Virus record (IMG/VR): IMGVR_UViG_3300043425_001539
Span: 124,001-188,000 of that record
Reading direction: 5' to 3' (one strand)
Length of the DNA stretch: 64,000 nt
The translations under genes and the position numbers were made by a program. The first letter of the stretch is position 1. Each line of letters opens with the position of its first letter. This document shows positions 1-64,000 of this stretch, piece after piece. The notes below the pieces were generated by a model, which was not told where the DNA came from, ran no database searches, and saw only the letters and a program-made list of their open reading frames with translations.

Positions 1-688
1 AAATTTTACGAGTTTTTCTTTCATAATCAGCCCCGCCCATATAACGGTATTCAAGATAACCTTTTTCAGCTTTTAAGAAATTCACCCCATAATATTTTTC
101 TGACGGAACTTTAAGAACATTTTTGCTAATATCAGTTTCCGTCGTATAAAATAATATTGCATTGGGGTGAATTTCTTTGATGCTTCTTGCATAAACTGAA
201 TCCCTTCTTTTTGGGAATATATCATAAACTTTTTCTTCATCAAATCCCAAAATGAATTTTACAATATTCATTTGCGGAATTTCAACTCTTGTTGGAATCT
301 TATTTGGGTCTATACTGATGTTTGCGTGAATTGAACATCTTTCATTTGTGTATCCGTTTGACTGAATCCATTCAAATACTTTAATGATAACGTTTCTTGC
401 TTCTGAATAATTTAAAGGCCCAGTAACCAATTCACACATTTTTTTGCCGCCTGAATAATCAGGCTCCAACTTAAAAACAGATGATGATGGCTGTACTGGC
501 GAGTGATACAAAGGCTTAGGTTCTTGAATATTACTTAATGCCATTGGAACTACCACTCTTTTTTTCAGAAATGCAGAAAGAGAACGTGCTGTTTCAATAA
601 TATCCATTGATGAATAAAATTCAAATTCCACCCCGATCCTGCTACCTGCAAGAATTTCATCTTCAGTATAAACCTTTTTGGTTTTCAT
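1..688 (-). CDS. Putative amidoligase (COOH-NH2 ligase family), runs off the left edge
   Basis: Manual translation from ATG at 688: MKTKKVYTEDEILAGSRIGVEFEFYS...KLEPDYSGGKKMCELVTGPL...RCSIHANIS. The GxExE, D.S, ExVT.P and C.xH.N.S motifs fit amidoligase_2. Absent from the ORF track because it has no stop in the window. Confidence 0.7.
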   Translation of the reverse strand, partial: MKTKKVYTEDEILAGSRIGVEFEFYSSMDIIETARSLSAFLKKRVVVPMALSNIQEPKPLYHSPVQPSSSVFKLEPDYSGGKKMCELVTGPLNYSEARNVIIKVFEWIQSNGYTNERCSIHANISIDPNKIPTRVEIPQMNIVKFILGFDEEKVYDIFPKRRDSVYARSIKEIHPNAILFYTTETDISKNVLKVPSEKYYGVNFLKAEKGYLEYRYMGGADYERKTRKI

Positions 689-703
689 TTTTTTAAGGTA
701 TTT

Positions 704-1900
704 TTATGCTTCATTTGGTATAGTCAAGTAGATTTTATCATTAATCACTTTATCTACTGTAACCATAATTTTTTCACCAACGTTATATTTCTTTTTCTTA
801 GTCTTGACTTCTTTTTGAGATATCATTCCTATAATATCTTTTTGCAATTTAACTAATACTCCAAAAGATTGAATTGAAATAATTTCCCCTGTTTTAACGG
901 TTCCCAAATTAGCATTTTTAAATTCTGTAATTTCTTTTAATCTAATTGCAGGATCTTCGTCAGTCAATATAATTTTTTTGTCATTGGTCACCTCTTTAAT
1001 CCAAAAAGAAATTTTATCACCTGGCCTAACTCGCCCTTCTTTAAATTTCTCTTTTAATTCGGGTGTCATTTTACTTGCGTGTATAAGTCCAGTAAATATA
1101 TCGTCAAACTCAATAAATATGCCATATTTTGCCGCACCTGTAATTGTTCCAGAATATTTCTTTTCTCTATCTAATTCATCAATTTTTTGCGGCAATATTT
1201 TAGAAATGTATTTTTTATATGAAAAAACAAATGTTGAACTTTCTTCTAAATAATCTTCAACCATAACTGGTACCTCTTTGCCTATCATTTCATCAAAATC
1301 TCTAACAATATTTGCTGCAGCAAGCGAACCTGGCAAAAAACCATCTACTCCTTGAACGTTAATAATAAATCCGCCATGATTTTTTCCAATTATTTTTCCA
1401 TAATAAGCGGTTTCATTTGCGGATATTTGTTCCATAAATTCATTCCGCGTCTTTTCGGTTTGCCCTGCATATAATGATGCTCGAGTATACGGATTAATAC
1501 CTTCAATTTTTACATGATAACCTTGATTTAAAAAAGATCTTTTCCAAGATTCATTTTTTGCATTTTCAATAAATTCTTCCTGCGTTAAACCAAGCATAGA
1601 GAAAAACTTACGTTCGCTATCCAGCTTAATTGTTGCGTCGATCATTCCTTCTAATGTAATTGCCATCTCTTTTTCGGAAACTCCGTAGATGTCAACCATT
1701 TTCATAATCATACCTTCATTAATTTCTTTACTGACTACATCAGATGCTACCATTAATTTACATAACTCTTCGGCATAAGGCTCGTGACAAAAAACTTTTC
1801 CTCCATATTTTTTGGATAGTTTTTTGTTTACAACTCGTCTTTCTGTAAGACTTAAAATTTCCCAATCAAATGCTGGGGACTGTTTTTTTTCTAAATTCAT
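704..1900 (-). CDS. rpsA: Ribosomal protein S1-like protein (three S1 RNA-binding domains)
   Basis: S1 repeats GKIIGKNHGGFIINVQGVDGFLPGS, GTITGAAKYGIFIEFDDIFTGLIHASKM and GEIISIQSFGVLVKLQKDIIGMIS; late-type GATATATA motif upstream. Confidence 0.8.
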   Translation of the reverse strand: MNLEKKQSPAFDWEILSLTERRVVNKKLSKKYGGKVFCHEPYAEELCKLMVASDVVSKEINEGMIMKMVDIYGVSEKEMAITLEGMIDATIKLDSERKFFSMLGLTQEEFIENAKNESWKRSFLNQGYHVKIEGINPYTRASLYAGQTEKTRNEFMEQISANETAYYGKIIGKNHGGFIINVQGVDGFLPGSLAAANIVRDFDEMIGKEVPVMVEDYLEESSTFVFSYKKYISKILPQKIDELDREKKYSGTITGAAKYGIFIEFDDIFTGLIHASKMTPELKEKFKEGRVRPGDKISFWIKEVTNDKKIILTDEDPAIRLKEITEFKNANLGTVKTGEIISIQSFGVLVKLQKDIIGMISQKEVKTKKKKYNVGEKIMVTVDKVINDKIYLTIPNEA

Positions 1901-1923
1901 ATTTTTTTAATTGGTCTATAAGT

Positions 1924-1931
1924 TATATATC
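1924..1931 (-). promoter_or_regulatory. GATATATA late-promoter-like motif
   Basis: Octamer recurring shortly upstream of start codons across the window; analogous to T4 TATAAATA. Confidence 0.6.
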
Positions 1932-1950
1932 TGTATTTGAAATGAATATG

Positions 1951-2241
1951 TTATGATATTATAGCAGCAGGTGAAGGAGCAACGGTTGCGCCTGTTTGAG
2001 CAACAGCTGAGCCTGCTGTTGTAACTGATTGCCCTGGAGGAATAATAATCGTTTGTGATCTAATATAAGAATCAATTGCAGGTGCGGCAATCGCTGCAAA
2101 AGTTTCCGCGGCAGCAAGTCTTGCCTCGAAGGAAACGTCAGTTCCTTGTGGGGAACTTGCAATTGTATTGGCAAACTCAAGCATAGCTTGTTCAAAAGCA
2201 TTTTTGAGTGCTAAATTTAATGTATCAGGTATAAGTGCCAT
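1951..2241 (-). CDS. Small baseplate-associated hypothetical protein (possible spike-tip protein)
   Basis: Directly follows the gp5-like spike gene; Ala/Pro/Thr-rich C-terminus. Confidence 0.4.
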   Translation of the reverse strand: MALIPDTLNLALKNAFEQAMLEFANTIASSPQGTDVSFEARLAAAETFAAIAAPAIDSYIRSQTIIIPPGQSVTTAGSAVAQTGATVAPSPAAIIS

Positions 2242-2242
2242 G

Positions 2243-3025
2243 TTATTTTGTTTTTGATATTAAACTTAATTCTGAACCGTTTAATGGAATTATAGGTGGG
2301 CTTGTGGGAGCGCCTAAATTTCCTATATGAGTGTGAGCATTAAAAATTTGTTGAAAGGTGTTTCCTTTAATCAAAGCTTCAGTTGCACCTTCGCCTAATT
2401 CAATTGCGCCAGCATCAATTACAGCTTTTTCGGTGGTAACATTGACTTGACTAGTAGATACAATATTAATTGTATCCCCTATTAATTCAATTATGCTTTC
2501 AGTATCTTTGTGTTGAATTGTTATACTTGAATCGGGATTAATTATTATCTGAGATTCTTTGTGAAAAACGTTCATACCTTTATTAGGGGTATAAAAAATC
2601 TTTACTTGTTCGTCATTATCATATAATAAAATATGAGAACCTTCATAAGAATCTTGAATTTCCTCAGATGCTTGAATGTTTAAATTTTGTATGAATGACC
2701 ATTCTGGTGAATATAAGTCGCCTGTAGGGAATACTACTTTTACTATTGTTCCTACTTTAGGAATTGAAATATCGCCAAAACCTTTAGTCTCTCCACCAGC
2801 AAAAAATTTACCATTTGCAGGCGACGCCCAGGGAATTTTATCAACAGATAATTCTGTTTTGGTTATTTGTCCTGTTGGATTTCCATTTTGAATTACAGGA
2901 TCTTCAGAATTAAATAAACCAAATATCTTTATTTTGCATCTCCCTTCTTTTTCAGGATCGTTTGCATCAAGCACTTCACCTATAAAAAACTTGCCAATAA
3001 GTTCTTCTTTGTTAAATGATTTCAT
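2243..3025 (-). CDS. gp5: Baseplate central spike, gp5/VgrG-like, without lysozyme domain
   Basis: OB-fold motifs GEVLDANDPEKEGRCKIKIFG, IPWASP and SIPKVGTIVKVVFPTGDLYSP; beta-helix repeats; C-terminal HTH metal-binding motif (NAHTHIG). Confidence 0.8.
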   Translation of the reverse strand: MKSFNKEELIGKFFIGEVLDANDPEKEGRCKIKIFGLFNSEDPVIQNGNPTGQITKTELSVDKIPWASPANGKFFAGGETKGFGDISIPKVGTIVKVVFPTGDLYSPEWSFIQNLNIQASEEIQDSYEGSHILLYDNDEQVKIFYTPNKGMNVFHKESQIIINPDSSITIQHKDTESIIELIGDTINIVSTSQVNVTTEKAVIDAGAIELGEGATEALIKGNTFQQIFNAHTHIGNLGAPTSPPIIPLNGSELSLISKTK

Positions 3026-4587
3026 TGCGGATTGTATATATTACCCAATCTAGCTTTTACTATATCTGGGCCTGTTAAAATATTTTTAGGTAAATTTGAC
3101 GAAACTAAACTTGAATTAGAATTAATGTTGTCTTCGACTGTTTTACCTAAATCGTTGGAAATTAAATTGGGATTATTTAGTTGCAAATCTTCAACCGTAT
3201 TTCCTATATTATTTACAATTAAATTTGAGCCACCTGGGTCTTGTAATGTGTTACCTAAGAAATTCGTTAATAATTCAACTTCTTCACCAGTTAAACCAAC
3301 ATTACCTAAACTATTTGGATTAATGCCGTTTTCGGCTGTAAATTGTTGAAGTACATTTTGAAACGTTGCCAGTGGATTATTTTGTAAACCTTGTAAAGCA
3401 TTAATTGTAGTTGATGCCGAAAACCCGTAAACATTTTCAAGACCAGCCGCTGTAATTATTTTACGAGCAATATTTATCAAAATGTCTTCTGGATCAAGAC
3501 CGCGTAAAGTACGTTCAGGCTTTTTTTGTTCAACCGGAGAAACCGCAGGTTTTGGAGGAAATACTGATTCGCGTGAAACGGTATTTGCTGCACTTGGCTG
3601 TGTTGCGGAAAAATTTTTACCGCCCAATGTTTCGTTGATTGTCCTTGATTGTGTGTTTAAATCTTTTATGTCATAACTATAATCGGCATTATAATAAGAT
3701 TCTTTTAAAACCGCTCCTAATAATCCGTATGAATTAACTTCAGAAATGTATGGTGTATTAATGATAATTTTATTAAGAGCTCTTGATTCAACTATTTTGG
3801 CAACAGATTCTAAATAATTTGGAGATGTTTCAATTATATCAAACGTACACATATCAAATCTAAAGGACAAAAATGTTGTTGTTGACCAAGGAGCTTTTAA
3901 AGATTTTTGAGTGTCAGAAACAACAGCAGAAGGCGAAGCAGCATTTGCAAAAACTCCATTAATATCACTTAAAATTACGCCGGTGTATGTGTTGTCGTTG
4001 TTAACATTAGTCCAATTGCTTAAGGAAGTATGCATAGGTCTTAATTCAGCAACAACAAGTTCCATTGCAAACATTCTTTGGTTTTCAGGTAGTGCATATC
4101 GCATCCATCCTGTATCAAAAACGGCCTTTCTGTAAAGATCCATTAAATATGTAATCTTAAGATCTATTGATTCCTCAGTTTCAAATGTTAATTTTTTATC
4201 TTTACCTCTAAATGAATTGCTAGGATTAATTTTCCAAATGTCTGAAAGACCGGAAACCTTTGTAAAATACCACGGAGCTTCTTTAAGAATTTGTAAAAAA
4301 CCAAGTTTAAATTGCCGTATCATATCAGCTCTTGCCAATTGATTTGTTCTAACAAAATAACTTACCGCTGAATCTGTATCAGTATCAGGCAAAAATAATC
4401 CTTGAGGAAAATAATCTAAATCAAGTTCACCGCTTGACTTTGAAAAATCTTGTGTATTAATTATTCTCCATTGAAATCCCAAGAATGTAGGATCTTGCCA
4501 TTCAAGAGCATATCCGCTTTGTGCTGTAGAAACTCTGGGCTGACCATAAGTTAAAAAATTCTTGGTTATTGAATCCGTGTATTTCAT
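3022..4587 (-). CDS. Putative baseplate/tail structural protein
   Basis: Position within the baseplate operon; no specific motif recognised. Confidence 0.45.
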   Translation of the reverse strand: MKYTDSITKNFLTYGQPRVSTAQSGYALEWQDPTFLGFQWRIINTQDFSKSSGELDLDYFPQGLFLPDTDTDSAVSYFVRTNQLARADMIRQFKLGFLQILKEAPWYFTKVSGLSDIWKINPSNSFRGKDKKLTFETEESIDLKITYLMDLYRKAVFDTGWMRYALPENQRMFAMELVVAELRPMHTSLSNWTNVNNDNTYTGVILSDINGVFANAASPSAVVSDTQKSLKAPWSTTTFLSFRFDMCTFDIIETSPNYLESVAKIVESRALNKIIINTPYISEVNSYGLLGAVLKESYYNADYSYDIKDLNTQSRTINETLGGKNFSATQPSAANTVSRESVFPPKPAVSPVEQKKPERTLRGLDPEDILINIARKIITAAGLENVYGFSASTTINALQGLQNNPLATFQNVLQQFTAENGINPNSLGNVGLTGEEVELLTNFLGNTLQDPGGSNLIVNNIGNTVEDLQLNNPNLISNDLGKTVEDNINSNSSLVSSNLPKNILTGPDIVKARLGNIYNPQ

Positions 4588-4602
4588 ATTAAAATTATAT
4601 AT

Positions 4603-6129
4603 TTAAGGAGCAGGCCACTCTCTTCTTCTAAGAAATAATGTTTGGTAAAAATCAGGCAAATTTGATTTTTTTCTATTTGAAAAAGTTCCAGCTGGCCCTA
4701 TACGATCAAAATTAAATATCATACCGTCCGTCATATAATAACCTGTATAAAATTGATCCACCGCGGCATAACTACTGTTTTCACCGGAATTTGCAACTTC
4801 TCCTGTTGCATTCATTAATCTTTTTTGATCATCAACAATATTTTGCATTAATATCGGAAGTTTTTCTCCATTTGCAATATTTGGATTCCATCGTTGTACA
4901 TCAATCTTTATAAAAAGCTTTGAAAGTTCTTCTCGGTTTCTTTGATTATGTATTTCGGAATAAAGATATTTGTCGTGCACATTTTTAGACTGAACACCTA
5001 ACCACATTTTTTTGTTTTGTGTTTTCCAATACTCGTATTGCGAAGGCGCTCCTATTGCTGTTGTGCCTTCACTTTTAGGGAATGTTCTACCTTTTAAAAT
5101 AATTTTGTTTTCCTCTGCGCCTGTGGTAGTTAATGGATCTATGTATAAATCCCAATATTTTAAACTTTTTTGGTCAAAAAATTGAACATGCGTTTTATAT
5201 CCCCACTTGTTTGCAACATCAGTACTTTGATTAATTATTTGATATTGTTTTATAAAAAAATTGGTATTTTGAAAATCGGACATATTTGTTAGTACCTTAG
5301 GCATATTAACCTGCCCAGCATCTTTGTAAGGTAAATCATCTGGGTAATATGCTTTAACCAATGAATAATCTAAAATAGCAGCGGGTACTTGACTTTCTCC
5401 TTCAAATTGATTATTTATGTTAATAAAATTTAAATGATAATAAATATCAATAAAGACTTTAAAAAAGTCTGATTGTGTTTTCCAAGAATGATCTGCTATA
5501 TGATTAATAAAATTAGACATACTATCTCCTGCGCATATCCAATTCATTGAATCATTTGTTGACGTTTCGTTTGTAGCAAATCCCAAGCCTAAATCTTTTG
5601 CTATATTTTGCAAAACTTCAAATGAACTACCTGTATACTCTTTAACAACTTCATCACGTATTCTAGGTATGAATAGTTCTCCTGATATAGCAACTGGAGC
5701 GCCAAGCCCTTCTTCACCGCCTTTACCTATATCAACTTTAGTAATAACATAATCATTTCTTACAGGCTTAAAAACATCATTTTTTGCTCGTATAAAAACA
5801 TTAATAATATCGCCGTCTTTAGGCATTGCCTGTGATGTAAAAGCGGTTGTACCAACCATGTCAAAAATAACAAAAATTTTAGGCAAAAACCCTGTACAAT
5901 CTATTCTAAAAGTGTCAAGTTCTTGTAAATTAATAACATAGTTGTTAATTGATATTAATGGATATTCTGTTCCTAAATTATTTTGTTCTTGATGACCTGT
6001 CGTTTCTTCTTTTTTGCCTTCAGGCAAATATTCACTTGTTCCTGTAAATACATCAGCAAGCGAAAGTTCATCCAAAACTATTTTTGGTTTAATTAAGGAT
6101 CTAATTATAGTTTTTTCTTCAGATGCCAT
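4603..6129 (-). CDS. Putative baseplate hub protein (gp27-like)
   Basis: SFEVLQNIAKDLGLGF and FYTGYYMTDGM motifs, size, and position between gp53-like and gp5-like genes. Confidence 0.55.
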   Translation of the reverse strand: MASEEKTIIRSLIKPKIVLDELSLADVFTGTSEYLPEGKKEETTGHQEQNNLGTEYPLISINNYVINLQELDTFRIDCTGFLPKIFVIFDMVGTTAFTSQAMPKDGDIINVFIRAKNDVFKPVRNDYVITKVDIGKGGEEGLGAPVAISGELFIPRIRDEVVKEYTGSSFEVLQNIAKDLGLGFATNETSTNDSMNWICAGDSMSNFINHIADHSWKTQSDFFKVFIDIYYHLNFININNQFEGESQVPAAILDYSLVKAYYPDDLPYKDAGQVNMPKVLTNMSDFQNTNFFIKQYQIINQSTDVANKWGYKTHVQFFDQKSLKYWDLYIDPLTTTGAEENKIILKGRTFPKSEGTTAIGAPSQYEYWKTQNKKMWLGVQSKNVHDKYLYSEIHNQRNREELSKLFIKIDVQRWNPNIANGEKLPILMQNIVDDQKRLMNATGEVANSGENSSYAAVDQFYTGYYMTDGMIFNFDRIGPAGTFSNRKKSNLPDFYQTLFLRRREWPAP

Positions 6130-6131
6130 AT

Positions 6132-6764
6132 TTAAGAATTATTTCTCAATCTCTGTTTTATCATTCTTGCAACAAATTCACTTTTGGATATTGGATCCTG
6201 TGAATCAACACCTGATCCGCTAACAGCGCCGCCTAAAACTAACTTACCGTTTATCAAAGCTATTTCTTGATCTCCAAAGTCTGCCAAATTAGGAGGGAGC
6301 GCCGGCGCATTATTTCCTTTAGAAGGATCTGGTTTTACAGCTTGACTTCTTTTATCAAAATCTCGCAATCTTGGGTCAACTGTAGATTTTTTCTCAGGAG
6401 TCATATATTGTTTTCTGATATCTTCTCTCTCCTCTGCATTTGTTTTTTGCGGGCGAATAAAATTCTCTGCAGAATTTAAGTCCCACACAGTAAATACTTG
6501 CCCTTCATCAATTGCAAAAGGATTTGACACTGCATTAAATTTTAAAACTTTTTCAATAGGCGAAAGATACCCATACATTTGCTGTGTTATTAGGTCTGGT
6601 CTCATTGCTTCATTTTTCCCAACTAAAAATAAATCAATACCAATTAATGACCCTTTATTTGGCGGATTTGTGTAATCTTTTGGTAAAAAATCAATAATAA
6701 CAGGACTTCTTTCGTCTCTTTGCCATTCAGGTTTATTATCAATTGTACTAGGAAATTCTATCAT
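6132..6764 (-). CDS. Baseplate wedge gp53-like / LysM-like protein
   Basis: MRPDLITQQMYG...VLKFNAVSNPFAIDEG motif typical of the gp53/LysM-like fold. Confidence 0.6.
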   Translation of the reverse strand: MIEFPSTIDNKPEWQRDERSPVIIDFLPKDYTNPPNKGSLIGIDLFLVGKNEAMRPDLITQQMYGYLSPIEKVLKFNAVSNPFAIDEGQVFTVWDLNSAENFIRPQKTNAEEREDIRKQYMTPEKKSTVDPRLRDFDKRSQAVKPDPSKGNNAPALPPNLADFGDQEIALINGKLVLGGAVSGSGVDSQDPISKSEFVARMIKQRLRNNS

Positions 6765-6773
6765 ATTAAAATT

Positions 6774-9053
6774 TTATTTTGAAGGAGGTGTTTGATTTGT
6801 GATAGGATCATCTACTGGATGCGCTGTACCTAAACCATACAAAGAAACATATGCTGATCTTGTTATCGGATCTTTTGCTAATTTAACTGGAGAGTACATT
6901 TGTTCGTATGCTTTTTCTCCGCCAACAATTGACGGTCTTTGTGCACGATTTCCTTGTACACCTTTCATAAGAGCTCTGCGGGATCCTTGTCCGCCGTTGC
7001 CTGCAGTTGTTGATGATATACCACCTCCAACAACTTCATTACCTGATTCTATCACTTGTCCATCTCTTGTTGTGGTTGATGTAGGTTTATCAACAACCGA
7101 CATTCTAGAACTATAAAACGTATCGGCATATCCTTTAGGTAATGCATATATTCTTCCTTGACCATAGTTAAACATCGATTCTATTGCATCTTTGTCTCTG
7201 GGCATAGCATGTTCCAGTGTGATTGTAATCTTAAGTTCAGTTGGAAAGTCATCAGGACCCAATTCATCATTAAATTCAATTTTTGAATTTGTGCAAATTA
7301 AATTACCTATCATCATTAAAGGGTTAAAAGGACTCCCCACTTGAAGATGCCATTCACCTGTAGGCGCGCCTGTTAATAATGCATGTAATCCTGAAAGTTG
7401 TCCTCTTTGCTGTGTTGTGTTTAACTTCATAAATTCTGTTGCACCTTTTGTTATAATTGTAGCTAAACCGCCTAAAGCGCCGTCCATTGAAAAATTATTA
7501 AATAAGTCGGCTATATTTTTATAAACTGCAGAAAATTGCGATTTAAGAGCATTAAAGAATCCGTTTGGATCACCTTTTAACCAAGCAGATCTTCCAGCAT
7601 CGCCTCCCAAAAACGGATCATTTAATCCACCTACCACGTGAGGAGCAAAACGATTCATACCGCCCCAAAAAGGTGCTGAAGCTGAAGTCATCAACAAAGC
7701 ATTTGCAAGAATATCTAATCCTGCAGCCTTTGTGTTAATACCTCCTATACTTCTGATTGAATATTCAAATACAAGATTAATCTCGTGTTTAAAATTTAAT
7801 CCTCGTTCTCTTGCCTGCACTTCAGTTATAACGTTTACCGGTCCTAATATTTTATTAACATACGGGCCATTATTATAAGGATCAATCGGAGTCATTGGGT
7901 CTTTACGATTTTTTGCGCCTTCAGCACCTGACTGTAAAAAACCTAATACTTTAGCAATATTTGCAGCGGGATTATTTATACTTGGTTGTTCGGTTGTTTG
8001 CGACACATCCCATACGTTTGCAGTAACGGGTTTCCATTTTAACCCAGTTTCAATAGGTCCTACTATTGATGAAATTTTATTGCCTGCATCTTCTCCTAAA
8101 TATGTAACCATGGTAGCCACGGGATACAAACGATCAAGCGGAACTTCTTTTCTTGCTTCTTGAGGTGATGTAACAGCATCGCTTACAGGATATGGATATC
8201 TTCTAAGAGTTACCATATAATTATTTGGAATTTTTTGCCACCATTTACAAAAAACGAAATCTTGATATTTATATGGAAACTTATATGCATTATCTTCTAA
8301 TGTCGACCAATTAATTATATTTGTAGTTGTTGGCGTTTTTGCTGCTCCTAAATTATCAGTTGTGCCTGGATTATTATAATCATAAAATCTAGGTTGATTT
8401 GATCTGTCTACTAAGTTTTTATTTTTTCCTTTACCACCTGCTGCTTGTAAATTTATGTATGCTTGCTCACTCATGATAGCAGGAACACCATAAAAAGGTG
8501 TAAGGTCAGACGTAACTACACTGTTATTATTTGCTGATTTTGGTATGCGTGGGTCATCTGTTTTTTTCGGCGGAATCATAAAACCGTCCACTAATTCTTT
8601 TTCTACATCAGTTTGCAAAGAATACAAAACCCGTGGTTGTTTATCTTTGTTATTTGCAACTAAATACACCAATCTTAAGTCAAGCGGCACATTATCATTC
8701 TGAATTGCTTCTCCTTCATCGCTTAAAGGAGTTGATGTACTTGCTGTAGTTGTTGCTGGTTCTTGTTGTAATACTTTTGATATAGTTTGGTCGGGAAAAT
8801 ATGTAGATATTAAAGTATTAATTAAACTGATATTTTGTGAAGAATTATTTGCATCAAACTGTTCAGGCAACGTTTCTTGGCCTGTTGATGCTTGTGCATA
8901 TTTAGAGCCGCCTGTTTTAATTACTCTAATGATAGTGCCAGTGTTTGTTTGGACCACTGTAGGCGGTCCTAAGTCCGAATTAGGATTTCCGCTTTGGAAA
9001 TTATTAGCATCAGTATTTCTGCTAAATGTTAATGACTGTGGATTTTTTGGCAT
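6774..9053 (-). CDS. Large virion structural protein (tail-tube initiator/baseplate-like C-terminus)
   Basis: First gene of the late baseplate operon; C-terminal GEWHLQVGSPFNP...DDFPTELKITITL resembles tube-initiator folds. Confidence 0.45.
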   Translation of the reverse strand: MPKNPQSLTFSRNTDANNFQSGNPNSDLGPPTVVQTNTGTIIRVIKTGGSKYAQASTGQETLPEQFDANNSSQNISLINTLISTYFPDQTISKVLQQEPATTTASTSTPLSDEGEAIQNDNVPLDLRLVYLVANNKDKQPRVLYSLQTDVEKELVDGFMIPPKKTDDPRIPKSANNNSVVTSDLTPFYGVPAIMSEQAYINLQAAGGKGKNKNLVDRSNQPRFYDYNNPGTTDNLGAAKTPTTTNIINWSTLEDNAYKFPYKYQDFVFCKWWQKIPNNYMVTLRRYPYPVSDAVTSPQEARKEVPLDRLYPVATMVTYLGEDAGNKISSIVGPIETGLKWKPVTANVWDVSQTTEQPSINNPAANIAKVLGFLQSGAEGAKNRKDPMTPIDPYNNGPYVNKILGPVNVITEVQARERGLNFKHEINLVFEYSIRSIGGINTKAAGLDILANALLMTSASAPFWGGMNRFAPHVVGGLNDPFLGGDAGRSAWLKGDPNGFFNALKSQFSAVYKNIADLFNNFSMDGALGGLATIITKGATEFMKLNTTQQRGQLSGLHALLTGAPTGEWHLQVGSPFNPLMMIGNLICTNSKIEFNDELGPDDFPTELKITITLEHAMPRDKDAIESMFNYGQGRIYALPKGYADTFYSSRMSVVDKPTSTTTRDGQVIESGNEVVGGGISSTTAGNGGQGSRRALMKGVQGNRAQRPSIVGGEKAYEQMYSPVKLAKDPITRSAYVSLYGLGTAHPVDDPITNQTPPSK

Positions 9054-9073
9054 TTATAATTAGACATTTTTTT

Positions 9074-9107
9074 TATATATCCAACAGAATATACAAAAAG
9101 ATATATA
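9074..9107. promoter_or_regulatory. Back-to-back divergent GATATATA late-promoter-like motifs
   Basis: TATATATC at 9074-9081 (minus strand, ahead of 9053) and GATATATA at 9100-9107 (plus strand, ahead of 9124). Confidence 0.65.
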
Positions 9108-9123
9108 AAGAAAAAAAATATCA

Positions 9124-9525
9124 ATGTATAAAGTTAAAACCTATGAAGAGTATTTTCCTAAATGGGTTAGCGATTCAACTGAGGATAGGAAAAAAGCTCA
9201 AATGAAAAAGCAAGCAAAAATGGACGATGACGATCCTTCTGCATATAAAAAAATGCCAGGCGACACAAAAGGAAAAGATAAATTAAAAAAATCTAAACAT
9301 ACAGTTAAATACCATGAATTGTATGGGAAGAATAATGAAGAAAAAGAAGGTGGTATGTATTTATCCGCATTGAATAATATTGTTACGCACTCAAGTGAAA
9401 TAATCAATCTTATAGATGAAAATATGGAATTGCCTGCATGGGTTCAGGACAAAATAACATTATCTGAACATAACATGGATGCTGTGTTAAATTTTTTAAA
9501 AACTACTATGAATGATGAAATATAA
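9124..9525 (+). CDS. Hypothetical T4-like internal head protein
   Basis: N-terminal MYKVKTYEEY tag; DDDPSAYKKMPGD..KSKHT and LPAWVQDKIT motifs recalled from T4-like phage proteins. Confidence 0.5.
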   Translation: MYKVKTYEEYFPKWVSDSTEDRKKAQMKKQAKMDDDDPSAYKKMPGDTKGKDKLKKSKHTVKYHELYGKNNEEKEGGMYLSALNNIVTHSSEIINLIDENMELPAWVQDKITLSEHNMDAVLNFLKTTMNDEI

Positions 9526-10582
9526 AGATTATTTACTTAAAAACTTTAATGATCATACGGTTTTAAATTACCCACAAACTCCTGAAGAATTTAAAAAGAT
9601 AGTAATGTTTTCAACAATGAGTCAAGAACAGGAGCAAAATCCTACAATTGTTGAAAAAATTAAAAAGGTTTTTTTATATCAAGATGATGCTGATGATTAT
9701 GCTTGTTCTTTAATGGAAAAAGAAATGCCCCTTTTACTTTGGGGTAAAAAAACTTTAATAGAAGAAAGCCAAATTCTTGCAATGACAAAATTTGATCCTT
9801 TTCCAAAAGGAATTTATAATAATCCAAAAAGTATAATTACAAGTAAAAAAGATTTAACTCAAATATATCAAAAAGAAAATTACAAGTTTTTGCCCAAAAC
9901 GTATTTTAATAAAAAAGATGCATTAGAAAATTTGGATTTTCCTATTATAGGTAAATCTTTAAACTCTTTTCAATCAAGAGGAGTTATAAAAATAAATAAT
10001 AAAAAGGAGCTTTCAGAATTATCAAATGAATACGATATTTTTCAACAGCAAATTAAAATTTCAAATGAATATCGTTTTATTTTTTTTAATGGATTTAACA
10101 CAGAAATAACATTATTATGCGGCTTTCATCGTAAACCTACCAACAAAAAGGCAAAAGATTTACGTGAGGCTATGAGTTTTACTTCTATGAAAGAAAAACA
10201 ACCTTCAGAATTTAAGTGGACGCAAGTTGATATAAATAAATTTGCAGATAAAGATCTTTTTGAAATTGCATCAGCTGTATTTAAACATAGCCCAGGATTA
10301 AACATAGTAGGAATTGACGTTGCTTATGAAAAAAATAACTCTAAACCTTATTACATAGAGCAAAATATAACACCTAGTATGATAGCTAATGTACCTTTTT
10401 TGGTATATAAATTTATTTATGAAGATGCATTTTATCCTTTAAGTAAATATACAATACAAAGATTGGAACAACTATCGTTAGGATATATTATCAAAAGACT
10501 TAAAGAAGACGATCTATTTGATGTAGAATCTCAATATGCTGGAATAAATTTAAAAGGAATTTCATATTCCGAAATAATGTAA
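9512..10582 (+). CDS. ATP-grasp ligase (RimK-like)
   Basis: FLPKTYF, FPIIGKS..SRGVIKI, FQQQI..EYRF, IVGIDV and YYIEQNITPS motifs. Confidence 0.7.
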   Translation: MMKYKDYLLKNFNDHTVLNYPQTPEEFKKIVMFSTMSQEQEQNPTIVEKIKKVFLYQDDADDYACSLMEKEMPLLLWGKKTLIEESQILAMTKFDPFPKGIYNNPKSIITSKKDLTQIYQKENYKFLPKTYFNKKDALENLDFPIIGKSLNSFQSRGVIKINNKKELSELSNEYDIFQQQIKISNEYRFIFFNGFNTEITLLCGFHRKPTNKKAKDLREAMSFTSMKEKQPSEFKWTQVDINKFADKDLFEIASAVFKHSPGLNIVGIDVAYEKNNSKPYYIEQNITPSMIANVPFLVYKFIYEDAFYPLSKYTIQRLEQLSLGYIIKRLKEDDLFDVESQYAGINLKGISYSEIM

Positions 10583-10583
10583 T

Positions 10584-11636
10584 ATGTTATTAAAATACGA
10601 TAGTTTTATAAAAAGACCGTTTAAAATAGGATTTTTCGGTGACATGGGATGTGAAACCATGCAGGTAGATACTATTATTGATTCAGATCCATTAATGTAT
10701 ATCAAAAAGTGGATGAATTCTTTAGATTTTAAAGTAGGCCAACTTGAAACAACTTTCAGTGGATATGAATCAGATTATCCTAAATTTTCATCCTCTGATG
10801 TCTTTGCAGAATACTTAAAAAACAATTTTGATTTATTATTAACAGCAAATAACCACAGTTTAGACGGAGGAATTAAAGGTGCTGTGCGCACATCTAAAAT
10901 ATTAGATGATTTAAAATTACCACATATAGGAACAGGGTTTATAGAAAAACCCAGAACTTTATATGACACAAATATAAACGGTTATACCGTAACATTTTTA
11001 AATTACGTAACATCAATCAATGGAGAAAAAAGCAAAAAGGAAGGCAAAATTTTCACGGACATTAATTCCGAAGAAATCCCATCAGGAGTCGTCAATTTTT
11101 ACGATGAAGCCGAAATTAAAGAAAAGATTAATATTGCGAAAAAGAGAAGTGATATCATCATTCCTACAATCCATCAAAGAAATTCAAGAAAAATAAGGGA
11201 ATTTGGTGAATACGCAACAGAAAAACAAATTGAAGATCTTGAAGCAATATTGGACATGGGTGCCAACATCGTCGTCGGAGCTCACCCTCATGATTTTCAA
11301 GGCGGCCGACTTTATTCAGAAAATCGCATTATCATTTATTCTTTAGGTAATTTTTATAGTGCAATGACTAATAAAAAATATCCAGTCAATTCAGGATGTG
11401 TTATGGTAATAACGTCAGACTCATATCAAAATTTAAGATATTCATTTTTACCTGTTTGCACATATAAAACAAATAATTTCTATTATGTATTACCAATGGC
11501 GCCTATTGAGGTAGGTGCTTATAAATTTATTAACAAGGATGACAGATATGAAATAACAAAAAAATTACAGGAAATTAGAGGGGTATTAAAAAGATGTGAT
11601 TTATCTGAAGAGGTTATTCAAATTCATCATTTATAA
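10584..11636 (+). CDS. CapA family metallophosphoesterase (poly-gamma-glutamate synthesis protein-like)
   Basis: GDM, QLETT, ANNHSLDGG, HIGTG, VVGAHPH and YSLGNF motifs. Confidence 0.85.
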   Translation: MLLKYDSFIKRPFKIGFFGDMGCETMQVDTIIDSDPLMYIKKWMNSLDFKVGQLETTFSGYESDYPKFSSSDVFAEYLKNNFDLLLTANNHSLDGGIKGAVRTSKILDDLKLPHIGTGFIEKPRTLYDTNINGYTVTFLNYVTSINGEKSKKEGKIFTDINSEEIPSGVVNFYDEAEIKEKINIAKKRSDIIIPTIHQRNSRKIREFGEYATEKQIEDLEAILDMGANIVVGAHPHDFQGGRLYSENRIIIYSLGNFYSAMTNKKYPVNSGCVMVITSDSYQNLRYSFLPVCTYKTNNFYYVLPMAPIEVGAYKFINKDDRYEITKKLQEIRGVLKRCDLSEEVIQIHHL

Positions 11637-12042
11637 AATTAATAGGCTGACATTTTATTATATGAACTTTTTTAGCGGTTGGATAATAAACTATTTCATG
11701 GAAAAGTTCATATAATTCTTCATTCTTTCCTTTATCCGTTAAAAAAATCACCTTTTCAATCGACGTTTCTAATTCAGCAAAATTAATCAGCCCTTTTATA
11801 CTTTCATAATTTATGTTAGGATTAATATAAATTATAGACTGCATCCTAGTGCCAGCGGATACAGTCTTTATTTGTTTTTTAATTTTTTCGTTGATTATAA
11901 AATAAGAATAATCGGTTAGATCTTCAGATAAATAACCTAAAGATCTAACCACTTCATTTGTATCTATGATTAATTGTTTTCTTAGATTCAAAAATGCTTT
12001 TCTCAATCTTTCTTTATCACCGTACGTTACGTACAAATTCAT
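11614..12042 (-). CDS. Hypothetical protein
   Basis: 142-aa ORF, translationally coupled to its neighbour. Confidence 0.6.
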   Translation of the reverse strand: MNLYVTYGDKERLRKAFLNLRKQLIIDTNEVVRSLGYLSEDLTDYSYFIINEKIKKQIKTVSAGTRMQSIIYINPNINYESIKGLINFAELETSIEKVIFLTDKGKNEELYELFHEIVYYPTAKKVHIIKCQPINFINDEFE

Positions 12043-12350
12043 TATTTATTCTTCTTTTTTCTGGCTTCACGTTCCTCATCTTTTAATTTTTCATTTAACA
12101 GAATTTGTTCAGCCTTTTCTTGGGTATATCCCATTTTTTCAATATAAAATTGAAGTCTTTTTGTATATAATTGTATTTCATTTTCAATCGCTATTGCTTC
12201 AAGATTTTCTTTGCGATCTTTTTGAATAGCTAAACTTTCTTCTTTTCTTTTCTGCAAAAGTTTTTCTTTAAGTTCTTTCGGAGCAATTTTTAAAAGTTTA
12301 TTTATGCCTAACTGCTTGTCAATTTTTCTTCTTTCTTTGCGATTATACAT
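12042..12350 (-). CDS. Basic coiled-coil hypothetical protein
   Basis: MYNRKERRK start; overlaps neighbouring genes. Confidence 0.6.
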   Translation of the reverse strand: MYNRKERRKIDKQLGINKLLKIAPKELKEKLLQKRKEESLAIQKDRKENLEAIAIENEIQLYTKRLQFYIEKMGYTQEKAEQILLNEKLKDEEREARKKKNK

Positions 12351-12888
12351 CTGTTGGTATTGATTTTTGATAAAAGAAATTAAATAATCTTAAAAATGCC
12401 GCAAGCGGAAGTAATTCATCAGTTGATAATCCTTCGTTTGCAGGTGCTAAATGAAATGTTGACATTTCTTCTTTTTTGCTTCCATCTCCTGTTGCCTCGC
12501 CTAAAGTAAGGCCAGATACATCAATAGCAAAAGTAGGTATCATTCTATCGCTATCTTTATATGGATAAAAATTTCCTAAATAAATTATGCGTCCTATCTG
12601 ATCTTGTGGACATTCAATTCCGCCTTCTTCTTTTAATTCACGTATTACCGTTTGAACCAAATCTTCATCCTCAGTTTCAACCGTGCCTGTTATTAATGTG
12701 TTTGCATAGCCACTTTCTCTAAAAGGATTATATTCTTTTAAAAAACCTATTTTATCCACAATATTATGTTCATCAACCGTAAAGGGCATCACTGCAATTG
12801 ACATAGTTTTAGCCTTTAGGCCTATTTGGCCTTCTATATCAATTACATCAAATTTTTTGGAACTATACAGTACTTTGTAATCTTTCAT
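12343..12888 (-). CDS. Nudix hydrolase
   Basis: Nudix box GTVETEDEDLVQTVIRELKEEGG; start reassigned to MKDYK. Confidence 0.85.
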   Translation of the reverse strand: MKDYKVLYSSKKFDVIDIEGQIGLKAKTMSIAVMPFTVDEHNIVDKIGFLKEYNPFRESGYANTLITGTVETEDEDLVQTVIRELKEEGGIECPQDQIGRIIYLGNFYPYKDSDRMIPTFAIDVSGLTLGEATGDGSKKEEMSTFHLAPANEGLSTDELLPLAAFLRLFNFFYQKSIPTDV

Positions 12889-13417
12889 TGCGTTTATTTT
12901 TTGTGGTTTTAACTTTTTTATCAAATGCTTTTTGCGCAATTTGTTCAGCAATCTTTTCTTTAATTGCGTCAGTCTGAATTGATGATGCTAAAAATTTTAG
13001 AATTTGTTCTTCTCCATTATCATAAGATGCTGATAAAACTTTCATTAATTCAACAGAAGGCAGATTAACATCAACTTCAATTGTGAATTTTTCTTTGGTT
13101 TTTTTGCTACTATGCAAAAGCTGTTCAAGCGGAGATAGCGCAACTTCTTTACTTGCTGTTATATCAGGCAAGTTATTTTTTTGAACCGCTTTTTTAACTT
13201 CTTTAACAGGTTGCGGCATTAAATCGGATAAAAACATTGCCTCATTTTCACTTGGAATTTCGATCAAATACTCATTGATAAGTAAAGTATTAATCATACT
13301 GCCATCATTAAAAACTAAGTACTCGATATTATCTTCTTTCCAAATTTCCCCCGAAGATTTAACTATTGTTCCAACTTTGTCACCTTTAGTCCATTGATAA
13401 ATTTGTTCTTTTGTCAT
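12863..13417 (-). CDS. Hypothetical protein
   Basis: Likely start MTKEQIYQW at 13417; the longer upstream extension overlaps the neighbouring gene. Confidence 0.6.
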   Translation of the reverse strand: MTKEQIYQWTKGDKVGTIVKSSGEIWKEDNIEYLVFNDGSMINTLLINEYLIEIPSENEAMFLSDLMPQPVKEVKKAVQKNNLPDITASKEVALSPLEQLLHSSKKTKEKFTIEVDVNLPSVELMKVLSASYDNGEEQILKFLASSIQTDAIKEKIAEQIAQKAFDKKVKTTKNKRNERLQSTV

Positions 13418-13442
13418 TTCTTTAATTTTAGTATATATTGGG

Positions 13443-13769
13443 TTAGATAATGATGTGATTTTTGTATTCTCGATGGTATTCTCGCATCCATTCTTCTGAG
13501 AAACCTTGGGCTGCCCACGAAAGGTAATCCTCTCTAAAAATTGCAAGAAATTCTTCAATGTGTTTTTCATAATTACCTTTGCTGAGCTGATTAAGTTGAT
13601 TGACAGGTATTCTAAATGTATGTTTTGTTCCTTTAATTCTCCAAAACATATTTATTAAGGTTCCAACATATCCATAACCATATTCTATTATTAAAGGAGT
13701 CCATTTTTGTGGTTTAATTTCAATTTCTGTTATACCCCACAACTCATCAAAATTTTTATGATACGGCAT
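13443..13769 (-). CDS. Hypothetical protein
   Basis: 108-aa ORF in operon orientation. Confidence 0.6.
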   Translation of the reverse strand: MPYHKNFDELWGITEIEIKPQKWTPLIIEYGYGYVGTLINMFWRIKGTKHTFRIPVNQLNQLSKGNYEKHIEEFLAIFREDYLSWAAQGFSEEWMREYHREYKNHIII

Positions 13770-13773
13770 GAAA

Positions 13774-13968
13774 TTATTTTTGAGTATTTTCGGTTGTTTC
13801 TAATGTTTTAAGCAAAAGTTCCAAAATATCTTCTCGTTTGATATTATGTAATTCTTGCATATTTTCTAAATCTTGTTTCATAATACGAATGGAGCCGTGT
13901 ACTTCTTCTCCATTTGAAATTTGGATTACTAATGAATCCCAATCATAAATAAAATTTTCTTGTGACAT
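13774..13968 (-). CDS. Hypothetical protein
   Basis: 64-aa ORF downstream of the bipartite promoter motif. Confidence 0.55.
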   Translation of the reverse strand: MSQENFIYDWDSLVIQISNGEEVHGSIRIMKQDLENMQELHNIKREDILELLLKTLETTENTQK

Positions 13969-13985
13969 ATTTTTGTTTTAATTAT

Positions 13986-14012
13986 TTATATTCAGATTAA
14001 AATAATGGTTTT
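13986..14012 (-). promoter_or_regulatory. Bipartite phage promoter motif AAAAC-N14/15-GAATATAA
   Basis: Same spacing recurs near 17755, 21185, 28510, 43036, 47455, 50265, 53485, 58350 and 63245. Confidence 0.6.
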
Positions 14013-14017
14013 AAAAA

Positions 14018-14062
14018 AAACAAAAAACCCGGAGGACTTTTAAATCTCCGGGTTTTTGTTTG
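14018..14062 (-). terminator. Intrinsic terminator (possibly bidirectional)
   Basis: aaaaacccggag...ctccgggttttt inverted repeat with T-tracts on both sides. Confidence 0.8.
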
Positions 14063-14073
14063 ATTAAAATTTC

Positions 14074-15111
14074 TTAGCGTTTTTTCCGATAAATACCTAC
14101 AGTAGATTCACGTGAAGTGTACCAACTAGAATAGGAAATTATATTGCCGTAACTCAAAATTTGTGATAGCGGAGCACCAGTTATTTGCAAAATTTGGCAA
14201 TGGGTATTACCGTCTGTAAACACCATAATATCGTCAAACCCAGCATAGTCTTTATAAGTTAGCATTTGAATTGCCAAAAACAGATTAGATAACTCATCAG
14301 GAGTTTTAATACCTTTCATAACCATGTTTGTCATTTCTTCTTTATATGAAGTTAAAGAATCAGGCATTTGTGATAAAGCCAAAACAAACTTAGCTGCTTC
14401 TGCTCTAGTGAATTTTTTATTGGCAACAGCAGGAAAAATATCTTTCTTGATAGTAGTTGAACTAATACCTCTACTTACAATTTCCGAACCTAAAATTTTA
14501 TTTACGTTATCTAAGGCATCAACTCCATTTACCAATCTTCCTATCGGAGAAAGCCTACCGTTTTTTCCTTTCACTTCAACATTTCTTTTGTTAATAGGAT
14601 CATAAAGATCTCCTTTAGTTCCTTTTTGAAATGTGGTAAATACCGAAAACATTAATTCGCCAGGTCCCATATCGCCTGCTAATGCAAAATAAAGTTCCTG
14701 AAAAAATTTATCAGAAAAACCTTTATAATATGAAGCTAATGCTGAATACGGGTCAAATAAATTTCCGTACATGGAAGTAGATGACATAGGCAAAGGATTG
14801 TTTTCCAGCAAATCAATTATTTGTCCTAAATTTTCAGGTCCTCCTGTGTATAATCTTTTTGCAAGATTTTTAACCTTTTCAGCTCCTTCAGCTCTTGCGG
14901 CAGGTGGTAACTTAGCAAAAGCAATATCTTTCAAATGATTAAATGCAGATTCAGCTAAAGTATTCTTAATTGAATTAACTTTTTCGCTAAACTTTGGATC
15001 GTCTGCATCAAGTGTACCAAGAACATCTTTGCCGGGAGTATCTTGGGCATTGATATATACCAAATTATTTTCTACAAGAAAATCTTGATAAGATAAGAAA
15101 TGTGTTTTCAT
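14074..15111 (-). CDS. Putative PD-(D/E)XK nuclease-like protein with internal-protein-type N-terminal tag
   Basis: GPGE...KGDLY...VEVKG motif; N-terminus MKTHFLSYQDFLVE. Confidence 0.5.
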   Translation of the reverse strand: MKTHFLSYQDFLVENNLVYINAQDTPGKDVLGTLDADDPKFSEKVNSIKNTLAESAFNHLKDIAFAKLPPAARAEGAEKVKNLAKRLYTGGPENLGQIIDLLENNPLPMSSTSMYGNLFDPYSALASYYKGFSDKFFQELYFALAGDMGPGELMFSVFTTFQKGTKGDLYDPINKRNVEVKGKNGRLSPIGRLVNGVDALDNVNKILGSEIVSRGISSTTIKKDIFPAVANKKFTRAEAAKFVLALSQMPDSLTSYKEEMTNMVMKGIKTPDELSNLFLAIQMLTYKDYAGFDDIMVFTDGNTHCQILQITGAPLSQILSYGNIISYSSWYTSRESTVGIYRKKR

Positions 15112-15317
15112 TCATGTTCTATTTTTAATTGGCGCAATGCATTGCTTGCAATATCTTGATAATAACTAGGATTATCCAACACTTTGATTATATATAACCC
15201 ATTCAAACTTTCTCCTTCCTTCATCTTTGATTTAATGTGTTCAAGAGGATTTGATATTGCTTTAAGAGCATTAATTGCTATTTCATATTTTTCTATTTCT
15301 ACGTTATTCAAGCTCAT
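15108..15317 (-). CDS. Hypothetical protein
   Basis: 69-aa ORF coupled to the next gene. Confidence 0.55.
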   Translation of the reverse strand: MSLNNVEIEKYEIAINALKAISNPLEHIKSKMKEGESLNGLYIIKVLDNPSYYQDIASNALRQLKIEHE

Positions 15318-15335
15318 TTTTGTGTTTATTAAAAA

Positions 15336-15593
15336 TTAAATTAGATCACTAAAATCTTCAGCTTCTTTTCCTTTATTAACAATTGCAAAACCATCTATAT
15401 AATCAACAATCCCACTTTTGCTAATTCCACGTATCTCGTGGTCCACTATCATAGTTCGAAAATGATCCCTAATTAAAGATTGCGCTTGCTCGATAGATTC
15501 AGCATTAACCAAAAAAGTTTCCATTTTTGATCGCAATTTACCCGTGTCAACATCTTCACTTGTTACACGTACTCGTACTGTCCAATGACTCAT
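15336..15593 (-). CDS. DUF4494-like protein
   Basis: W.VRV...GK....ETFLVNAESIEQAQ...EIRGISKS pattern of the Bacteroidota DUF4494 family. Confidence 0.55.
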   Translation of the reverse strand: MSHWTVRVRVTSEDVDTGKLRSKMETFLVNAESIEQAQSLIRDHFRTMIVDHEIRGISKSGIVDYIDGFAIVNKGKEAEDFSDLI

Positions 15594-15633
15594 AATTTAA
15601 TAATTTTAAAAAGGTTAAAAAATTTTATAATAT

Positions 15634-16248
15634 TTATACTTTTACTCTAAAATAAATGTAATAATCTTTATATAAAGGATTATTTTTGGGAAAATTTCCA
15701 ACATCGATTGCGTTTGGAATAACTTCCTTAATTGCTTTTGTTATAAATTCTTTAGAATGAGTTGTAGGATCGGTTGGATCCTTAATTGGCATTTCTACCG
15801 TAATATATTCCAATCGATTTAATTCTGTTTTTAAAAGTTCAGGTTTGTCATCTCTTTCATTTTTAGTAAAAGCATATTTTTTTATATCATCAGGTAATGC
15901 TTTAAACTCTTTGTGAGCATTTTTTTTAATTATTTCAATAAATTGTTTAATACCATCCAATAAATCATATAAATCTTTCTTTCCTTTAACGGTAACAAAG
16001 GATCCATACGTAGAAGTGTCAAGATCTTTTTCGACAGTTATTTCTTTGCCTACTAATGTTGGGATCAACCTATCTTGCAAATATCCTAAAACTTTTAAAT
16101 TCCCACCGCTATATTTAATTTTTCCTCCATACGAAAGAGCATATCTATCTCTTGATAAACCCCATCCAGGTGCTTCACCAAAATAAGTTTTTCTTAATGA
16201 TGCTTGTGCTTCATTGATAAATTGATCATAATCTTGAACGTAATTCAT
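15634..16248 (-). CDS. Hypothetical tagged protein, paralogue of 56706..57320
   Basis: MNYVQDYDQFINEA tag; shares G..P.W, I.Y.GG and L.G.K.F with the 56706 protein; both are 204 aa. Confidence 0.6.
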   Translation of the reverse strand: MNYVQDYDQFINEAQASLRKTYFGEAPGWGLSRDRYALSYGGKIKYSGGNLKVLGYLQDRLIPTLVGKEITVEKDLDTSTYGSFVTVKGKKDLYDLLDGIKQFIEIIKKNAHKEFKALPDDIKKYAFTKNERDDKPELLKTELNRLEYITVEMPIKDPTDPTTHSKEFITKAIKEVIPNAIDVGNFPKNNPLYKDYYIYFRVKV

Positions 16249-16276
16249 TTAATATTATTTTTTTAACTTATCGCTA

Positions 16277-16531
16277 TTATCTAGCGCTCTTCATCATGGA
16301 TTCACACTCTTTGGCTAATTCACTTATCATAGCTTCATTTAGATTTGCATATTCGCCCAACCATTTTTCGGCAATCTCCTCTTTATCTTTGCTATTATGA
16401 TATTCTTTCATTTCATTTAATGCAGATTCATAACAATTTTTTAAAGCTTCCCAACACTTTTCTGAAACAGCATTCTTTGTTTTGCTTGTATCTTTTTCCT
16501 TAATAAAATCGTCAAATCTTTTAACTTCCAT
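16277..16531 (-). CDS. Hypothetical tagged protein
   Basis: MEVKRFDDFIKE N-terminus; GATAAATA motif upstream at 16547-16554. Confidence 0.6.
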   Translation of the reverse strand: MEVKRFDDFIKEKDTSKTKNAVSEKCWEALKNCYESALNEMKEYHNSKDKEEIAEKWLGEYANLNEAMISELAKECESMMKSAR

Positions 16532-16560
16532 GGTATGGTTTTTATATATTTATCATTTGA

Positions 16561-16590
16561 TAAAGGAGGGTTTTTAGGCCCTCCTTTATT
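16561..16590 (-). terminator. Intrinsic terminator-like hairpin
   Basis: taaaggaggg...ccctccttta inverted repeat after the 16597 stop. Confidence 0.7.
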
Positions 16591-16596
16591 TTGATA

Positions 16597-17733
16597 TTAA
16601 AGCATTTCAATTAATTGAGGATAATCAACTTTAACATTTTTAGCAACATCTTCTAAATCAAGTTGTTTTTTGAACAAAAGATCAGATGCTTTGATTTGCA
16701 AATCAGCACGGTCAGTATATTCCATCGAAATTTTTTCCGGGTGTGACGCAATGTATGTAAGCATATTAAAAAAGTCATATGCGCAAATGCCTGAATTTGC
16801 TGTGCTTTGCCATTTATTTGATTTTTCTTTTACGTCAGTTCCGTATGCCTGATAAAAAGGTGAATCATCAAGATAAGAATAAATTATTTTATCATAGTTA
16901 TCATTCTGATTCTTGCGCTCAAACCACTTACGAAAATGATAAAATTCTGCAATAGAGATATTATTACTTTGCAAATGACGAACCGCGTGTTGTAGTTCCT
17001 GTGACATTGTTTCAGAATTTTGAATCAATGCTTTTTCAATTATGCTTTGAATCTTTTGATTGTTATATTTGGATTGTGTGATATTGCTATTAAAGCCATA
17101 TTGCATTCCAGTGTTTCCATTTGAACAAGAAAGCCTCTCAAAGAATGGAGCATAATTAAACTGTACTCCGCCAAATGAAAATCTTTCGCCAGTTTTCCAA
17201 ATGTCAACGCCTGTTCCAAACATATCAACATCAGAATTATTATCCAACAAAGTCAAGTCAACTAATCCACGAGATGCATCCAAACCGATACTTTTTAGTG
17301 AATATTCTTTTTCAGATTCAGCCAAAGAATCAGTAATCCACCCCAAAAAACGCTCCATATCTCGATTATCCTCTTTTTTCTTGTTTTCGTTCCGATTAAA
17401 TACGCTAATAATTTCTTTTTTGGTCATAGAAGAGCCCGGCCTTACTTTAGCATACATTTTATGTTCGGATTCAGCTTTTTGCAAACGCTTTGACACATTG
17501 TACCAATCTTCAGGACTCATTTTCTTTTCAAGATCAGTAAAATTGGAACGAACTCTTAAAGCATTTAATACACTTTTTTGTGCGTTTCCTGTTAATTTAA
17601 CATCATTCAAGAAAATTCCGTTTTCTATCTTTAGATCACCTAACTTAAATTCTTGAATTGAGAAGTTTGAAGCTTCTTTAAAAATTCGTTCAGATTCTTC
17701 CTGAATCTTTTGGATAACATTTTGGTTGTTCAT
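16597..17733 (-). CDS. DUF932-like phage protein
   Basis: FERLSCSNG motif (R..C.NG) characteristic of the DUF932 family. Confidence 0.5.
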   Translation of the reverse strand: MNNQNVIQKIQEESERIFKEASNFSIQEFKLGDLKIENGIFLNDVKLTGNAQKSVLNALRVRSNFTDLEKKMSPEDWYNVSKRLQKAESEHKMYAKVRPGSSMTKKEIISVFNRNENKKKEDNRDMERFLGWITDSLAESEKEYSLKSIGLDASRGLVDLTLLDNNSDVDMFGTGVDIWKTGERFSFGGVQFNYAPFFERLSCSNGNTGMQYGFNSNITQSKYNNQKIQSIIEKALIQNSETMSQELQHAVRHLQSNNISIAEFYHFRKWFERKNQNDNYDKIIYSYLDDSPFYQAYGTDVKEKSNKWQSTANSGICAYDFFNMLTYIASHPEKISMEYTDRADLQIKASDLLFKKQLDLEDVAKNVKVDYPQLIEML

Positions 17734-17779
17734 AAAAAAATTTATTTTTTATTTTTATATTCTAAGAATTTAAAAAGTT

Positions 17780-18307
17780 TTAAAAAGTAAGGTTGTAGTT
17801 AATAACTTTTATTGCGTAGTCATTTATACAAGGATGTCCAGTATTATACGCGCCTAATGCAAGTCTCCAATCTTTGTGTTTTTCATAAAGCATTTTCATT
17901 ATTCTCATTGATGCTTTAACATTCATGTCAATATCAGTCTGTAAATCTTCTTCAGTAAAATCCACATCAACAAAAGGATGCGCATATTTAGGCATAATTT
18001 GCATAGGCCCTACTGCGCCTGCATTTGACTTTAAAGAATGTTTGTATTTCCAATCATCAGGGCCTTTGTAGCGAGATTCTTGATACGCTATACCAAAAGC
18101 ATATTTTTTGGGTATGTTATATTCAGTAGAATATTTAGAAACATAATAATACATCTGAATACACGGAGGTGCAGATTGCAAAGTTTCAATCTTTTTTTCG
18201 TTAATATTGGTATCTTTAGGTCTTTGATAGTTATTAATTAAAAAAGATAAGCAAGATACTAATAATATACTTATAAGCACCTTGCTTATTATTTTTTTAT
18301 TCATCAT
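17780..18307 (-). CDS. Lytic transglycosylase (SLT domain) with N-terminal membrane anchor
   Basis: QES catalytic motif, AGAVGPMQIMP and ALGAYNTG; hydrophobic N-terminus; start reassigned to MMNKK. Confidence 0.85.
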   Translation of the reverse strand: MMNKKIISKVLISILLVSCLSFLINNYQRPKDTNINEKKIETLQSAPPCIQMYYYVSKYSTEYNIPKKYAFGIAYQESRYKGPDDWKYKHSLKSNAGAVGPMQIMPKYAHPFVDVDFTEEDLQTDIDMNVKASMRIMKMLYEKHKDWRLALGAYNTGHPCINDYAIKVINYNLTF

Positions 18308-18521
18308 TTTTAACGGCGCTTGATTTGCTAACAGGAGTAAAAATCCAAATAAATAGTTGCAGCCCAACGGCTTCCCAGAAATTTATTTGTTTTAATCCAA
18401 AAATTGAAGGCATAAGCCAATTCCATAAAAATAATGTAGGAAATCCTAGAATAACCATGACTAAAATCATTAATCCAAAGCCACCCAAAATAATAGATAA
18501 AATAGAGGTAAATTTATTCAT
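18297..18521 (-). CDS. Small membrane protein
   Basis: LWNWLMPSIFGLKQINFWEA motif; two hydrophobic segments. Confidence 0.65.
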   Translation of the reverse strand: MNKFTSILSIILGGFGLMILVMVILGFPTLFLWNWLMPSIFGLKQINFWEAVGLQLFIWIFTPVSKSSAVKNDE

Positions 18522-18525
18522 TTTT

Positions 18526-18846
18526 TTATTTTTTTGTTAATTCATAATCCCATGTTGCATTTTTTTCAAGATATTGCCACAAATCTTCGATTGATTCGCA
18601 AATAACTTTCCCATCTGCATCAAATGCCTGTAAATCTTTACGGGTGCCCCATTTTTTGTCATAGCACCACCATTCAAATATATCTTTTCCTTCTTTGCCG
18701 TATACAGCGCCAATTAAGTGACTATTTGCTTTTTGTAATGGTTCTATAAAATTTAACGAATCAATTCCCAATTTATAAAATGCGTCAAATAATTCTTCTT
18801 GCTTTTTTAAACATTCAACCACTTCTTTAAAAACTTCCAAATTCAT
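18526..18846 (-). CDS. Hypothetical protein
   Basis: FEWWCYD...IEDLWQYL, a pattern common in small phage proteins. Confidence 0.6.
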   Translation of the reverse strand: MNLEVFKEVVECLKKQEELFDAFYKLGIDSLNFIEPLQKANSHLIGAVYGKEGKDIFEWWCYDKKWGTRKDLQAFDADGKVICESIEDLWQYLEKNATWDYELTKK

Positions 18847-18847
18847 A

Positions 18848-19042
18848 TTATGTATTAATGTTTATATTTTTTATTTTTAGATGAATTATAGTTATCCAAG
18901 TTTCGATTATAATTAATTTAATGAACCAATCAAAATTCATTTTTTGCAAAACATCTGGCTTGTGCAAAGAATACAGCAATATTCCCATTAAACATGCATA
19001 TACTGCAAAATACCAATAACTAATTAATTTAGTAAATTTCAT
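18848..19042 (-). CDS. Small membrane protein
   Basis: Two hydrophobic segments. Confidence 0.5.
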   Translation of the reverse strand: MKFTKLISYWYFAVYACLMGILLYSLHKPDVLQKMNFDWFIKLIIIETWITIIHLKIKNININT

Positions 19043-19048
19043 AAGGTT

Positions 19049-19573
19049 TTAGGGTTTAATCCAATACCACATATCATTAACAGATTGAATTGGATTCATA
19101 TTTAAAGAAGCTGCAAATTCAGTTATTGCTTGTTGAACTTCTGAAATTGCTTGATAGTCATGAAACGAAAAAACTCCACCTGATTTAAGTTTAGGATAAT
19201 AATTTTGACAATCCAACAAAACTTGCTCGTATGTATGTAAACCATCAATAAAAATAAAGTCGATTGAATTATCTATAAAATTATCCACTGCGTTATCAGA
19301 AAAATCTTTGTATAATACAAATCTTTCGCCGAAAGTAGCAAGCCTTTCACTCATTTTTTCAAAACAAAAATCCCTTTGACTTTGAAAAAGCTCATAATCA
19401 TTCCAATCCTTATATCCTACGTAAGGATCGACGCCATACAAAGTTAATAATGAACGATTTGATAAAAGGGCATGCGCTGTATCTCCAAGATCAACTCCTA
19501 TTTCTATTCCCTGGATTTGTTTGTTTGTAGGTAATAGATTTAATAACCCATACCCAGCAACTTGTTGTTCCAT
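19049..19573 (-). CDS. Class I SAM-dependent methyltransferase (Methyltransf_24-like)
   Basis: GIEIGVDLG, GVDPY, DFIFIDGLHTYE and LKSGGVFSFHDY motifs. Confidence 0.85.
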   Translation of the reverse strand: MEQQVAGYGLLNLLPTNKQIQGIEIGVDLGDTAHALLSNRSLLTLYGVDPYVGYKDWNDYELFQSQRDFCFEKMSERLATFGERFVLYKDFSDNAVDNFIDNSIDFIFIDGLHTYEQVLLDCQNYYPKLKSGGVFSFHDYQAISEVQQAITEFAASLNMNPIQSVNDMWYWIKP

Positions 19574-19591
19574 AATATATTTTATTACTAT

Positions 19592-19798
19592 TTATCTTTG
19601 GATGATTTCTTTATCCCAATCAGAAGTATCATAATTAAATCCAATAACTACAAATTTGTCCTTGCCAGCTTTCCATTGTGTTTCTTTTAAAGAAGGCTTA
19701 TTTGTGTAAGCGTATGCGGTACCAATTTTATCAACCGCAGCAAAATTATAATTTTTTGGAATATCTTGTTTGGATAATTTTTTATTTTTCATTATCAT
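19592..19798 (-). CDS. Small hypothetical protein; single copy of the domain duplicated in 54840..55511
   Basis: KKLSKQDIP..YNFAAVD..G.AYAY...P...W...IG..YDTSDW. Confidence 0.6.
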   Translation of the reverse strand: MIMKNKKLSKQDIPKNYNFAAVDKIGTAYAYTNKPSLKETQWKAGKDKFVVIGFNYDTSDWDKEIIQR

Positions 19799-19985
19799 TA
19801 ATATTTTTTGTTGCTTTTTTCATCTCTTTGTGCATATCATATACATAGATACAAAAAAACAAGGTACTTAAAATAAAAATAGAATAGCCTCTGAATGTAT
19901 CTAATGTTAAACCATAAGCGGCTGAAATAGCAAGAAAAGTAGCCACAATAAATTTAATTACTTGACTAAAATAAAATTCTTTCAT
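19782..19985 (-). CDS. Small membrane protein
   Basis: Two predicted transmembrane segments. Confidence 0.5.
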   Translation of the reverse strand: MKEFYFSQVIKFIVATFLAISAAYGLTLDTFRGYSIFILSTLFFCIYVYDMHKEMKKATKNINDNEK

Positions 19986-20682
19986 ATTTAAAATATTTAA
20001 TTACAAAATCTGATATCGGCGGAAAAAGTTGTTTATTAACCTTTTTTGTGACTGCGTTATTAAGAATAACATTCATTCGTGTGCGGTTAAAATCTTCAAG
20101 AATTGAAGCGTCATCAATTGTTCTGACTAACTTATTATCATAATAAAATTTAACATAATCTTTTTGCCAATCAACTCGATATTTAATAAAATTTTTAGTT
20201 GGATCTTTAAACCCAAAATTATGAGTTTCTCCGCCGCAATCCATTTTTATTCCGTTTTTCTTATAATGCAAATTTGTTTCAACTTTCCAAATATTTCTTG
20301 GCTTAAGTAAATTTATGTTAAAATAATTTGGACACCAATCACTATAACCTTCAAAAACATCAATTTCAGGCGGCCAATCATCCCAGCTCCACATCCAAAA
20401 AGCAGGCCATAAATTTTTTCCATAAGGCAGCTTGGCCTCAACTTCATAACTACCATGAAAAAAGTCTCGATACGTACATGATACTAAACCTATTCCAACC
20501 GTAGATACAACATCTAAGTGTGGAAAATATCTAGGACTGTATGTTGTTTTTAAATGAAGATATCCATTGCCGTCAATCTCAACACAATGTGGATCATACC
20601 ACTGTTCAGATTTTTCGGGATGAATATCACCCCATCTTTCTTGTTTAATCCATTCGTATCCACACCAATTAATAGTTTCCAT
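19966..20682 (-). CDS. Glycoside hydrolase family 16
   Basis: LWPAFWM...WPPEIDVFEG catalytic ExDxxE motif. Confidence 0.85.
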   Translation of the reverse strand: METINWCGYEWIKQERWGDIHPEKSEQWYDPHCVEIDGNGYLHLKTTYSPRYFPHLDVVSTVGIGLVSCTYRDFFHGSYEVEAKLPYGKNLWPAFWMWSWDDWPPEIDVFEGYSDWCPNYFNINLLKPRNIWKVETNLHYKKNGIKMDCGGETHNFGFKDPTKNFIKYRVDWQKDYVKFYYDNKLVRTIDDASILEDFNRTRMNVILNNAVTKKVNKQLFPPISDFVIKYFKYERILF

Positions 20683-20980
20683 TTTTTAATCTTTTTTTTA
20701 TAGGATGCATATCCAATTTATCAACATCTTTTGATAAATTAATAAACATTTTTATAGCTTTTGCAAAATACATACCTTTTCTGTTAAAATGTGAATAACT
20801 AAGATTATTAATATGTAAATCTTTAGGTCCCCACAAGATCCAGTAATTAGTTTTGCGGCTGTCTTTTACTTTAGTATTTTTTTCTTCTTTATCATTTTTT
20901 ATCAGAACTAATTGATTATTTTTTCCAATAAAGTGATTAATAATAAAACAATTTCCTAATTTGGTATGATTTATTAACAT
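20669..20980 (-). CDS. Hypothetical protein
   Basis: 103-aa ORF in operon. Confidence 0.5.
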   Translation of the reverse strand: MLINHTKLGNCFIINHFIGKNNQLVLIKNDKEEKNTKVKDSRKTNYWILWGPKDLHINNLSYSHFNRKGMYFAKAIKMFINLSKDVDKLDMHPIKKRLKNGNY

Positions 20981-20984
20981 AATT

Positions 20985-21170
20985 TTAATTTAAAGAACGT
21001 GTCATAATTTTTTGAATATTTTCTGCGTTTTGATTTTTAAGTAATTTAATGTGATTTATTAAAATACTTATTTCCTCATCTTTTTTAAGAATCAAATCGC
21101 TTTGTGATTTGATTATCTTTTCAAAAGAATCAATGATATCTTTTGCTTCTTTGACAGAGTTAATATCCAT
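20985..21170 (-). CDS. Small coiled-coil hypothetical protein
   Basis: 61-aa ORF following the promoter motif. Confidence 0.5.
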   Translation of the reverse strand: MDINSVKEAKDIIDSFEKIIKSQSDLILKKDEEISILINHIKLLKNQNAENIQKIMTRSLN

Positions 21171-21201
21171 AATGTTTTATTTTTATATACATATATAATA
21201 A

Positions 21202-21234
21202 AAAAGTTCAAAGGAAATTATCCTTTGAACTTTT
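21202..21234 (-). terminator. Intrinsic terminator
   Basis: aaaagttcaaagga...tcctttgaactttt inverted repeat. Confidence 0.75.
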
Positions 21235-21249
21235 AAGTTATTAACATTT

Positions 21250-21939
21250 TTATCGATATAAAGCAACCGGGTATTCTTCTAATTCCCAAGGAACCTTATT
21301 TAAGAAAAAGTTTCTGATTAAAATCATATGCGGGCAATATCTTTCATGCGCATGAATCCTTGTGTTTTCTTTTCCGTATTTAAAATCATTTAATAAAAAA
21401 TCAATAAATTCTTGTTCAAACGGAGTAGAATGTAATTTTTCAAATTCTTCATATAGAAAAAAATGTTTTGCATACTTATAAGGCATCACAGCAAACACAT
21501 CAGATATTAATCCCCACGATTCAGCAACTGAAGTTTTTACAGAATTTAATGATTGATTAATAGTAAAATTTGTTAAAAAAGCAAGATCATACCTTGAAAA
21601 AATTATATTGTCATAAGTATCTTTTGGCACTAAATTATATGCTTCTTTTCTGCCATAGTGCATTGATGCATTTTGCCACAATTTATCACTATTAGGTCCT
21701 TTTAAGAATTTCTTTTTAATTCTTGCTTCTATGTTTAAAAATTCTGAATTATCATTTAGATTTTTGCATTTTATTTGTTTAGGCTTTAATGTATCAACAA
21801 TCTTTTGATATTCTTTTTCATTATTACTCCATAAATGACAATAAACATCAAGATTATTTGCATTAATAAAATTGACTATTGTATCTGCGGTTTTTTCAAA
21901 TGTTCTAAATTCGCCCGCCAAAATTAAACAGTTTTTCAT
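21250..21939 (-). CDS. Putative glycosyltransferase-like protein
   Basis: CLILAGEFRT, DVYCHLW, YDNIIFSRYD and ISDVFA; paralogous to the adjacent gene. Confidence 0.55.
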   Translation of the reverse strand: MKNCLILAGEFRTFEKTADTIVNFINANNLDVYCHLWSNNEKEYQKIVDTLKPKQIKCKNLNDNSEFLNIEARIKKKFLKGPNSDKLWQNASMHYGRKEAYNLVPKDTYDNIIFSRYDLAFLTNFTINQSLNSVKTSVAESWGLISDVFAVMPYKYAKHFFLYEEFEKLHSTPFEQEFIDFLLNDFKYGKENTRIHAHERYCPHMILIRNFFLNKVPWELEEYPVALYR

Positions 21940-22697
21940 TGCTCTAATTGTATCATTTGATGAAATTCATCATTTACCCAAACCCCTTGGATTCTTAACG
22001 GATTTTCTTTTCTGACTAAACCTACATTAATGAACCGATTTCTCATTAAATTGTTTATGACGCCTTCTTTGGTTAATTGAGCTTTAAGCATAGGTTCTCC
22101 GTTCATATCTACTCCTTGGTGGTAAAAGTTTGATAAGTTATCATAAGTACCAGCAATTTTATAAAAATTTTCTTGTGAAGAGATTGAAAAATTATCATTA
22201 AACCACCCCATCACAGGACAATTATCAGGAACCCAAATGCGATCGCCAACCAATTCTTTAAGTGGTCTTAATCCTTTCACGGCTGAATCGGTTCTCATTT
22301 TAAAAACCAAATCATAAGATTTTCCGCTCTGTTTTAAAAGCTCGCCTACTTGTGCTTGCGAATAATACATCCTATGAACTATTTCAGGCGAAGTAGGAGC
22401 GGGTGTTCTTGAAAAAACTTTTGAATCATTAACAAATGTTCTTTCTTCTTCAACCAGCAACGCAGCTGGTTCATAGATATCTTCAATCTTTTCCTTAATG
22501 TTTTCTATATCAATTACAGCTGAAGATTCTTCAATCGAAGTCCACGGAGACCGCATGTAATTTTTTGCATCTTTAGGTTTCCAAAGGTGCATATAAACAT
22601 CAACTTCACCTTCCGCTTTAATATCCCGTAAAAATTCCAGGATTTCAGCGTTGTTATAAAAACGGGGTTGCCCGTAAAAACATAATGCTATTTTCAT
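21936..22697 (-). CDS. Putative glycosyltransferase-like protein
   Basis: MKIALCFYGQPR, DVYMHLW, YDLVFKMRTD, FNDNF and GEPML motifs. Confidence 0.6.
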   Translation of the reverse strand: MKIALCFYGQPRFYNNAEILEFLRDIKAEGEVDVYMHLWKPKDAKNYMRSPWTSIEESSAVIDIENIKEKIEDIYEPAALLVEEERTFVNDSKVFSRTPAPTSPEIVHRMYYSQAQVGELLKQSGKSYDLVFKMRTDSAVKGLRPLKELVGDRIWVPDNCPVMGWFNDNFSISSQENFYKIAGTYDNLSNFYHQGVDMNGEPMLKAQLTKEGVINNLMRNRFINVGLVRKENPLRIQGVWVNDEFHQMIQLEQ

Positions 22698-23581
22698 ACA
22701 AATTTGTTTGTTAAAAGTTCTTTCCAAGGTTGATATCTATCATATTGATGAACTATTGCGTACGGTTCACCCAACGCATTGCATACTTGTCCATCCTTCA
22801 TTTGAGGCAATCCACACAACATAACATCAGTAAATTTTTTATGCGCTCTAAATCTTTCATACGAATCGTATTCACTTCTTTTTTTGGTTGACCATTCAGG
22901 AGTGTTCATAGGAATTGCATACAAAGTTCCTAAATTTGCACACCACGTAGAATCTCCTCCACATATTTTGGTTTTTTCATCAAAAATTCGGCGAATTGCT
23001 AAATTATAATAGCACTGATCAACAAAAGCACCAGGGTCTTTGCCAAAATATGCAAGTTCAGCTATTGCGGTAAATACTTTAATTATCATGTCTTTTTTGC
23101 CAGCAATAATACCTGAACATAAAGTTTCATAATTTTTCATAAGATCAAAAAAGGTGTTTCCAAAATGACGTTGTAACATATCACCATTCCAATCTTCATG
23201 TTTATACTTTACTCCTTCGCCTGTTGCTATAATACTATATTCTTCAATGTTATCTTTTACCCATTTTCCTGGGTCAGATTGAAACACAACATCTCTTATG
23301 TCTGTGGTGATAACAACATCATAATTTTTCCCGTATTCACCTTCTAATATACCAGCAAAATCCAAAAATCTTTGAGTTGCAATGTTTAAATCTCCATTTA
23401 CAGTTCCTAGAATAACTCCGATATTTTGACTTTTAAGATATTCAGGTACTGTTTCGTCAATAGGATCATATACTACAACCAATACATCTCCATCAAATTC
23501 TACTTTTTTAAGACTATTTACCCAAGGTTTTAAATCATCAACTGTATAACCTCCAGCTGCTGCAATTAAACAAGTTTTCAT
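22694..23581 (-). CDS. GT-A fold glycosyltransferase-like protein
   Basis: TTDIRDVVFQSDP, CSGIIAG, DQCYYN and IVHQYDR motifs. Confidence 0.65.
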   Translation of the reverse strand: MKTCLIAAAGGYTVDDLKPWVNSLKKVEFDGDVLVVVYDPIDETVPEYLKSQNIGVILGTVNGDLNIATQRFLDFAGILEGEYGKNYDVVITTDIRDVVFQSDPGKWVKDNIEEYSIIATGEGVKYKHEDWNGDMLQRHFGNTFFDLMKNYETLCSGIIAGKKDMIIKVFTAIAELAYFGKDPGAFVDQCYYNLAIRRIFDEKTKICGGDSTWCANLGTLYAIPMNTPEWSTKKRSEYDSYERFRAHKKFTDVMLCGLPQMKDGQVCNALGEPYAIVHQYDRYQPWKELLTNKFV

Positions 23582-24732
23582 ATTTGTGACTTTTTGTGTT
23601 TAAGATAATCAAATAATTCTTTTTCGTTAAAGCGCCCAAGATTTTTTTGCGCAAACCACATATTTTTTCTAATCCGTGCTTTATTTTTTGCATCAAGTTT
23701 TGGATTTTTAAGAAGGTGCATACATGCTGTTTCACATTCTTGAAACCGACCGGTATGAAAAGCTGATACTGAAAATTCATCAAGAGCAAGAAATTCATAT
23801 GCAGCGGTTGCAATGAATAATAAATCTTTTTGAGGATAGGGAGTTTGCGCAGCAATCTTACCAAAATAATATGCATGTTCAAGCATTCGTCTTTTCCTTG
23901 CCTCAATTGCAAGAAGCCAAACAGGTTCAAGACGCCATGGTCTTAAAGACCATGCTTTCATAAGATCAGGTAAAAAATCATGCCAACTATCACCTCGATT
24001 AACTTTACCCCATCCTACCATATATTGTGCGTACCACACTTCCTCGTCCCATCCACCTGCTTCTACGCGTTTTTGATACCATTCAATTGATTTATCCCAT
24101 TGATCCGTATCTCTGTATGATTGAGCAAGATAGAACATATATCGCGCATTCCAAGGCTCATCAGCAATTCCTTGTGTTAATAAACGTATGTCCCGTTCAA
24201 ATTTGTCGTGCTTTGATCCGCCGTCGGATATATCATTAAACCACAAAGAATCCATTTTTTCTCTGGATTTAAAACCTCCTTCACAATCATAATATTCGTG
24301 AGTTACGCCGATACATCGCCATGTTTTTTGTGCATTTAATAATCGAAAGTTGTAATAACTTGTTCCATTATTTTCCTGCATCACATCGTATGCATCAATT
24401 CTTTGATCTAACATGGATTTTTTAAATCCTCTGTTTTCCAATACCATGTCAGCATCAGTAAGAAGAATCCAGTCCCCCCACTTAGTTGCATATGATAAAG
24501 CTTCGTCACGATTATGACCAAAATTAATCCAAGGTCTTTCAATTAATTCACCAGGCTTGTCTTTAAGAAATTTTTTAATTAGATCCTGTGTTCCATCAGT
24601 TGATCCAGTGTCAACTATGCACCATGTGTCAATTATATCATAAACAGATTTTAGACACCTTTCGATAATTTTTGACTCATTTTTGACAATCATATTAAGC
24701 ACGATTGTCTTGCCATTCTTTTTAATGCTCAT
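23578..24732 (-). CDS. GT2 glycosyltransferase with TPR repeats
   Basis: MIVKNES..IERCL, VDTGSTDGT, NFGHNR, TDAD and VTHE motifs; TPR-like FYLAQSY. Confidence 0.85.
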   Translation of the reverse strand: MSIKKNGKTIVLNMIVKNESKIIERCLKSVYDIIDTWCIVDTGSTDGTQDLIKKFLKDKPGELIERPWINFGHNRDEALSYATKWGDWILLTDADMVLENRGFKKSMLDQRIDAYDVMQENNGTSYYNFRLLNAQKTWRCIGVTHEYYDCEGGFKSREKMDSLWFNDISDGGSKHDKFERDIRLLTQGIADEPWNARYMFYLAQSYRDTDQWDKSIEWYQKRVEAGGWDEEVWYAQYMVGWGKVNRGDSWHDFLPDLMKAWSLRPWRLEPVWLLAIEARKRRMLEHAYYFGKIAAQTPYPQKDLLFIATAAYEFLALDEFSVSAFHTGRFQECETACMHLLKNPKLDAKNKARIRKNMWFAQKNLGRFNEKELFDYLKHKKSQI

Positions 24733-24783
24733 TAATTTTTTGTTTTAACAATTTATATATCTTAAATTAATTATTATCAGAAA

Positions 24784-25620
24784 TTAAATCCAACCGTTTT
24801 CTTTAATTTGATTTATAACATATTCAGGAGTAATAGTTTTGGAACATTCAAATTGCTTATTAGTTCCTTTGTTTATAGGGCACCACATCCAATCCATAGG
24901 GTCAAACTTAAATTTATTAACTTCGTGAAAACAACCGTGACATACATTAGGATTTATAATTCTTACACAATCTTCAACAAATTCATTCCAAGTATGCGTT
25001 ACACCGGATATCATTACTACCTTTTTGCCCATTGCGTGTGCCACCCAAGCCATTCCTGATGAAACTCCTACAAAAAAATCAGAGTGGTAAATGTAATTCA
25101 TGGAATCTTCTATCGAATTATCCAATCTTCTAACCGCTGATTTTGGAACATAGTTCCAATTGCCCGGGACTCCAAAAGATTCACCTTGATCTATACAAAC
25201 CGGAGTTATTTCATTTTTTCTCAACATTTTACTCAAAATATCCCAACCGTTTGGATAATTCCAATATTTGCATTGAGCGGTAGTGTGCATTCCTATGGAA
25301 GCATATCTTGATTTAATAGGTCTATCTTTAGGTGTAAAATCAACTTTAGGTCTAATGTAAGTCCAGTCAGTAAACCCTAAATCCCTGGCAAAACCTTCTT
25401 GCAATGGAAGATCAAAATGATAATTAATTTCTACCACTTTATCAAATTGAACATTTACATGATCAAAATTTAACGTTGGATATGAATTTCTAAAAAGTTT
25501 AGACCAAGCGCACTCTACATAAACCTCACATTTTTCACGCTTTTGAAATTCAAGAACAGCAGGCATACCACCTATGGTATCACCCAAAGATTTAGTTGTA
25601 AATTTAACAAGTATTTTCAT
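24784..25620 (-). CDS. Protein O-heptosyltransferase-like (Aah/TibC, GT9-like)
   Basis: SLGDTIG, TAQCKYWN and GVSSGMAWVAHA; Cys iron-finger pattern VCHGC...WCP...FECSKTI. Confidence 0.75.
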   Translation of the reverse strand: MKILVKFTTKSLGDTIGGMPAVLEFQKREKCEVYVECAWSKLFRNSYPTLNFDHVNVQFDKVVEINYHFDLPLQEGFARDLGFTDWTYIRPKVDFTPKDRPIKSRYASIGMHTTAQCKYWNYPNGWDILSKMLRKNEITPVCIDQGESFGVPGNWNYVPKSAVRRLDNSIEDSMNYIYHSDFFVGVSSGMAWVAHAMGKKVVMISGVTHTWNEFVEDCVRIINPNVCHGCFHEVNKFKFDPMDWMWCPINKGTNKQFECSKTITPEYVINQIKENGWI

Positions 25621-25874
25621 TAAAATTGTTTTAAACGGCCAGATTTCCAATCTTCCATTGTATGCTCAACATCAATTGTATGTTCACTGGAATAAAAATG
25701 CAAAATTGGTTTATCATTTTTATTTTTGCCGATTAAATTTAATCCGCACCCTTCGCATAACACAGGATAACACTCGTTTGCCTTTATCTCTTCCAAAATT
25801 TTATAAACATCAATGCCTGGTTTAATCTTTTTTCCAAACATTTCTTTTGAACATACATTGCAAAAATCTGCCAT
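25620..25874 (-). CDS. Small Zn-finger-like protein
   Basis: MADFCNVC...LCEGCG. Confidence 0.6.
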   Translation of the reverse strand: MADFCNVCSKEMFGKKIKPGIDVYKILEEIKANECYPVLCEGCGLNLIGKNKNDKPILHFYSSEHTIDVEHTMEDWKSGRLKQF

Positions 25875-25888
25875 AATGATTTAATAAT

Positions 25889-26389
25889 TTAATATTGTGA
25901 GGTGAAAAATTTATTTGGGTATGTTATATCAAAAGAAGAATTTGTCCCGAAAGATATTGATTCAACAAAATCTTGATATTGACTTTTTAATTTAGATTCT
26001 GTCACAAAAACTTGAGTTTCAAGATCTTTAATTCTTTCCTTAAGATTATTAACATCGGACAAACCCAGCAATTTGTATAAAGAGTCAATTAAATCTTTGT
26101 TATGCAATTTAATTTCTTCTAAAATTTCTTCTGAATGATCACTTTGTAAAAGACCAACAAGCTTTTGAATGCACTGAGTTATTTCTTCTTCAATAGGATC
26201 GACAATTTCAAAATAGTCTTCGTAATTTGGTACAATAGAAAGAAATATATCTTTGGATGTATTTTCATCTAATGTTAGTGTAATATACCCATCTGACTTC
26301 CATGTTACATAAGAATCCTTACTTATGCTAAATATTTCTGTTCCATGCAAAACAAAAAAATCTTTAATTACTCTAAGTTTTTTTTCCAT
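25889..26389 (-). CDS. Hypothetical protein
   Basis: 166-aa ORF. Confidence 0.55.
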   Translation of the reverse strand: MEKKLRVIKDFFVLHGTEIFSISKDSYVTWKSDGYITLTLDENTSKDIFLSIVPNYEDYFEIVDPIEEEITQCIQKLVGLLQSDHSEEILEEIKLHNKDLIDSLYKLLGLSDVNNLKERIKDLETQVFVTESKLKSQYQDFVESISFGTNSSFDITYPNKFFTSQY

Positions 26390-26398
26390 AGTATAAAT

Positions 26399-26647
26399 TT
26401 AATTAATAACCCAACCTTTGGATAATGAATTATTTAGCCAAGTATCAACGTCTTTTTGAATAATCATGCTTACTTGTTCATACTTTTTTGTTGTGTTTCG
26501 TATTTTCACAACATAAACAAACCAAGAATCATCCGGGTCTTCAATGTATTCTATTGAATATGGCGAACGTTTCTTAGTAAGAACATAAAGTTTTTTTGCT
26601 TCTTTTAATTCTTCAGCATATTTATCAAAATTTACTTTGCCTTTCAT
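26399..26647 (-). CDS. Hypothetical protein
   Basis: 82-aa ORF with ATGA coupling. Confidence 0.55.
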   Translation of the reverse strand: MKGKVNFDKYAEELKEAKKLYVLTKKRSPYSIEYIEDPDDSWFVYVVKIRNTTKKYEQVSMIIQKDVDTWLNNSLSKGWVIN

Positions 26648-27078
26648 TCATATTTATCTTTTGAGACTGTAATTTTTGCAATTATTCTTCTGCTATCTAA
26701 TTTTTCTATTGTCTCTTCAACCATTTTTTGATATTCCACATCAACGTTATAATCACTTATAAGGGAAGATTTGCGATACACTGGGGTAATTATTGCGCTA
26801 TTGCCCATAGGTGAAATCTCGTCAATTCTAAAGACGGACAGCGCTATCCCATGCTTATCTTCAAACGCTTTCGAAATATAATCGCCTGCTTCTATGGGTA
26901 TTAACGCTTGTTTTTCTCTATCTTGATCAGCAAAAATTGCATATTTTAAATTTTTATCTTTTCCGTAAATAACAGTTGATCTTCTAAGGTCAGAAAAAGT
27001 CATAACGCTTTCCCATAAGCAAGGCACTCCATTTCTTGTTCTTGCAATTTTAATCTTCTTTTCTTTAATTTCTTCCAT
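26644..27078 (-). CDS. Hypothetical protein
   Basis: 144-aa ORF. Confidence 0.6.
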   Translation of the reverse strand: MEEIKEKKIKIARTRNGVPCLWESVMTFSDLRRSTVIYGKDKNLKYAIFADQDREKQALIPIEAGDYISKAFEDKHGIALSVFRIDEISPMGNSAIITPVYRKSSLISDYNVDVEYQKMVEETIEKLDSRRIIAKITVSKDKYE

Positions 27079-27085
27079 AATTTTA

Positions 27086-27943
27086 TTATTGAATCCAAAA
27101 ATAATTACTTAAAATTTCTTTTGCTGATTCATTGGTTATTTTAGTTTCGTTGGATTGATTAACTAATTCCTGTACGTCGGAAATAAATTTTTGCCCAGTT
27201 GGCAATAATATATATTGCCCATCTTTAGAATTAAATAGCGGTTCTTTAAGCATAAAATAGACAGGATCTTTTGCAGATTCTTTGGATATACGATCAGCTT
27301 TTTCAAAGTGTCTTTCATAATAATGAATATTATCAGCACAATGATAATACTTACCAAGTTCAATATCTTGATATGTTTCACGAAGCCAATGCCACATTGT
27401 CTGTTGAACAAAAGCAAAAAAAGGAGCATCAAAAGTCAATCCATAAAACATATCATTTGACCTCATTTGTACTTTCATATTTAATTTATTATCTCTAATC
27501 CAAAAATTAAGATACATTGTACAAACAAAATCTTTATTGCCTTCATATTGGTATTTAGGACGATTAACAAAACATACCGCTTGACGTGTATGTTTGTCCT
27601 TAATTAATGATTTTTTTGCCCATTCTAATTGTTCATCAAACAAAATGTACCCATAGTTTGAATTTACATACCCTTCGGGTGTTGCAATTTTTTGCCAAAA
27701 GTTTGAAAAATTATTAATAAAACTTGTGTTTGTATCACGTTGCAAATACCAAGATAATTCTCCTAAAAAATATTTCCAATCAAAAGGTCTTGCCTTAAAA
27801 TCTAAAATTGTAAAATTAGGATCAAGTTCAAGTGTTTGAAGCTCAAGTTCTTTTACCTGAAGACCTCTGGGTGAAGAATGAATTCCTTCATTGTTAATTT
27901 TTTCAATTAGCTGTTTAAACTGATTATTTATAGAATTATTCAT
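27086..27943 (-). CDS. Thymidylate synthase-family enzyme, probably dCMP-modifying (hydroxymethylase/hydroxylase-like)
   Basis: SNYG, TRQA, DFVCT catalytic Cys, MRSND and HYYERH motifs; Asp (GLTFDAP) at the position of ThyA Asn177. Confidence 0.75.
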   Translation of the reverse strand: MNNSINNQFKQLIEKINNEGIHSSPRGLQVKELELQTLELDPNFTILDFKARPFDWKYFLGELSWYLQRDTNTSFINNFSNFWQKIATPEGYVNSNYGYILFDEQLEWAKKSLIKDKHTRQAVCFVNRPKYQYEGNKDFVCTMYLNFWIRDNKLNMKVQMRSNDMFYGLTFDAPFFAFVQQTMWHWLRETYQDIELGKYYHCADNIHYYERHFEKADRISKESAKDPVYFMLKEPLFNSKDGQYILLPTGQKFISDVQELVNQSNETKITNESAKEILSNYFWIQ

Positions 27944-28502
27944 TAATAAAAGATTTGATTTGATTGTATATTAAATTAAAGTCTGTATAACTATTATCTT
28001 TGTTTACTTTAATTTTCATTTTATTGATAATTGATGATTTTTCATATGCATTTAAAAATAAATCAATTTCTTTTTGTTTATCTTCTATTTTTGCTGAATA
28101 TGAGTTGCCATCATCTTTTGATGCAACAAATTCGGCATCAGCATATAAAAGAATTAAATAAATTTCAGTGTTTTTATAAAATGAAAAATCTTGTTCTAAA
28201 TGCCAAACCCAGGATTCGGGATTACTATTCCTAAATAACTGTCCATATACAAGTTCACCAATATGAGACCTATTCCAAAACATTATCATATCATTCTTAT
28301 AATACTTATCATTATTTAATGTCCAATATAAACGAAAGTTATCGAAAAAAGTTTTTTTCTGATATTTTGTTTTTTCTTCATTCGTATTACCTATAGGAAA
28401 CGACCAATGTTTTTTAATCACATTTCTTTTTTCTTCAACCAATTTATTAATAACAGTATCTTTTCCTGTTCTATCGGTACCTTCTAATATAATAAGTTTC
28501 AT
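27936..28502 (-). CDS. dNMP / thymidylate kinase
   Basis: P-loop ILEGTDRTGKDT; NRSHIGELVYG. Confidence 0.8.
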   Translation of the reverse strand: MKLIILEGTDRTGKDTVINKLVEEKRNVIKKHWSFPIGNTNEEKTKYQKKTFFDNFRLYWTLNNDKYYKNDMIMFWNRSHIGELVYGQLFRNSNPESWVWHLEQDFSFYKNTEIYLILLYADAEFVASKDDGNSYSAKIEDKQKEIDLFLNAYEKSSIINKMKIKVNKDNSYTDFNLIYNQIKSFINE

Positions 28503-28535
28503 ATTGTTTTTATATTCAAAAGATTTTATAAAGTT

Positions 28536-29300
28536 TTATAAATATCTTCGGGCAATAATGTTGTATGTAGTATCAATATTTTTAATATTAACTTCGGTTA
28601 ATGCATCGATGTATTTCTTGTTTGTCGATTCCCAGATATGGTGACAGTATGCATTAGGATATTCGTGTGCTTCTTCAAATAATTTTATGGATCCTGTCTT
28701 AGACCATGTTGGGTAATGAAAGGCATCATAAGGTAAAATGGTCAAATGATCATTATATGCACCACTCTCCCACATTTTAAGTGGTAATTTTATTGAATGA
28801 ATATTCCAAGTATCATCTTTTAGCCCAGTTGCTGAAAATGTTTTATACTCTTCATACCAATCGGCAATAAATTTATTATTAGGCTCGGCTAAAATAACAG
28901 CGTTACCAATACCTAATTCTCGTTTACCTTCGTACCCTATAACACATTTATGAATTAACAAATCATTATACGATTTAACTGTAATTGTATCAATGTCCAA
29001 ATAAATTCCACCTACTTTTTTGAGTATTTCTAAACGTAAAACATCAGCTTGATGCGCAGGGTGTTTAACAGGATTACCAAATATTTCTGTTGGCGGTTGA
29101 ATAATATTTAGCTTAACATATTCTTTAGATTTAACAATATCCCACCATTCTCCCGTAGGTTCTTGGTCGCAATATAAATCAATAGAAAATCCTGGATTAC
29201 AGATAAAAGCTGATTCTATTGCAAGATAGTGAGTAATTCCAAATGATTTATGTTTATTTTCTTTTGATAAAAAAATGAAATGTATTTTATTAGGTATCAT
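28536..29300 (-). CDS. GT32-like glycosyltransferase (DXD motif)
   Basis: IPNKIHFI and HQADVLRLEILKKVGGIYLDIDT. Confidence 0.85.
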   Translation of the reverse strand: MIPNKIHFIFLSKENKHKSFGITHYLAIESAFICNPGFSIDLYCDQEPTGEWWDIVKSKEYVKLNIIQPPTEIFGNPVKHPAHQADVLRLEILKKVGGIYLDIDTITVKSYNDLLIHKCVIGYEGKRELGIGNAVILAEPNNKFIADWYEEYKTFSATGLKDDTWNIHSIKLPLKMWESGAYNDHLTILPYDAFHYPTWSKTGSIKLFEEAHEYPNAYCHHIWESTNKKYIDALTEVNIKNIDTTYNIIARRYL

Positions 29301-29301
29301 A

Positions 29302-30516
29302 TTAAAATAGGTTTTTTGATTTTATATTTTTATGCGTATAATCTATCTTTTGTAAAATATTATTTTGTTTCACAAATTCACCCCCAAAATCTTTGATTTC
29401 TCCTTTTATGAATCTAACTACTTCATTTGTCCAATCCATCGCAGTGGTCACAGGAACATTTTGACAAATGTGATTCATTTTAACGGCTGTCATTTCAAAA
29501 TCGTGTGGCAATCCCATTAAATGCATTGCTTCTCTAATCGTTAATCCTCTTTCTTTGGTTGGATGAATAATTGAAGAATTTTTAGAAATAATTGCATTGG
29601 TTGCATCTTTAAAAATAAGAGGAGAACCATCCCACCATCCTAAGTTCATTGACATTTTATTTTTAACATGCGCTGCTATTTTTTCTATTCCTTTTTCGTT
29701 GTTTTCACGCCCCCAATTTTCAAATTCATTCAATAAATTTTCCTTTATTACCCATTGTAACATTGTTTTGTATGAGCTGTCAGTTATTTTCTGAATAGTC
29801 CATCCTTTTTCTTTTGCAAAAAGAAACCAAGGATTATTTTTAATGTCTCCAATTCCAAAAAATTCGTCCATGTGTTTGACGTTATCAGGTATTTGATCCA
29901 AATATTCGGCTAAATTAGGAGCTTTTCTACTATAAAAATTTAGAATAGGAGCTTCGCTGTCTTTCCAAAAAAAATAAAAAGTTCGCATTCGATGTTGAGG
30001 TATTCCGTGTAAAAAAGTATCGGTTTTAATCACTGACATTGAATACCCAAATTCTTTTCCGATTGACCGTAAATTTTCAAGTACTTTTTCTCCCATTCCA
30101 CTGTATAGTCCAGGTGCATTTTCTCCCCAAAAAACTTTTGGTTTAATTTGTCCTAAAACCAATTTAGCGGTTTTATACATCCATTCATTTTGTATTGCAT
30201 CCGCCCCTCGTGCTCTATCAGAACCTCCATTATTGCTATTTAGCATTGATAATCCTGCACAAGGACAAACGCTTGAAACAAAATCAACATCTTCAAATAA
30301 AGCACTTTCTACATCAGGTAATGTATTTTCATCTGGGTCAACCAACATATACGGGCTTTCGGAAAAATAATTAATGCAATGACTATCATTATCCTGAAAC
30401 GCAGGATAAGATAGAATAAAAGATGGCTCCGATTCTGTAACTTTTTTATTTGCTACTGTCATCCCACCAATAAGCGGTACAACACTTCCGTATTTAATTT
30501 TTTTAATAGACTTCAT
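29302..30516 (-). CDS. DNA cytosine-C5 methyltransferase-like protein with degenerate SAM-binding motif I
   Basis: CPCAGLS (motif IV), GENAPGL (VI), PQHRMRTF (VIII), RGLTIREAMHLMGLP and QNVPV; motif I reads VPLIGG instead of FxGxGG. Confidence 0.75.
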   Translation of the reverse strand: MKSIKKIKYGSVVPLIGGMTVANKKVTESEPSFILSYPAFQDNDSHCINYFSESPYMLVDPDENTLPDVESALFEDVDFVSSVCPCAGLSMLNSNNGGSDRARGADAIQNEWMYKTAKLVLGQIKPKVFWGENAPGLYSGMGEKVLENLRSIGKEFGYSMSVIKTDTFLHGIPQHRMRTFYFFWKDSEAPILNFYSRKAPNLAEYLDQIPDNVKHMDEFFGIGDIKNNPWFLFAKEKGWTIQKITDSSYKTMLQWVIKENLLNEFENWGRENNEKGIEKIAAHVKNKMSMNLGWWDGSPLIFKDATNAIISKNSSIIHPTKERGLTIREAMHLMGLPHDFEMTAVKMNHICQNVPVTTAMDWTNEVVRFIKGEIKDFGGEFVKQNNILQKIDYTHKNIKSKNLF

Positions 30517-30523
30517 TTTTTTG

Positions 30524-31279
30524 TTAAAACAATTGTTTATTATTTATCAAGTTTCCAGATATAACAGTTTTTGCTCTTTCTTCAAAATATTCCCATTTTT
30601 TAGGATTTTTAGCTCCTTGTGTTTTGCAAGATCTTAAATTTTCGTCCCAACTCCTTTTCCAACCAGCAATATCCGAATATGAAGATATTGTTTTAATAAT
30701 TGAAGGTGTTATTTGATACGTCATATTTTGAGGCTGAATGTGTTCAGCTAAAAATACATCTATTGACATTGAACATTTACCGTCATCTTCATTATCAACT
30801 ATATGTATTACTTTTTCTAATCCTTTATGTGTAAACAACATTGCATGAGTTAACAATGTGTATTGTGAAAGAGCAACCATATCATTAATAGGAGCCGATG
30901 GATATTTATCAGCACATCCTAAATATAATAGATCAAATTCAACTATACCTGATGAATTAAACCAAGCATCTAATTGTTCATACAAATCTTCGGGTATTAA
31001 AGCATCATCCTCAAGAACCAATATTCGATTATATCCTTTTTTCAAGGCATCTCGATAAATTTCTATATGCGATGACCAACATGCAATACAGGAAGGCTTT
31101 TTAACTCTTGTTCCTTTTCTATGTTTTTCTAAATCAATATCTGCTGCTTTGGTTGCATCCCAACGCTGGACATTAAGCCCAGCGTTGTTTGCCGTTTTTT
31201 GAATTTCATTCCACCTATCCTGTCTAAAATCCAAATTTATTACATATGCCGCATCCCAAAATTTTTCAAAGTTTTTCAT
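30524..31279 (-). CDS. GT25 glycosyltransferase
   Basis: YVINLDFRQDR, ACWSSH, ILVLEDDA and LLYLG motifs. Confidence 0.85.
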   Translation of the reverse strand: MKNFEKFWDAAYVINLDFRQDRWNEIQKTANNAGLNVQRWDATKAADIDLEKHRKGTRVKKPSCIACWSSHIEIYRDALKKGYNRILVLEDDALIPEDLYEQLDAWFNSSGIVEFDLLYLGCADKYPSAPINDMVALSQYTLLTHAMLFTHKGLEKVIHIVDNEDDGKCSMSIDVFLAEHIQPQNMTYQITPSIIKTISSYSDIAGWKRSWDENLRSCKTQGAKNPKKWEYFEERAKTVISGNLINNKQLF

Positions 31280-31306
31280 TTAATCTTAATAATATTTTTC
31301 ATTCAG

Positions 31307-32701
31307 CTAGAATAAAGACTTTGCTTTTACTTTAGCCAACTCTTTAATTTTTTGAACCAAAGGTTCCTCAATAATTTCTCTTAAAATTTCATCATTATAT
31401 TCTTCGCTCAATTTAATATTTACATTCGTTTCTTCTAAAAAACCGTTGAAAATGTTTGCTAGGAATGTTCCTTTACGTACACCTTTTAGGAATTTAACCT
31501 GCAATTCTTTTACCAATTTAATTCTCATAGCAGGATTTGATTCAAGTTCTTCAATCTTATCAAACATTTCCTGTGGAGTTTTAACTCTAATGTAATGATC
31601 CTTTGGTACTAAAGAATATTGCGTATCATAGTCAGGGTGAAAAAATGGAACTACTCCAACTCGCAGCATTTCAGCGTATTTACTGGTTACCCAATTAGGA
31701 CGAATTGGTATAATTAAAGTATAGCGAGTTCTTTTAAAGATTTCATCAATCTCATCAGCTGTTTTAAACCCTTTAAATTGTGAATAATTTGCAGTAAACC
31801 GTTCGTCCCATTTTCCATATATGTGATAATCATCTGAACCAGGACGATTTAAAATCCACGTTTTAAGAGCTTCTAATCTGTAGTCAATTTCTTGATGACC
31901 GTAAGCAGATTGCATTGCAACAACCGAAAATTTAACATCTCTCTCGTTATCTGGCGGTTCAATGGCTTCTCCAATTAAATTTAGTTTTTCAATTCCTGAA
32001 TATTTAAGAAAGAAATCTTCAGTTATTTCCTGTCCTTGTGATGGATTTGGATATGTATCATAATGCACCAAATTTATAGTTTCATTGTATTGCGCTATTC
32101 CCATTTTGGGTGCATTAACCATATCCCGCCATTTTTGAGTTTTCTTAATGTATCTGGGATCAGTCATTACCATGTACCATGGAATTTTTGACATATTTAG
32201 CCAATGAACAATCGGAGCACTATAAATTAGTGTCATGTCCAAAGTAGTTGTCATTCTGCTATTATCACGAATGCTTGGAATAATTCCTGGAATATTAACC
32301 ATCGTTAAACCTTGTGAAGCAAAACCTATACCAAAATCAGGCTGTTCTAAATGAGATACTTTTTCCCACAAATTTTTGTATGCTTCAATGTCTTTATTAC
32401 TTCTATCATTTAAACTTCCATCCTCATTTTTTGTTCTACCAGAAGATGTACTAATACCAAATTCAGTATAAATATCACGAATTATTCCTCTTGGATCAAT
32501 TTCAATTTTTTCTTGATTTGTGAGTTTTTTCCAGTCGCTTCTTTGCATAATCCAAAGTTCACTCACCGAGGCATTTCTTGCAAGACCAAAAAATAATTTA
32601 TAATATTCTGAACTGCCGTCTGACCTTTTTATTTTATTTTTGTTAAATTTTAAAGAAGAACCGATAGGGAAAATGGCAATCTTTATGTTTTCAGTTTTCA
32701 T
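31307..32701 (-). CDS. GT-B glycosyltransferase, phage DNA-glycosyltransferase-like
   Basis: TDPRY, IYGKW, RYTLIIP and WVTSKYAEMLRVGVVPFFHPDYD; lies in the nucleotide-modification block. Confidence 0.55.
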   Translation of the reverse strand: MKTENIKIAIFPIGSSLKFNKNKIKRSDGSSEYYKLFFGLARNASVSELWIMQRSDWKKLTNQEKIEIDPRGIIRDIYTEFGISTSSGRTKNEDGSLNDRSNKDIEAYKNLWEKVSHLEQPDFGIGFASQGLTMVNIPGIIPSIRDNSRMTTTLDMTLIYSAPIVHWLNMSKIPWYMVMTDPRYIKKTQKWRDMVNAPKMGIAQYNETINLVHYDTYPNPSQGQEITEDFFLKYSGIEKLNLIGEAIEPPDNERDVKFSVVAMQSAYGHQEIDYRLEALKTWILNRPGSDDYHIYGKWDERFTANYSQFKGFKTADEIDEIFKRTRYTLIIPIRPNWVTSKYAEMLRVGVVPFFHPDYDTQYSLVPKDHYIRVKTPQEMFDKIEELESNPAMRIKLVKELQVKFLKGVRKGTFLANIFNGFLEETNVNIKLSEEYNDEILREIIEEPLVQKIKELAKVKAKSLF

Positions 32702-32703
32702 AA

Positions 32704-34113
32704 TTAAAAATAATTGTTAAGTTTATTTTTCCAATTTTTGTTAAATGTTTTAATACTAAAAAGTTCTTCTAAATCATCAAGAAGTTTTTCACGTTCTTCA
32801 ATGTTTTCGTCAAAATATTTGACTTTTTGTTCTATATCTTTATGTGAATACACTAACAATTTAGATTGTATATATTCCGGTATTTGCAAATAAGCAGGAT
32901 CATAAAGAGGATCCAATAGTGGAAGAATTCTTAACCGCGCATATAATATCGGACGAAAATTTAAAGAATCATAATTTGATACACATCTAAATAATATTCC
33001 ATATTTATAGCGTGCAACTTGATCTTCATATTCATCAGGCACTAAATGTCCTAAATAATGAGGATGATTTTCCACATCATATAAAAGTTCAGAAAAAACC
33101 TCTTTTACTTTATTAAGATATTTATCGTTGCGTGATTTAGAGTGCAAAATTCCATTAGATCTTAGCGGAATGTATAAGCCAGCATCCGGAACTCGTAAAT
33201 TTTTAAGATATTTTTCCCATAGTTCAATCCTTCCTCCTTTTTCTTGAAATATAGTACCTGCAAAAAATACTGATTTATCTTTTTTACGCTTATCACTGCC
33301 AAACGATAATAAATCAATTTTTTTGTTTCTGCCATCCCATATAATATGTTGCAATTCCCCTATCGGAAATTCATAATAATCTCTGGTTCCTCTCTTATCA
33401 TCTTTAAAATAATATGCTTTAAACGGAATATTTTCATATTCAAAAATAGGAGAATAAAAAGCAGGATCATTTATAAATGCATATGCTGTATCAAAATTTT
33501 TGGCTTCTTTGAAAGCATACTTAACTAAATTGACAGTTATGTTTTTGAAATGTGACCCAAAAGCCAAAATCCTACATTTTGCATCAAAATTTTTGCATAT
33601 CTTTCGATTGGCAATTTTAATTTTTTCCAATTCAAAAGTATCAGGATTAATAGAATCATGGAATTCATTTTGCTGCAAATGTAAATCTAAATGTTCTTTT
33701 TTAGAAACATAAGAAGTCAACGGCAAAATAAAATCATCAGGATTAAATATTAATATTTTGGATAATTTAGAAAAAAATCCTTTTCCAAAAGTTTTGACAA
33801 ATTCCTCTGTTAAAATATTATGATTATATTCACAGTTAGAATCTTCTAAATCATCTACTCTCTTAAATCTTTCACTTTTTAAATATTTAATATAAATCTG
33901 ATCAATCCCCCACACTTGCCCATATTTTAAAAGTTCTTCATTATCATCTTTTTGGCCAGTTAAAATAACTAAGTTATATTTTTCTGTTAAAAATTCCATA
34001 ACAGGTACAGAAAATCCCATTATGTATGACATTCTTTTAAAATTTCTTGGCATTATACATAGTGCCATAGGTTTTTCTGAAGGCTCTACATCATTAAATT
34101 TAGTGTATAACAT
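32704..34113 (-). CDS. GT-B glycosyltransferase, T4 beta-glucosyltransferase-like C-terminus
   Basis: FINDP, VFFAGT...GGR and SLNFRP...ILPLLDPLYD motifs. Confidence 0.5.
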   Translation of the reverse strand: MLYTKFNDVEPSEKPMALCIMPRNFKRMSYIMGFSVPVMEFLTEKYNLVILTGQKDDNEELLKYGQVWGIDQIYIKYLKSERFKRVDDLEDSNCEYNHNILTEEFVKTFGKGFFSKLSKILIFNPDDFILPLTSYVSKKEHLDLHLQQNEFHDSINPDTFELEKIKIANRKICKNFDAKCRILAFGSHFKNITVNLVKYAFKEAKNFDTAYAFINDPAFYSPIFEYENIPFKAYYFKDDKRGTRDYYEFPIGELQHIIWDGRNKKIDLLSFGSDKRKKDKSVFFAGTIFQEKGGRIELWEKYLKNLRVPDAGLYIPLRSNGILHSKSRNDKYLNKVKEVFSELLYDVENHPHYLGHLVPDEYEDQVARYKYGILFRCVSNYDSLNFRPILYARLRILPLLDPLYDPAYLQIPEYIQSKLLVYSHKDIEQKVKYFDENIEEREKLLDDLEELFSIKTFNKNWKNKLNNYF

Positions 34114-34116
34114 AAT

Positions 34117-35724
34117 TTATTTGGATAAATTCTTTTCTTTAATTAAATTAATACAGCGGATTAAAAAAGCACGTTGCCTGTTTGGATCATCTGAATGGAA
34201 AGGAATTGCTGTTAAAAGTAAAAGAATTGCCAATCTTTCAAGTAATTCCGTATCATATCCCAATTCATTTAATAATTCTTTTAGAAATAAATGTAATTCT
34301 TTAGAATTTTCAACCCAATTTATTTCAACTACTTCTTGATTATCTTTTTTAACAATCTTATATCTATCAGCAATTAACATGGAATACCCGCAATAAAAAT
34401 CTTGCAACAGTTTTCCCATATCATATCGCATATCACCAGCAGTTCCTACTATATCCCCAAAACTCCCGCGTGGGTCTACAAATTTAATGTTTCCGCTATA
34501 TGCATCATATATGATATTTGCTAAATGGCTATCACCGTGTATTACTCCTGACCAATTTGGATTTTTGGAAAGTTCGGTTGCAGTGTTTTCAAAAAAAGTA
34601 TTTACTAATTGCTGTTGTTCTTGAGAAATTTTAACTTGTTTAAATATTGTTGCAAGACGATCAGCATTTCTTTGGTAATAATTTCTATAGCAAACGTCAT
34701 TAACATTCAGATTTTCTAAATTAGAATCTTTACATAAAAAGATTGAATGATGTACTTTTATAATTTTACGAATGATCTCTCGCCAAACATCAAGTCTTAA
34801 ATTATCATAAACAAGAACTTCATTTAAGGCAACGCCAGGTTCAAGTGACATTTCTAAAACACCATAATCACTATCCAACACTCTTGGACAAAATAAAGAT
34901 TGGAATTTATTTAATGATTTAAACCATTTCTTTTCCTGCTCAATCTTTTCTTTTTTAATCTCTGTGTCTGAGGTTTTTGTAATAGTCCCAAAAAAAGTGT
35001 TAACTTCAATTTTATTAAACGCTCTTGCGGATCTATTTAATAAACGTGCTTTTGATTCATAATATGAATTTAACTCTCCACAATCATACCAATACTGTGC
35101 TTCAATTAAATAATCCCCCCAATTCAGTTTAGATAATCTAGCATATTCAGTAAGTAATTCAGCAATTTGGTGTTCTCCTTTATGTGTTGGACAAATCATT
35201 CCTCTTTTAACTGAATCCACAAAAATATCTCTAGACGTAAAATTATACACTCCAATTAATGCTAAATTAGTTGGCGGGTCAGATAATTTATCATATAATT
35301 TTCCATTATGGTCAATCAGGCACCAGCGTTGTGGGTCGTCTACTTTATTGACAGCTAAAAAATCATTATTATAATCAAATTCATCAAGACATATAGTATC
35401 ACCTAGCCAAACAGTAACTGGCCCAGGCTGTTCTGATGCGTCTGCACCCAACATAATTGCATGTAATGGGCCTTTTTTATCACGCTGAGTTACAAATTTA
35501 AAATTTAACTGCGGGTAAACTCTTTTCAAGAATTTTCGAATATCTCCAAGTTCATTTTCAACTATAATGTATTCTGAAAACTTTGTTTTTGATTTTTCTA
35601 AATGTTCAATAATATAACTGATTAATGGCCTGCCATTTACAGGTATCATTGCTTTACTAACGCCATTAGATAATGGTTTCATGCGAGTTGCTAAGCCCGC
35701 CGCTGGGATAATAACTGTCCTCAT
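34117..35724 (-). CDS. Sugar-phosphate nucleotidyltransferase fused to an APH-like kinase
   Basis: IIPAAGLATRMKP..SKAMIPVNGRP, WLGD and WYDCG; kinase motifs IHGDSHLANI, FVDPRG and YDMGKL. Confidence 0.8.
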   Translation of the reverse strand: MRTVIIPAAGLATRMKPLSNGVSKAMIPVNGRPLISYIIEHLEKSKTKFSEYIIVENELGDIRKFLKRVYPQLNFKFVTQRDKKGPLHAIMLGADASEQPGPVTVWLGDTICLDEFDYNNDFLAVNKVDDPQRWCLIDHNGKLYDKLSDPPTNLALIGVYNFTSRDIFVDSVKRGMICPTHKGEHQIAELLTEYARLSKLNWGDYLIEAQYWYDCGELNSYYESKARLLNRSARAFNKIEVNTFFGTITKTSDTEIKKEKIEQEKKWFKSLNKFQSLFCPRVLDSDYGVLEMSLEPGVALNEVLVYDNLRLDVWREIIRKIIKVHHSIFLCKDSNLENLNVNDVCYRNYYQRNADRLATIFKQVKISQEQQQLVNTFFENTATELSKNPNWSGVIHGDSHLANIIYDAYSGNIKFVDPRGSFGDIVGTAGDMRYDMGKLLQDFYCGYSMLIADRYKIVKKDNQEVVEINWVENSKELHLFLKELLNELGYDTELLERLAILLLLTAIPFHSDDPNRQRAFLIRCINLIKEKNLSK

Positions 35725-36116
35725 ATTAAATTTTCTTTTATAATAATTGATTCGTAATTTTTAGATTTTTCAGTAATAAATGATTTAAGAGAAAGATTTC
35801 TATTATCTACATAAACAGGATTTTTCCCCCAAGGTTTGCCTGTGTGTAATTCGTGGTATTTAACATTAAATCTGCTCAGCCAATCTATTAAGATTGGTTC
35901 GTGATATTCTTTTATTTTTTCTTTGTTTCCATTAAAAGTGCGATAACCGCGCGCGGTAAACAAGATAATTTTATGCCCTTCATCAAATAATTGATTTATT
36001 TTATATATTGTTTCTTTGATAGGTACAGCGTTTGGATAATCATAAGACCCTGAATCCAATTTAGGAGCATCACATATAGTACCGTCAATATCTATAATAA
36101 AAGTCATTAATTCCAT
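35721..36116 (-). CDS. HAD-family phosphatase (capsule biosynthesis phosphatase-like)
   Basis: IDIDGTIC, LFTARG and GKPW..YVDN motifs. Confidence 0.8.
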   Translation of the reverse strand: MELMTFIIDIDGTICDAPKLDSGSYDYPNAVPIKETIYKINQLFDEGHKIILFTARGYRTFNGNKEKIKEYHEPILIDWLSRFNVKYHELHTGKPWGKNPVYVDNRNLSLKSFITEKSKNYESIIIKENLI

Positions 36117-36343
36117 TATAAAATTTTTATTTTTTTTACCCAAATTGTGTCACCAGGAAATAGGTTTTTGTTAGTTACAAAAGTACCGCATTTTGTAAAT
36201 ACCTGGGTTTGGATTCTTTCAGATTGACCATGCATCAAAACTTTTGTTTTTTGAGATCTTTCAACAACACAAGGACATTTAGTTGTTAAACTATCAACAC
36301 ATGAAGATAATGTAAATAAAGTACTTAAAATAAATATTTTCAT
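36116..36343 (-). CDS. Small lipoprotein
   Basis: Lipobox LSSC after a hydrophobic N-terminus. Confidence 0.55.
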   Translation of the reverse strand: MKIFILSTLFTLSSCVDSLTTKCPCVVERSQKTKVLMHGQSERIQTQVFTKCGTFVTNKNLFPGDTIWVKKIKIL

Positions 36344-36356
36344 ATTTATTCTATAC

Positions 36357-37334
36357 TTAAAATTTAAAAAGTTTTTGATTATAGAAATAAAACATACCTA
36401 TTTCTGATGAATTTTCGTTTAAAATTTCTATATTTTCAAGAATAAATCCATTACTTAAAAATAAATTTAGCAAATCATTTTTAATTGTTTTTGAATGATA
36501 TTCAATAGCAACTTTTTTAATTTTATTTTGTAAAAAAGATTGATCCAAAGAATTAAAAATTTCAAATTCAGCGCCTTCACAATCAACTTTTAAATAATCA
36601 ATTTTATCTAAATTTTCTTGAGCAATTAAATCATTTAAACTAATTGCGTTTACAAAAATTTCTTGTGATATAGCATCAAAAAAATTATTTTGAGTTTCTG
36701 GGTTATAAATTCTGTTGGAAACACCACCTTCAGCTAATAAAAAATTAATAGTTCCTGATTTATCCGAAACGGCATATTTATAACATTTAATGTTGTTAAA
36801 ACTACTTACATTTTTCTCTAAACACTCATATTCTTTAGGGCTTGGTTCAACTGCAACAACTTTGCTTGGATTAAAATTTTGCGCATAGACGGAAAACATT
36901 CCTAAATTAGCCCCAATGTCAACAACAACATCATCTTTTTCTATTTTTACAAAGTCCCTGTCATAAATTTTATCATAAAAAACTTCCATCAAAGTATAAA
37001 ATGCTGGGAGATTGATGTGATTAAAAAATATTTTTTTTCCGTTAACAACTGGAGATCTATAAGAACCTGCTAAAATAACCGTTTCTTTTTGTATTAATTC
37101 TTCAAGTTCTACGATAAAAGATATTTTTGTAAGATATCTATCCATTATTGCAGGAATGATATAATATGAAGAATTTTCGGATAATTCCCAATTATCAAAA
37201 ACACATACAGGAAGTAAACTTTCATCATCATAAATACTCACTTTATATTTGTGTATTCCTGGATATTTTACAGTAAAATGAATTTCGCTTAATTCTTGAT
37301 TAACTTGATCTAATTCAATTAATTTATTCATCAA
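36357..37334 (-). CDS. FkbM family methyltransferase
   Basis: VVDIGANLG, AVEP and YLKVDCEGAE motifs. Confidence 0.85.
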   Translation of the reverse strand: MMNKLIELDQVNQELSEIHFTVKYPGIHKYKVSIYDDESLLPVCVFDNWELSENSSYYIIPAIMDRYLTKISFIVELEELIQKETVILAGSYRSPVVNGKKIFFNHINLPAFYTLMEVFYDKIYDRDFVKIEKDDVVVDIGANLGMFSVYAQNFNPSKVVAVEPSPKEYECLEKNVSSFNNIKCYKYAVSDKSGTINFLLAEGGVSNRIYNPETQNNFFDAISQEIFVNAISLNDLIAQENLDKIDYLKVDCEGAEFEIFNSLDQSFLQNKIKKVAIEYHSKTIKNDLLNLFLSNGFILENIEILNENSSEIGMFYFYNQKLFKF

Positions 37335-38811
37335 TTTTATTATTTATGTGGAAAATTACTTGATTGTAATAGTTTAAAAAATGCTCATTATACAAATCCC
37401 ATTTGATATCTATTCCGTCCAACGAATAAACATCAAACTGTTTAAATCTTGGTAGGTATTCATATATAAATTTTTTAAATTTTTCTTTTCGTTCTTGATT
37501 TTCAAGGTGCCATTCACCTACAATTACTTTAACATTATTAACCAAAAAATCTATGTTTTCTTCATTAAATATGTAATATTCGCCGCCTTCACAATCAGTT
37601 TTCAAAAAATCAATATATTCAATTGCATATAATTCTCTGAAAGTTTTAAATTTAATTGTTTCTACGTTTCCATTCCAAAAATATGTATCAAATGCATTAG
37701 TAATGCCATCTCCTTCATATATTGCCTTATTAATATTACAAACAGGCATACCTAAAGTATTCTTTACAAGAATGGGAAATTCAACTTTAGAAGGTTCCAA
37801 TGTATATACTTGAAGAGGCTTTTTATCTAAAATAAAATATGTAAAAGGACCTACACTTGCACCAATATCAACCACTATATCGCCTTCTTGAACATCATAA
37901 AGCTTGTTATAAACTTTTTCGATAAATATTTCATTAATTAAAAATTCTTTAGTCGATGTGTGTTCCATCGGTCCCCAGTTAAAATTTGCCAATAAACTAT
38001 TTTTTTGGTATTGAGAATCAATAATGTTAACATAAAAAATTGGTAATGATAATTTCATTGCGGCTGGCAATATCAGCATTTCTTTGTTCCAATAAAAATA
38101 AATGTGAATAAGATGAACGGGATAAGAATGATATCCCATATCATGTGGGATTGCATAATCTTCTCTAACATCCCAAATATTATATCCTAATCTATAAATA
38201 GCATTACTTTGTTCTACTTGTCCTACTTCCTCAGCCCTGCGATAATTATATTCAGCATTTTCTGTTATTTCTGTTGTATGAGGTAAACATCCATATTTTT
38301 CCCATGCTTCATTTAGAACTTTATAAGAAGAAAAACCTATTGAATTTCCTGCGTGTACAGGCGCTGGATATTCAGGAGTAGGTCTTCTAACAACCATACA
38401 AAGATATCCGGTATTAGGTAAACTATTAAATTTTTTAATTAAATATTGGTCAAAATTATTTATGTTAAAGAAATAATCGTCTTCGGTGAATATGTAATAG
38501 TCATACGTATCTTTATATTTTCCAAATACATCTGACCATGCTCCATAACTCATGCCAATGTTTTTTCTTTGTATTAATTCTACATCAGCATTTCTGATTT
38601 TATTAGGAATTAATTCTTGTGCTTGCGCAAATAATTCTGAGTGTTCATTTTCATAATTAACAACAAAAACTATTTTTTCTAAATCATGTTCTAGATTACA
38701 TAAATCATTAATTTGTGTTTTTAAATAAATTAATCGGTCTTGGTCATACACAGAATTACTATGTCTTCTGTTACCAAACCAAACACAACATACATAACAT
38801 ACTTTATTCAT
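37324..38811 (-). CDS. Glycosyltransferase-like domain fused to FkbM methyltransferase
   Basis: N-terminal NIGMSYG...YIFTEDDY; C-terminal VVDIGASVG and FLKTDCEGGE. Confidence 0.75.
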   Translation of the reverse strand: MNKVCYVCCVWFGNRRHSNSVYDQDRLIYLKTQINDLCNLEHDLEKIVFVVNYENEHSELFAQAQELIPNKIRNADVELIQRKNIGMSYGAWSDVFGKYKDTYDYYIFTEDDYFFNINNFDQYLIKKFNSLPNTGYLCMVVRRPTPEYPAPVHAGNSIGFSSYKVLNEAWEKYGCLPHTTEITENAEYNYRRAEEVGQVEQSNAIYRLGYNIWDVREDYAIPHDMGYHSYPVHLIHIYFYWNKEMLILPAAMKLSLPIFYVNIIDSQYQKNSLLANFNWGPMEHTSTKEFLINEIFIEKVYNKLYDVQEGDIVVDIGASVGPFTYFILDKKPLQVYTLEPSKVEFPILVKNTLGMPVCNINKAIYEGDGITNAFDTYFWNGNVETIKFKTFRELYAIEYIDFLKTDCEGGEYYIFNEENIDFLVNNVKVIVGEWHLENQERKEKFKKFIYEYLPRFKQFDVYSLDGIDIKWDLYNEHFLNYYNQVIFHINNKIDE

Positions 38812-39764
38812 TATTTTAAATGTTTAATATAATTTATGGCAAAAAAATGATTTTTATCAATTTGTGTAAAATCATATTCTTTTTCCAATGTTTTGTCAAT
38901 AATTATTTTTATACTATCAATTTCATCAATACTTCCAATTCTATTTAATCTCCAAACATTATTACTCATTTTAACATTTAATGTTGATTGATTATTAACT
39001 ATAAAAAAAGTGTCAATATCTTTTTCATATTTGTTAAATCCTAATACAAAGCTGTATATGCTTTCTCCATCACTTAAAACAATAGCCCAATCATCATTAT
39101 TATCAGTGTTAAATAAATTTGTTTTTATGCAAGCGTTGTATTTATCCAAATTTTCTTGATATGCAACATCTAAATCAAAGAATTCCTTACTAAATTCTTC
39201 TAAAACTTTGCAATTATTTGAATTTACGTATCTTTCTACATTGTTATCAAAATAATTTATCCAATCATTTGTCAAAACCGAAATATTTAACGAATATGAT
39301 GAATAAACGCCCAAATTAGCAGGATGATTATACCAAATTATTGGATGATTATCCAATTTAATTGAGTTTTCTTCTAAAATTTTGTGATCAACAATAATAC
39401 TATCATATTCTAAAAAATGCAGTTTGTTGTACCCAATAGCTTTACAAAATTTTATACCATCAAATATTAATTTTCCTGCTGCAATTATATGATTAAATTT
39501 TTTCACTTCTGATGTAGAAATATGAAACAAATCATTACGCCAAGCTAACGAAAATTTATGATAAAAATTAGTAAGCAGTTGGTTTTCTTTATTATAAATA
39601 ACATAATTACATAGTTCAAAGACTTCATCAGAAAGTTTTGAATTTGCTGAAACCACCACATCATATTTTTCTCGATTAATTGAATTTATTAAATTAATCA
39701 ATAATTTTTTCCTAACTAAATCAGGTGTGTGCGCAGTTATTAAAATAACTTCTTTATTAGTCAT
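38811..39764 (-). CDS. Glycosyltransferase-like hypothetical protein (paralogue of 41455..42456)
   Basis: VILITAH, YNKENQL and HFLEYD versus MISTY, YTKENPV and FHLIYD in the paralogue. Confidence 0.5.
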   Translation of the reverse strand: MTNKEVILITAHTPDLVRKKLLINLINSINREKYDVVVSANSKLSDEVFELCNYVIYNKENQLLTNFYHKFSLAWRNDLFHISTSEVKKFNHIIAAGKLIFDGIKFCKAIGYNKLHFLEYDSIIVDHKILEENSIKLDNHPIIWYNHPANLGVYSSYSLNISVLTNDWINYFDNNVERYVNSNNCKVLEEFSKEFFDLDVAYQENLDKYNACIKTNLFNTDNNDDWAIVLSDGESIYSFVLGFNKYEKDIDTFFIVNNQSTLNVKMSNNVWRLNRIGSIDEIDSIKIIIDKTLEKEYDFTQIDKNHFFAINYIKHLK

Positions 39765-40242
39765 ATTTATATTCCGATCTTAGCATTGACATTATACAAG
39801 AATCAATGTAAACATTATTTTTTAGTACTTCTTGTCTTTTTGTTCCTTCATTAAAAAAACCTAACTTATGATATAAATTAATTGCTCGTTTATTGGTTAC
39901 AAGAACTTCAAGAGAAACTTTGTTTAAATTATAGTCGCCAAAAAGAATTGGCAAAAATTTTTTATACGCTTGGTATCCATAACCTTTTCCTTGAAATTTT
40001 GGATGAATATCTGCGCCTACATATATATTTTTGCTTTCTTGTGAATGATTGCTTAATCTAAAATATCCTATTCTTTCTTCGTTTAACCATATAATCCAAT
40101 AGTCTGGTTTAAATGTATTAAACCAGACCAAAGATTCGTCAACAGTAAAAGTCCTTGAATCGTGTAAATATTCTTGAGCGACAAGATTTCTTGTTTCATT
40201 AAGAAACGGTACATCTTCCACTGTTATTTTTTTTATAATCAT
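39757..40242 (-). CDS. GNAT N-acetyltransferase (PseH/RimJ-like)
   Basis: FQGKGYG and LEVLVTNKRAINLYHKLGF; adjacent to a sugar aminotransferase. Confidence 0.85.
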   Translation of the reverse strand: MIIKKITVEDVPFLNETRNLVAQEYLHDSRTFTVDESLVWFNTFKPDYWIIWLNEERIGYFRLSNHSQESKNIYVGADIHPKFQGKGYGYQAYKKFLPILFGDYNLNKVSLEVLVTNKRAINLYHKLGFFNEGTKRQEVLKNNVYIDSCIMSMLRSEYKYD

Positions 40243-40248
40243 TTTAAT

Positions 40249-41430
40249 TTACCATCCTTTTTTGATACAATCTACAATATATTCACGCTCTTCGTTTGTA
40301 ACCCACCATCCAACTGGTATTGACACAATTTTAGGAATTGTATTATCCAATACGGGTAAATGCGAAATATAATCTCTAACCGCAGTATGTTTATCATTTC
40401 GCTCGTGAACTTGTGAAACTACAATATTGCATTCTTTCATCCATTTATAAAAACCGTCTCTGTCTTCAACCAACATACTGTATATCCAAAATGCTGATTC
40501 ATGGTCAGGATTTCTTTCCAACAAAGTAAGGCCATTGCTACCTGCTAAATTACGATCATAATAAGCGGCGTTTTCCTGGTGTCTTTTGATAATTTTTTCG
40601 GAATGTTTTAAGTTTTCCATTCCAACAGTTGCGCACACATCATTCATATGAAATTTAAAACCCCATTCAATAATATCTGCTTCACATCTGAAATCTTTGC
40701 GGTTTCCTTCGCGGTCAATTCCATACCAACGTATTAATTTTCCTCTGTCATGCAATTCTTTGTGTGGAGACAATAATAGACCGCCATCAATTGAAGTTAT
40801 ATGTTTAATTGCTTGCAGTGAATACATGGTTAAATTTCCATGCGTTCCGATATGTTTACCTTTATACTTTGACCCAAAAGAATGCGCGCCATCTTCGATA
40901 ACAGCAGGCTTAAAGCCGTACATTTGATATGCCTTGTTTTGTATCTGTTTAATTTTATCAAGATCAATAGGATATCCACCCCAATGTACAGCCATTATCA
41001 CTTTTGTTTTTGGAGTAATTTTTCTAGCTAAATCATCCAAATCCATGTTTAATGTATTGGGATCAATGTCAACCCATTTGATTTTTAAACCATTTGCTAA
41101 TATAGGCCAGTTACTTGCAGTGCATGTCATTGCTGTTGTTAACACCTCATCACCCGGTTCTAATCCGGGCCAATTATATTCTACATTTGCAACTCCGTGA
41201 TACATTTTTTGGGAAATTTCAGGCTTTTTAAGCATGTGTAGTGCCATGTGTAATGCTGAAGTTCCTGCATTTAATGTTAGTACATAATCATGGTTAAAAT
41301 ATTCTTTAAGTTGTTTTTCAAATTCATCAACTTTAGGGCCTTGACCAATATAACCACTGTTTAATACCTTTCCTACTTCTTCAGCGGCAGTAGGCGCCAT
41401 AAAAACTTTGAATAGTTGAATAGTTTCCAT
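40249..41430 (-). CDS. DegT/DnrJ/EryC1/StrS sugar aminotransferase
   Basis: GTSALH, AVHWGG, IEDGAHSFG and SLQAIKHITSIDGG motifs. Confidence 0.9.
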   Translation of the reverse strand: METIQLFKVFMAPTAAEEVGKVLNSGYIGQGPKVDEFEKQLKEYFNHDYVLTLNAGTSALHMALHMLKKPEISQKMYHGVANVEYNWPGLEPGDEVLTTAMTCTASNWPILANGLKIKWVDIDPNTLNMDLDDLARKITPKTKVIMAVHWGGYPIDLDKIKQIQNKAYQMYGFKPAVIEDGAHSFGSKYKGKHIGTHGNLTMYSLQAIKHITSIDGGLLLSPHKELHDRGKLIRWYGIDREGNRKDFRCEADIIEWGFKFHMNDVCATVGMENLKHSEKIIKRHQENAAYYDRNLAGSNGLTLLERNPDHESAFWIYSMLVEDRDGFYKWMKECNIVVSQVHERNDKHTAVRDYISHLPVLDNTIPKIVSIPVGWWVTNEEREYIVDCIKKGW

Positions 41431-41454
41431 TAATATTTAATTTATTTATTTATC

Positions 41455-42456
41455 TTATGAATAAAAAGAGTCATATTGAATTTGGTTAAAACTTATTTTT
41501 GAATAAAGTTCAGTCAAATCCATTTCTGAATTATTCCATTTTATTTTTATTGTATTAATTTTACTTGATTGTATCGGAATTTCGCAAACATCCCACGAAA
41601 TAGGATTAATGATATATTCTTCATTATTAACAATTATGCAAATTTCTTTAATTTCTGTTTTTAAATCATAAAAAACCATTCTAAGATTTCCTGATTGAAT
41701 TACATCATATGAATCATTTTCTTGATTCCAAACGGTTTCTTCGGGGTTTTTACTAATAAAAAATTTAAAGTCTTTATGAATTTTATAATCAAAAAAATCG
41801 TACCCTGTCCAATAGTGAATTAAATCTTTAACCACAAGATCACCAGATTTTATGTTAAATTTTTTAATCCATCGTTCAACATGTGTTTCTGCAATACCGT
41901 TTGTTTTTATATAAAGATCATAGTCAATTTCATTAACAATATTTTTTAAGATTTCGCGGTTTAAAACCATAAAATGTAAACATGAATACCAAATTAGCGT
42001 CGGGTCATGCGGATCAACTCTAGGATAAACTACATTAATATCCGATGATTCAAATTTATTTAATACCTCGTCAGTTATCTCTAAATCATATATCAAGTGA
42101 AAAAAGATATCATAATCAAACGTTAATGCAATTTCACTGATTTTTTTAGTTTGATATAAAGCAGCCCAGCCGTAATCACCAACTCCTCTATGAAATGTTA
42201 TTTTTTTACCTGTATTGGTAAAAAAAGAATACCAATGAGTATATTGCCTTATTGGATAATTTAAAACTGGATTTTCTTTGGTGTAAAAGAAAAAAGAAAA
42301 CTCTTTGATTACCTCATCAGGCATAATTAAATGATTAGGACCTATTCCTATTACATCAATGCCAAGAGATTTTATTTTTTTTATGTTGTTTAATAAAATA
42401 TCAAGTTTTTCTTGAGTATCACAATAAGTGCTAATCATAGCAATTTTTTTACTCAT
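41455..42456 (-). CDS. Glycosyltransferase-like hypothetical protein
   Basis: Similar to the 38811 protein; glycan-cluster context. Confidence 0.5.
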   Translation of the reverse strand: MSKKIAMISTYCDTQEKLDILLNNIKKIKSLGIDVIGIGPNHLIMPDEVIKEFSFFFYTKENPVLNYPIRQYTHWYSFFTNTGKKITFHRGVGDYGWAALYQTKKISEIALTFDYDIFFHLIYDLEITDEVLNKFESSDINVVYPRVDPHDPTLIWYSCLHFMVLNREILKNIVNEIDYDLYIKTNGIAETHVERWIKKFNIKSGDLVVKDLIHYWTGYDFFDYKIHKDFKFFISKNPEETVWNQENDSYDVIQSGNLRMVFYDLKTEIKEICIIVNNEEYIINPISWDVCEIPIQSSKINTIKIKWNNSEMDLTELYSKISFNQIQYDSFYS

Positions 42457-42461
42457 ATTAA

Positions 42462-43016
42462 TTATTTCTGTTTATGTAAATTAATAAATTCATCAATATT
42501 ATCTGACCACAATTGCATTGCATTAATTTTTATTTTGTTTTCGTCCCAGTCCCACCAAGATATGTTTAATAAATCTTGAATCTGAGATTCGGTAAATCTA
42601 TATTTTACTATTCTTGCTGGATTTCCTGCAACAATTGCATACGGAGGCACATCTTTTGTCACAACAGAACCAGCTGCAACTATTGCTCCGTTGTGAATTG
42701 TTATTCCTGACATTATGGTTGCTTTTGCGCCTATCCAAACATCATTTTCAATTATAATGTCGCCTTTAGCTGAAGGATGTCCCATTTGCATGTGCATATT
42801 GGCAATTTCTTCGGTAACAGGACCCCATAATTGCGAACTTGTGGTAACCCAATCAGGTCTGTGATTTGCATGTAAGAAAAAGTTACAATCTCTGCCTATA
42901 GAATTATACTTACCTGCTATAATTCGATATGAATTGCTCCAAGATATAATATTAATGTTGCGATCAAAATAAGTGCCTCTGTCAGCAGAAAGTAAATGAA
43001 TATTTTCTATGCTCAT
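42462..43016 (-). CDS. CatB/Vat-like hexapeptide O-acetyltransferase
   Basis: KGDIIIENDVWIG...GSVVTKDVPPYAIVAGNPAR...WWDW. Confidence 0.9.
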   Translation of the reverse strand: MSIENIHLLSADRGTYFDRNINIISWSNSYRIIAGKYNSIGRDCNFFLHANHRPDWVTTSSQLWGPVTEEIANMHMQMGHPSAKGDIIIENDVWIGAKATIMSGITIHNGAIVAAGSVVTKDVPPYAIVAGNPARIVKYRFTESQIQDLLNISWWDWDENKIKINAMQLWSDNIDEFINLHKQK

Positions 43017-43065
43017 AAATGTTTTGATTAAATTTTTATATTCAAATATAAATAATTAGTTTTAA

Positions 43066-43839
43066 CTATATTAATGCGTACTTGTCTATTGTATTAATTT
43101 TTTCAATTAAAAATTGGCCCAAATATTTCTCAAATTCTTTAAATTCTGATGTGTTTCTAAAAATAACCCATTCATCGGCCCATTCTGTGATTCCCCAATT
43201 TATTTTTCCAATAGGTTCTCGATTCAAAGAAATGTGTATTCCATGAACAGGTCTGTATTCATTTTCATAATCAAAATAAGAAAATCTTTTTTTAACTAAT
43301 TCATATAAAAAAACTTCGTCGTGATTATGTAATCTCTTTTCAATTAAATCGGCGTAAGGAGGTAATGGATAGTAATTATCCCACAAGGAAAAATGAAGCC
43401 CTGTTAATCTGCGATACTGCTGGTTTTCATCAGCAACTTTTCTAACAATATTGCTGTATGGAAGACCTGTTTTTTCCATATCTTTGACGTGAAGAGATAA
43501 CAAATCTTTTTGCAAACAAATTATGTCAATATCGGAAATGTAAATATATTTAGATTTAACCGTTGGTTCAATTATAAATCTTGATAAATTTGGAACACAA
43601 GTTATTTTGTTCTTTTTATGAATAATTACGCCAACTTCAATCTTATTGATTAAAAACCTATTTGGAAATATTTTTGAAATGTAAGATATAGCCTTTTGTG
43701 TCTCTTCACTTAATTCATCATCATAACCTATTTCAATAAATGCAGTTGGATTATGATACAAATGTGAAAAAACAAACAAAGGAATAAAATTATTGTAAGA
43801 CTTATTACAACATGTATAAATATTTAAGGTTTCTTTCAT
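43066..43839 (-). CDS. GT-A-like hypothetical protein
   Basis: YIYISDIDI DXD motif; RLTGLHF and RPVHGIH. Confidence 0.55.
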   Translation of the reverse strand: MKETLNIYTCCNKSYNNFIPLFVFSHLYHNPTAFIEIGYDDELSEETQKAISYISKIFPNRFLINKIEVGVIIHKKNKITCVPNLSRFIIEPTVKSKYIYISDIDIICLQKDLLSLHVKDMEKTGLPYSNIVRKVADENQQYRRLTGLHFSLWDNYYPLPPYADLIEKRLHNHDEVFLYELVKKRFSYFDYENEYRPVHGIHISLNREPIGKINWGITEWADEWVIFRNTSEFKEFEKYLGQFLIEKINTIDKYALI

Positions 43840-44387
43840 TAGATTAAGTGTTCTATAAATTTTTTATTGCCTCCTCTATACCAGTGATATAGATATAAAC
43901 CTCTTATTAAATAAAATTTTAATTGGTGCTTTTGTAATTTCCAATGCAAATCATTATCCACGCCAAGCATACCTTCAGCTTTAAATCCGCCGATTGTTTT
44001 CCAGGTGCTTTTTTTAATTAAAATTAAAAAGCCACTCATAACAGCATTTTTTGGCTTATTTGTTACATCAATAACCGATGAATCATAAATAACTTTCATT
44101 TTTTCACCAAAATCTCTATGATATTTTATGTTATCATTAAAAATATCAACACCAGGCGCAATTTGCCATTCGCATCCTACTCTGTTTGTAAATCCCGTAA
44201 AACAAGAAGCGTCGGGATTTTCCATTAAAGCTTTTTCTATGATTAATCCATAATCAGGTGTTGTGAAAATTGTATCACCGTCAACTATACAAGCCCAATC
44301 ATCATCATTCGGCAAAATTTCCATGAAAGAATTATAATACTGGCCTATATTTTTATTTGCATCAAAAGGGATTGTATAATATATCAT
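43839..44387 (-). CDS. GT2-like glycosyltransferase
   Basis: WACIVDGD, SGFLILIKKSTW..IGGF and GVDND motifs. Confidence 0.7.
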   Translation of the reverse strand: MIYYTIPFDANKNIGQYYNSFMEILPNDDDWACIVDGDTIFTTPDYGLIIEKALMENPDASCFTGFTNRVGCEWQIAPGVDIFNDNIKYHRDFGEKMKVIYDSSVIDVTNKPKNAVMSGFLILIKKSTWKTIGGFKAEGMLGVDNDLHWKLQKHQLKFYLIRGLYLYHWYRGGNKKFIEHLI

Positions 44388-45445
44388 ATTGGTTTTCCGT
44401 TTATAAAGTTTTGCAACTGTCCGTAATCTTTTCTAATTTTTACTTTTTTTGCAATGCTTGAATTGTGTGTCCAAAGCCAAAAGTAATCTGAGCAAATAAT
44501 ATTAGAGTTTAATGGTTTAATATTAATTGGGTACTTCCATAATACATAGTTAAAAGATATCTGATCTCTTTTGGAATATTTTAAAACTTGTTCCCACCAC
44601 ATATTACATAAAAATCGAACTTCTTTAACGTTTTTTCGATAAATAATACCTGTTTGGACCATTCCCCAATTTTCAGGATATCCTTCATTCTTATATATTT
44701 CTGTTTGTTTAATTAAGATTTTTTCATCATCTTTTTTAAATTTAATACAAGCATCTCTTTCCTGGTAAACACAAATTCTGTCAGGGTGCGCAGAAACTGC
44801 AAAAATGTCTTGAGGAGTCAAAAATTTTTGCATAAATTGTTGCGGAGAATTAATAATTTCTACAGTACCATCAATCCATATAGAAGTTTCATATTCAGGT
44901 AAAAATAAATGAGGTAAAATTTTTAACGCTCTTGCTCTTTTTGTTTGATCCAAAAAATTTAAAATTTTAGGTATTTCTCTTATTTCCCATTTTTTATATC
45001 TGCCTGGTCTAATAAGATTGGTAAAACAAATATAATCCCAAGAATCGTCATAATTGCCTATATCTTTAAGATTATCATAATCACCCGAAATACATGTGTA
45101 TATTACTTTTTTATTTTTGGTTTCAATAAATTCATTTGCTTCTATATTTTGATAAAAAAATTCGATTGATTCATTGGCTTTTTCAGGTCTATGTACAGTA
45201 ATTGCTTCTACAGAAAATTCGTCAATTTTATATTGTAGTCCTGTTTTTCTACCTTGCTTAAGCCAATGTCTTAAAGCTAAAAATTCATTATTAATGTTTT
45301 TAGCTTTTAATTGCGAATTAATAAAAATATAATCTTGCCAGTCAAAATCTTCGGGTACATGCGGATGATTTCTTAATCGTTCAAGTTGCTTTGTTGTCGC
45401 GTCTTCGCGTAGCCTCTCAAATTTTTCATTTCTTGGGTCCTTCAC
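44384..45445 (-). CDS. DUF616 (TOD1/MUCI70-like) glycosyltransferase with N-terminal FDW..Y repeat
   Basis: IYTCISGDYD, KILPHLFLP..SIWIDG, HPDRICVYQE and RDQISFNY; GTG start. Confidence 0.75.
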   Translation of the reverse strand: MKDPRNEKFERLREDATTKQLERLRNHPHVPEDFDWQDYIFINSQLKAKNINNEFLALRHWLKQGRKTGLQYKIDEFSVEAITVHRPEKANESIEFFYQNIEANEFIETKNKKVIYTCISGDYDNLKDIGNYDDSWDYICFTNLIRPGRYKKWEIREIPKILNFLDQTKRARALKILPHLFLPEYETSIWIDGTVEIINSPQQFMQKFLTPQDIFAVSAHPDRICVYQERDACIKFKKDDEKILIKQTEIYKNEGYPENWGMVQTGIIYRKNVKEVRFLCNMWWEQVLKYSKRDQISFNYVLWKYPINIKPLNSNIICSDYFWLWTHNSSIAKKVKIRKDYGQLQNFINGKPI

Positions 45446-45473
45446 TTTATGCGTTTTTTATAGCATATATATC

Positions 45474-45505
45474 AAAAAAGGAAAGGTACACTTAAGTACC
45501 TTTCC
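45474..45505 (-). terminator. Intrinsic terminator ending the Ro60 transcript
   Basis: ggaaaggtac-acttaa-gtacctttcc hairpin followed by a U-tract on the minus strand. Confidence 0.8.
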
Positions 45506-45528
45506 TATATTAATTAAAAAAACAACAA

Positions 45529-47154
45529 CTATTTATTTTCAATTTCATCCCACGCTTTTATAATTGCGTCAGCATATTGTGCCTCTTTACCTGTCCATCC
45601 TGTTAAAATTGCTCCGCGATATAATGTTTCAGGCAAAACAGAATTTGTATATCCGCCCACCTGAACAGAAAACACATTTACCTTTGGATTTACAGTTTTA
45701 CGATATTGTCGAATAACAGCAAGAACGTCGAGATATGATGAATAATTTGAAGATCTGTAAGTAAACTCTTTAGGTAATTCATCATGCCCAAACAATTCGC
45801 CTCGGCCAGCCTGCATATCTGAATAAATAAAAACTGTGTCATAATGAATTTTTTCGTTTAGTGCAGCATTCCAAAATAACCAAAGACCATTTTCGGTGTT
45901 AGATCCTGTTCTTTTACCTTTCTCTGTAATGTCTGTAAGTTGACTTAATATTCCGTTTCTTTTGGAAATAGGTGTCATTGTTAATCTGTCGCCAAAAACT
46001 CCAACCTCTCCATTGTCAGCTTGTTTTGCAGTTATAACTGAAGACAAATTAGCAATATCAGCAATAGTAATTTTCCCATATTCCGAATTAAATGTGCCCC
46101 AGGCAGAACCAGAATTGTCTGATAAGCATGCAACCTTGCCTTTTAATTTAGGCATATTTGCAACTGAAATATCAATACACTCTTCAAGAGCATCAAGAAT
46201 TTGCTGCTTATAAGGAATGTCAGTGCTTTTAATAATGTTAAAAGCAGTATAATACCTAAATGGGAATTGCTTTCCTTGTAAAACTCCTGCTTTTAATTGC
46301 TCAAGAATTTGTGTTGCTTGATCTTGTGATAATTCAGATTTTGAAAAAATTCCGCGCAAATTCCTCAACAAGGCCATATGAGGAACTTTAATTGTATTCA
46401 AAATTTCCACCCATGTCTTGCCACTTGATTTTAACATTTCCCAAGTTTGCTCAGTTTCTTTTATCGCAACGGTACCTGTACGCATCAATTCATTGATAGT
46501 TTCATTGTTTGCGTGAGATAACCTTACCAAGTCAATTAGCCTTTTTCCTTTATACTTATTAATTTGATATCTAGACATTGATTCTAAAGAATCAGCCCAA
46601 GACCTCTTAAGAATTGAAGGTAAACCTTTTTTAGACCCGTTTAAATACATATAATATTCAAATTGGTTAGTTATGTCGTCAGGACGCGGTGTAATTTCTT
46701 TAGCAAAAGCGCGCATATAACCTGGATTTTTGGCATTAAATTCCACCCGATTTTTGTGACGAATTGCTCTAACATAAATAACCGCGGGATTCAAGCGCAT
46801 TAAGTATTCATTACGTAATTCCTTGGCAAACTCCAAGGTTCCTAAATAATCATAATCCAATGCGTTGTCAATTACTCGCTCAAACACTTGCCCAGCATCT
46901 TCATTTGGGGATATCAAGTCAGCAAAAATAAAATCCGCAGATAATTTCGAAGGATATTCAACCTTGATACCTTTTCTATAGTACTGCGGTTCGCCAAAAA
47001 TTGAGCTCGTTGCAACCATTTTGAGTGTTTGCAAAGGGTTAACTTTAAATGAAGTACCGCCCATAAAGTTTTGTTCAGCTTGCGCTTCATACATAGAGAT
47101 TTCTGCTTTTCTTTGAACGACTTCCTTGGATGCTGATGAGCTTAATCTTGACAT
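45529..47154 (-). CDS. rsr: Ro60 / TROVE domain RNA-binding protein with vWA domain
   Basis: FGEPQYY, LRNEYLMRLNP, YQINKY, MALLRNLR and KQFPFRYYTA; MIDAS DNSGSA and IYSDMQ. Confidence 0.9.
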   Translation of the reverse strand: MSRLSSSASKEVVQRKAEISMYEAQAEQNFMGGTSFKVNPLQTLKMVATSSIFGEPQYYRKGIKVEYPSKLSADFIFADLISPNEDAGQVFERVIDNALDYDYLGTLEFAKELRNEYLMRLNPAVIYVRAIRHKNRVEFNAKNPGYMRAFAKEITPRPDDITNQFEYYMYLNGSKKGLPSILKRSWADSLESMSRYQINKYKGKRLIDLVRLSHANNETINELMRTGTVAIKETEQTWEMLKSSGKTWVEILNTIKVPHMALLRNLRGIFSKSELSQDQATQILEQLKAGVLQGKQFPFRYYTAFNIIKSTDIPYKQQILDALEECIDISVANMPKLKGKVACLSDNSGSAWGTFNSEYGKITIADIANLSSVITAKQADNGEVGVFGDRLTMTPISKRNGILSQLTDITEKGKRTGSNTENGLWLFWNAALNEKIHYDTVFIYSDMQAGRGELFGHDELPKEFTYRSSNYSSYLDVLAVIRQYRKTVNPKVNVFSVQVGGYTNSVLPETLYRGAILTGWTGKEAQYADAIIKAWDEIENK

Positions 47155-47180
47155 AATAAAAATTGGTTTAATAAGTTAAA

Positions 47181-47262
47181 AAATCGAGAATATCAAAAAG
47201 AGTTTTTAATAAAGTATCATTTACAAATTGATTTTGAAGTAACTCTTTTTCCGCTTCGATTT
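47181..47262 (-). ncRNA. Y RNA-like element 1
   Basis: AAAUCGA-AGCGG-AAAAAGAGUU-ACUUCAA...AACUCUUUUU-GAUAUUC-UCGAUUU. Terminal stem plus inner stem; ends 26 nt upstream of the Ro60 ATG. Confidence 0.7.
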
Positions 47263-47263
47263 G

Positions 47264-47336
47264 AGCAACAAGCGAGACTCGAACTCGCAACATTTAGTTT
47301 GGAAAACTAACACTCTACCAATTGAGCTATTGTTGC
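47264..47336 (-). tRNA. tRNA-Gly(TCC)
   Basis: Cloverleaf: GCAACAA/TTGTTGC acceptor, TTAGT-TTTCCAA-ACTAA anticodon arm, TTCGAGT T-loop; no encoded CCA. Confidence 0.9.
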
Positions 47337-47341
47337 TTATT

Positions 47342-47426
47342 TTTTCTTGAGAAAATTATTAAAGGTGTTGGTGTGTGAAAATTCTAAAACAATTTTGAAG
47401 TAACCTTTAATACCGCTTCAAGAAAA
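47342..47426 (-). ncRNA. Y RNA-like element 2
   Basis: UUUUCUUGA-AGCGG-UAUUAAAGGU-UACUUCAA...ACCUUUAAUA-AUUUUC-UCAAGAAAA. Same architecture as element 1 with compensatory stem changes. Confidence 0.7.
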
Positions 47427-47431
47427 TATTT

Positions 47432-47482
47432 TTTTTAAAGAACGTTTGTAGATATAATATACAAGTAATGATAAATAGTTTT
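47432..47482 (-). promoter_or_regulatory. Promoter and leader duplicated upstream of both RNA transcription units
   Basis: ttttttaaagaacgtttgtagatata...ataaatagtttt is near-identical to 50241-50292 and contains the AAAAC-N15-GTAT motif. Confidence 0.7.
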
Positions 47483-47507
47483 TGTGATTTGATATTTTTT
47501 TTTAAAT

Positions 47508-48254
47508 TTAATCAAACGGCAAAGAAACTCCTCTTTTTCCAACAACGGCACAAGATAAAAAGTTTGCAAAACTTATTGAAGCGTTCAAATCCTTTGTTTC
47601 TAAATAAGTAATACCAAAAGCCGCAACAAAAGTATCTCCTGCACCACTTACATCAATGGTTTCTTTTGGATTTTTAAGAGCGAATGTTTTGTTGTTTATC
47701 ATCGCTCCTCTTGCGCCCAGTGTAACAATAATATTACTTTTATCAGAAATATGCAAATTGTTTGACATTTCGCTTTCGTTTAACTTAATAAATGTAAATT
47801 CTTTAACAATTTCATCAGTTAAAATTTTCTTGGAATCCAACAAAGTTAATTTGCCATTTTTTGCTATTTTTAATAAATCATCATGCCCTAAAAAACCTTT
47901 GTTATAATCACTTACAATTACTAAATCCGCTTCTTTAATCTCTTTTATATTTTCTTCTGTGATGTTAATTTTTCCAACTGGTTGCAATTCTCCGTCATCA
48001 ATTCTAACAATCATTTGGTTTGACTTTTCATCAACAATCCTTGTTTTTTTAATCAATTCTTTCTGATGCCAAAATGTTATACTTGTCTCGGGATTTATTG
48101 ATTTAATGTTTTCTACAACATTTCCTGCCATTCCAGGGTTTTGTGTAGTTTTAATTGGATTAAAAACTGGAACAGGCGCTTCAGGACACAGCCTAACAGT
48201 TTTTCCATAAATAAATTCATCAGTACAAAGTTCACCTATAACTATTACTTTCAT
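47508..48254 (-). CDS. rfaE1: Heptose-7-phosphate kinase-like PfkB protein (HldE/RfaE domain I)
   Basis: RLCPEAPVPV, GMAGNV, IVSDYNKG, VTLGARGA and DVSGAGDTF motifs. Confidence 0.85.
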   Translation of the reverse strand: MKVIVIGELCTDEFIYGKTVRLCPEAPVPVFNPIKTTQNPGMAGNVVENIKSINPETSITFWHQKELIKKTRIVDEKSNQMIVRIDDGELQPVGKINITEENIKEIKEADLVIVSDYNKGFLGHDDLLKIAKNGKLTLLDSKKILTDEIVKEFTFIKLNESEMSNNLHISDKSNIIVTLGARGAMINNKTFALKNPKETIDVSGAGDTFVAAFGITYLETKDLNASISFANFLSCAVVGKRGVSLPFD

Positions 48255-48720
48255 AATTTAAAATTTTTGTTGTTGAATATTTTTCAATTCTTGGAAAAAA
48301 AATTAGTTCTTTAGCATATTCACTTCCTATAACTCCATTTTTGCGATACTCTTCTCCTACTATTAAATAATCAGGGTTTAATCTTTTAATTGCATTTTTA
48401 AGTTCTTCTGAGTCATCAAAAACAATAATGTTTGATACATAAACTATCGAGCTTAACATCTCAATTCTATCTTTTAAAGAATTATACGGTCGCAATTCGC
48501 CTTTTAACTCTTTAATTCTACGATCTGTGTCAATTCCTACTGTTACTTCCCCGTATGAATAAGCATATTTAAGTAAACGAATATGACCGTTGTGTAACAC
48601 ATCAAAAGTACCGTTAACCCAAACCTTTTTATTTAATTTACTATAATGATTTGGCGCAGGAAGACTGGAATAAAAATCCCAGTCTTCATCATCAAGAAAT
48701 TTAGTGGTTTCTTTATTCAT
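48232..48720 (-). CDS. rfaE2: Heptose-1-phosphate adenylyltransferase-like protein (RfaE domain II / cytidylyltransferase)
   Basis: VNGTFDVLHNGH, VGIDTD..LKGELRP and YSTTKI; start reassigned to MNKETT. Confidence 0.85.
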   Translation of the reverse strand: MNKETTKFLDDEDWDFYSSLPAPNHYSKLNKKVWVNGTFDVLHNGHIRLLKYAYSYGEVTVGIDTDRRIKELKGELRPYNSLKDRIEMLSSIVYVSNIIVFDDSEELKNAIKRLNPDYLIVGEEYRKNGVIGSEYAKELIFFPRIEKYSTTKILNYESNSYR

Positions 48721-48725
48721 GTGTA

Positions 48726-49112
48726 CTACTTTTGCGAATCGCCAGCCCAAACTCGGTAACTGTCTTCATCAAAGTGTTGTGTTGATACTTCAAAAACAAT
48801 GCCATCTGTAAGAGCTTCAAGTTGATGCGGTTGTCCTGGATATTGTCGAACAGAGTCTCCTTCTCTTAATGTTATTTCATTGACTTTTGCGGTTTGCGTA
48901 TCTATCCAACGATAAATAAATTCGCCTTCTTTAACATACCAAGTTTCATCTTTAAGCATGTGATAATGCATTGAAAATTTTGCGCCTGCTTTAAAACACA
49001 AAAGTTTTCCGCAATAAAATTCATTATTTTCAAATACAATCTCATGTCCCCATCCTTTAGGAACATTGCATTCTTTGCACTCCTTTGCATTGAATATGTT
49101 TGGTTTTTTCAT
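48726..49112 (-). CDS. Cupin (mannose-6-phosphate isomerase-like)
   Basis: KGWGHE, FSMHYHMLKDETWYV, PH.L and EVST..F.EDSYR motifs. Confidence 0.8.
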   Translation of the reverse strand: MKKPNIFNAKECKECNVPKGWGHEIVFENNEFYCGKLLCFKAGAKFSMHYHMLKDETWYVKEGEFIYRWIDTQTAKVNEITLREGDSVRQYPGQPHQLEALTDGIVFEVSTQHFDEDSYRVWAGDSQK

Positions 49113-49141
49113 AAAAATATATTTGATTTATATATTCAGAG

Positions 49142-49212
49142 CAGAAGCATTAGGATTCGAACCTAAAATAACGCTTTTGGAGAGCGCCATGATACCTTTT
49201 CACCATACTCCT
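49142..49212 (-). tRNA. tRNA-Trp(CCA)
   Basis: AGGAGTA/TGCTTCT acceptor, GCGCT-CTCCAAA-AGCGT anticodon arm, TTCGAAT T-loop, G73. Confidence 0.88.
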
Positions 49213-49216
49213 GTAT

Positions 49217-49390
49217 TTATTCACAGTATTTATTTTTTCTGCACTTGTATTTATTCTCTTCTTTCTTTTTATCTTTAAATACTTTAGGGGCAAACCTTCC
49301 ATCATAGAATCCTTGTTCCTGGGCATTTTTTCTTTGTTTACCCATTTCAATTTTCCTAAGTTGTTCTGAAGTTATCACAAATTTTTTCAT
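49217..49390 (-). CDS. Small basic protein, candidate ArfA-like ribosome rescue factor (57 aa, not in ORF track)
   Basis: MKKFVITSEQLRKIEMGKQRKNAQEQGFYDGRFAPKVFKDKKKEENKYKCRKNKYCE. It exactly fills the gap between tRNA-Gln and tRNA-Trp and has an AT-rich start context. The ArfA likeness is inference. Confidence 0.55.
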   Translation of the reverse strand: MKKFVITSEQLRKIEMGKQRKNAQEQGFYDGRFAPKVFKDKKKEENKYKCRKNKYCE

Positions 49391-49412
49391 ATTAAAATTT
49401 TTAAATTGTGAG

Positions 49413-49483
49413 TTATCTGATCTGGGCTCGAACCAGAAATTTAGGACTCAAAAACCTACGTGATACCATTTCACTATCAGACA
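49413..49483 (-). tRNA. tRNA-Gln(TTG)
   Basis: TGTCTGA/TCAGATA acceptor (U1-A72), TAGGT-TTTTGAG-TCCTA anticodon arm, TTCGAGC T-loop. Confidence 0.85.
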
Positions 49484-49488
49484 ATATG

Positions 49489-49562
49489 TAGGCCTGGCAG
49501 GGTACGATCCTGCAACCCCTGAATTAAAAGTTCAGTGCTCTATCCATTTGAGCTACAAGCCT
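49489..49562 (-). tRNA. tRNA-Lys(TTT)
   Basis: AGGCTTG/CAGGCCT acceptor, CTGAA-CTTTTAA-TTCAG anticodon arm; atypical ATCGTAC T-loop. Confidence 0.88.
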
Positions 49563-49569
49563 ATATTTG

Positions 49570-49641
49570 AGCCTTCTGTCGGACTCGAACCAACATCTTC
49601 TAAATTACAAATTTAAAGCTTTACCATTAAGCTAAGAAGGC
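49570..49641 (-). tRNA. tRNA-Thr(TGT)
   Basis: GCCTTCT/AGAAGGC acceptor, TTAAA-TTTGTAA-TTTAG anticodon arm, TTCGAGT T-loop. Confidence 0.88.
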
Positions 49642-49649
49642 AATTTGTG

Positions 49650-49725
49650 TCCGAGAAGAAGGGTTCGAACCTTCATGATGTCTGGTTCCCAAAACCAGAG
49701 GCTTAGCCAATTAGCCCATTCTCGG
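49650..49725 (-). tRNA. tRNA-Pro(TGG)
   Basis: CCGAGAA/TTCTCGG acceptor, CTGGT-TTTGGGA-ACCAG anticodon arm, TTCGAAC T-loop. Confidence 0.88.
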
Positions 49726-49735
49726 AAATTTGATT

Positions 49736-49777
49736 AAAAACAAAAAGGTCCAGATAATTTAATTACCTGGACCTTTT
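49736..49777 (-). terminator. Intrinsic terminator inside the tRNA operon (attenuator terminator)
   Basis: RNA AAAAGGUCCAGGUAAU-UAA-AUUAUCUGGACCUUUU followed by UGUUUUU. Confidence 0.85.
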
Positions 49778-49799
49778 AAGAATAATAATTACTATTATA

Positions 49800-49919
49800 C
49801 TAAGGTCCAGTATCTGGCCACGTAGACGGTTGTTGAACACAACCAATAACACCAACCGGTGTAGCAACTGTTTTGCTTGTTGCTTTTGAAATTTTAGCTG
49901 ATGTGATTTGTTGTTTCAT
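49800..49919 (-). CDS. Putative attenuator leader peptide (39 aa, not in ORF track)
   Basis: MKQQITSAKISKATSKTVATPVGVIGCVQQPSTWPDTGP*. Its last codons contain CUGGACCUU, complementary to the 5' arm of the downstream terminator. Confidence 0.7.
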   Translation of the reverse strand: MKQQITSAKISKATSKTVATPVGVIGCVQQPSTWPDTGP

Positions 49920-49938
49920 ATTTTTAATTTTAATTTAG

Positions 49939-50010
49939 TGGCGGGGCCGGGAATCGAACCCGAACCTCCAGGTTATGAGCCTGGCGAACTACCGTTATTA
50001 CCACCCCGCA
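49939..50010 (-). tRNA. tRNA-Met(CAT), initiator-like
   Basis: TGCGGGG/CCCCGCC acceptor with a 1:72 mismatch, CCAGG-CTCATAA-CCTGG anticodon arm, TTCGATT T-loop; weak D-stem. Confidence 0.8.
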
Positions 50011-50019
50011 ATGTTTTAG

Positions 50020-50094
50020 AGATCATAGAAAGAATCGAACTTTCGCTTACCGGCGCGGACGCCCTTTCCGGCTTTCTACCAACAGAATATGGTC
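50020..50094 (-). ncRNA. tRNA-like RNA lacking a canonical anticodon loop
   Basis: GACCATA/TATGATC acceptor, TTCT-GTTGGT-AGAA D-arm and GAAAG-TTCGATT-CTTTC T-arm; the anticodon arm GCCGG/CCGGT closes a 14-nt loop. Confidence 0.6.
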
Positions 50095-50116
50095 AATTTT
50101 TACTATTATATATTTT

Positions 50117-50240
50117 TTCTTTTCTTGAGAATTTTAACCAAAGGCGTTAAGAAAGGGGGAAAGCAAATTTCAGTGTTAAAACCTATATTGCTTAGTAGAG
50201 CTATATTGAAGTAACCATCGGTACCGCTTCAAGAAAAGAA
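50117..50240 (-). ncRNA. Y RNA-like element 3 (larger variable domain)
   Basis: UUCUUUUCUUGA-AGCGG-UACCGAUGGU-UACUUCAA...GCCUUUGGU-UAAAAUUC-UCAAGAAAAGAA. Confidence 0.7.
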
Positions 50241-50292
50241 TTTTTTAAAGAACGTTTGTAGATATAATATACACAAGATAATAAATAGTTTT
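50241..50292 (-). promoter_or_regulatory. Promoter and leader of the Y3-tRNA-attenuator unit
   Basis: Duplicate of 47432-47482. Confidence 0.7.
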
Positions 50293-50309
50293 CAGAAAAT
50301 AAAAAATAT

Positions 50310-50525
50310 TTATTTATTTTTTGTGCTTTCTGCTATGATATAAAAAATGTATTTAATCATAACAAAAATATACGGCATGCAAGCTGCAATTCCCAATTTT
50401 AGATGCCATATTTGGTACCCAAACATATAAGAAAAACCGGCCAAAACTCCTAAAAAGAGTGGGAGAAATATTACATAAATAATAAAATATGCCTCCCACT
50501 GTAATCTATCAAAGAATAATTTCAT
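50310..50525 (-). CDS. Small membrane protein
   Basis: Two predicted transmembrane segments. Confidence 0.55.
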   Translation of the reverse strand: MKLFFDRLQWEAYFIIYVIFLPLFLGVLAGFSYMFGYQIWHLKLGIAACMPYIFVMIKYIFYIIAESTKNK

Positions 50526-50542
50526 ATATTTTTATATTTTTA

Positions 50543-51091
50543 TTACCACAATCCATCAGAACTTTTAATATCCTTGACTTTAGACAAATCCCAATCAAAA
50601 TCTGAATGAACTTTAGATTTACTAAATATGCCTTTCATATATCTGACATTTCTAATATCCCAATTTCTTAGATTACCATCAAAAGGAGTATCATAAAACA
50701 TAGATGCCATGTTGGTTACTTTACTAACATTCCACCCGCTAACGTCACCCTTAAAAGGTGTCCCTTCAAACATACCTTCCATGTTGGTTACATTGCTAAC
50801 GTCCCATTCGCTAATGTCACCTTTAAAATCTGACCCATAAAACATGTAGGACATATTTTTTACATTACTAACATTCCATTCGCTAATGTTGCCATTAAAA
50901 GGCATTTCTGCAAATAAGAATGACATGTCTTTAATTCGCGAAACATCAACATGACTTAAATCTGCATTAGGCCCAAATTTAGCTATTTCATTTTCAATTA
51001 TCGACTCTAAAGATTTCCGATCTATTGCATAAATAACTTTGTTTTGAGCAGCTTCGTTAAGAAACTGATCGAAAGATTTTAAATTTTTCAT
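50543..51091 (-). CDS. BspA-type / DUF285 leucine-rich repeat protein with N-terminal tag
   Basis: 24-aa repeats FNGxISxWNVSNVxNMxxMF; N-terminus MKNLKSFDQFLNEA. Confidence 0.85.
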   Translation of the reverse strand: MKNLKSFDQFLNEAAQNKVIYAIDRKSLESIIENEIAKFGPNADLSHVDVSRIKDMSFLFAEMPFNGNISEWNVSNVKNMSYMFYGSDFKGDISEWDVSNVTNMEGMFEGTPFKGDVSGWNVSKVTNMASMFYDTPFDGNLRNWDIRNVRYMKGIFSKSKVHSDFDWDLSKVKDIKSSDGLW

Positions 51092-51095
51092 TTTT

Positions 51096-51872
51096 TTAAA
51101 TTTTTATATGTTTCAGACCATACATTCTATCTACATTATCAGCCTTTGATAAATTCCATTGACTAATATCGCCTTTAAACTTAGAGTCTAAGAACATTAT
51201 AAATACATCTCTGACATTGCTAACGTCCCATTTGCTAATGTCGCCGTTAAATCGAGATTCTGCAAACATGTGCGTCATATCTCTAACTTTGCTAACATTC
51301 CACTTGCTGATGTCACCGTTAAAAGTTGTCTTTTGAAACATGTGCGACATATCAATAACTTTGCTGACATCCCACTTGCTGATGTCGCCATTAAATTTAG
51401 ACCCTTCAAACAATGATGACATCATTTCAACATTACTTACATCCCATTGACTAATGTCGCCGTTAAATTTAGAATATGCAAACATATCAGACATATCACG
51501 TACATTGCTTACATCCCACTTGCTAACATCGCCGTTAAACGAAGAATGACGAAACATTCCCCACACAGTGCGAGCATTACTAACATTCCACTTGCTAACA
51601 TCGCCGTTAAATTTTGAGAATGCAAATGTATCATTAAAATTAGTAACATTGCTTACATCCCACTTGCTAACGTCGCCGTTAAATTTTGTACCTGAAAAAG
51701 CGGCGCTTATATCGGTTAGACCTGAAACATCAATGTGATTTAAGTCAGCATTTGGTCCTAGCAATTGAATTTCTTTTAAAATAATTGGTTTTAATTCTTT
51801 TGCGTTCTTTGGGACAATAATTTCGCGTTCTGCTTCATTAAGAAACTGATCAAATGTTTTTAAATTTTTCAT
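51096..51872 (-). CDS. BspA-type / DUF285 LRR protein with N-terminal tag
   Basis: Tandem 24-aa FNGDVSKWDVSNV repeats; N-terminus MKNLKTFDQFLNEA. Confidence 0.85.
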   Translation of the reverse strand: MKNLKTFDQFLNEAEREIIVPKNAKELKPIILKEIQLLGPNADLNHIDVSGLTDISAAFSGTKFNGDVSKWDVSNVTNFNDTFAFSKFNGDVSKWNVSNARTVWGMFRHSSFNGDVSKWDVSNVRDMSDMFAYSKFNGDISQWDVSNVEMMSSLFEGSKFNGDISKWDVSKVIDMSHMFQKTTFNGDISKWNVSKVRDMTHMFAESRFNGDISKWDVSNVRDVFIMFLDSKFKGDISQWNLSKADNVDRMYGLKHIKI

Positions 51873-51897
51873 TTACTATGTTTTTTTTTATATATAT

Positions 51898-52737
51898 TTA
51901 GTTAAACAAATCTTCTTTAGACGTTACGTCTCGCAGATTTGTCAAATTCCACATATGAACACTTCTTTTAAATTTAGATCCTTGGAAGATACTTTCAATG
52001 TATTGCACTTGTCTTACGTCCCACTTACTAATGTCTTGATTAAATGATGAGCCATTAAACATAAAACTCATATTTTCTACATTGCTAACGTTCCATTTGC
52101 CGATGTTTTGATTAAATCGAGAGTCAGCAAACATCCATTGCATATCGGTAACATTTAATACATTCCAATTGCCGATGTCTTGATTAAATTTCGATAACCT
52201 AAACATATATGACATATCAGTTACTCGTCTTACGTTCCACTTGCTGATGTCACCGTTAAATTGTGATTCCGTAAACATTCCACGCATCAGCTCTACATTA
52301 CTCACGTTCCAACCACTGATATCTCCTTTAAATTTGGAATCTTTGAACATATTAGACATATCAATGACATTACCAACATCCCATTTGCTGATATCTTTAT
52401 TGAACTCTGATCCTTCAAACATACCTGACATATCTTTTACTTTGCCAACATTCCACTTGCTGATGTCACTATTAAAATGAGAATACAAAAACATATTTTT
52501 CATAGAAGTAACATTGCTAACATCCCACTTGCTGATATTGCCTTTAAATTGTGACCCTTCAAACAAGGATACCATGTTGGTAACTTGCGAAACGTCAATA
52601 TGATTCAGATCTGCTTTAGGTCCAAGTCTAGCAATTTCGCTTTCTACTATATCCTTTAAAGTTTGTCGATCTTTAGCAATAATAGTTTCTTGTGTAGCTT
52701 CATTAAGAAAATGTTCAAAAGTTTTTAAATTTTTCAT
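51898..52737 (-). CDS. BspA-type / DUF285 LRR protein with N-terminal tag
   Basis: Tandem 24-aa repeats; N-terminus MKNLKTFEHFLNEA. Confidence 0.85.
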   Translation of the reverse strand: MKNLKTFEHFLNEATQETIIAKDRQTLKDIVESEIARLGPKADLNHIDVSQVTNMVSLFEGSQFKGNISKWDVSNVTSMKNMFLYSHFNSDISKWNVGKVKDMSGMFEGSEFNKDISKWDVGNVIDMSNMFKDSKFKGDISGWNVSNVELMRGMFTESQFNGDISKWNVRRVTDMSYMFRLSKFNQDIGNWNVLNVTDMQWMFADSRFNQNIGKWNVSNVENMSFMFNGSSFNQDISKWDVRQVQYIESIFQGSKFKRSVHMWNLTNLRDVTSKEDLFN

Positions 52738-52770
52738 TTACTATGTTTTTATTAATTTTAATATTGCACA

Positions 52771-53442
52771 TTATTTTTTTGCATATGAAGAGATTTTCCA
52801 ATTTGAAGTATCCCCCTTGAAAGCTGAGTTATTAAACATGTCGGTCATATCCTCAACCTTACTAACATTCCACTTGCTGATATCTTGATTAAATTCTGAA
52901 GATTGAAACATTCCAGCCATATCATAAACATTACCTACATTCCATTTGCTGATGTCTTTGTTAAATCTTGAGTCTTGAAACATCCAAGACATATCAGTAA
53001 CATTACTAACATTCCACTTGCTGATATCTTGATTAAATTCTGAATAAGCAAACATACCAGTCATAACTTTTACGTTGCTTACATTCCACCTGCTGATATC
53101 TTGATTAAATTCTGATGATGCAAACATATAGGCCATTAATCGAACATTCCGAACATTCCATCCTGAAATGTTACCATTAAAGACTGACTCCTGAAACATA
53201 TAGGACATGTTTTCAACTTGACTAACATCCCATTTACTTATGTTGCCGTTAAAATCTGAATTTTTAAACAACCCCGACATATCTTTAACTTTTGATACAT
53301 CAATATGATTTAAATCCGCCGTAGAACCTTGTGTTTTGATTGCATCTTCAATTAGCTTTATTAAATCTGCTTTATCTTTAGCAATAATTGTTGTGCCTGC
53401 TGCTTCATTAAGAAACTGCTCAAAGGTTTTAAAATTTTTCAT
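52771..53442 (-). CDS. BspA-type / DUF285 LRR protein with N-terminal tag
   Basis: Tandem 24-aa repeats; N-terminus MKNFKTFEQFLNEA. Confidence 0.85.
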   Translation of the reverse strand: MKNFKTFEQFLNEAAGTTIIAKDKADLIKLIEDAIKTQGSTADLNHIDVSKVKDMSGLFKNSDFNGNISKWDVSQVENMSYMFQESVFNGNISGWNVRNVRLMAYMFASSEFNQDISRWNVSNVKVMTGMFAYSEFNQDISKWNVSNVTDMSWMFQDSRFNKDISKWNVGNVYDMAGMFQSSEFNQDISKWNVSKVEDMTDMFNNSAFKGDTSNWKISSYAKK

Positions 53443-53554
53443 TTACTTTGTTTTTTTATACTTCAATTCGGGTATTTACAAATATTATATACTACTTTTT
53501 CCAAAAGTTCTTAAAATATAAATATTATTTTTACCGATAGTTTTATTTTTTAAA

Positions 53555-53851
53555 TTAATTTGAAGATTCTTCTGTCTCTTCAACAACTTGTTTTTTTTCT
53601 TTTTGGATTTGATTCACAATGTATCCCGCAACCGCAAATTCAGCCCCTGCCCATAGCACTGCATCAGATGCTGTTAATTTTTCTACATTTTCATAAAAAA
53701 ACCAAACCATTCCTGATTGGCCAATTATAAATGCAATACTTGATTCTATTCTTTTTTTGGAAAAAAAGGATTCTTTTGATGTGTATATAAATCCTATTTC
53801 TTGTATAAACCATTTGATATTAGTCCAACCAAAAAACCATTTTTTGTTCAT
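53555..53851 (-). CDS. Small membrane protein (possible holin)
   Basis: SKKRIES followed by two hydrophobic segments and a charged tail; GATATATA upstream at 53880-53887. Confidence 0.45.
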   Translation of the reverse strand: MNKKWFFGWTNIKWFIQEIGFIYTSKESFFSKKRIESSIAFIIGQSGMVWFFYENVEKLTASDAVLWAGAEFAVAGYIVNQIQKEKKQVVEETEESSN

Positions 53852-53913
53852 TTTACATAGGCATATTTTTTAATTACTTTATATATCCATAAATGTATAA
53901 TGAACAAAGCATA

Positions 53914-54189
53914 TTATGATTGATACACTTCTTTGTAAATTTCGGCTAATTTAGTATAATCAGCAACTCCATATATACGAGTGGCAACGTCGCCGTTTTT
54001 AATAAAAACTGTATGTGGAACGCTTTTAATGTTATATTTACGCGCCAGCTCAAAATTTGCATCTTCATCAATATCCAAATCTTGAATCTCTACAGTATTT
54101 TGGTATTCTTCAGAAAATTTTTGAAATGAAGGTGCCATTGCTTTACAAGGTCCGCACCAGCTGGCAGAAAATTTAATAATCTTATTCAT
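53914..54189 (-). CDS. trxA: Thioredoxin
   Basis: FSASWCGPCK active site; IKSVP. Confidence 0.9.
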   Translation of the reverse strand: MNKIIKFSASWCGPCKAMAPSFQKFSEEYQNTVEIQDLDIDEDANFELARKYNIKSVPHTVFIKNGDVATRIYGVADYTKLAEIYKEVYQS

Positions 54190-54391
54190 ATTCATTCTTT
54201 AAATTTATATAAATCTTAACTTTTTCGTTTTCTTTTGCCGTCATAAACTCGTTATAAATCATTAATGAAAACTCATCTTTAAAAATTAATGAATCCGGGT
54301 TGACTATGTAATTTTTAAAAAAATTATACTCGCTGTTCTTTGCGCATTGAATAATTTTCTCAGTATCTAAAATTCTTTTATTAAATCCCAT
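54182..54391 (-). CDS. Hypothetical protein
   Basis: MGFNKRI start; coupled to thioredoxin. Confidence 0.55.
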   Translation of the reverse strand: MGFNKRILDTEKIIQCAKNSEYNFFKNYIVNPDSLIFKDEFSLMIYNEFMTAKENEKVKIYINLKNEYE

Positions 54392-54402
54392 AATCTTGTT
54401 AG

Positions 54403-54530
54403 TTAAAAATCTGTTTGTGTGCTTTGTAGACGTTTATCCCAAAAAAAGTTAGCATTCTGTATTTCATAATATATAGCTTTATTTTAGGCATTAATCTCTG
54501 ATATACACCAATCCTCAAACAGATTTTTAA
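54403..54530 (-). ncRNA. Putative rod-shaped structured RNA or leader
   Basis: Perfect 15-bp terminal inverted repeat TTAAAAATCTGTTTG/CAAACAGATTTTTAA plus inner helix GGUGUAUAUC/GAUAAACGUC; starts 6 nt after GATATATA. Confidence 0.5.
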
Positions 54531-54547
54531 TTTGTTTATATATCATA

Positions 54548-54817
54548 CTATTCTTGATTCAATTCTTTCATTCCACGGTGAATATCCTTGATAGTGTAAA
54601 TACCTTGTGGACTATTGTCAACAGGATAGACTTTTGTTTTTGGCGGCAAAAATTTTGCGATTGGTGATTTCCAATAAAAATTTTTATAGCCTCGGAAAGC
54701 AACCTCAACTATTTCCACATCATCATCGTCCAAAATATCTGAAATGTCCGTATCTTCATCAATTTTAATATCTAACAATGAATTATCTTTAATAATAACT
54801 GCGAATAGTGTACTCAT
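54548..54817 (-). CDS. Hypothetical protein
   Basis: 89-aa ORF. Confidence 0.55.
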   Translation of the reverse strand: MSTLFAVIIKDNSLLDIKIDEDTDISDILDDDDVEIVEVAFRGYKNFYWKSPIAKFLPPKTKVYPVDNSPQGIYTIKDIHRGMKELNQE

Positions 54818-54839
54818 ATTTATGTTTTTTAAATGTTAA

Positions 54840-55511
54840 TTAATGTTTTTTAACCGCATCTTTAACTCTGTTAATTAAGCTAGAAATTTCTTCGACATTA
54901 TCCACCGACCAAGCTTCTGTTTTTAGGATAACAAAACCTCCATCAGTACGGTCAAGACCTAAGTCTGAAACAACTTCTATGGTTAAAGTTTGATCTTCTC
55001 CATTAACGCAGTCGCCTTCCTGCCAAAATTCAAATTTTGCTGACATAAGTACTGCTTCTTGTGAATCTAAATCTTTTTTATTTTCTAAAGTATTATCCAT
55101 AATTTCTTCAGGTTTCTTTTTCATAATTAAACTATTCTGCCAGCTGCTTGTATCAAATCCTTCACCTAAATAAATAAAATGCTTGTCTTTTGATGACCAG
55201 TGTCCACACTGAGACTTTGATCTTATTAAAACAGGTTCATTTGCATAAGCAAAAGCTAATCCGTTTTCATTAACCGCAACATAATTGTATTGGTCAGGTA
55301 TGTCTTTTTCGGATAGCTGTTTAATCTTTCTTATGACAGAATGTTCCCAATTACTAGAGTCAAAGCCATAATCAATAAATTCCATTCCTTCTCCATACCA
55401 AATATCTGAAAAATGTCGTGGCACATCTTTAAATCCTTTAGCAAGACCGTCAGGATCAACAGCAGCCCATTCACAATTTTCAGGTATGTCCTGTTGTGAT
55501 AATTTTTTCAT
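54840..55511 (-). CDS. Hypothetical protein with two tandem ~63-aa repeats and an acidic C-terminal domain
   Basis: KKLSQQDIP..WAAVD..G.A and KQLSEKDIP..YVAVN..G.A repeats. Confidence 0.6.
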   Translation of the reverse strand: MKKLSQQDIPENCEWAAVDPDGLAKGFKDVPRHFSDIWYGEGMEFIDYGFDSSNWEHSVIRKIKQLSEKDIPDQYNYVAVNENGLAFAYANEPVLIRSKSQCGHWSSKDKHFIYLGEGFDTSSWQNSLIMKKKPEEIMDNTLENKKDLDSQEAVLMSAKFEFWQEGDCVNGEDQTLTIEVVSDLGLDRTDGGFVILKTEAWSVDNVEEISSLINRVKDAVKKH

Positions 55512-55531
55512 ATAAATAATTATTTAATTTG

Positions 55532-55825
55532 TTAAAGATCCCAACTCAAGATTAAAGTGTGTACAATTTCACCTTTATTGTTGCGCTCTTCTTTTTCATT
55601 TACCGTTATTCCATTATCTTTCAACTTTTGTATCAAAGAATTTTGAAAGCGCTTTTTGTCTGTGATCTGCAAAGAAGATGCATTCTTTTTAACAGCACTT
55701 AAACACAATTCAGCAATCTTTTCATAATTGATATTATTAAAAGATGGATTAGTGCCTTCTTCATTTTGCTTTTTAACAAGTTCAGTGCGCGCTTCTTTTA
55801 GTTGTTCAAACAGAGTTTTTTCCAT
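55532..55825 (-). CDS. Hypothetical protein
   Basis: 97-aa ORF. Confidence 0.55.
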   Translation of the reverse strand: MEKTLFEQLKEARTELVKKQNEEGTNPSFNNINYEKIAELCLSAVKKNASSLQITDKKRFQNSLIQKLKDNGITVNEKEERNNKGEIVHTLILSWDL

Positions 55826-55828
55826 AAT

Positions 55829-56182
55829 TTATATTTTGTTATTTTTTATAAAATCTTCTAGAATTTCATTTATGCAAGTACCGCCATCATAATAAACAGC
55901 AGTATAAGAAATGCTGCCATCTGCATTGGTGTGAAATACTTGTATGTCTTCATATGCAGCTTTAGAGATTTCTTTCTCAATCATCCAAATGGTATTATCT
56001 GAAAAATTAAAAATATAGTCTTCAAAATCTTCACACTCACTTGAATAATAATCATAATAAGTCACACCAGGAGGCAACCCTTCAGTTAACGGTCCAATCT
56101 GTTCTTTGCACCATTCTTCGATTGTCTTACCTTGTAAATTAATTTGTTTTAATTTTCCAATGTCTAATCTAGTTTCACTCAT
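55829..56182 (-). CDS. Hypothetical protein
   Basis: 117-aa ORF with YYDGGTC motif. Confidence 0.55.
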   Translation of the reverse strand: MSETRLDIGKLKQINLQGKTIEEWCKEQIGPLTEGLPPGVTYYDYYSSECEDFEDYIFNFSDNTIWMIEKEISKAAYEDIQVFHTNADGSISYTAVYYDGGTCINEILEDFIKNNKI

Positions 56183-56240
56183 ATTATTTAAAATTATAAA
56201 TTCTTCATTGTTTTGTCGATTAATTTTTTACTTATTAAAT

Positions 56241-56271
56241 AAAAAAATCTTGAATTTTACAACTCAAGATT
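56241..56271 (-). terminator. Probable intrinsic terminator
   Basis: aatcttga...tcaagatt inverted repeat with an A-tract on the plus strand. Confidence 0.55.
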
Positions 56272-56321
56272 ATTTAACTCCTTATTAAGGATATTTGGTA
56301 TTTTAGGGGTAGGCGTGTTTT

Positions 56322-56693
56322 TTAGTCTTGAGTAAAATCTTCAATCTTGTCATTGAAAGAAGATTGTTGATATGAAGATAAATTCTTAATTTCATCGCGT
56401 TTTCTTGGAGTTAACTCAATTACAGTGTACCCCATTCGGTAATACTTCTTTTCTGCTGCTGTCAAATTTTTATTACGGCGTTTTGCAACTTCTTTTAAAG
56501 CTTCTTTGTCATTACCTGTTTCCATAACATCGCCCCAAGTTCCTTTAACAAAAATTGGGTATGTTCTTTTAGTGCCAATTGAACCTCCGTAATAAACCAA
56601 AGCAAATTGGTCAGATAAATTTACTTCATTACCTTCGTTGAGAAATTCTTCCGATTCGTTGATAAAATTATCAAAGTTTTGAATATGTTTCAT
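56322..56693 (-). CDS. Hypothetical tagged protein
   Basis: N-terminus MKHIQNFDNFINESEEFLNE. Confidence 0.65.
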   Translation of the reverse strand: MKHIQNFDNFINESEEFLNEGNEVNLSDQFALVYYGGSIGTKRTYPIFVKGTWGDVMETGNDKEALKEVAKRRNKNLTAAEKKYYRMGYTVIELTPRKRDEIKNLSSYQQSSFNDKIEDFTQD

Positions 56694-56705
56694 ATTTGTG
56701 TTTTT

Positions 56706-57320
56706 TTATCCTACAATTGAAAAACTTAATTGATTTTCAGAAACTACCAAATTATAAACTTTATTAAATAGAGTCTCAACCTCACGTTTAATATCTGATT
56801 CAAGCTGTGCCCTACTTTTTTGTGCAAAGTATTGTTTTAGAGATGCTTGTTTAAAAATATTTGCAGTACTCCGGTAATTGCGTGCGCTTCCTACAAATGA
56901 AACATTGACAGTTCTAGTTTTTGCCGAAGGTATATTACTGATTTGCATGTCTTTTCCCAACTTAGATTTCACCAAATCATTGTTTGCATTTTGCATCACT
57001 GCATCAACAAATAGTTTCAATCCAGCTAAAAAATCGCCCATTTCGTTTGCATTAAAATACGGTCCGCTACCTTGAGAAACAATTGTGTATTTATCTCCCC
57101 AACCGCTTTCTGCTATGTCACTTGTTACTGCATCATACCTACCTGTGCTTATTTTGCTTGGAACGGCCATAACAGGTACTTTGCCTCCAGCATATTGGAT
57201 GGTAGCAGAATACCTTAAATCGCCGTATTCACCTACTCTCCATTGTGGCTTTCCTCCTGTCAAAGAAGCCTCGTTAAGATTTTCATTGATAAAATTATCA
57301 AAATTTTGAATGTGTTTCAT
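56706..57320 (-). CDS. Hypothetical tagged protein, paralogue of 15634..16248
   Basis: N-terminus MKHIQNFDNFINENLNEA. Confidence 0.65.
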   Translation of the reverse strand: MKHIQNFDNFINENLNEASLTGGKPQWRVGEYGDLRYSATIQYAGGKVPVMAVPSKISTGRYDAVTSDIAESGWGDKYTIVSQGSGPYFNANEMGDFLAGLKLFVDAVMQNANNDLVKSKLGKDMQISNIPSAKTRTVNVSFVGSARNYRSTANIFKQASLKQYFAQKSRAQLESDIKREVETLFNKVYNLVVSENQLSFSIVG

Positions 57321-57334
57321 ACTTGTGTTTTTTT

Positions 57335-57949
57335 TTAATTATAAATTTTTGATTTATCAACAACTGTTGAAATTTGCCAATCCGATATATCTCCATTAAA
57401 CTTTGAGTTCTTAAATATACCATTCATAGTCAAAACTCTTCCAACATCCCACTTGCTAACATCGCCATTAAACTTTGAATCCGCAAACAGCAATCTCATA
57501 TCTTCAACATTTTTAGTATTCCATTTACTAACATCGCCATTAAACTCAGATCCTTCAAACATACTCTGCATATTTGCAACATTGCTTACATCCCATTTGC
57601 TAATGTCGCCATTAAACTTGGATCCTTCAAACATGCTTTTCATATTAGCAACATTGCCTACATTCCACTTGCTAATGTCACCATTAAATTTCGAGAATGC
57701 AAACATGCCTTTCATATTGGCTACCTTTCCCACATTCCACTTGCTAATGTCACCATTAAAAGGTGAGTACATAAACAAGTCAGACATATCAGTTATTTTG
57801 GATACATCTATGTGATTCAAATCAGCATTTGGTCCTTGCTCTGCTATTTCGGTTTTAACCAATTTTAAAAGCTCGGTTCGATTTGCAGGAACAACAGTTT
57901 CTTGTGTTGCTTCATTTATAAACTGTTCAAATGTTTTAACTGTTTTCAT
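57335..57949 (-). CDS. BspA-type / DUF285 LRR protein with N-terminal tag (fifth paralogue)
   Basis: FNGDISKWNV 24-aa repeats; N-terminus MKTVKTFEQFINEA. Confidence 0.85.
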   Translation of the reverse strand: MKTVKTFEQFINEATQETVVPANRTELLKLVKTEIAEQGPNADLNHIDVSKITDMSDLFMYSPFNGDISKWNVGKVANMKGMFAFSKFNGDISKWNVGNVANMKSMFEGSKFNGDISKWDVSNVANMQSMFEGSEFNGDVSKWNTKNVEDMRLLFADSKFNGDVSKWDVGRVLTMNGIFKNSKFNGDISDWQISTVVDKSKIYN

Positions 57950-57952
57950 TGG

Positions 57953-58315
57953 TTATTTATATTTTAAATTTGAAATTTCGTCAATTAAACCTCCTAAGTT
58001 ATAGTCGCTTTGTCTTGAACCGCTAAAAAAATGATCTTGAATTTTTTTATTAGTCGCGGAAGAATATATGTTTTTGTCCCAATCAATTCGGTCTATTGTC
58101 ATATAATATCCCACATCTTCACCGCTGCTAAATCCTTTTGCTGTATATTTTTTATTTGAATTAGGCCTATCATCTGTGATAGCATAAGTTACTTTCAAGT
58201 CAAGATTAAGTGGAACAGAAATACCATCAATTGTGTAATTATCCAATTTAATATTTATGGTATTTAATTCTTCACTTTCATTTAAAAAAGTTTCAAACGT
58301 TTTAATTTTTTTCAT
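57953..58315 (-). CDS. Hypothetical tagged protein
   Basis: N-terminus MKKIKTFETFLNES. Confidence 0.65.
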   Translation of the reverse strand: MKKIKTFETFLNESEELNTINIKLDNYTIDGISVPLNLDLKVTYAITDDRPNSNKKYTAKGFSSGEDVGYYMTIDRIDWDKNIYSSATNKKIQDHFFSGSRQSDYNLGGLIDEISNLKYK

Positions 58316-58389
58316 GTCTTTTTTATTTTTCTTTTAAACCTTGCAGTATTTATATTCAAATTCTGCAAATAGTTTTAATAATTGCAATT

Positions 58390-58629
58390 TTATTTTTGTA
58401 AAGTTAGCACTTTAACAACATTCATTTGCGCATTTAATACTTCGCCAATTGCGTGTTGGTAAAAGTCAAACGGCTGTCTTTCTTGATCTTTTGCATTATT
58501 TCTTGCTTCATTTAACAGATCAATAAGTTCAGCACAAAGTTGCTTTGCTCTTGCCACTTTGTCATCACCTGATGGATTAAAATTTATGCCAACTATGTTT
58601 TGTCCTAATGTTTTTTCTTTGTTTTCCAT
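58390..58629 (-). CDS. Acb2/Tad1-like helical-hairpin protein (candidate cyclic-nucleotide sponge)
   Basis: LG...VGINFNPSGDDKVARAKQLCAELIDL...AQMNVVK pattern. Confidence 0.5.
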   Translation of the reverse strand: MENKEKTLGQNIVGINFNPSGDDKVARAKQLCAELIDLLNEARNNAKDQERQPFDFYQHAIGEVLNAQMNVVKVLTLQK

Positions 58630-58631
58630 GT

Positions 58632-59009
58632 TTAATCTTTATTTCCGATAAAATAACTGATAGATGCTGTTGATACCAAAGTATAGGCAACTAAGTTATC
58701 AGTTACAACTTCGCCACCTACAGGTAAAAATGCAACATCACCAGGAGAAAGTTTAACAAACGGATCTCCGGTTGTACCAAATCCAACAAACACAGGAACC
58801 GCGTTTGATGTTGGAGTTGAAAAATAGCAATATGCTGATGAACCGTCAATATCATGAACATTTAATAATTGAGCATCGGTACCAACAGTAACAGTGCTAA
58901 AAGATGAATAATCTCCATTGATTGGGTTATTATTAATTACGGTAAAAGAAACGGGAGATGGGAATAAATCCGTTGACTCCAATTTGATTGTACTTTTGAG
59001 TGTAGACAT
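58632..59009 (-). CDS. Beta-rich hypothetical protein
   Basis: KLSPGDVAFLP; 125 aa. Confidence 0.55.
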   Translation of the reverse strand: MSTLKSTIKLESTDLFPSPVSFTVINNNPINGDYSSFSTVTVGTDAQLLNVHDIDGSSAYCYFSTPTSNAVPVFVGFGTTGDPFVKLSPGDVAFLPVGGEVVTDNLVAYTLVSTASISYFIGNKD

Positions 59010-59066
59010 TTTATTTTGGTATTTTTTTATTCTTTAGTATATATTCATGTCTTTGAACACTTAAAA

Positions 59067-59480
59067 TTAAGAATTTTTAAGTACAATTTTTTCCGCAATA
59101 ACAACAGCTTCTTCAATAGTAATAGACGGTAAATCTTTTATTACACCAAATGCGGTATAAACCAATTCATTTTCAAGATTTTGCCTTTTGGCATTTCTTA
59201 ATCCTTCTTTAATCCTTTGTAAATGTAATTCTTTTGTATCATGTTCATACTGTATCTTAAAAGGACCAGTAAGTGTAACAATTTCCTCTAAATCATCTTG
59301 TGCATCTTTAATTATAAAATATGTATTTGAGTCAAGAGATACACGCAGAGGGTCATCTACATCATTGATATTGTTGGAAAATTTAACGGGAGGCGTAGAT
59401 AAGTTGCCTAATTCCAATTCTTTAACCCATTTAAAAAAAGTATCAAAATCTTTTTGATTAATATAAATAGTCACTTTCAT
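59067..59480 (-). CDS. Hypothetical protein
   Basis: 137-aa ORF. Confidence 0.55.
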   Translation of the reverse strand: MKVTIYINQKDFDTFFKWVKELELGNLSTPPVKFSNNINDVDDPLRVSLDSNTYFIIKDAQDDLEEIVTLTGPFKIQYEHDTKELHLQRIKEGLRNAKRQNLENELVYTAFGVIKDLPSITIEEAVVIAEKIVLKNS

Positions 59481-59488
59481 AGATTAAT

Positions 59489-59519
59489 AAAAAATGAGGG
59501 TTAAGTATATTAACCCTCA
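59489..59519 (-). terminator. Intrinsic terminator
   Basis: tgagggttaa-gtata-ttaaccctca hairpin with a U-tract on the minus strand. Confidence 0.75.
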
Positions 59520-59528
59520 ATGAAAAAA

Positions 59529-59708
59529 TTATTCTTCAGGCTTTTTAGAATTTTGTATTTCTATTCGCAAATCTTGAGCAAGAACTTTTAAATCCTGCAT
59601 ATACTTACGTGCCCGTGTGCCTGCTGCTTTGTTTCCTGACGCATAAAACTTTTCAATGTCGGATTTTGCCGCAGTAACTACTTCTAAAATTTGATTGTAA
59701 ATTTCCAT
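59529..59708 (-). CDS. Histone H1-like Hc1 family protein
   Basis: GNKAAGTRARKYMQDLKVLAQDLR; start reassigned to MEIYNQ; GATATATA at 59733-59740. Confidence 0.8.
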   Translation of the reverse strand: MEIYNQILEVVTAAKSDIEKFYASGNKAAGTRARKYMQDLKVLAQDLRIEIQNSKKPEE

Positions 59709-59742
59709 AAATCTGTTTAATTGTTTAAAAATTATATATCTC

Positions 59743-60813
59743 TTATAATCCGTACCTGGATTTAGTGCTATTAAATTCTTGTAAAATTGAAGATGTGTCA
59801 AGATTACTTGTCCAAATTTTAAAGGCACCCATATACGCATTCATATAGTAAGAATTTCCTCCTATTGCTCCAATCCACCAGTTTGGGTTATTAACACCTA
59901 TATTTGCTACAGGTGTTCCTCCACCCGTAGTTGCAATTTCAACTCCATTTTTATAAAATTTAATTGTTTGATTGGTCCTGTTAAATACATAAGTTATCAT
60001 TTGCCATGTATTTTCAGTTACGGTATCATTTGCTGTAAATTGTGTTCCGCCAGCCAAACCATTCCCAGCTTCAAAATTAAGATTTCTGTTTTGTGTTTGC
60101 CACCCATTCCATGATGCTTTAAAACCGTTTGTGTTGGTGTTTGCTGCAGCATTTGACATCAAGCAATTAATGCTAAACTCTGACCTTGGATATACCCACC
60201 CATTAATTGTTATAGTATTTCCAAAATTATATTGACCAAATGATATTTTATCCGCGCCTCCATCAAAATCAAAAACGCCGCTTGCAATTCCTGCATTATA
60301 AGCTGCGCCTGATATAGTACCGACGGCTCCTGTTACATTTCCTAAAGAACCTATATTATTTAAAACGGTGCCTGATCCTGAATATGAAGAAGAAATTCCT
60401 GCATCATAATAAAATTGTGCAGTAATTCCTACAGTAGGTGACCAAGATGTCCAAAAATTGTTTAATGTCATCCAATCTTTTGCGTCACTTGCAGACGCAA
60501 AGGGGCCTGTGCCTGATACTTCGCGAGATAACACATTTGCTAATCCCAAAAAAGAATTATCGGTTTTTTCTACAGATCTCCAAAATTGAACATTACCATC
60601 GTTACTTCCATCAGCTGTAGGAAAATTTGCGCCTGTGACAGCCAAAGCAACTATATATCCCAAATCTTCATCAGGACCAGCAAACCACTTAATACCTCCT
60701 GGATTTTTTGAATAATCCACGGTATTATTGCCAATCGCTAAATTTCCTGATTGCGTTGCACCTGTAATTGCAGACATTGAAGGATTATATGAAAAAGGTC
60801 TAACTGTTGCCAT
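59743..60813 (-). CDS. LamG/concanavalin-like domain virion protein
   Basis: YYDAGISSSYSGSGT, FDFDG, TITINGWVY, WQMITYV and FYKNG motifs. Confidence 0.75.
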   Translation of the reverse strand: MATVRPFSYNPSMSAITGATQSGNLAIGNNTVDYSKNPGGIKWFAGPDEDLGYIVALAVTGANFPTADGSNDGNVQFWRSVEKTDNSFLGLANVLSREVSGTGPFASASDAKDWMTLNNFWTSWSPTVGITAQFYYDAGISSSYSGSGTVLNNIGSLGNVTGAVGTISGAAYNAGIASGVFDFDGGADKISFGQYNFGNTITINGWVYPRSEFSINCLMSNAAANTNTNGFKASWNGWQTQNRNLNFEAGNGLAGGTQFTANDTVTENTWQMITYVFNRTNQTIKFYKNGVEIATTGGGTPVANIGVNNPNWWIGAIGGNSYYMNAYMGAFKIWTSNLDTSSILQEFNSTKSRYGL

Positions 60814-60819
60814 ACAATA

Positions 60820-61302
60820 TTATCTTGTTAATGATGTATTTGTTAAATTTAATTCTCCTTTCATACCCACGTCGCGAGATTTCCAGTAATCTTTACCGTA
60901 TGATATGAATATTTCTTCTCCTGCTTTAATAATTCTTGAAGCTCTGAAAACAATTCTTTCCTTGTTTTCATCGTAATGCCATCTAGCGTTAGGCTGGTTT
61001 CTGTGATTATATAATGATCCGTTTCCTAGTGCTAGTGCATACTTGTTATCTTCAAGTTTAAACGCATAATCAATTAGTGAAGTATTAACAATTTCTTCTT
61101 TGGCAACAATTAAAACTGGGCATTCTTCAATTACTTCATTATCGGTAATTGGTTCAATAGCCCAAATACCTAATCCATCTACTTGTGAATTACCAACGGC
61201 TACTTTATCCCATTTTTTTACGGTTGGTGTTTTTCTTAAAAGTCCACCTCCATGTACAAAAATATCAGACTCTAATATTTCTTCAAAAGATTTAAAATCC
61301 AT
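60820..61302 (-). CDS. SET-domain protein-lysine methyltransferase
   Basis: GLGIWA, SLYNHRNQPNA and IKAGEEIFISYG..YW; likely start MDFKSFEEILES. Confidence 0.85.
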   Translation of the reverse strand: MDFKSFEEILESDIFVHGGGLLRKTPTVKKWDKVAVGNSQVDGLGIWAIEPITDNEVIEECPVLIVAKEEIVNTSLIDYAFKLEDNKYALALGNGSLYNHRNQPNARWHYDENKERIVFRASRIIKAGEEIFISYGKDYWKSRDVGMKGELNLTNTSLTR

Positions 61303-61312
61303 TTTATCTGAT

Positions 61313-63145
61313 TTATTTTTTAAATGCCATATATTCCTCAAATTTCATAAATCTTTTTGGAACATTTTTATTTTCCTTTTTAATATCATCTTCATCATCT
61401 TTCTTTTCTTCCTCAGGCGCTTTTTCGTCATCTTTCTTTTCCTCCTCAGGTTTCTTTTCCTCAGGCGCTTTTTCGTCATCTTTCTTTTCCTCCTCGGGTT
61501 TCTTTTTATCTTCTTTATCTTCCTCGGGTTTTTTAACATCTGAAGTTTTTTCCTCAGGCTCTTTTTCTTCGCCACCTAAATCTTTCAATTCTTGTATTGC
61601 ATTTGTGATAGCTTCAGTGTCTTTTTCAGGCTCCAATTTAGGAAATTCTTTAAATGCTTTTGCTTCGTCGGGCATTTCTTCATCCTCGCTTTCTATTCCT
61701 TTGTTAACCAATTCAACCATACGGTTGCGCAAATTAATTTGGTTTATCTTTGCTTGTTTAATTTTTTGTAAATCAGTGATTCCTTCGGTTGCAATTTTCT
61801 TTTTATCTTCGCCATCATAAGAATTAATACTTTTAAGTATAACACTTTTGATAGTACCTAAAGGGTCTTTTGATTCAGTTTCTTCGATAATTAAATTAAT
61901 TGCCTCACTTAATTTAAAATTAATCATTCTGAATGAAGCAAAAGAAATTGATTCACTCATATTTTTTAATTCTTCTTTATAACCGTCAACCGTTTGTTTT
62001 GCTTTTTCTAAAGCATCACTAATTAATTTAGCTTTTTCTTCGTCGCCTGCTTCTTCAGCAGATTTTAACTCTTCTTCAGCTTTTTTAATTTTTTCTTCAG
62101 CTGACTCAATTCTATCTTTAAGTTCTTTGGTTTTTGAATCTTCAGTTTTTTCATCAGAAGATTTGTCAGATGTTTTATTTTGCTTGTCTTGAATAGCTTT
62201 TTCTATATCGACCCACTTTTTGTAAACTTCATTTGCTTTATTTGTGTACTCTGTGTATGCATCTTGCCATTGAGTAATTCCATACTTATTTAGAGATTCA
62301 ATTTGTTTATTTGCTTTTTCAAATTGTTCATCAACATTTTCATCAACATTTTCATCATCTTTAACATCAGACAGCTTATTTTTTAATTCTTCAGATGTTT
62401 TTTTATCTCCCGTATCAGTTGCTATTTGAATTGCTTCTTCAAGAACCTCAATGTCAGCATTTCTTTTTGCTTCAGCAAATTCAAGATCCCATTTTTTCTT
62501 AAATGAACTTCCCAATATGTTGGATTGAAGTTCAATAAATTTTTCTTGTTTTTTTTCTATTTTTTCTTTTTCGGTTGTGTAATTATTTTCTGCCTTTTTC
62601 CACGCAACCTCTTTCATGTTTTCAGCTTTTTCCAATTCCTTTTTAGCATTTTCGGTATTACCTTTTGCCGCTGCTAATTTTTGATCTCGCTGTTTTCTTA
62701 ACTGCTCTTGTTTTGCTGAGTTCCCTTCAGCTCGTTTAATCATTTCACGGTACTCGTCTTCAATTTGTGTTACAGCTGATTTATCTTCATCATCAGACGA
62801 TGATTTGGTTTTTGCTTTAAGCGGCTCAATAACTTCAGTTTTATATTTATGATCAAATACATATTTTGATCTATCAGCGCTGGAATTTTTATAAGCTTCA
62901 ATATATGGTTTTAATGAACTTTTTAATGACGTATAAATTGTTCTATTATACACAGACTTTGCAGCCAATAAAGCAATGGATAACGTTCCTGCTGCTACTA
63001 CATTTGCAACCGATTCCAATTCATTTCCTCCACCCCACGAAAATGGACCAATATCTAATCGAGTTGCCTCATCACCTGAAAATTCATAAAGATGTTCATT
63101 GCTTTCAACAACAGTCTTTCTTTCAAGATAATCTTTAAACTTCAT
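61313..63145 (-). CDS. Acidic coiled-coil protein, probable prohead core/internal protein
   Basis: E/K-rich coiled coil right after the capsid gene; MKFKDYLE N-terminus; GATATATA at 63171-63178. Confidence 0.55.
   Translation of the reverse strand: MKFKDYLERKTVVESNEHLYEFSGDEATRLDIGPFSWGGGNELESVANVVAAGTLSIALLAAKSVYNRTIYTSLKSSLKPYIEAYKNSSADRSKYVFDHKYKTEVIEPLKAKTKSSSDDEDKSAVTQIEDEYREMIKRAEGNSAKQEQLRKQRDQKLAAAKGNTENAKKELEKAENMKEVAWKKAENNYTTEKEKIEKKQEKFIELQSNILGSSFKKKWDLEFAEAKRNADIEVLEEAIQIATDTGDKKTSEELKNKLSDVKDDENVDENVDEQFEKANKQIESLNKYGITQWQDAYTEYTNKANEVYKKWVDIEKAIQDKQNKTSDKSSDEKTEDSKTKELKDRIESAEEKIKKAEEELKSAEEAGDEEKAKLISDALEKAKQTVDGYKEELKNMSESISFASFRMINFKLSEAINLIIEETESKDPLGTIKSVILKSINSYDGEDKKKIATEGITDLQKIKQAKINQINLRNRMVELVNKGIESEDEEMPDEAKAFKEFPKLEPEKDTEAITNAIQELKDLGGEEKEPEEKTSDVKKPEEDKEDKKKPEEEKKDDEKAPEEKKPEEEKKDDEKAPEEEKKDDEDDIKKENKNVPKRFMKFEEYMAFKK
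61409..61495. repeat. 48-bp-period coding tandem repeat (KKPEEEKKDDEKAPEE)
   Basis: ttcctcaggcgctttttcgtcatctttcttttcctcctc occurs at 61409 and 61457. Confidence 0.85.
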
Positions 63146-63275
63146 AAACTAAAAAGATTTTTTGTTTATCTATATATCTTTATAGTTAATGAGAATAATG
63201 TTCTTAGAATCTTTTTTTCTTTAGGACCAATATGCATATTTGTTTTATACACATTTTAAAAAAAGTTTTATAAGT

Positions 63276-63306
63276 AAAAAAAGAGGGTGGCCATTGGCCA
63301 CCCTCT
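63276..63306 (-). terminator. Intrinsic terminator after the major capsid gene
   Basis: agagggtggcca-t-tggccaccctct hairpin with a U-tract. Confidence 0.85.
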
Positions 63307-63327
63307 AAGCGTATCTTCTTATAATGC

Positions 63328-64000
63328 TTAAGCAATAGTTGAAGAAGTAGATACTTGATCCCAGAAAGTACCGTTAAGATCTTTCAAGTTAATCAAGAAT
63401 GTGAAGTATTGCGTTTGTGGGTGGAAACCAGCCTCAACAAGTGCATAACGAGATTTAACAGCAATTTTTGGTGCCATTGTACCTTCTGCAATTGTTTGGA
63501 TAGATTCAGCCATCAAGTATGGCATGAACTTAAGACCTGGCTCTTCATCAGCGCCTTTTCTACCAACAAGAATACGAGTATCTTCGTACTTCATATTTGG
63601 ATCAACATAAATCGTCATACCAGCGATCGTTCCCAATGGGTAAAGAGCGCCGTTATTTTGATTTACTGTGTTAGCCAATGGGTAGAAAGTAAACTGTGCA
63701 GAATCCTGAAGTGCTGTTGCAATTTGCAAGTTAGTCACTACAAAGTTACCTGGTCCACGACGGCCGCGTTGTGCAACAACGTTTGCCGCAGCAAGAACTT
63801 TGGATTGGATTCTTCTTTGGAAAGTACCTTGGTTTTCAAAAGTAGTTGCAGAAGAAGTTCCGTATACTTGAACATCTGGGCAAGGAATTGAAACCAATGA
63901 GTTTTCTTTACCAATGAAACGAGCATTACCAGTTGATGTTTGGTCAACAAGGGTAAGGTTAAGGTTAACACCGTCTACATTGTAGAAATCATAGTGGTTC
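63328..64000 (-). CDS. gp23: Major capsid protein (T4 gp23-like), 3' part; runs off the right edge
   Basis: RGRRGPGNFVVTN, GTIAGMTIYVDP and FMPYLM...MAPKIAVKSRYA; the frame stays open to the window end. Confidence 0.85.
   Translation of the reverse strand, partial: NHYDFYNVDGVNLNLTLVDQTSTGNARFIGKENSLVSIPCPDVQVYGTSSATTFENQGTFQRRIQSKVLAAANVVAQRGRRGPGNFVVTNLQIATALQDSAQFTFYPLANTVNQNNGALYPLGTIAGMTIYVDPNMKYEDTRILVGRKGADEEPGLKFMPYLMAESIQTIAEGTMAPKIAVKSRYALVEAGFHPQTQYFTFLINLKDLNGTFWDQVSTSSTIA

What the first reader, a model, noticed from the sequence alone, without database searches (positions are those of the whole stretch)
45529..50240. Phage Ro60 with three covarying Y-RNA-like elements that lack the YrlA tRNA-like domain
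Seen: elements at 47181-47262, 47342-47426 and 50117-50240 share GAAGCGG, GUUACUUCAA and UUCUC. Their stems differ in sequence but keep pairing: AAAAAGAGUU/AACUCUUUUU, UAUUAAAGGU/ACCUUUAAUA and ACCGAUGGU/GCCUUUGGU. The distal loops are unrelated and none has a T-arm. Known: Ro60/Rsr binds Y RNAs encoded near its gene through a bulged terminal helix, and bacterial YrlA RNAs carry a tRNA-like domain. Inference: a phage family of Y RNAs with a constant Ro-binding module and three different effector loops, usable as tethers or guides in RNA quality control or anti-defence.
Basis: partly seen in the sequence, partly recalled or inferred. Interest (0 to 1): 0.8.

Follow-up and report, generated by a model that had tools for sequence, protein, structure and literature searches.

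The report
Short Y RNAs beside phage Ro60
Three small structured RNA genes next to a phage copy of the Ro60 RNA-binding protein are real members of a widespread Y-RNA family that has the Ro60-docking stem of bacterial YrlA RNAs but not their tRNA-like part; this extends a known system and is not a new one.

Summary
All three elements lie on the minus strand at the stated coordinates and share GAAGCGG, UUACUUCA and UUCUC around two helices that differ in sequence.

- **Structure.** A covariance model built from relatives finds only these three copies in the window. Across 92 relatives, all 18 base pairs show compensatory changes.
- **Protein.** The 541-aa ORF has a Ro60 fold: the top 13 PDB matches are all Ro60 proteins.
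- **Linkage.** In 80 bacterial TROVE loci, 61 of 62 matches lie on the TROVE strand, mostly within 1 kb upstream. About 860 kb of control viral DNA without TROVE genes gave none.
- **Family.** The same stem module encloses a canonical YrlA tRNA-like domain in Bacillus phage G and several MAG (metagenome-assembled genome) loci. The window's elements are therefore YrlA-lineage stems without the tRNA module. That short form makes up 83 of 92 detected members.
A real tRNA-Gly sits exactly between elements 2 and 1. A degenerate tRNA-like sequence follows element 3. Elements 2 and 3 share a duplicated upstream block. The family also occurs in bacteria.
- **Novelty.** Y RNAs without a tRNA domain (YrlB, Yrn2, phiLo Yrl1/2) and phage Y RNAs are already known, so novelty is moderate.

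Ro60 binding and RNA expression remain untested.

The parts
45529..47154 (-). Ro60/TROVE protein gene (541 aa), with a C-terminal vWA domain carrying a DNSGS MIDAS motif
   Evidence: Pfam TROVE 34.6 bits against a cut-off of 23. phmmer to phiLo Ro60 (9kop/9l5y), E 1e-11, with DNSGS aligned to the MIDAS site. AF2 model pLDDT 75; the top 13 Foldseek PDB hits are all Ro60/Rsr. 49% identical to Bacillus phage G gp540.
45479..45506 (-). Terminator-like hairpin followed by a U-run, just after the Ro60 ORF
   Evidence: Consensus scan only.
47181..47262 (-). el1: short Y RNA. Outer stem AAAUCGA/UCGAUUU, AGCGG loop, 9-bp inner stem, UACUUCA, 3' loop GAUAUUC. A U-run follows. It ends 26 nt before the Ro60 ATG.
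   Evidence: R1 58.3 bits.
47263..47336 (-). tRNA-Gly(UCC), directly abutting el1 (0 nt) and 5 nt after el2
   Evidence: Rfam tRNA 71.8 bits. ARAGORN.
47342..47426 (-). el2: short Y RNA. 9-bp outer stem, AGCGG, 10-bp inner stem, UACUUCA, 3' loop AUUUUC.
   Evidence: R1 65.8 bits.
47427..47482 (-). Upstream block shared almost identically with the el3 upstream region. It contains ACGTTCTTTAA, which is invariant in relatives. Probably a promoter or leader.
   Evidence: Alignments A1 and A8. Its function is inferred.
50117..50240 (-). el3: longer Y RNA. 12-bp outer stem, AGCGG, inner stem with one mismatch, UACUUCA, ~68-nt apical loop, 3' loop AAAAUUC.
   Evidence: R1 55.3 bits.
50241..50292 (-). 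Duplicate of the el2 upstream block. A sigma-70-like -10 (TATATT) ends at 50266.
50020..50094 (-). Degenerate tRNA-like sequence between el3 and tRNA-Met. The T-arm is intact, the D-arm is weak, and the anticodon-arm loop is oversized.
   Evidence: Rfam tRNA 23 bits, below the gathering score of 29. ARAGORN does not call it.
49141..50010 (-). tRNA array downstream of el3 on the same strand: Met, Pro, Thr, Lys, Gln, Trp

Best explanation
The three elements are genes for small non-coding Y RNAs, the partner RNAs of the phage's Ro60 protein. They belong to a divergent branch of the YrlA lineage in which most copies keep only the Ro60-docking stem and have no tRNA-like module.

Likely mechanism (inferred unless marked as shown):
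1. They are transcribed on the minus strand from two near-identical upstream blocks, together with tRNAs and the Ro60 gene.
2. tRNA processing cuts them out. RNase P at the tRNA-Gly 5' end would make the el2 3' end. 3' trimming of tRNA-Gly would make the el1 5' end. The adjacency is shown; the processing is inferred.
3. Each RNA folds into a stem - internal loop - stem (shown by covariation).
4. Ro60 recognises the invariant part: GA/UC closing pairs, the AGCGG // A(A/U)UAUUC internal loop, and UACUUCA. UACUUCA sits one helical turn away, across an inner stem of fixed 9-10 bp length.
5. The variable apical loops are then free to gate Ro60's cavity or to recruit other factors such as host PNPase, as shown for other Y RNAs.
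For: - **Structure.** In 30 distinct sequences, 18/18 pairs have double-sided changes and 84.7% of cells are paired, against 59% when shuffled and 36-49% when slid. In 92 sequences, 88.4% are paired against 54.7%, and the covariation score is 0.818 against 0.215.
- **Protein.** Ro60 fold.
- **Linkage.** The true members found by a motif-only scan of IMG/VR (L106, L079, L068, L111, L076) all sit beside a TROVE gene; L112, another locus from that scan, also has one plus an R1 match. In 80 genome TROVE loci there are 62 R1 hits at E<0.01 in 43 loci. Of these, 61 are on the TROVE strand, about 50 lie within 1 kb upstream and 8 lie just downstream. In the 100-locus control, R1 hit only 5 loci, 4 of them with TROVE. 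The other 95 loci (~860 kb) gave none.
- **Same module in YrlA-type RNAs.** It flanks a T-arm / hairpin / D-arm domain in phage G L118:1782-1939 and in L029:1957-2106, which give sub-threshold Rfam YrlA hits of 36.2 and 30.6 bits. It does the same in L137, L203, L144, L151 and L166.
- **Known binding motif.** The 5' strand carries (C/U)GAAG. Many relatives read GUCCGAAGCGG. This matches the published Ro60-contact motifs GNCGAAN0-1G and GGUCCGA (PMC4201824).
- **Breadth.** The module persists next to a TROVE protein only 22% identical to the window's (L085).
- **Precedent.** Phage phiLo Ro60 binds two phage-encoded stem-bulge-stem Yrl RNAs and forms a complex with host PNPase (PMC12135203).
Against: - There is no direct evidence of expression or of discrete RNA ends. 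No RNA run was listed for the element region. The one metatranscriptome that held part of the wider stretch has only two contigs, both inside the Ro60 ORF.
- Binding to Ro60 is untested.
- el2 and el3 read UUGAAG, not the published CGAA core.
- The Rfam YrlA and Y_RNA models do not score the elements.
- R1 finds no member near the Ro60 genes of phiLo, Listeria phage P100 or crAss-like phages, so the module is not universal among phage Ro60 loci.
Confidence: 0.78

Rival explanations
1. The elements act in cis and are not free RNAs. They would be leader or attenuator structures through which Ro60 or another factor controls read-through into the Ro60 gene and the tRNA operons.
For: el1 ends 26 nt before the Ro60 start codon and is followed by a U-run. 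In relatives the proximal copy is followed by a terminator-like hairpin before the ORF. Most copies lie upstream on the same strand.
Against: Copies also lie downstream of TROVE genes (L131, L171, L181, L183, L198). Others lie kilobases away inside tRNA arrays (el3; L118:9364; L029). Arrays of 3-7 paralogs with different loops, some with full tRNA-like domains, fit trans-acting RNAs better. The two roles do not exclude each other.
Confidence: 0.1
2. They are spacer or processing hairpins of phage tRNA operons and have no functional link to Ro60.
For: tRNAs directly abut elements in the window. The same is seen in L029, where tRNA-Gly 1879-1951, the Y element 1957-2106 and the next tRNA at 2113 follow each other, and where an element at 4572-4661 is followed by a tRNA at 4665.
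Against: Most phage tRNA arrays lack them, for example P100. Many members sit beside TROVE genes with no tRNA nearby, for example L135 in a Flavobacterium chromosome. The invariant internal-loop motifs overlap the known Ro60-binding motif.
Confidence: 0.06
3. They are selfish DNA repeats (REP- or MITE-like palindromes) that happen to cluster here.
For: Multiple copies, and an upstream block that is duplicated almost identically.
Against: Compensatory changes preserve pairing while the sequence diverges. Orientation relative to TROVE is fixed in 61 of 62 cases. Conserved unpaired motifs and a fixed inner-stem length point to selection at the RNA level.
Confidence: 0.02

Closest known systems
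YrlA (Rfam RF02553; Chen et al. 2014, PMC4201824)
   Same: Encoded next to Ro60 on the same strand. The 5' and 3' ends pair into stem 1 - internal loop - stem 2. The 5' strand carries a CGAA(N)G-type motif (Rfam consensus CgaAUGC; here GA(A/U)GCGG). Family members in phage G, L029 and several MAG loci carry the YrlA T-arm / hairpin / D-arm domain in the same stem module.
   Different: The window's three copies have no tRNA-like domain. They do not score against RF02553 at all, and even the tRNA-bearing relatives stay below its gathering score (30-36 bits against 69). This clade adds the invariant motifs GCGG, UACUUCA and A(A/U)UAUUC and a fixed 10-bp inner stem.
YrlB (Salmonella, M. smegmatis) and Yrn2 (D. 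radiodurans): second, shorter Y RNAs
   Same: Ro60-associated hairpin RNAs encoded beside a YrlA/Yrn1-type RNA. They carry the Ro-binding motif but lack a full tRNA-like module, and are processed from a common precursor in M. smegmatis (PMC4201824).
   Different: Those are described as long hairpins with small pyrimidine-rich loops, and Salmonella YrlB had orthologs only within Salmonella. Here the short form is a large conserved family, with loops that are variable and often A-rich at the 3' side. Sequence homology to YrlB/Yrn2 could not be tested because the sequences were not at hand.
Yrl1/Yrl2 of Thermus phage phiLo (PMC12135203; PDB 9L5Y)
   Same: Phage-encoded stem-bulge-stem RNAs just upstream of a phage Ro60 gene. 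The published description mentions no tRNA-like domain (0 occurrences of 'tRNA-like'). They are shown to bind phage Ro60 and to form complexes with host PNPase. The phiLo protein is the closest solved structure to the window's protein.
   Different: R1 gives no significant match in the phiLo locus. The proteins are about 20% identical.
Metazoan Y RNAs (Rfam RF00019)
   Same: Terminal stem with a conserved Ro60-binding 5' strand (GGUCCGA; relatives here read GUCCGAAG), an internal loop, an upper stem and a variable loop. Several paralogs per genome.
   Different: No Rfam hit. No bulged-C helix is evident. Transcription is bacterial or phage and tRNA-linked, not Pol III.

Membership tests
Y RNA (Ro60-associated ncRNA, general) | Encoded close to a Ro60/TROVE gene, usually on the same strand | tested here: met
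   el1 is 26 nt, el2 188 nt and el3 about 3 kb upstream of the Ro60 ORF, all on the minus strand. Family-wide, 61 of 62 hits are on the TROVE strand. The control loci without TROVE gave none.
Y RNA (Ro60-associated ncRNA, general) | The 5' and 3' ends pair into a long stem interrupted by a bulge or internal loop | tested here: met
   Both helices are supported by covariation.
Y RNA (Ro60-associated ncRNA, general) | Conserved Ro60-contact motif on the 5' strand (GGUCCGA in metazoa; GNCGAAN0-1G in bacteria) | tested here: inconclusive
   el1 reads AUCGAAG. el2 and el3 read CUUGAAG, with U in place of C at a position that is base-paired and covaries. Relatives read (G)UCCGAAG. The core GAAG is present; the full motif is not.
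Y RNA (Ro60-associated ncRNA, general) | Physically bound by Ro60 and stabilised by it | not testable with these tools
   Needs RIP, EMSA or a Ro60 deletion.
Y RNA (Ro60-associated ncRNA, general) | Accumulates as a discrete small RNA | tested here: inconclusive
   No RNA run was listed for the element region. The only metatranscriptome with any signal covers two pieces of the ORF.
YrlA (RF02553) | tRNA-like effector module (T-arm, acceptor-like hairpin, D-arm) in the apical region | tested here: not met
   No tRNA or YrlA hit on the elements, and only tRNAs in the window reach Rfam gathering scores. Family-wide, 83 of 92 members have neither a T-arm nor a D-arm motif. The module is present in sister copies elsewhere.
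YrlA (RF02553) | Score at or above the Rfam gathering threshold (69 bits) | tested here: not met
   No hit at E <= 10 on the elements.
YrlB / Yrn2-type short Y RNAs | Ro-binding motif in a terminal stem, no complete tRNA-like domain, encoded beside Ro60 with other Y RNAs | tested here: met
   These are architectural criteria only.
YrlB / Yrn2-type short Y RNAs | Sequence homology to YrlB or Yrn2 | not tested

The most novel reading that the evidence does not exclude
The GA-AGCGG / UACUUCA / AUAUUC-UC stem may be a portable Ro60-docking scaffold into which phages and bacteria place interchangeable cargo. The cargo would range from nothing, through unrelated loops, a conserved ~60-nt module in relatives and permuted tRNA-like domains, to a whole non-permuted tRNA (L151:3287-3421). 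In jumbo phages, arrays of such RNAs interleaved with tRNAs would then program Ro60 for several different tasks during infection, such as hijacking host PNPase or shielding or repairing phage tRNAs against host anticodon nucleases.
Probability: 0.15. Interest if true: 0.75.

Novelty: new variant of a known kind. Interest (0 to 1): 0.45.

Why it matters
- **A gap in detection.** A large clade of Ro60 loci in phages, Bacteroidota, Bacillota and Synergistota has Y RNAs that the current Rfam YrlA model does not detect. In this clade the form without a tRNA domain is the commonest one detected.
- **Testable motifs.** The clade has sharply defined invariant motifs (GCGG, UACUUCA, AUAUUC) and a fixed 10-bp spacer. 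These are ready-made mutational targets for working out how bacterial and phage Ro60 recognises its RNA.
- **A usable model system.** The family includes a cultivable system, Bacillus phage G, with seven copies, one of them YrlA-type.
- **Biogenesis.** The tRNA-flanked arrangement suggests a simple route to the mature RNAs.
- **Limit.** It does not change the concept of Y RNAs.

Tried and rejected
- **GAAG/CUUC pseudoknot.** I considered pairing between GAAG of GAAGCGG and CUUC of UACUUCA. Rejected: UACAUCA and GAUGCGG/GACGCGG variants are not compensated.
- **Rfam.** Searches at the gathering threshold and at E <= 10 found nothing on the elements. A YrlA 'hit' at 49506-49619 is just tRNAs.
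- **A fourth copy at 13123-13186 (+).** A loose regex picked it up. Rejected: 7/9 inner pairs, no UUC-UC, and no R1 hit.
- **el3 loop versus the long insert.** I tested whether the el3 loop is homologous to the ~170-nt insert of the promoter-proximal elements in relatives. The alignment shows no convincing similarity.
- **RNA-seq evidence.** No RNA run was listed for the small-RNA region. One metatranscriptome has two contigs inside the ORF only. DNA runs show a few variants but nothing informative.
- **Other phage Ro60 loci.** R1 found no members in Thermus phage phiLo, Nitratidesulfovibrio phage SRB7757, crAss-like cr111_1 and csAssE-Sib, or Listeria phage P100.
- **Supplementary tables of Chen et al. 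2014.** They are not held, so I could not confirm which phage G coordinates were reported.
- **Wide-gap motif scan of IMG/VR.** It returned mostly chance hits, which were filtered by stem complementarity.
Full report
**1. What is in the sequence**

All features lie on the minus strand. Reading 5'->3' on that strand:
- a ~52-nt upstream block (50292->50241);
- el3 (50240->50117);
- a degenerate tRNA-like sequence (50094->50020; Rfam tRNA 23 bits, below the gathering score of 29);
- tRNA-Met;
- a small ORF and a terminator-like hairpin;
- tRNAs Pro, Thr, Lys, Gln and Trp;
- three sugar-nucleotide-type genes: a cupin, a cytidylyltransferase and a PfkB kinase;
- a near-identical copy of the upstream block (47482->47427);
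- el2 (47426->47342), then 5 nt;
- tRNA-Gly(UCC) (47336->47263), then 0 nt;
- el1 (47262->47181), a U-run, then 26 nt;
- the 541-aa TROVE ORF (47154->45529);
- a terminator-like hairpin.

The motif GAAGCGG-N9-10-UUACUUCAA occurs three times against 0 expected.

**2. The protein is a Ro60**

- Pfam TROVE scores above its cut-off.
- phmmer finds the Thermus phage phiLo Ro60 structures at E 1e-11, and a DNSGS MIDAS motif aligns.
- An AlphaFold2 model (pLDDT 75, pTM 0.71) has as its top 13 PDB matches only Ro60 proteins, over the full length: phiLo, Xenopus, human, and D. radiodurans Rsr.
- The closest annotated relative is Bacillus phage G gp540, at 49% identity.

**3. The elements are a real, structured RNA family**

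A motif-only scan of IMG/VR returned mostly chance hits. After filtering for stem complementarity, true relatives remained. A protein-guided scan added 13 viral loci.

About thirty distinct elements showed one architecture:
- a variable outer stem closing in GA/UC;
- a 5' loop (A/U)GCGG;
- a 10-bp variable inner stem;
- UAC(U/A)UCA;
- a variable loop, often A-rich at its 3' end;
- a 3' loop A(A/U)UAUUC.

A covariance model, R1, was built from 19 short members. It recovers the three window elements at 55-66 bits and nothing else in the window, even with filters off.

| Alignment | Cells paired | Shuffled | Slid registers | Double-sided changes | Covariation score |
|---|---|---|---|---|---|
| 30 distinct sequences | 84.7% | 59% | 36-49% | 18/18 pairs | 0.656 vs 0.215 |
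| 92 sequences | 88.4% | 54.7% | 36-46% | 18/18 pairs | 0.818 vs 0.215 |

These alignments were fitted to the model, which favours the model's structure. The slid-register controls and the number of pair types argue that the signal is real.

GCGG, U-A-C-N-U-C and the C before the closing UC are invariant. The GA/UC closing pairs do covary in rare members (L131), so they are true pairs.

**4. Association with TROVE genes**

- *From RNA to protein.* The true members from the motif-only scan (L106, L079, L068, L111, L076) sit next to a TROVE gene. L029 is the exception: it is a 7.7-kb contig made of tRNA genes. L112, from the same scan, also has a TROVE gene and an R1 match.
- *From protein to RNA.* In 80 TROVE loci from bacterial genome contigs, R1 gives 62 hits at E<0.01 in 43 loci. 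Of these, 61 are on the TROVE strand, about 50 lie within 1 kb upstream and 8 lie just downstream.
- *Control.* Among 100 viral loci (912 kb) selected only for containing the 16-nt motif, R1 hits just five loci, four of which carry a TROVE gene. The remaining 95 loci (~860 kb) have none.
- *Distant protein.* One of the five, L085, has a TROVE protein only 22% identical to the window's, a GC content above 50%, and four to five copies upstream. The RNA module is therefore older than this protein sub-clade.
- *Not phage-only.* The family is found in contigs labelled Crocinitomicaceae, Saprospiraceae, Ruminococcus, Lachnospiraceae and Synergistaceae, and in isolates. The isolates are Bacillus sp. 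Brlt_9 and Flavobacterium sp. 9AF. In the Flavobacterium the neighbours are ordinary cellular genes.

**5. Relation to YrlA**

In Bacillus phage G the 1-kb unannotated gap upstream of gp540 holds five family members. A sixth lies in the downstream tRNA cluster.

A seventh, L118:1782-1939, carries the same CUGAAGCGG...UUACUUCG...AAUAAUCUCAG stem. This stem encloses a T-arm, a hairpin and a D-arm, which is the YrlA arrangement. Rfam YrlA hits it at 36.2 bits, below the threshold of 69.

The same is true of L029:1957-2106 (30.6 bits) and of L137, L203, L144, L151 and L166. None of 16 genome loci reaches the Rfam gathering score.

The Rfam consensus reads stem - CgaAUGCu - stem - CUA. This maps one-to-one onto stem - GA(A/U)GCGG - stem - UUACUUC.

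Many relatives read GUCCGAAGCGG. That matches the published Ro60-contact motifs GNCGAAN0-1G (bacteria) and GGUCCGA (Xenopus) (PMC4201824; bioRxiv 10.1101/312249).

I therefore place the family in the YrlA lineage. Of 92 detected members, 83 have neither a T-arm nor a D-arm motif (median length 82 nt), 6 have both and 3 have a T-arm only. The model was built from short members and penalises long inserts, so these proportions are biased toward the short form.

**6. How it probably works**

*Shown:* the structure, the conservation pattern, the genomic linkage, and the adjacency to tRNAs.

*Inferred:*
- The RNAs are co-transcribed with tRNAs and released by tRNA processing. el2 ends 5 nt before tRNA-Gly, and el1 starts at the nucleotide after it. 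In L029, tRNAs flank elements at spacings of 4-7 nt. In M. smegmatis, YrlA and YrlB come from one precursor and YrlA is an RNase P substrate (PMC4201824).
- Ro60 binds the invariant internal loop and UACUUCA. The fixed 10-bp spacing would put both on one face of the helix.
- The free loops gate or tether, as in the D. radiodurans Ro60 - Y RNA - PNPase complex and the phiLo Ro60 - Yrl - PNPase complex (PMC12135203).

Nothing here shows what the individual loops do.

**7. Comparison and novelty**

- Phage Y RNAs were already reported: 22 phages in PMC4201824, and phage G is named in PMC12135203 when citing that work.
- Y RNAs without a tRNA domain are known (YrlB, Yrn2, phiLo Yrl1/2).
- Abundant small RNAs upstream of an Rsr-like gene near tRNAs have been seen in Listeria phage CKA15 (PMC12282133). 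Its relative P100 has no R1 member.

What I did not find described in the literature searched:
- this clade's invariant motifs;
- the predominance and multiplicity of the short form;
- its invisibility to Rfam;
- the tRNA-punctuated layout.

I rate it a new variant of a known kind, of moderate interest.

**8. Limits**

- There are no expression or binding data.
- MAG contigs may be mis-binned phage DNA.
- The rest of the ~238-kb phage genome was not examined, so a YrlA-type copy elsewhere in this phage cannot be excluded.

Noticed in passing
window 50020-50094 (-): A degenerate tRNA-like sequence lies between el3 and tRNA-Met. Its T-arm is intact (GAAAG-UUCGAUU-CUUUC), the acceptor has one mismatch, the D-arm is weak, and the 'anticodon' loop has 14 nt. 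Rfam tRNA scores 23 bits against a gathering score of 29, and ARAGORN does not call it. It could be a decaying tRNA, or a tRNA-like module placed beside the Y stem instead of inside it.
   Followed up: partly
window 47427-47482 and 50241-50292 (-); L121:4445-4541 and relatives: The sequence upstream of el2 and el3 is nearly identical. It contains ACGTTCTTTAA, which is invariant 10-20 nt before the first Y element in phages whose Ro60 is only 57-62% identical (A8). The relatives also show a Bacteroidetes-type -7 box (TATATTTG). It is more conserved than a promoter needs to be; its function is unknown.
   Followed up: partly
L121:4542-4758, L122:834-1054, L123:4534-4764, L124:4531-4762, L129:4534-4762, L079:3322-3547(-), L106:5430-5644(-): In the closest relatives the promoter-proximal Y element carries a ~170-nt insert. 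Its 3' ~60 nt are highly conserved (GGUUUAAUUCAC..GACUAGAAAU..GGAAYGAUUACCUC..GAGGGACC), and its hairpins covary. It gives no tRNA or Rfam match. It may be a different, uncharacterised 'effector' module.
   Followed up: partly
L151:3287-3421: A Y stem of this family encloses a complete, non-permuted tRNA-like sequence. ARAGORN calls it tRNA-Leu(UAG), 75 nt; Rfam tRNA scores 50 bits. A YrlA-type copy with the permuted T-arm...D-arm order sits 70 nt downstream (3493-3628). This may be a snapshot of how YrlA tRNA-like domains arise.
   Followed up: partly
L118 (Bacillus phage G, NC_023719) 1782-1939, 3259-3343, 3459-3544, 3566-3668, 3690-3763, 3795-3938, 9364-9430: Phage G has seven family members. 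Five fill the 1-kb unannotated gap upstream of gp540 (TROVE), and one lies in the tRNA/tmRNA cluster. The record annotates none of them.
   Followed up: yes
window 47263-47336; L029:1879-1951; L118:9150-9221: tRNA-Gly(UCC) is repeatedly the tRNA next to a Y element: in the window, in L029, and (140 nt away) in phage G. This could be coincidence or a conserved linkage.
   Followed up: no
window 47508-49112 (-), 44384-45445 (-), 40249-41430 (-): Between the two Y/tRNA clusters lie a PfkB-family kinase, a cytidylyltransferase-like protein and a cupin, resembling a split HldE-type sugar-nucleotide pathway. A TOD1/MUCI70-like glycosyltransferase and an aminotransferase lie downstream. This suggests a phage glycan-modification cluster. 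Listeria phage P100 also has a phosphoheptose isomerase near its Rsr-like gene.
   Followed up: no
window 50543-51872 (-): Two adjacent DUF285 repeat proteins (182 and 258 aa).
   Followed up: no
window 50231: A DNA run from a subsurface metagenome (X4) carries A>G here. On the RNA strand this changes el3's CUUGAAGCGG to CUCGAAGCGG. That creates the CGAAG core but leaves a C-A mismatch, unless the partner base also differs (none was listed).
   Followed up: no
L217 (Listeria phage P100) 36571-44373: The P100 Rsr-like 'RNA-binding protein' gp165 sits beside the tRNA array, with RtcB-like and RNA-ligase genes downstream. It has no member of this RNA family, so the abundant small RNAs reported for the related phage CKA15 must be of another kind.
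   Followed up: partly

What the first reader, a model, noticed from the sequence alone, without database searches (positions are those of the whole stretch)
47181..47482. tRNA punctuation: promoter - Y2 - tRNA-Gly - Y1 - Ro60
Seen: tRNA-Gly starts 5 nt after the Y2 stem and ends 1 nt before the Y1 stem, and Y1 ends 26 nt before the Ro60 ATG. Inference: host RNase P and 3' tRNA processing would release both Y-like RNAs. Y1 could remain as the Ro60 5' UTR and give autoregulation. In all three copies GAAG can alternatively pair with the conserved CUUC, so a conformational switch is possible.
Basis: partly seen in the sequence, partly recalled or inferred. Interest (0 to 1): 0.6.

Follow-up and report, generated by a model that had tools for sequence, protein, structure and literature searches.

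The report
Phage Y RNAs flanking a tRNA
A freshwater jumbo phage encodes, in one apparent operon, two short Y-RNA-like hairpins on either side of a real glycine tRNA, directly ahead of its Ro60 gene; the hairpins belong to a large, well-conserved family of Ro60-linked RNAs that is absent from Rfam, so this is a new arrangement of a known kind of system.

Summary
The order is: promoter-like site, Y2 (47426-47342), a 5-nt gap, tRNA-Gly(UCC) (47336-47264), a 1-nt gap, Y1 (47262-47181), a 26-nt gap, and the Ro60 ATG (47154). A third copy, Y3 (50240-50117), has a near-identical promoter and heads a tRNA operon.

Y1-Y3 belong to a conserved RNA family with this layout:
- closing stem
- 5' loop AGCGG
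- variable 8-9 bp helix
- UUACUUC
- variable insert
- 3' loop ending in UC

The evidence for the family:
- A covariance model finds only these three copies in the 238 kb phage.
- It finds 113/113 and 52/52 hits on the Ro60 strand beside Ro60 homologues in phage and cellular contigs.
- All 17 base pairs covary.
- In Bacillus phage G and another phage, the same module closes a YrlA-type tRNA-like domain.

The Y-like label is therefore supported: these are short, YrlB-like forms. Release by RNase P and RNase Z is a sound inference, and tight Y-tRNA abutment recurs in three other phage loci. Autoregulation by Y1 as a leader is not supported by relatives, which place a terminator before Ro60. The GAAG:CUUC switch shows no covariation and costs 5-9 kcal/mol. 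Nothing has been tested experimentally.

The parts
47456..47485 (-). Promoter-like site of the Y2 unit: -10 TATATT at 47461-47456 and a weak -35 ACAAAA at 47485-47480
   Evidence: The flank aligns with the Y3 flank and with the flanks of the first element in relatives. In L005 the homologous site scores TTGAAA-18-TATATT, 10/12. For Y3 it scores 9/12. The start site has not been mapped.
47435..47445 (-). Conserved 11-nt block ACGTTCTTTAA at about +2 of the predicted transcript; role unknown
   Evidence: Identical upstream of Y2, of Y3 and of the first element of relatives whose Ro60 is only about 60% identical.
47342..47426 (-). Y2, a short Y-RNA-like hairpin: stem 1; AGCGG at 47417-47413; helix 2 at 47412-47404 with 47365-47357; UUACUUC at 47403-47397; 3' loop AUUUUC
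   Evidence: Model R1 gives 70 bits, E 1.5e-13. MFE fold is -14.9 kcal/mol, z -2.5.
47264..47336 (-). tRNA-Gly(UCC), 73 nt, discriminator U, no encoded CCA
   Evidence: ARAGORN and Rfam tRNA at 71.8 bits. It is the only Gly tRNA among the 12 tRNAs of the 238 kb record.
47181..47262 (-). Y1, a short Y-RNA-like hairpin: stem 1 AAAUCGA with UCGAUUU; AGCGG at 47255-47251; helix 2 at 47250-47243 with 47202-47195; UUACUUC at 47242-47236; followed by a U-run
   Evidence: Model R1 gives 62.8 bits, E 7e-12. Fold.
47155..47180 (-). 26-nt A/U-rich spacer between Y1 and the Ro60 start; no terminator and no room for a promoter
   Evidence: Sequence. The terminator scan finds nothing here. Relatives carry a terminator at this position.
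45529..47154 (-). Ro60 (TROVE plus vWA-type DxSxS motif), 541 aa
   Evidence: Pfam TROVE E 1.6e-8. 48.7% identity to Bacillus phage G gp540. Best solved relative is Thermus phage phiLo Ro60, 9KOP/9L5Y, E 1.2e-11. D346-N-S-G-S350 is invariant in 8 homologues.
45479..45506 (-). Terminator-like hairpin (11 bp) plus U-run that would close the unit after Ro60
50117..50240 (-). Y3, a longer paralogue with a pyrimidine-rich insert; it heads a unit containing tRNA-Met
   Evidence: Model R1 gives 48 bits, E 2e-8. Fold is -25 kcal/mol, z -2.1.
50245..50295 (-). Promoter-like site (CTGAAA-18-TATATT) and the conserved ACGTTCTTTAA block of the Y3 unit

Best explanation
Y1, Y2 and Y3 are phage-encoded Y RNAs of the short kind. 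They carry a Ro60-binding module only, like YrlB, and have no tRNA-like domain. The family accompanies one clade of Ro60 genes in phages and prophage-like regions.

In this phage, one sigma-70-like promoter most likely gives a single transcript: a 24-nt leader, Y2, tRNA-Gly, Y1 and the Ro60 mRNA, ending at the terminator at 45479-45506. Host RNase P would cut at tRNA position 1 and free Y2 with a 5-nt tail. Because the tRNA has no encoded CCA, RNase Z would cut after the discriminator. That leaves Y1 with a single extra 5' base, still joined to the Ro60 message until a further cut or partial termination at its U-run.

The released hairpins would bind the phage Ro60 through the invariant internal loop (AGCGG opposite ...AUUC) and the adjoining UUACUUC. 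By analogy with Deinococcus and Thermus phage phiLo, they would couple or gate Ro60 towards a host exoribonuclease.

Shown here: the anatomy, the family, its covariation and its linkage to Ro60. Inferred: co-transcription, the cleavage sites, Ro60 binding and the downstream function.
For: Family and structure:
- 64 distinct members give 84% paired cells against 58.8 +/- 1.1 in shuffles.
- All 17 pairs show compensatory changes (0/500 shuffles reach this).
- The covariation score is 0.71, against 0.10-0.28 for slid registers.
- The nine highest mutual-information column pairs are all predicted pairs.
- Cognate helix-2 strands give 7.7 contiguous pairs, against 4.7 for non-cognate strands.

Linkage to Ro60:
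- Only three copies exist in the 238 kb genome.
- 113/113 hits in 80 phage Ro60 loci and 52/52 in 80 cellular-assembly loci lie on the Ro60 strand, mostly within 1 kb upstream.
- Of 10 loci that were found by DNA pattern alone and then confirmed by the model, 7 hold an adjacent Ro60 homologue and 1 is this phage's own Y3.

Link to known Y RNAs:
- The same module closes a permuted T-arm / acceptor / D-arm domain that matches Rfam YrlA at 36 bits, E 1.5e-6, in phage G (L132:1783-1938).
- It does the same at 43 bits, E 3e-8, in L078.
- The YGAAG and UUAC blocks correspond to the GNCGAAN0-1G and YUAY motifs of Chen et al. 2014 (PMC4201824).
- The nearest solved protein is phiLo Ro60. It binds two upstream Yrl RNAs through a CGAA stem-bulge (PMC12135203).
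- M. smegmatis YrlA and YrlB come from one precursor upstream of rsr, and YrlA is an RNase P substrate.

Operon:
- The gaps are 5, 1 and 26 nt, there is no terminator before Ro60, and there is one after it.
- None of the 7 tRNAs in the window has an encoded CCA.
- Y-tRNA abutment at 3-9 nt recurs in L034/L103, L154 and L151.
Against: - There are no RNA data for the small RNAs. The single metatranscriptome run holds only two low-depth contigs inside the Ro60 ORF, and these could be DNA.
- Y1-Y3 match neither Rfam YrlA nor Y_RNA at E<=10.
- Y2 and Y3 have UGAA rather than the published CGAA.
- The tRNA between Y elements is seen only in this phage, and the closest relatives lack it. The punctuation is therefore not needed for the family to work.
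- I did not test the frequency of Y-tRNA abutment against a null model of compact RNA-gene islands.
- The record is 84% complete, so a YrlA-type RNA elsewhere cannot be excluded.
- The host is unknown, so the presence of RNase Z is assumed.
Confidence: 0.7

Rival explanations
1. Y1, and possibly the whole family, is a cis-acting leader. Ro60 binds its own mRNA leader and represses or stabilises it, which would be autoregulation.
For: In this phage Y1 sits 26 nt before the ATG with no terminator between them. After the tRNA is excised, Y1 would be the 5' end of the Ro60 message. In L012 the last upstream element ends 11 nt before the ATG and abuts a GGAGG.
Against: In the relatives checked, nearly all have a terminator-like hairpin plus U-run between the last Y element my script found and Ro60. 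Elements also lie downstream of Ro60 (L015, L012, L198), 3 kb away (Y3) or inside tRNA arrays (L151, L034). Copies come in arrays of 2-5. Y1 does not overlap the start region, and the start region is not sequestered in the fold.
Confidence: 0.12
2. The elements are processing or leader signals of tRNA operons, for example entry sites or protective 5' hairpins, and their nearness to Ro60 is secondary.
For: Y3 heads a tRNA unit, Y2 precedes tRNA-Gly, and elements abut tRNA-Val (L034, L154) and lie between tRNA-Asp and tRNA-Met (L151).
Against: Only about 4 of 115 elements in the Ro60 loci touch a tRNA. The other tRNAs of this genome (Phe, Ser, Lys, Leu, Arg) have no such element. Strand and distance track Ro60, not tRNAs.
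Confidence: 0.06
3. The uncut or half-cut Y2-tRNA-Y1 RNA is itself the working molecule. A real tRNA would take the place of the tRNA-like domain of YrlA, with a Ro60-binding module on each side.
For: No YrlA-type RNA was found in this record, although Chen et al. report at least one per species. phiLo Ro60 forms 2:2 complexes with Yrl2. YrlA-type members of the same family nest a tRNA-like domain inside the module.
Against: Each of Y1 and Y2 closes on itself. The tRNA scores as a normal tRNA (71.8 bits) and is the phage's only Gly tRNA, so it is expected to be matured. The record is incomplete.
Confidence: 0.08
4. The hairpins are repeats or chance A/U-rich hairpins with no RNA function.
For: Single-sequence folding is only modestly better than shuffles (z -1.3 to -2.5).
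Against: Covariation at all 17 pairs, invariant loop bases across Ro60 genes of 22-62% identity, strict strand bias and no other copies in the genome.
Confidence: 0.02

Closest known systems
YrlB-type bacterial Y RNAs (Salmonella and M. smegmatis YrlB; Chen et al. 2014, PMC4201824)
   Same: Short Ro60-associated RNA encoded beside rsr on the same strand. The 5' and 3' ends pair. There is a purine-rich CGAA-like block on the 5' strand of a stem-loop-stem. It is made from a common precursor with other Y RNAs upstream of rsr.
   Different: The sequence family is not detectable by Rfam. The extra invariant blocks AGCGG and UUACUUC are not described in the text I could read. The copies flank a real tRNA. 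Binding has not been tested.
YrlA (Rfam RF02553)
   Same: The Ro60-binding module of Y1-Y3 is the one that closes YrlA-type RNAs in phage G, L078, L012 and L151. YUAY follows the stem.
   Different: Y1-Y3 have no tRNA-like T/acceptor/D domain and no RF02553 hit. Here a separate, genuine tRNA lies between two modules instead of a mimic inside one.
Thermus phage phiLo Ro60 with Yrl1 and Yrl2 (PMC12135203)
   Same: A phage Ro60, the closest solved homologue, with two Y-like RNAs directly upstream of the gene. They share the stem-bulge-stem shape with a CGAA-type motif that is needed for binding.
   Different: No tRNA between the Yrl genes is mentioned in the passages I read.
tRNA punctuation of polycistronic transcripts (mitochondrial punctuation model; spacer tRNAs in bacterial rRNA operons) - from general knowledge
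   Same: A tRNA abutting other functional RNAs, so that RNase P and RNase Z cuts define their ends.
   Different: Here the released products would be Y RNAs and an mRNA for their protein partner. I found no report of this in the paper library.

Membership tests
Bacterial/phage Y RNA (Ro60-associated ncRNA, Chen et al. 2014 criteria) | Encoded within 4 kb of the Ro60 orthologue on the same strand | tested here: met
   Y1 ends 26 nt, Y2 about 190 nt and Y3 about 3 kb upstream of the Ro60 ATG, all on the minus strand. The family-wide strand bias is 113/113 and 52/52.
Bacterial/phage Y RNA (Ro60-associated ncRNA, Chen et al. 2014 criteria) | 5' and 3' ends pair into a stem interrupted by a loop or bulge that carries the motif GNCGAAN0-1G (CGAA) on the 5' strand | tested here: inconclusive
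   The stem-loop-stem is confirmed by covariation. Y1 has AUCGAAG, with CGAAG present but without the G two bases upstream. Y2 and Y3 have CUUGAAG, that is UGAA. In 64 members the base before GA is C in 28 and U in 34.
Bacterial/phage Y RNA (Ro60-associated ncRNA, Chen et al. 2014 criteria) | Conserved YUAY following the stem | tested here: met
   UUAC is present in all three copies. U24, A25 and C26 are invariant or nearly so in 64 members. The motif is described.
Bacterial/phage Y RNA (Ro60-associated ncRNA, Chen et al. 2014 criteria) | Physically bound by Ro60 | not testable with these tools
   Needs EMSA or immunoprecipitation.
YrlA (Rfam RF02553) | Internal tRNA-like domain (T arm, acceptor-like stem, D arm) and a score above the gathering threshold | tested here: not met
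   No RF02553 hit on Y1-Y3 at E<=10. Own-genome hits are weak: one is a tandem-tRNA artefact (22.1 bits at the Thr/Lys pair), one a 15.8-bit hit over tRNA-Gly and Y1, and the other two also lie at tRNA genes. Other family members do match the core.
Eukaryote-type Y RNA (Rfam Y_RNA) | Match to the covariance model | tested here: not met
   No hit at E<=10 in 44000-51000.
tRNA-punctuated transcript | A genuine tRNA abuts the other RNAs with no room for separate promoters or terminators | tested here: met
   Gaps are 5 nt and 1 nt. The tRNA scores 71.8 bits. There is no terminator-like site between 47426 and 47155 other than the tRNA's own T arm.
tRNA-punctuated transcript | RNA ends coincide with RNase P and RNase Z cleavage sites | not testable with these tools
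   Only assembled contigs of one RNA run were available, and they lie inside the ORF.
Ro60 / TROVE protein | TROVE (HEAT-repeat ring) domain plus a vWA domain with a DxSxS MIDAS motif | tested here: met
   Pfam TROVE E 1.6e-8. phiLo Ro60 E 1.2e-11. D346-N-S-G-S350 is invariant. The fold was not modelled.
Autoregulatory mRNA leader | The protein's RNA site overlaps or occludes the ribosome-binding region, and the arrangement is conserved | tested here: not met
   Y1 ends 26 nt before the AUG, and the start region is open in the fold. Relatives place a terminator between the elements and Ro60.

The most novel reading that the evidence does not exclude
In this phage a genuine tRNA has taken the place of the tRNA-like domain of YrlA. 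On this reading the Y2-tRNA-Gly-Y1 precursor, or a half-processed form, is loaded with Ro60 on both sides of the tRNA. It would serve as a working particle that couples Ro60 to tRNA maturation or surveillance during infection. Y1 would then tie Ro60 synthesis to that process.
Probability: 0.08. Interest if true: 0.8.

Novelty: new variant of a known kind. Interest (0 to 1): 0.5.

Why it matters
Y RNAs are the obligatory partners of Ro60, but few bacterial or phage examples have been defined, and Rfam models only the tRNA-like core of YrlA.

This locus led to a family of well over 150 hits. It has a sharply defined, covarying Ro60-module (AGCGG / UUACUUC / ...UC), and it occurs in arrays of 2-5 copies next to one Ro60 clade in jumbo phages, Bacillus phage G and many cellular assemblies. 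That gives:
- a ready covariance model for annotating phage Y RNAs;
- invariant bases to mutate in binding studies;
- natural series of short forms, long forms and forms containing a tRNA-like domain.

A true tRNA wedged between two Y RNAs, with Ro60 next in line, is a compact natural test case. It can show how Y RNAs are matured and whether their long-noted kinship with tRNAs reflects shared processing.

Tried and rejected
- **Rfam.** No family above gathering except tRNAs. No YrlA or Y_RNA hit on Y1-Y3 even at E<=10.
- **Megablast of the locus against GenBank phages.** No match.
- **Collection-wide DNA pattern scan.** Of the first 100 loci scanned with the model, 90 were chance hits, and 10 were confirmed by the model.
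- **GAAG:CUUC alternative pairing.**
  - In the hand-curated set, 23/34 members can pair and none of the 11 variants is compensatory.
  - In the 64-member alignment there are 2 compensatory cases among 26 variants.
  - The alternative fold is 5-9 kcal/mol worse.
  - I reject it as a conserved feature.
- **Long-range pairing of the conserved leader with the start of the Ro60 ORF**, suggested by the MFE fold. It is no better than shuffled leaders and is not conserved in position. Rejected.
- **The leader as a competitor for helix 2.** It fits Y2 and the long elements of relatives but not Y3, so I dropped it.
- **RNA evidence.** One metatranscriptome run holds only two small contigs inside the Ro60 ORF, at depth about 2. 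This says nothing about ends or small RNAs.
- **RtcB and CCA-adding enzyme genes.** Absent from the phage record.
- **Desulfovibrio phage Ro60 locus (35% identity).** No family member within 3 kb.
- **The tRNA-shaped stretch after Y3.** No relatives in any fetched locus.
- **Two reviews on bacterial Y RNAs.** Not held in the library. The supplements of Chen et al. 2014 were not held either, so I could not check which phage G RNA they reported.
- **Not used.** The large protein searches, structure prediction and complex prediction were not needed. No genetic code other than table 11 was used.

Full report
**Where the window comes from.** The window is bases 124001-188000 of a 238 kb IMG/VR virus record that CheckV rates 84% complete. 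It is A/T-rich, and nearly all its genes lie on the minus strand. DNA runs that hold it are mostly freshwater metagenomes. The closest Ro60 relatives in cellular assemblies are Bacteroidia, Saprospiraceae, Chitinophagales and a Flavobacterium isolate, at 51-54% identity. A Bacteroidota host is therefore plausible but not shown.

**The observation.** Read on the minus strand, the order is as follows.
- A promoter-like site, with -10 TATATT at 47461-47456.
- A conserved block ACGTTCTTTAA at 47445-47435.
- Hairpin Y2 at 47426-47342.
- Five bases.
- tRNA-Gly(UCC) at 47336-47264 (ARAGORN and Rfam, 71.8 bits).
- One base.
- Hairpin Y1 at 47262-47181.
- Twenty-six bases.
- The ATG of a 541-aa ORF at 47154-45529.

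The ORF is a Ro60. It has Pfam TROVE at E 1.6e-8 and 48.7% identity over its full length to Bacillus phage G gp540. Its nearest solved relative is Thermus phage phiLo Ro60 at E 1.2e-11. It carries an invariant DxSxS motif.

A third copy, Y3 (50240-50117), lies 3 kb upstream. Its flank is almost identical over about 45 nt to that of Y2. It is followed by an odd tRNA-shaped stretch, then tRNA-Met, a small ORF and a strong terminator.

**The hairpins are a real RNA family.** All three copies share one plan.
- A closing stem that usually ends in YGA paired with UCR.
- A 5' loop AGCGG.
- A second helix of 8-9 bp whose sequence differs in every copy.
- The block UUACUUC.
- A variable insert.
- The return strand of helix 2.
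- A 3' loop ending in UUC.
- The return strand of the closing stem.

The short pattern occurs three times in the window and three times in the genome, and never in shuffles.

Related Ro60 genes in IMG/VR (49-62% identity) carry the same elements just upstream. Typically there are three in a row: one long and two short. Bacillus phage G has five in the unannotated 1 kb gap before gp540 and two more nearby.

I built a covariance model (R1) from 22 short members.
- In the phage's own 238 kb it finds only Y1, Y2 and Y3. The next hit has E=0.09.
- In 80 phage Ro60 loci it finds 113 hits, all on the Ro60 strand.
- In 80 Ro60 loci from cellular assemblies it finds 52 hits, all on the Ro60 strand.
- In a search that did not use Ro60 at all, I scanned the first 100 loci found by DNA pattern. 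Ten had true model hits. Seven of these turned out to have an adjacent Ro60 homologue of 22-61% identity. One is this phage's own Y3. Two lie in tRNA arrays on short contigs.

On 64 distinct members:
- 84% of cells pair, against 58.8% in shuffles.
- All 17 pairs show double changes.
- The covariation score is 0.71, against 0.10-0.28 for slid registers.
- The nine best mutual-information column pairs are all predicted pairs.
- G10, C11, G13, U24, C26, U28, C29 and the last C of the 3' loop are invariant, and A25 is nearly so at 63/64.

This alignment was fitted to the model, which favours the structure. An independent test of cognate against non-cognate strands points the same way, at 7.7 versus 4.7 contiguous pairs.

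**Why Y RNA is the right name.**
- The linkage to Ro60 meets the criterion that Chen et al. 2014 used: within 4 kb and on the same strand.
- In phage G (L132:1783-1938) and in a GC-rich phage with a distant Ro60 (L078), the same module closes a T-arm / acceptor-like stem / D-arm domain. This domain matches the core of Rfam YrlA at E 1.5e-6 and 3e-8. L012 and L151 show the same build by eye. Rfam's model matches only that core, not the flanks. This explains why members that have the module alone are invisible to it.
- The blocks YGAAG and UUAC correspond to the GNCGAAN0-1G and YUAY motifs described for YrlA and YrlB.
- phiLo Ro60, the nearest solved homologue, binds two Yrl RNAs encoded directly upstream of its gene through a CGAA stem-bulge.

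Y1-Y3 lack the tRNA-like domain, so they are not YrlA. They are best called short, YrlB-like Y RNAs. Binding to Ro60 is inferred, not shown.

**The tRNA between them.** tRNA-Gly(UCC) looks normal and is the only Gly tRNA among the 12 tRNAs of the record. The closest relatives have no tRNA among their Y elements, so the arrangement is specific to this phage. It is not required for the family.

Tight abutment does recur elsewhere.
- An element ends 3 nt before tRNA-Val in L034/L103.
- An element ends 7 nt before tRNA-Val in L154.
- A YrlA-type member sits 5 nt after tRNA-Asp and 9 nt before tRNA-Met in L151.

These spacings equal those between tRNAs in the window's own array. I did not test whether abutment is more frequent than compact RNA islands would give by chance.

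The mechanistic inference does not depend on that test. Gaps of 5 and 1 nt cannot hold a promoter or a terminator, and Y2 is not followed by a U-run. The tRNA is therefore co-transcribed with its neighbours. None of the window's seven tRNAs has an encoded CCA. From established enzymology, CCA-less precursors are cut by RNase Z right after the discriminator, and RNase P cuts at position 1. The expected products are Y2 with its leader and a 5-nt tail, the tRNA, and Y1 joined to the Ro60 message. M. smegmatis offers precedent: there YrlA and YrlB come from one precursor upstream of rsr, and YrlA is an RNase P substrate.

**Y1 as a Ro60 leader.** In this phage there is no terminator between Y1 and Ro60, and there is one just after Ro60 at 45506-45479. 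Ro60 must therefore be read from the Y2 promoter or from further upstream, and Y1 would start the processed message.

My script examined 35 relatives. Nearly all have a terminator-like hairpin with a U-run between the last Y element it found and Ro60, often ending about 30 nt before the ATG. In some loci that interval is long and holds further elements or genes. Other loci put the elements after Ro60. The family as a whole therefore behaves as free-standing small RNAs made in excess over the Ro60 message.

Y1 does not cover the start region. Autoregulation remains possible here, but it has no comparative support. The U-run after Y1 may give partial termination; this is my inference only.

**The proposed switch.**
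- Across 64 members, the one informative pair (column 9 with column 27) gives 38 A:U, 13 A:A, 7 U:U, 3 C:U, 1 C:A and only 2 U:A. That is what independent variation predicts.
- Forcing the pairing raises the energy from -12.7 to -5.0 kcal/mol for Y1, from -15.1 to -5.9 for Y2 and from -24.3 to -19.5 for Y3.
- The invariance of these bases is better explained by protein contact.

**Promoter and leader.** The Y2 and Y3 flanks, and the flanks of the first element in relatives, align as a -35 (TTGAAA in relatives), 18 nt, a -10 TATATT, and then ACGTTCTTTAA about 9-10 nt downstream of the -10. The block is conserved between phages whose Ro60 proteins are only about 60% identical, and its role is unexplained. 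A pairing with the Ro60 ORF seen in one fold is no better than chance.

**Comparison with the literature and verdict.** Phage Ro60 genes with nearby Y-like RNAs are known: 22 phages in Chen et al. 2014, and phiLo in 2025. I found no report of a real tRNA flanked by Y RNAs, and none of this module family as such. The library is incomplete, and two key reviews and the 2014 supplements were not available.

I rate the finding a new variant of a known kind.
- The Y-like label and the processing idea are supported to the extent that sequence analysis can support them.
- The autoregulation and switch ideas are not supported.

Noticed in passing
window 50019-50094 (minus strand): A 76-nt tRNA-shaped stretch lies between Y3 and tRNA-Met. 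It has an acceptor stem with one mismatch, a D arm and a good T arm. ARAGORN calls it only with introns allowed, as tRNA-Arg(ccg) with a 7-nt insert in the anticodon stem. Rfam tRNA does not match it, and no copy exists in other loci.
   Followed up: partly
window 47435-47445 and 50245-50255 (minus strand); L005:5523, L006:815, L007:5515, L008:5234, L013:5517: An 11-nt block ACGTTCTTTAA is conserved at about +2 of the predicted transcripts that start with a Y element, across phages with only about 60% Ro60 identity. It resembles the 5' strand of the closing stem. Its role is unknown.
   Followed up: partly
L005:5544-5756, L006:836-1052, L007:5536-5762, L008:5254-5479, L013:5537-5759: In relatives the first element of each array is 210-227 nt long. 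It has a structured insert of about 190 nt containing several conserved hairpins, and the insert has no Rfam match.
   Followed up: no
L015:7834-7965: A tRNA-shaped gene has an acceptor stem, a D arm and a T arm. Where the anticodon arm should be, it carries an insert of about 70 nt that includes AUAGCGG. It lies just after two Y elements downstream of Ro60.
   Followed up: no
L154:4065-4150: A hybrid element: the 5' half of a Y module (GACGCGG ... UUACUUC) runs into what looks like the 3' half of a tRNA (T arm and acceptor 3' strand). It lies 17 nt after tRNA-Glu.
   Followed up: no
L132 (Bacillus phage G NC_023719) 3259-3938 and 1783-1938, 9364-9430: The 1 kb unannotated gap before gp540 holds five tandem Y elements. 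A YrlA-type element with its own terminator lies between gp538 and gp539. A seventh element follows tRNA-Gly(UCC) by about 140 nt. None of them is annotated in the record.
   Followed up: partly
window 37324-49112: Ro60 and its RNAs sit inside a block of nucleotide-sugar genes: FkbM methyltransferase, DegT aminotransferase, GNAT, hexapeptide transferase, a TOD1/MUCI70-like glycosyltransferase, a cupin, a cytidylyltransferase and a PfkB kinase. Relatives instead have a thioredoxin-like gene end upstream.
   Followed up: no
window 50543-53442: Four adjacent paralogues have strong DUF285 (leucine-rich-repeat-like) matches, with E-values from 1e-49 to 1e-108.
   Followed up: no
window 49260-49389 and 49797-49919 (minus strand): Two small ORFs of about 40 aa are wedged between tRNA genes. 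The second is followed by a 16-bp terminator hairpin at 49777-49743.
   Followed up: no
L223-L302 (cellular assemblies): This Ro60 clade with its Y elements also occurs in many MAGs of Clostridia, Bacilli, Synergistaceae and Bacteroidota. It is also present in the isolate genomes Flavobacterium sp. 9AF and Bacillus sp. Brlt_9. I did not check whether these are prophages.
   Followed up: no

What the first reader, a model, noticed from the sequence alone, without database searches (positions are those of the whole stretch)
49142..49919. Leader-peptide attenuator gating the phage's own tRNAs: a translation-stress sensor
Seen: a 39-codon ORF (49919-49800) ends in ...ACU GGA CCU UAG. Its CUGGACCUU is identical to the 3' arm, and complementary to the 5' arm (AAGGUCCAG), of a strong terminator ~20 nt downstream, so antiterminator and terminator are mutually exclusive. 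Past the terminator lie tRNA-Pro(UGG), Thr(UGU), Lys(UUU), Gln(UUG), a small basic ORF and Trp(CCA), with no promoter motif evident in the ~10 nt gap. 19 of the 39 leader residues are K, Q, T, P or W (AAA x4, CAA x4 as two QQ pairs, ACA x4, ACG, ACU, CCG x2, CCA, CCU, UGG), the amino acids of the gated tRNAs. Known: ribosome-mediated attenuation as in trp and his. Inference: a ribosome reaching the Pro-stop masks the antiterminator and transcription ends, while stalling caused by tRNA depletion or cleavage (for example anti-phage anticodon nucleases) allows read-through and supplies replacement tRNAs on demand. I know of no described phage tRNA operon controlled this way. Caveat: AAA and CAA are the default codons in an AT-rich genome.
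Basis: partly seen in the sequence, partly recalled or inferred. Interest (0 to 1): 0.92.

Follow-up and report, generated by a model that had tools for sequence, protein, structure and literature searches.

The report
Leader-peptide attenuator gating phage tRNAs
A freshwater jumbo phage places a tiny translated "test" gene and a switchable stop signal in front of five of its own tRNA genes. This probably makes those tRNAs only when ribosomes struggle to read the matching codons, a control circuit I could not find described for tRNA genes.

Summary
On the minus strand, a 39-codon ORF (49919-49800) ends inside CUGGACCUU. That 9-mer occurs only three times in 64 kb: there, and as the two arms of a strong terminator 17 nt before tRNA-Pro/Thr/Lys/Gln/(ORF57)/Trp. 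The alternative hairpin (-17.2 kcal/mol) forms first in the nascent RNA and nearly equals the terminator (-20.5). Of the 38 codons after the start, 17 are read by the five downstream tRNAs (background 0.17, P=4e-5).

The ORF itself is an orphan. However, related TROVE-encoding jumbo phages carry three non-homologous units with the same layout: promoter, short ORF, a copy of the terminator arm at the stop codon, terminator, then a tRNA array.
- **Ser-Arg-Pro-Ile-Met-Leu arrays:** the leader core is ILPSILRPSIRRS. Across 17 variants its codons change only among ATA, TTA and TCN.
- **A 16-tRNA array:** the 35-codon leader has a codon for all 16 tRNAs (29 of 34 cognate; joint P<5e-6).

I conclude this is a ribosome-mediated attenuator that senses decoding capacity and gates tRNA transcription. 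All evidence is computational. The proposed anti-nuclease trigger is untested. No RNA data were available, and I found no prior description.

The parts
50203..50292 (-). One copy of a ~90-nt direct repeat (the other copy is at 47482-47392, before tRNA-Gly). It holds a promoter-like box (TATCTTGTGTATATTATATC) and a GAAGCGG..GTTACTTC hairpin motif. It is the probable start region of the tRNA transcription unit.
   Evidence: blastn gives 86% identity over 91 nt. It resembles the TAnnTTTG + TATATAA region found upstream of leaders in relatives. Its promoter function is inferred.
50106..50113 (-). ATATATAA, the phage's gene-upstream motif, immediately before the tRNA-like remnant and tRNA-Met.
   Evidence: The motif ATATA[AT]A is enriched about 7-fold in the 60 nt upstream of genes (25 of 88 genes). 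The only hits in 50600-47000 are at 50537, 50113, 49135/49133 and 47950.
50011..50090 (-). A degenerate tRNA-like remnant with an intact T-arm (GAAAGTTCGATTCTTTC).
   Evidence: Read directly from the sequence. ARAGORN and Rfam do not call it, and its fold z-score is 0.3.
49938..50010 (-). tRNA-Met(CAU), upstream of the leader ORF and therefore not gated by the terminator.
   Evidence: ARAGORN; Rfam tRNA model at 46.8 bits.
49800..49919 (-). Leader ORF of 39 codons plus UAG. Its start context is A-rich with no Shine-Dalgarno sequence, like the phage's other genes. Of the 38 codons after the start, 17 are cognate to the five downstream tRNAs. The last 11 codons read QQPSTWPDTGP.
   Evidence: Public gene calling annotated it on 3 contigs. 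It has no homologue among 1.84 billion cluster representatives.
49814..49819 (-). Segment 1 (GGCCAG). It can pair with arm A as a small hairpin with a 3-nt loop, a candidate pause or anti-antiterminator hairpin.
   Evidence: RNAfold gives -6.2 kcal/mol for 49824-49800. This is a weak structure and chance is not excluded.
49802..49810 (-). Arm A (segment 2), CUGGACCUU. It is the antiterminator 5' strand and spans the last three sense codons plus the first base of the stop codon.
   Evidence: One of only three copies in the window. The A:B hairpin at 49811-49766 is -17.2 kcal/mol and is the minimum-energy fold of the nascent RNA.
49767..49775 (-). Arm B (segment 3), AAGGUCCAG. It is shared between the antiterminator (with A) and the terminator (with C).
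49736..49777 (-). Intrinsic terminator: a 16-bp stem (arm C is CUGGACCUU at 49753-49745), a 3-nt loop and a UUUUUGUUUUU tract.
   Evidence: It is of the same type as six other intergenic terminators in the window.
49649..49725 (-). tRNA-Pro(UGG), the first gated tRNA.
49569..49641 (-). tRNA-Thr(UGU).
49488..49562 (-). tRNA-Lys(UUU).
49412..49483 (-). tRNA-Gln(UUG).
49217..49390 (-). A 57-aa basic protein gene inside the array.
   Evidence: Conserved at 82-98% identity in other assemblies, at the same place between tRNA-Gln and tRNA-Trp. No family match.
49141..49212 (-). tRNA-Trp(CCA), the last gated tRNA.
49126..49135 (-). The next promoter-like motif (ATATATAAAT). It marks the end of the gated unit, since the cupin gene that follows has its own signal.

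Best explanation
This is a ribosome-mediated transcription attenuator that controls five of the phage's own tRNA genes.

**Proposed sequence of events**
1. Transcription starts upstream of tRNA-Met and runs through it into the 39-codon leader.
2. If the leader's Lys, Gln, Thr and Pro codons are decoded quickly, the ribosome reaches the UAG and sits on arm A (49810-49802).
3. Arm B is then free to pair with arm C. The terminator forms and RNA polymerase stops 10-17 nt before tRNA-Pro.
4. If decoding is slow because the matching aminoacyl-tRNAs are scarce, the ribosome lags at or before codons 29-31.
5. Arm A then pairs with arm B as soon as B is made. The terminator cannot form, and the Pro-Thr-Lys-Gln-ORF57-Trp block is transcribed.

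**Result**

**Shown here**
- The ORF, the three arms, the energies and the order of folding.
- The codon-to-tRNA match.
- Recurrence of the design in related phages.

**Inferred**
- Translation of the leader.
- Coupling of the ribosome to the polymerase.
- The response to stalling.
- The promoter position.
For: **Structure in the window**
- The 9-mer triplet is unique in 64 kb (expected 0.13). The other six intergenic terminators have no third arm.
- The A:B hairpin is -17.2 kcal/mol and the terminator -20.5. For the whole region, the A:B-enforced fold is -26.6 against a minimum of -28.2. The nascent RNA folds into A:B before arm C exists.

**Codon match in the window**
- 17 of 38 codons are cognate (background 0.168, P=4e-5), and all five tRNA species are represented.
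- The ORF ranks 2nd of 146 small ORFs.
- The same leader has only 5, 1 and 9 codons cognate to the tRNA sets of the other three arrays.

**Other signals in the window**
- The start context is A-rich with no Shine-Dalgarno sequence, like all 88 genes examined.
- No ATATA[AT]A or TAnnTTTG motif lies between the terminator and tRNA-Pro. The next motif is at 49135, after tRNA-Trp.

**Independent analogues in phages with a TROVE protein 57-62% identical**
- **S units, before Ser(UGA)-Arg(UCU)-Pro(UGG)-Ile(UAU)-Met-Leu(UAA):**
  - 11 of 18 codons are cognate (P=3.5e-5).
  - In 17 variants, codons 8, 10-12 and 16 toggle only among ATA, TTA, TCA, TCC and TCT; codon 7 is always ATA and codon 9 is CCT or CCC.
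  - The N-terminus and the spacer vary freely.
  - Arm A stays invariant even where a 1-nt indel puts it outside the ORF.
- **F units, before a 16-tRNA array:** 29 of 34 codons are cognate (background 0.516, P=2.5e-5) and 16 of 16 tRNA species are represented (P=4.5e-5; joint P<5e-6).
- **E units:** these contain an EDDLLED run before Glu-Asp-Met-Leu(UAG).
- **All units:**
  - The stop codon lies within about 6 nt of arm A.
  - A:B is the nascent minimum-energy fold.
  - A conserved TAnnTTTG box lies 45-55 nt upstream of the AUG.
Against: - There are no expression data. No RNA run was listed, so translation, termination efficiency and read-through are all unmeasured.
- ORF39 has no homologue. 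Nothing can be said about conservation or covariation of this particular element. Two other samples carry it unchanged.
- The regulatory codons are dispersed rather than in a tandem run as in trp, his or pheA.
- W34, P35, T37 and P39 are dictated by the stem sequences themselves. They lie too close to arm A to give antitermination on stalling.
- Two tandem copies of one hairpin would automatically create A:B complementarity.
- One S-family member (L086) has ATA in place of ATG, although its array is also decayed.
- The E-family codon match is not significant on its own (P=0.07-0.15).
- A conserved GTTCTTTGA(C/A)AT box between terminator and first tRNA in the S, E and F units is unexplained (it is absent from the window).
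- Leader-peptide attenuation has not, to my knowledge, been demonstrated in hosts that do not use Shine-Dalgarno sequences.
Confidence: 0.68

Rival explanations
1. This is an ordinary small gene followed by an ordinary terminator. ORF39 encodes a small protein or is a spurious ORF. The hairpin simply ends the tRNA-Met/ORF39 transcript. The downstream tRNAs are made by constitutive leaky read-through or from an unrecognised promoter. The third arm and the codon bias are coincidence, or are left over from a tandem duplication of the terminator hairpin.
For: - Small ORFs and terminators inside phage tRNA clusters are commonplace (established knowledge for T4 and T5).
- ORF39 is an orphan.
- Segment 1 plus arm A looks like a degraded copy of the terminator stem (GGCCAG..CUGGACC against GGUCCAG..CUGGACC), which suggests duplication.
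- The first-stage scan looked at many windows, so a 1-in-1000 coincidence could surface.
- A TATAAT hexamer lies in the A:B loop (49798-49793).
Against: - Coincidence would have to produce three things together: a 9-mer unique in 64 kb, its placement exactly on the stop codon, and a codon match at P=4e-5.
- It would then have to recur in three unrelated sequence families of related phages.
- The TATAAT has no usable -35 element. The host appears not to use sigma-70 consensus promoters. Any transcript starting there would still meet the terminator.
Confidence: 0.15
2. The RNA structures act at the level of processing or stability rather than transcription. In this view the A:B and B:C hairpins are RNase III, RNase E or RNase P entry or protection sites. 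They would define the 5' end of the tRNA precursor or stabilise the upstream RNA, and the ORF would be irrelevant.
For: - The hairpin lies 17 nt before a tRNA, and tRNA precursors need 5' processing.
- In the S, E and F units a conserved GTTCTTTGA(C/A)AT box follows the T-tract and could be a processing signal.
- A Ro60/TROVE RNA-quality-control protein is encoded 2.6 kb away.
Against: - This does not explain why the ORFs keep an open frame and a start codon.
- It does not explain why variable codons stay within the set served by the downstream tRNAs.
- It does not explain why a 35-codon ORF samples all 16 downstream tRNAs.
- The hairpin plus U-tract has the same form as the phage's gene-end terminators.
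Confidence: 0.07
3. The element is translation-coupled but works by a different logic. The leader does sense decoding, but the output is something other than intrinsic-terminator choice. Possibilities include Rho-dependent termination, stalled-ribosome-triggered mRNA cleavage, or the opposite polarity, in which stalling near the 3' end promotes termination.
For: - The codons nearest arm A (T33, W34, P35) would, on stalling, cover arm A and favour termination (geometry).
- The Pro-rich C-terminus (PDTGP-stop) could itself be a slow-termination or EF-P-sensitive sequence.
Against: - The intrinsic terminator and the exact arm overlap are conserved design features across four families.
- Most cognate codons (14 of 17) lie far enough upstream to leave arm A free.
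Confidence: 0.1

Closest known systems
Leader-peptide transcription attenuators of amino-acid operons (trpL, hisL, pheL, thrL, leuL, ilvL of Gammaproteobacteria)
   Same: - A short translated leader enriched in diagnostic codons.
- A stop codon next to segment 2.
- Alternative 2:3 antiterminator and 3:4 terminator hairpins of about -12 to -20 kcal/mol.
- A possible 1:2 hairpin.
- An output that is a choice between termination and read-through just before the regulated genes.
   Different: - The regulated genes are tRNAs, not biosynthetic enzymes. The signal (decoding capacity) is therefore restored directly by the product.
- The leader samples several codon families (5 here, up to 16 in a relative) rather than a tandem run of one amino acid.
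- The leader lies inside a tRNA cluster, directly after tRNA-Met.
- It belongs to a phage, probably of a host that does not use Shine-Dalgarno sequences.
- It matches no Rfam leader family.
T-box riboswitches
   Same: Both are transcription attenuators that report on the state of a specific tRNA and control genes of the translation apparatus.
   Different: - A T-box binds the uncharged tRNA directly, without a ribosome or an ORF.
- A T-box has a specifier loop and a conserved T-box sequence.
- No T-box match was found here, and this element needs a translated ORF.
Drug-inducible leader-peptide attenuators (ermC/ermK, cat, mef/msr)
   Same: Ribosome stalling on a short leader ORF remodels downstream RNA structure. 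Some of these elements act through an intrinsic terminator.
   Different: In those systems the stall is caused by an antibiotic and a specific nascent peptide, not by tRNA supply. Nothing here suggests an arrest peptide.
tRNA clusters of T4, T5 and other large phages
   Same: These are also tRNA genes in arrays, interspersed with small ORFs and terminators, and transcribed as polycistronic precursors.
   Different: To my knowledge, and in the literature searched, none has been described with a leader ORF that overlaps an antiterminator and mirrors the codons of the downstream tRNAs.

Membership tests
Ribosome-mediated (leader-peptide) transcription attenuator | A short ORF with a plausible translation start, immediately upstream of the regulated genes. 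| tested here: met
   The ORF has 39 codons and the same A-rich start context without a Shine-Dalgarno sequence as the phage's 88 genes. Translation itself was not measured.
Ribosome-mediated (leader-peptide) transcription attenuator | Leader enriched in codons whose decoding reports on the product of the regulated genes. | tested here: met
   17 of 38 codons are cognate to the five downstream tRNAs (background 0.168, P=4e-5), and 5 of 5 species are represented. The codons are dispersed rather than in a tandem run.
Ribosome-mediated (leader-peptide) transcription attenuator | An intrinsic terminator between the leader and the regulated genes. | tested here: met
   A 16-bp stem plus U-tract at 49777-49736, -20.5 kcal/mol, ending 10 nt before tRNA-Pro.
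Ribosome-mediated (leader-peptide) transcription attenuator | An antiterminator that shares a strand with the terminator and forms first. | tested here: met
   A:B has 9 exact base pairs plus an inner helix (-17.2 kcal/mol). It is the minimum-energy fold of the nascent RNA, and the two full folds differ by 1.6 kcal/mol.
Ribosome-mediated (leader-peptide) transcription attenuator | A ribosome at the leader stop codon covers the antiterminator 5' strand. | tested here: met
   Arm A spans codons 37-39 and the first base of UAG. The same rule, a stop codon within about 6 nt of arm A, holds in the S, E and F units.
Ribosome-mediated (leader-peptide) transcription attenuator | A 1:2 pause or anti-antiterminator hairpin. 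| tested here: inconclusive
   GGCCAG pairs with CUGGACC at -6.2 kcal/mol with a bulge. This is weak and could be chance.
Ribosome-mediated (leader-peptide) transcription attenuator | Read-through increases when the cognate charged tRNA is limiting, and depends on leader translation. | not testable with these tools
   No RNA run was listed for this sequence, and the phage is uncultured.
Rfam leader families (Trp_leader, His_leader, Thr_leader, Leu_leader and others) and T-box | A match to the curated covariance model. | tested here: not met
   cmscan at E<=1 over 46500-51000 finds only the tRNAs and sub-threshold noise.
Conserved regulatory element within its own phage lineage | Homologous copies with compensatory changes in relatives. 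| tested here: not met
   ORF39 and its arms occur only in identical or near-identical contigs. Support comes from analogous elements, not homologous ones.

The most novel reading that the evidence does not exclude
A whole clade of freshwater jumbo phages, and possibly others, puts each tRNA array under its own "codon-sampler" leader peptide. This is a short ORF built from the codons served by the array behind it (up to 16 of 16 tRNAs), coupled to an antiterminator/terminator switch. The phage would then measure, array by array, whether the infected cell can decode those codons and would make tRNAs on demand. The same circuit would automatically replace tRNAs destroyed by host anticodon nucleases. 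This would be the first case of tRNA genes controlled by leader-peptide attenuation, and a new principle for how viruses tune the translation apparatus.
Probability: 0.55. Interest if true: 0.92.

Novelty: new variant of a known kind. Interest (0 to 1): 0.86.

Why it matters
- **An open question about phage tRNAs.** Phage tRNAs are now seen as tools for codon-usage adaptation and for escaping tRNA-targeting defences, but how their expression is controlled is essentially unknown.
- **A direct feedback loop.** A leader-peptide attenuator in front of tRNA genes would have a product (tRNA) that relieves the very signal that induces it (slow decoding). Such a circuit has not been described for tRNA genes in cells or viruses.
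- **An annotation aid.** The codon content of the leader predicts which tRNAs lie downstream.
- **A sign about the hosts.** It would show that ribosome-coupled attenuation works in hosts that do not use Shine-Dalgarno sequences.
- **A testable part.** The element is compact (about 200 nt) and portable, and could serve as a sensor of decoding capacity.

Tried and rejected
- **Homologues of ORF39.**
  - tblastn and blastn against 80 cupin-anchored loci found only self-matches.
  - phmmer against 1.84 billion representatives found only itself and two spurious repeat proteins.
  - The exact look-up found 3 identical contigs.
  - The search for related loci and the search for homologous proteins refuse 39 aa.
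- **Cupin neighbours.** There are 430 relatives, but the gene is a mobile auxiliary gene with no synteny and no tRNAs nearby. It is useless for comparison.
- **ORF57 relatives.** A phage with an 82%-identical ORF57 has Lys-Val-Gln-ORF57-Trp-His. Its contig ends 153 nt before tRNA-Lys, with nothing resembling the leader.
- **tRNA-Pro pattern scan.** It returned 21 loci. None has the Met-gap-Pro-Thr layout, and one (L114) has a possible Pro/Gln leader (P=0.05).
- **GenBank phages.** No relative of the region or of the S unit was found.
- **Sequencing runs.**
  - No RNA runs were listed.
  - DNA contigs from other samples show the ORF and arms unchanged in one strain.
  - A second strain has 3 unlisted SNPs plus a 1-nt shorter T-tract.
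- **Non-coding RNA alternatives.** Rfam gives no family for 49738-49935 or for the tRNA-like remnant. I rejected a Y-RNA reading, which the nearby Ro60 gene had prompted.
- **Sigma-70 promoter scan.** It found fewer sites than shuffles do (25 against 29.8), so it is uninformative for this host type.
- **Covariation.** The S-family arms are invariant. The F-family shows one compensatory pair in the terminator and two wobble-compatible changes in A:B. This is consistent with the model but weak.
Full report
**1. What is in the window**

The window is part of a 238-kb viral contig from freshwater metagenomes. It has about 31% G+C, nearly all genes lie on the minus strand, and no gene has a Shine-Dalgarno sequence.

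Reading the minus strand from 50300 to 49100 gives this order:
- a repeat element;
- an ATATATAA motif (50113);
- a degenerate tRNA-like remnant (50090-50011);
- tRNA-Met(CAU) (50010-49938);
- after 18 nt, a 39-codon ORF (49919-49800);
- after 22 nt, a strong hairpin with a U-tract (49777-49736);
- after 10 nt, tRNA-Pro(UGG), Thr(UGU), Lys(UUU) and Gln(UUG);
- a 57-aa basic ORF;
- tRNA-Trp(CCA);
- a second ATATATAA motif (49135);
- a cupin gene.

**2. Is it more than chance?**

- CTGGACCTT occurs three times in 64 kb: arm A in the ORF, arm B as its complement, and arm C. Shuffles predict 0.13 occurrences.
- The window has six other clear intergenic terminators of the same A-tract/hairpin/U-tract type. 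None has an upstream copy of its 3' arm longer than expected.
- The ORF is 48.7% K/Q/T/P/W against 22.7% in the phage's long ORFs (binomial P=3e-4).
- By strict wobble rules, 17 of the 38 codons after the start are read by the five downstream tRNAs, against a background of 0.168 (P=4e-5). All five tRNAs are represented.
- The background is the phage's own codon usage.
- Among 146 ATG-initiated ORFs of 30-60 codons in all six frames, this ORF ranks second overall. It ranks first for its last 11 codons, where 8 of 11 are Q, T, P or W.
- Part of that tail (W-P-D-T-G-P) is dictated by the stem sequences, so it is not independent evidence.

**3. RNA structures**

| Structure | Energy (kcal/mol) |
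|---|---|
| Terminator (B:C) | -20.5 |
| A:B hairpin with its AU-rich inner helix | -17.2 |
| Hairpin of GGCCAG (49819-49814) with arm A | -6.2 |
| Whole region, minimum-energy fold (terminator form) | -28.2 |
| Whole region, A:B enforced | -26.6 |

- When the RNA is truncated just before arm C, the minimum-energy fold is the A:B hairpin.
- The element therefore has the 1:2 / 2:3 / 3:4 layout of classical attenuators, with two nearly isoenergetic and mutually exclusive states.
- Arm A spans codons 37-39 and the first base of UAG, so a terminating ribosome must cover it.
- A ribosome with its A site at or before codons 29-31 (CAA CAA CCG) leaves arm A free and covers segment 1.
- The UGG codon is only 10 nt from arm A, so stalling there would probably mask arm A. 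I doubt that Trp is sensed.

**4. Promoters**

- A motif ATATA[AT]A, reminiscent of the T4 late promoter, is enriched about 7-fold just upstream of genes (25 of 88).
- Around the locus it occurs at 50537, 50113 and 49135, that is, before the tRNA cluster and after tRNA-Trp. It does not occur between the terminator and tRNA-Pro.
- The Bacteroidota-type -7 box TAnnTTTG is also absent there.
- A TATAAT hexamer lies in the A:B loop, but it has no -35 partner, and a transcript from it would still meet the terminator.
- On present evidence, the five tRNAs and ORF57 can be transcribed only by reading through the terminator.
- A ~90-nt repeat (50292-50203 and 47482-47392, 86% identical) precedes both this cluster and tRNA-Gly. 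It probably carries the promoter.

**5. Relatives of the element itself**

- ORF39 is an orphan.
  - Its only match among 1.84 billion cluster representatives is itself.
  - Its 90% cluster has a single member.
  - The only contigs carrying it are identical.
- One other sample carries the ORF and arms unchanged. Another has three SNPs that were not listed and a T-tract one base shorter.
- A phage whose ORF57 is 82% identical has a differently composed array. Its contig ends too early to tell whether a leader is present.
- No conservation or covariation test is therefore possible for this particular element.

**6. Analogous elements in related phages (the decisive evidence)**

I anchored a search on the Ro60/TROVE gene 2.6 kb downstream. 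This returned jumbo-phage contigs whose TROVE protein is 57-62% identical, all with large tRNA arrays.

I then scanned every array start in the fetched loci for a terminator and a short ORF ending next to it. This revealed three further unit types with the same layout but unrelated sequences.

*S units*
- They precede Ser(UGA)-Arg(UCU)-Pro(UGG)-Ile(UAU)-Met-Leu(UAA).
- The ORF has 19 or 24 codons, with the core ILPSILRPSIRRS.
- 11 of 18 codons are strictly cognate (P=3.5e-5), and all six tRNAs are represented.
- In 17 distinct variants, including metagenomic ones:
  - codons 8, 10-12 and 16 change only among ATA, TTA, TCA, TCC and TCT;
  - codon 7 is always ATA, and codon 9 is CCT or CCC;
  - the amino acid therefore changes (I, L or S), but membership of the downstream tRNA set never does;
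  - the N-terminal codons and the spacer vary freely.
- Two more divergent members keep the same rule.
- A 1-nt indel moves the stop codon from 5 nt after arm A to just before it. Arm A (AAAGGUCCUG, pairing with CGGGACCUUU) stays invariant even where it is no longer coding. It is thus conserved as RNA.

*F units*
- They precede an array of up to 16 tRNAs, from Phe to Gln.
- The 35-codon ORF (in L164:6408-6607:-) has 29 of 34 cognate codons (background 0.516, P=2.5e-5).
- It contains at least one codon for each of the 16 tRNAs (P=4.5e-5). No simulated ORF out of 200,000 met both criteria.
- Arm A (AUCGAAGC) ends at the stop codon.
- The terminator stem shows a compensatory C-G to U-A change.
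- The two variable positions of the A:B helix stay paired through G.U wobble pairs.

*E units*
- They precede Glu-Asp-Met-Leu(UAG) and carry an EDDLLED-type run.
- The codon match is not significant alone (P=0.07-0.15).
- Arm A (UCAGAGG) lies 3 nt before the stop codon.

*Across all units*
- In the cross-comparison, each leader matches its own array best. The window ORF scores 17, against 5, 1 and 9 for the S, E and F tRNA sets. S leaders score 10-11, against 0-6 for the other sets.
- In every unit, the nascent RNA folds into A:B. In two units, A:B is even the global minimum.
- Each unit has a conserved TAnnTTTG box 45-55 nt upstream of the AUG. Together with the lack of Shine-Dalgarno sequences, this suggests a Bacteroidota host; that is an inference.
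- A phage that does use Shine-Dalgarno sequences (L114) has a possible Pro/Gln leader (PQIQHQQ) before Pro(UGG)-Gln(UUG), but the statistic is marginal (P=0.05).

**7. Interpretation**

- The recurrence of four features together is very hard to explain except by ribosome-mediated attenuation:
  - a short ORF;
  - a stop codon on the antiterminator strand;
  - a terminator;
  - a tRNA array whose anticodons mirror the ORF's codons.
- The window's element is a non-homologous member of this design class.
- The circuit most likely provides feedback on tRNA supply. Slow decoding of the sampled codons leads to read-through and more tRNA, which speeds decoding and restores termination.
- With no ribosome on the leader, the default state is read-through.
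Lys(UUU) and Gln(UUG) are classical nuclease targets (established knowledge). Nothing here tests the idea.
- My confidence that the window element works as an attenuator is about 0.68.
- The main rival (about 0.15) is an ordinary small ORF plus terminator with coincidental or duplication-derived complementarity.

**8. Comparison with known systems, and novelty**

- The element works like the trp, his and pheA leader attenuators, and it meets every sequence-level defining feature I could test.
- It matches none of the curated leader families or T-box.
- It differs from those systems in three ways: the target is tRNA genes, the leader samples several codon families, and the setting is a phage.
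- Five full-text literature searches found nothing on leader peptides or attenuation in front of phage tRNA genes. The library does not cover all journals.
- I rate it a new variant of a known kind of mechanism, and of high interest because it is directly testable.

**9. Limits**

- All evidence is computational.
- No RNA data were available, and the phage is uncultured.
- The window's own element has no homologues.
- The family-level argument rests on one phage clade.
- An unexplained conserved box (GTTCTTTGA(C/A)AT) lies between terminator and first tRNA in the S, E and F units. It is too close to the tRNA to be a normal promoter, but it should be examined.

Noticed in passing
window 45529-47154 (-): A Ro60/TROVE-domain protein gene (Pfam PF05731) lies 108 nt downstream of tRNA-Gly(UCC). 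It is 48.7% identical to Bacillus phage G gp540. All of its phage relatives (57-62% identity) have large tRNA arrays within a few kb, which suggests a link between phage Ro60 and tRNA or tRNA-like RNAs.
   Followed up: partly
window 50203-50292 and 47392-47482 (-); third partial copy about 47225-47255: A ~90-nt direct repeat (86% identical) lies upstream of both tRNA units. It carries a promoter-like box and a GAAGCGG..GTTACTTC hairpin motif, and the hairpin motif recurs just 3' of tRNA-Gly. Assemblies from other samples break at this repeat.
   Followed up: partly
window 50011-50090 (-): A tRNA-like remnant with a perfect T-arm (GAAAGTTCGATTCTTTC) lies directly upstream of tRNA-Met. Neither ARAGORN nor Rfam recognises it, and its fold is no better than shuffles.
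   Followed up: yes
L087:11917-12082, L088:8917-9082, L089:10198-10371 and others: A conserved ~166-nt insert with no ORF (it begins GCCCTCTGCCTAGCGCTGGGTATGGATCG) lies between tRNA-Arg(UCU) and tRNA-Pro(UGG) in the S arrays of relatives. L085 lacks it, and L086 has a longer version containing an ORF. It may be an unknown structured RNA or a mobile insert.
   Followed up: no
L088:8725-8750, L088:11340-11366, L164:6408-6607 and the other S, E and F units: A conserved GTTCTTTGA(C/A)AT box lies between the terminator T-tract and the first tRNA in three otherwise unrelated leader units. Its function is unknown. The window's repeat element has GTTCTTTAAAAAA.
   Followed up: no
window, 15-35 nt upstream of 25 of 88 genes (for example 50537, 50113, 49135, 43040, 21185): An ATATA[AT]A motif is enriched about 7-fold upstream of start codons. 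It is probably a phage promoter resembling the T4 late promoter TATAAATA.
   Followed up: partly
window 49217-49390 (-): A 57-aa very basic protein is encoded between tRNA-Gln and tRNA-Trp. It is conserved at 82-98% identity at the same position in other assemblies and matches no family.
   Followed up: partly
window 50543-53442 (-): Four tandem paralogues of DUF285 (BspA-like repeat) proteins lie immediately upstream of the tRNA cluster.
   Followed up: no
window 47508-49112 (-): Cupin, cytidylyltransferase and PfkB-kinase genes form a sugar-nucleotide (ADP-heptose-like) module. The cupin gene alone has 430 relatives in IMG/VR in non-syntenic contexts, so it behaves as a mobile auxiliary gene.
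   Followed up: partly
L238:564-900 and L245:77-420: The same TTTGTGAAACAA..ATATATAA promoter/5'-UTR type used by the S and F units is followed here by about 120 nt with no ORF and then a strong terminator, with no tRNA. This may be a small RNA gene.
   Followed up: no
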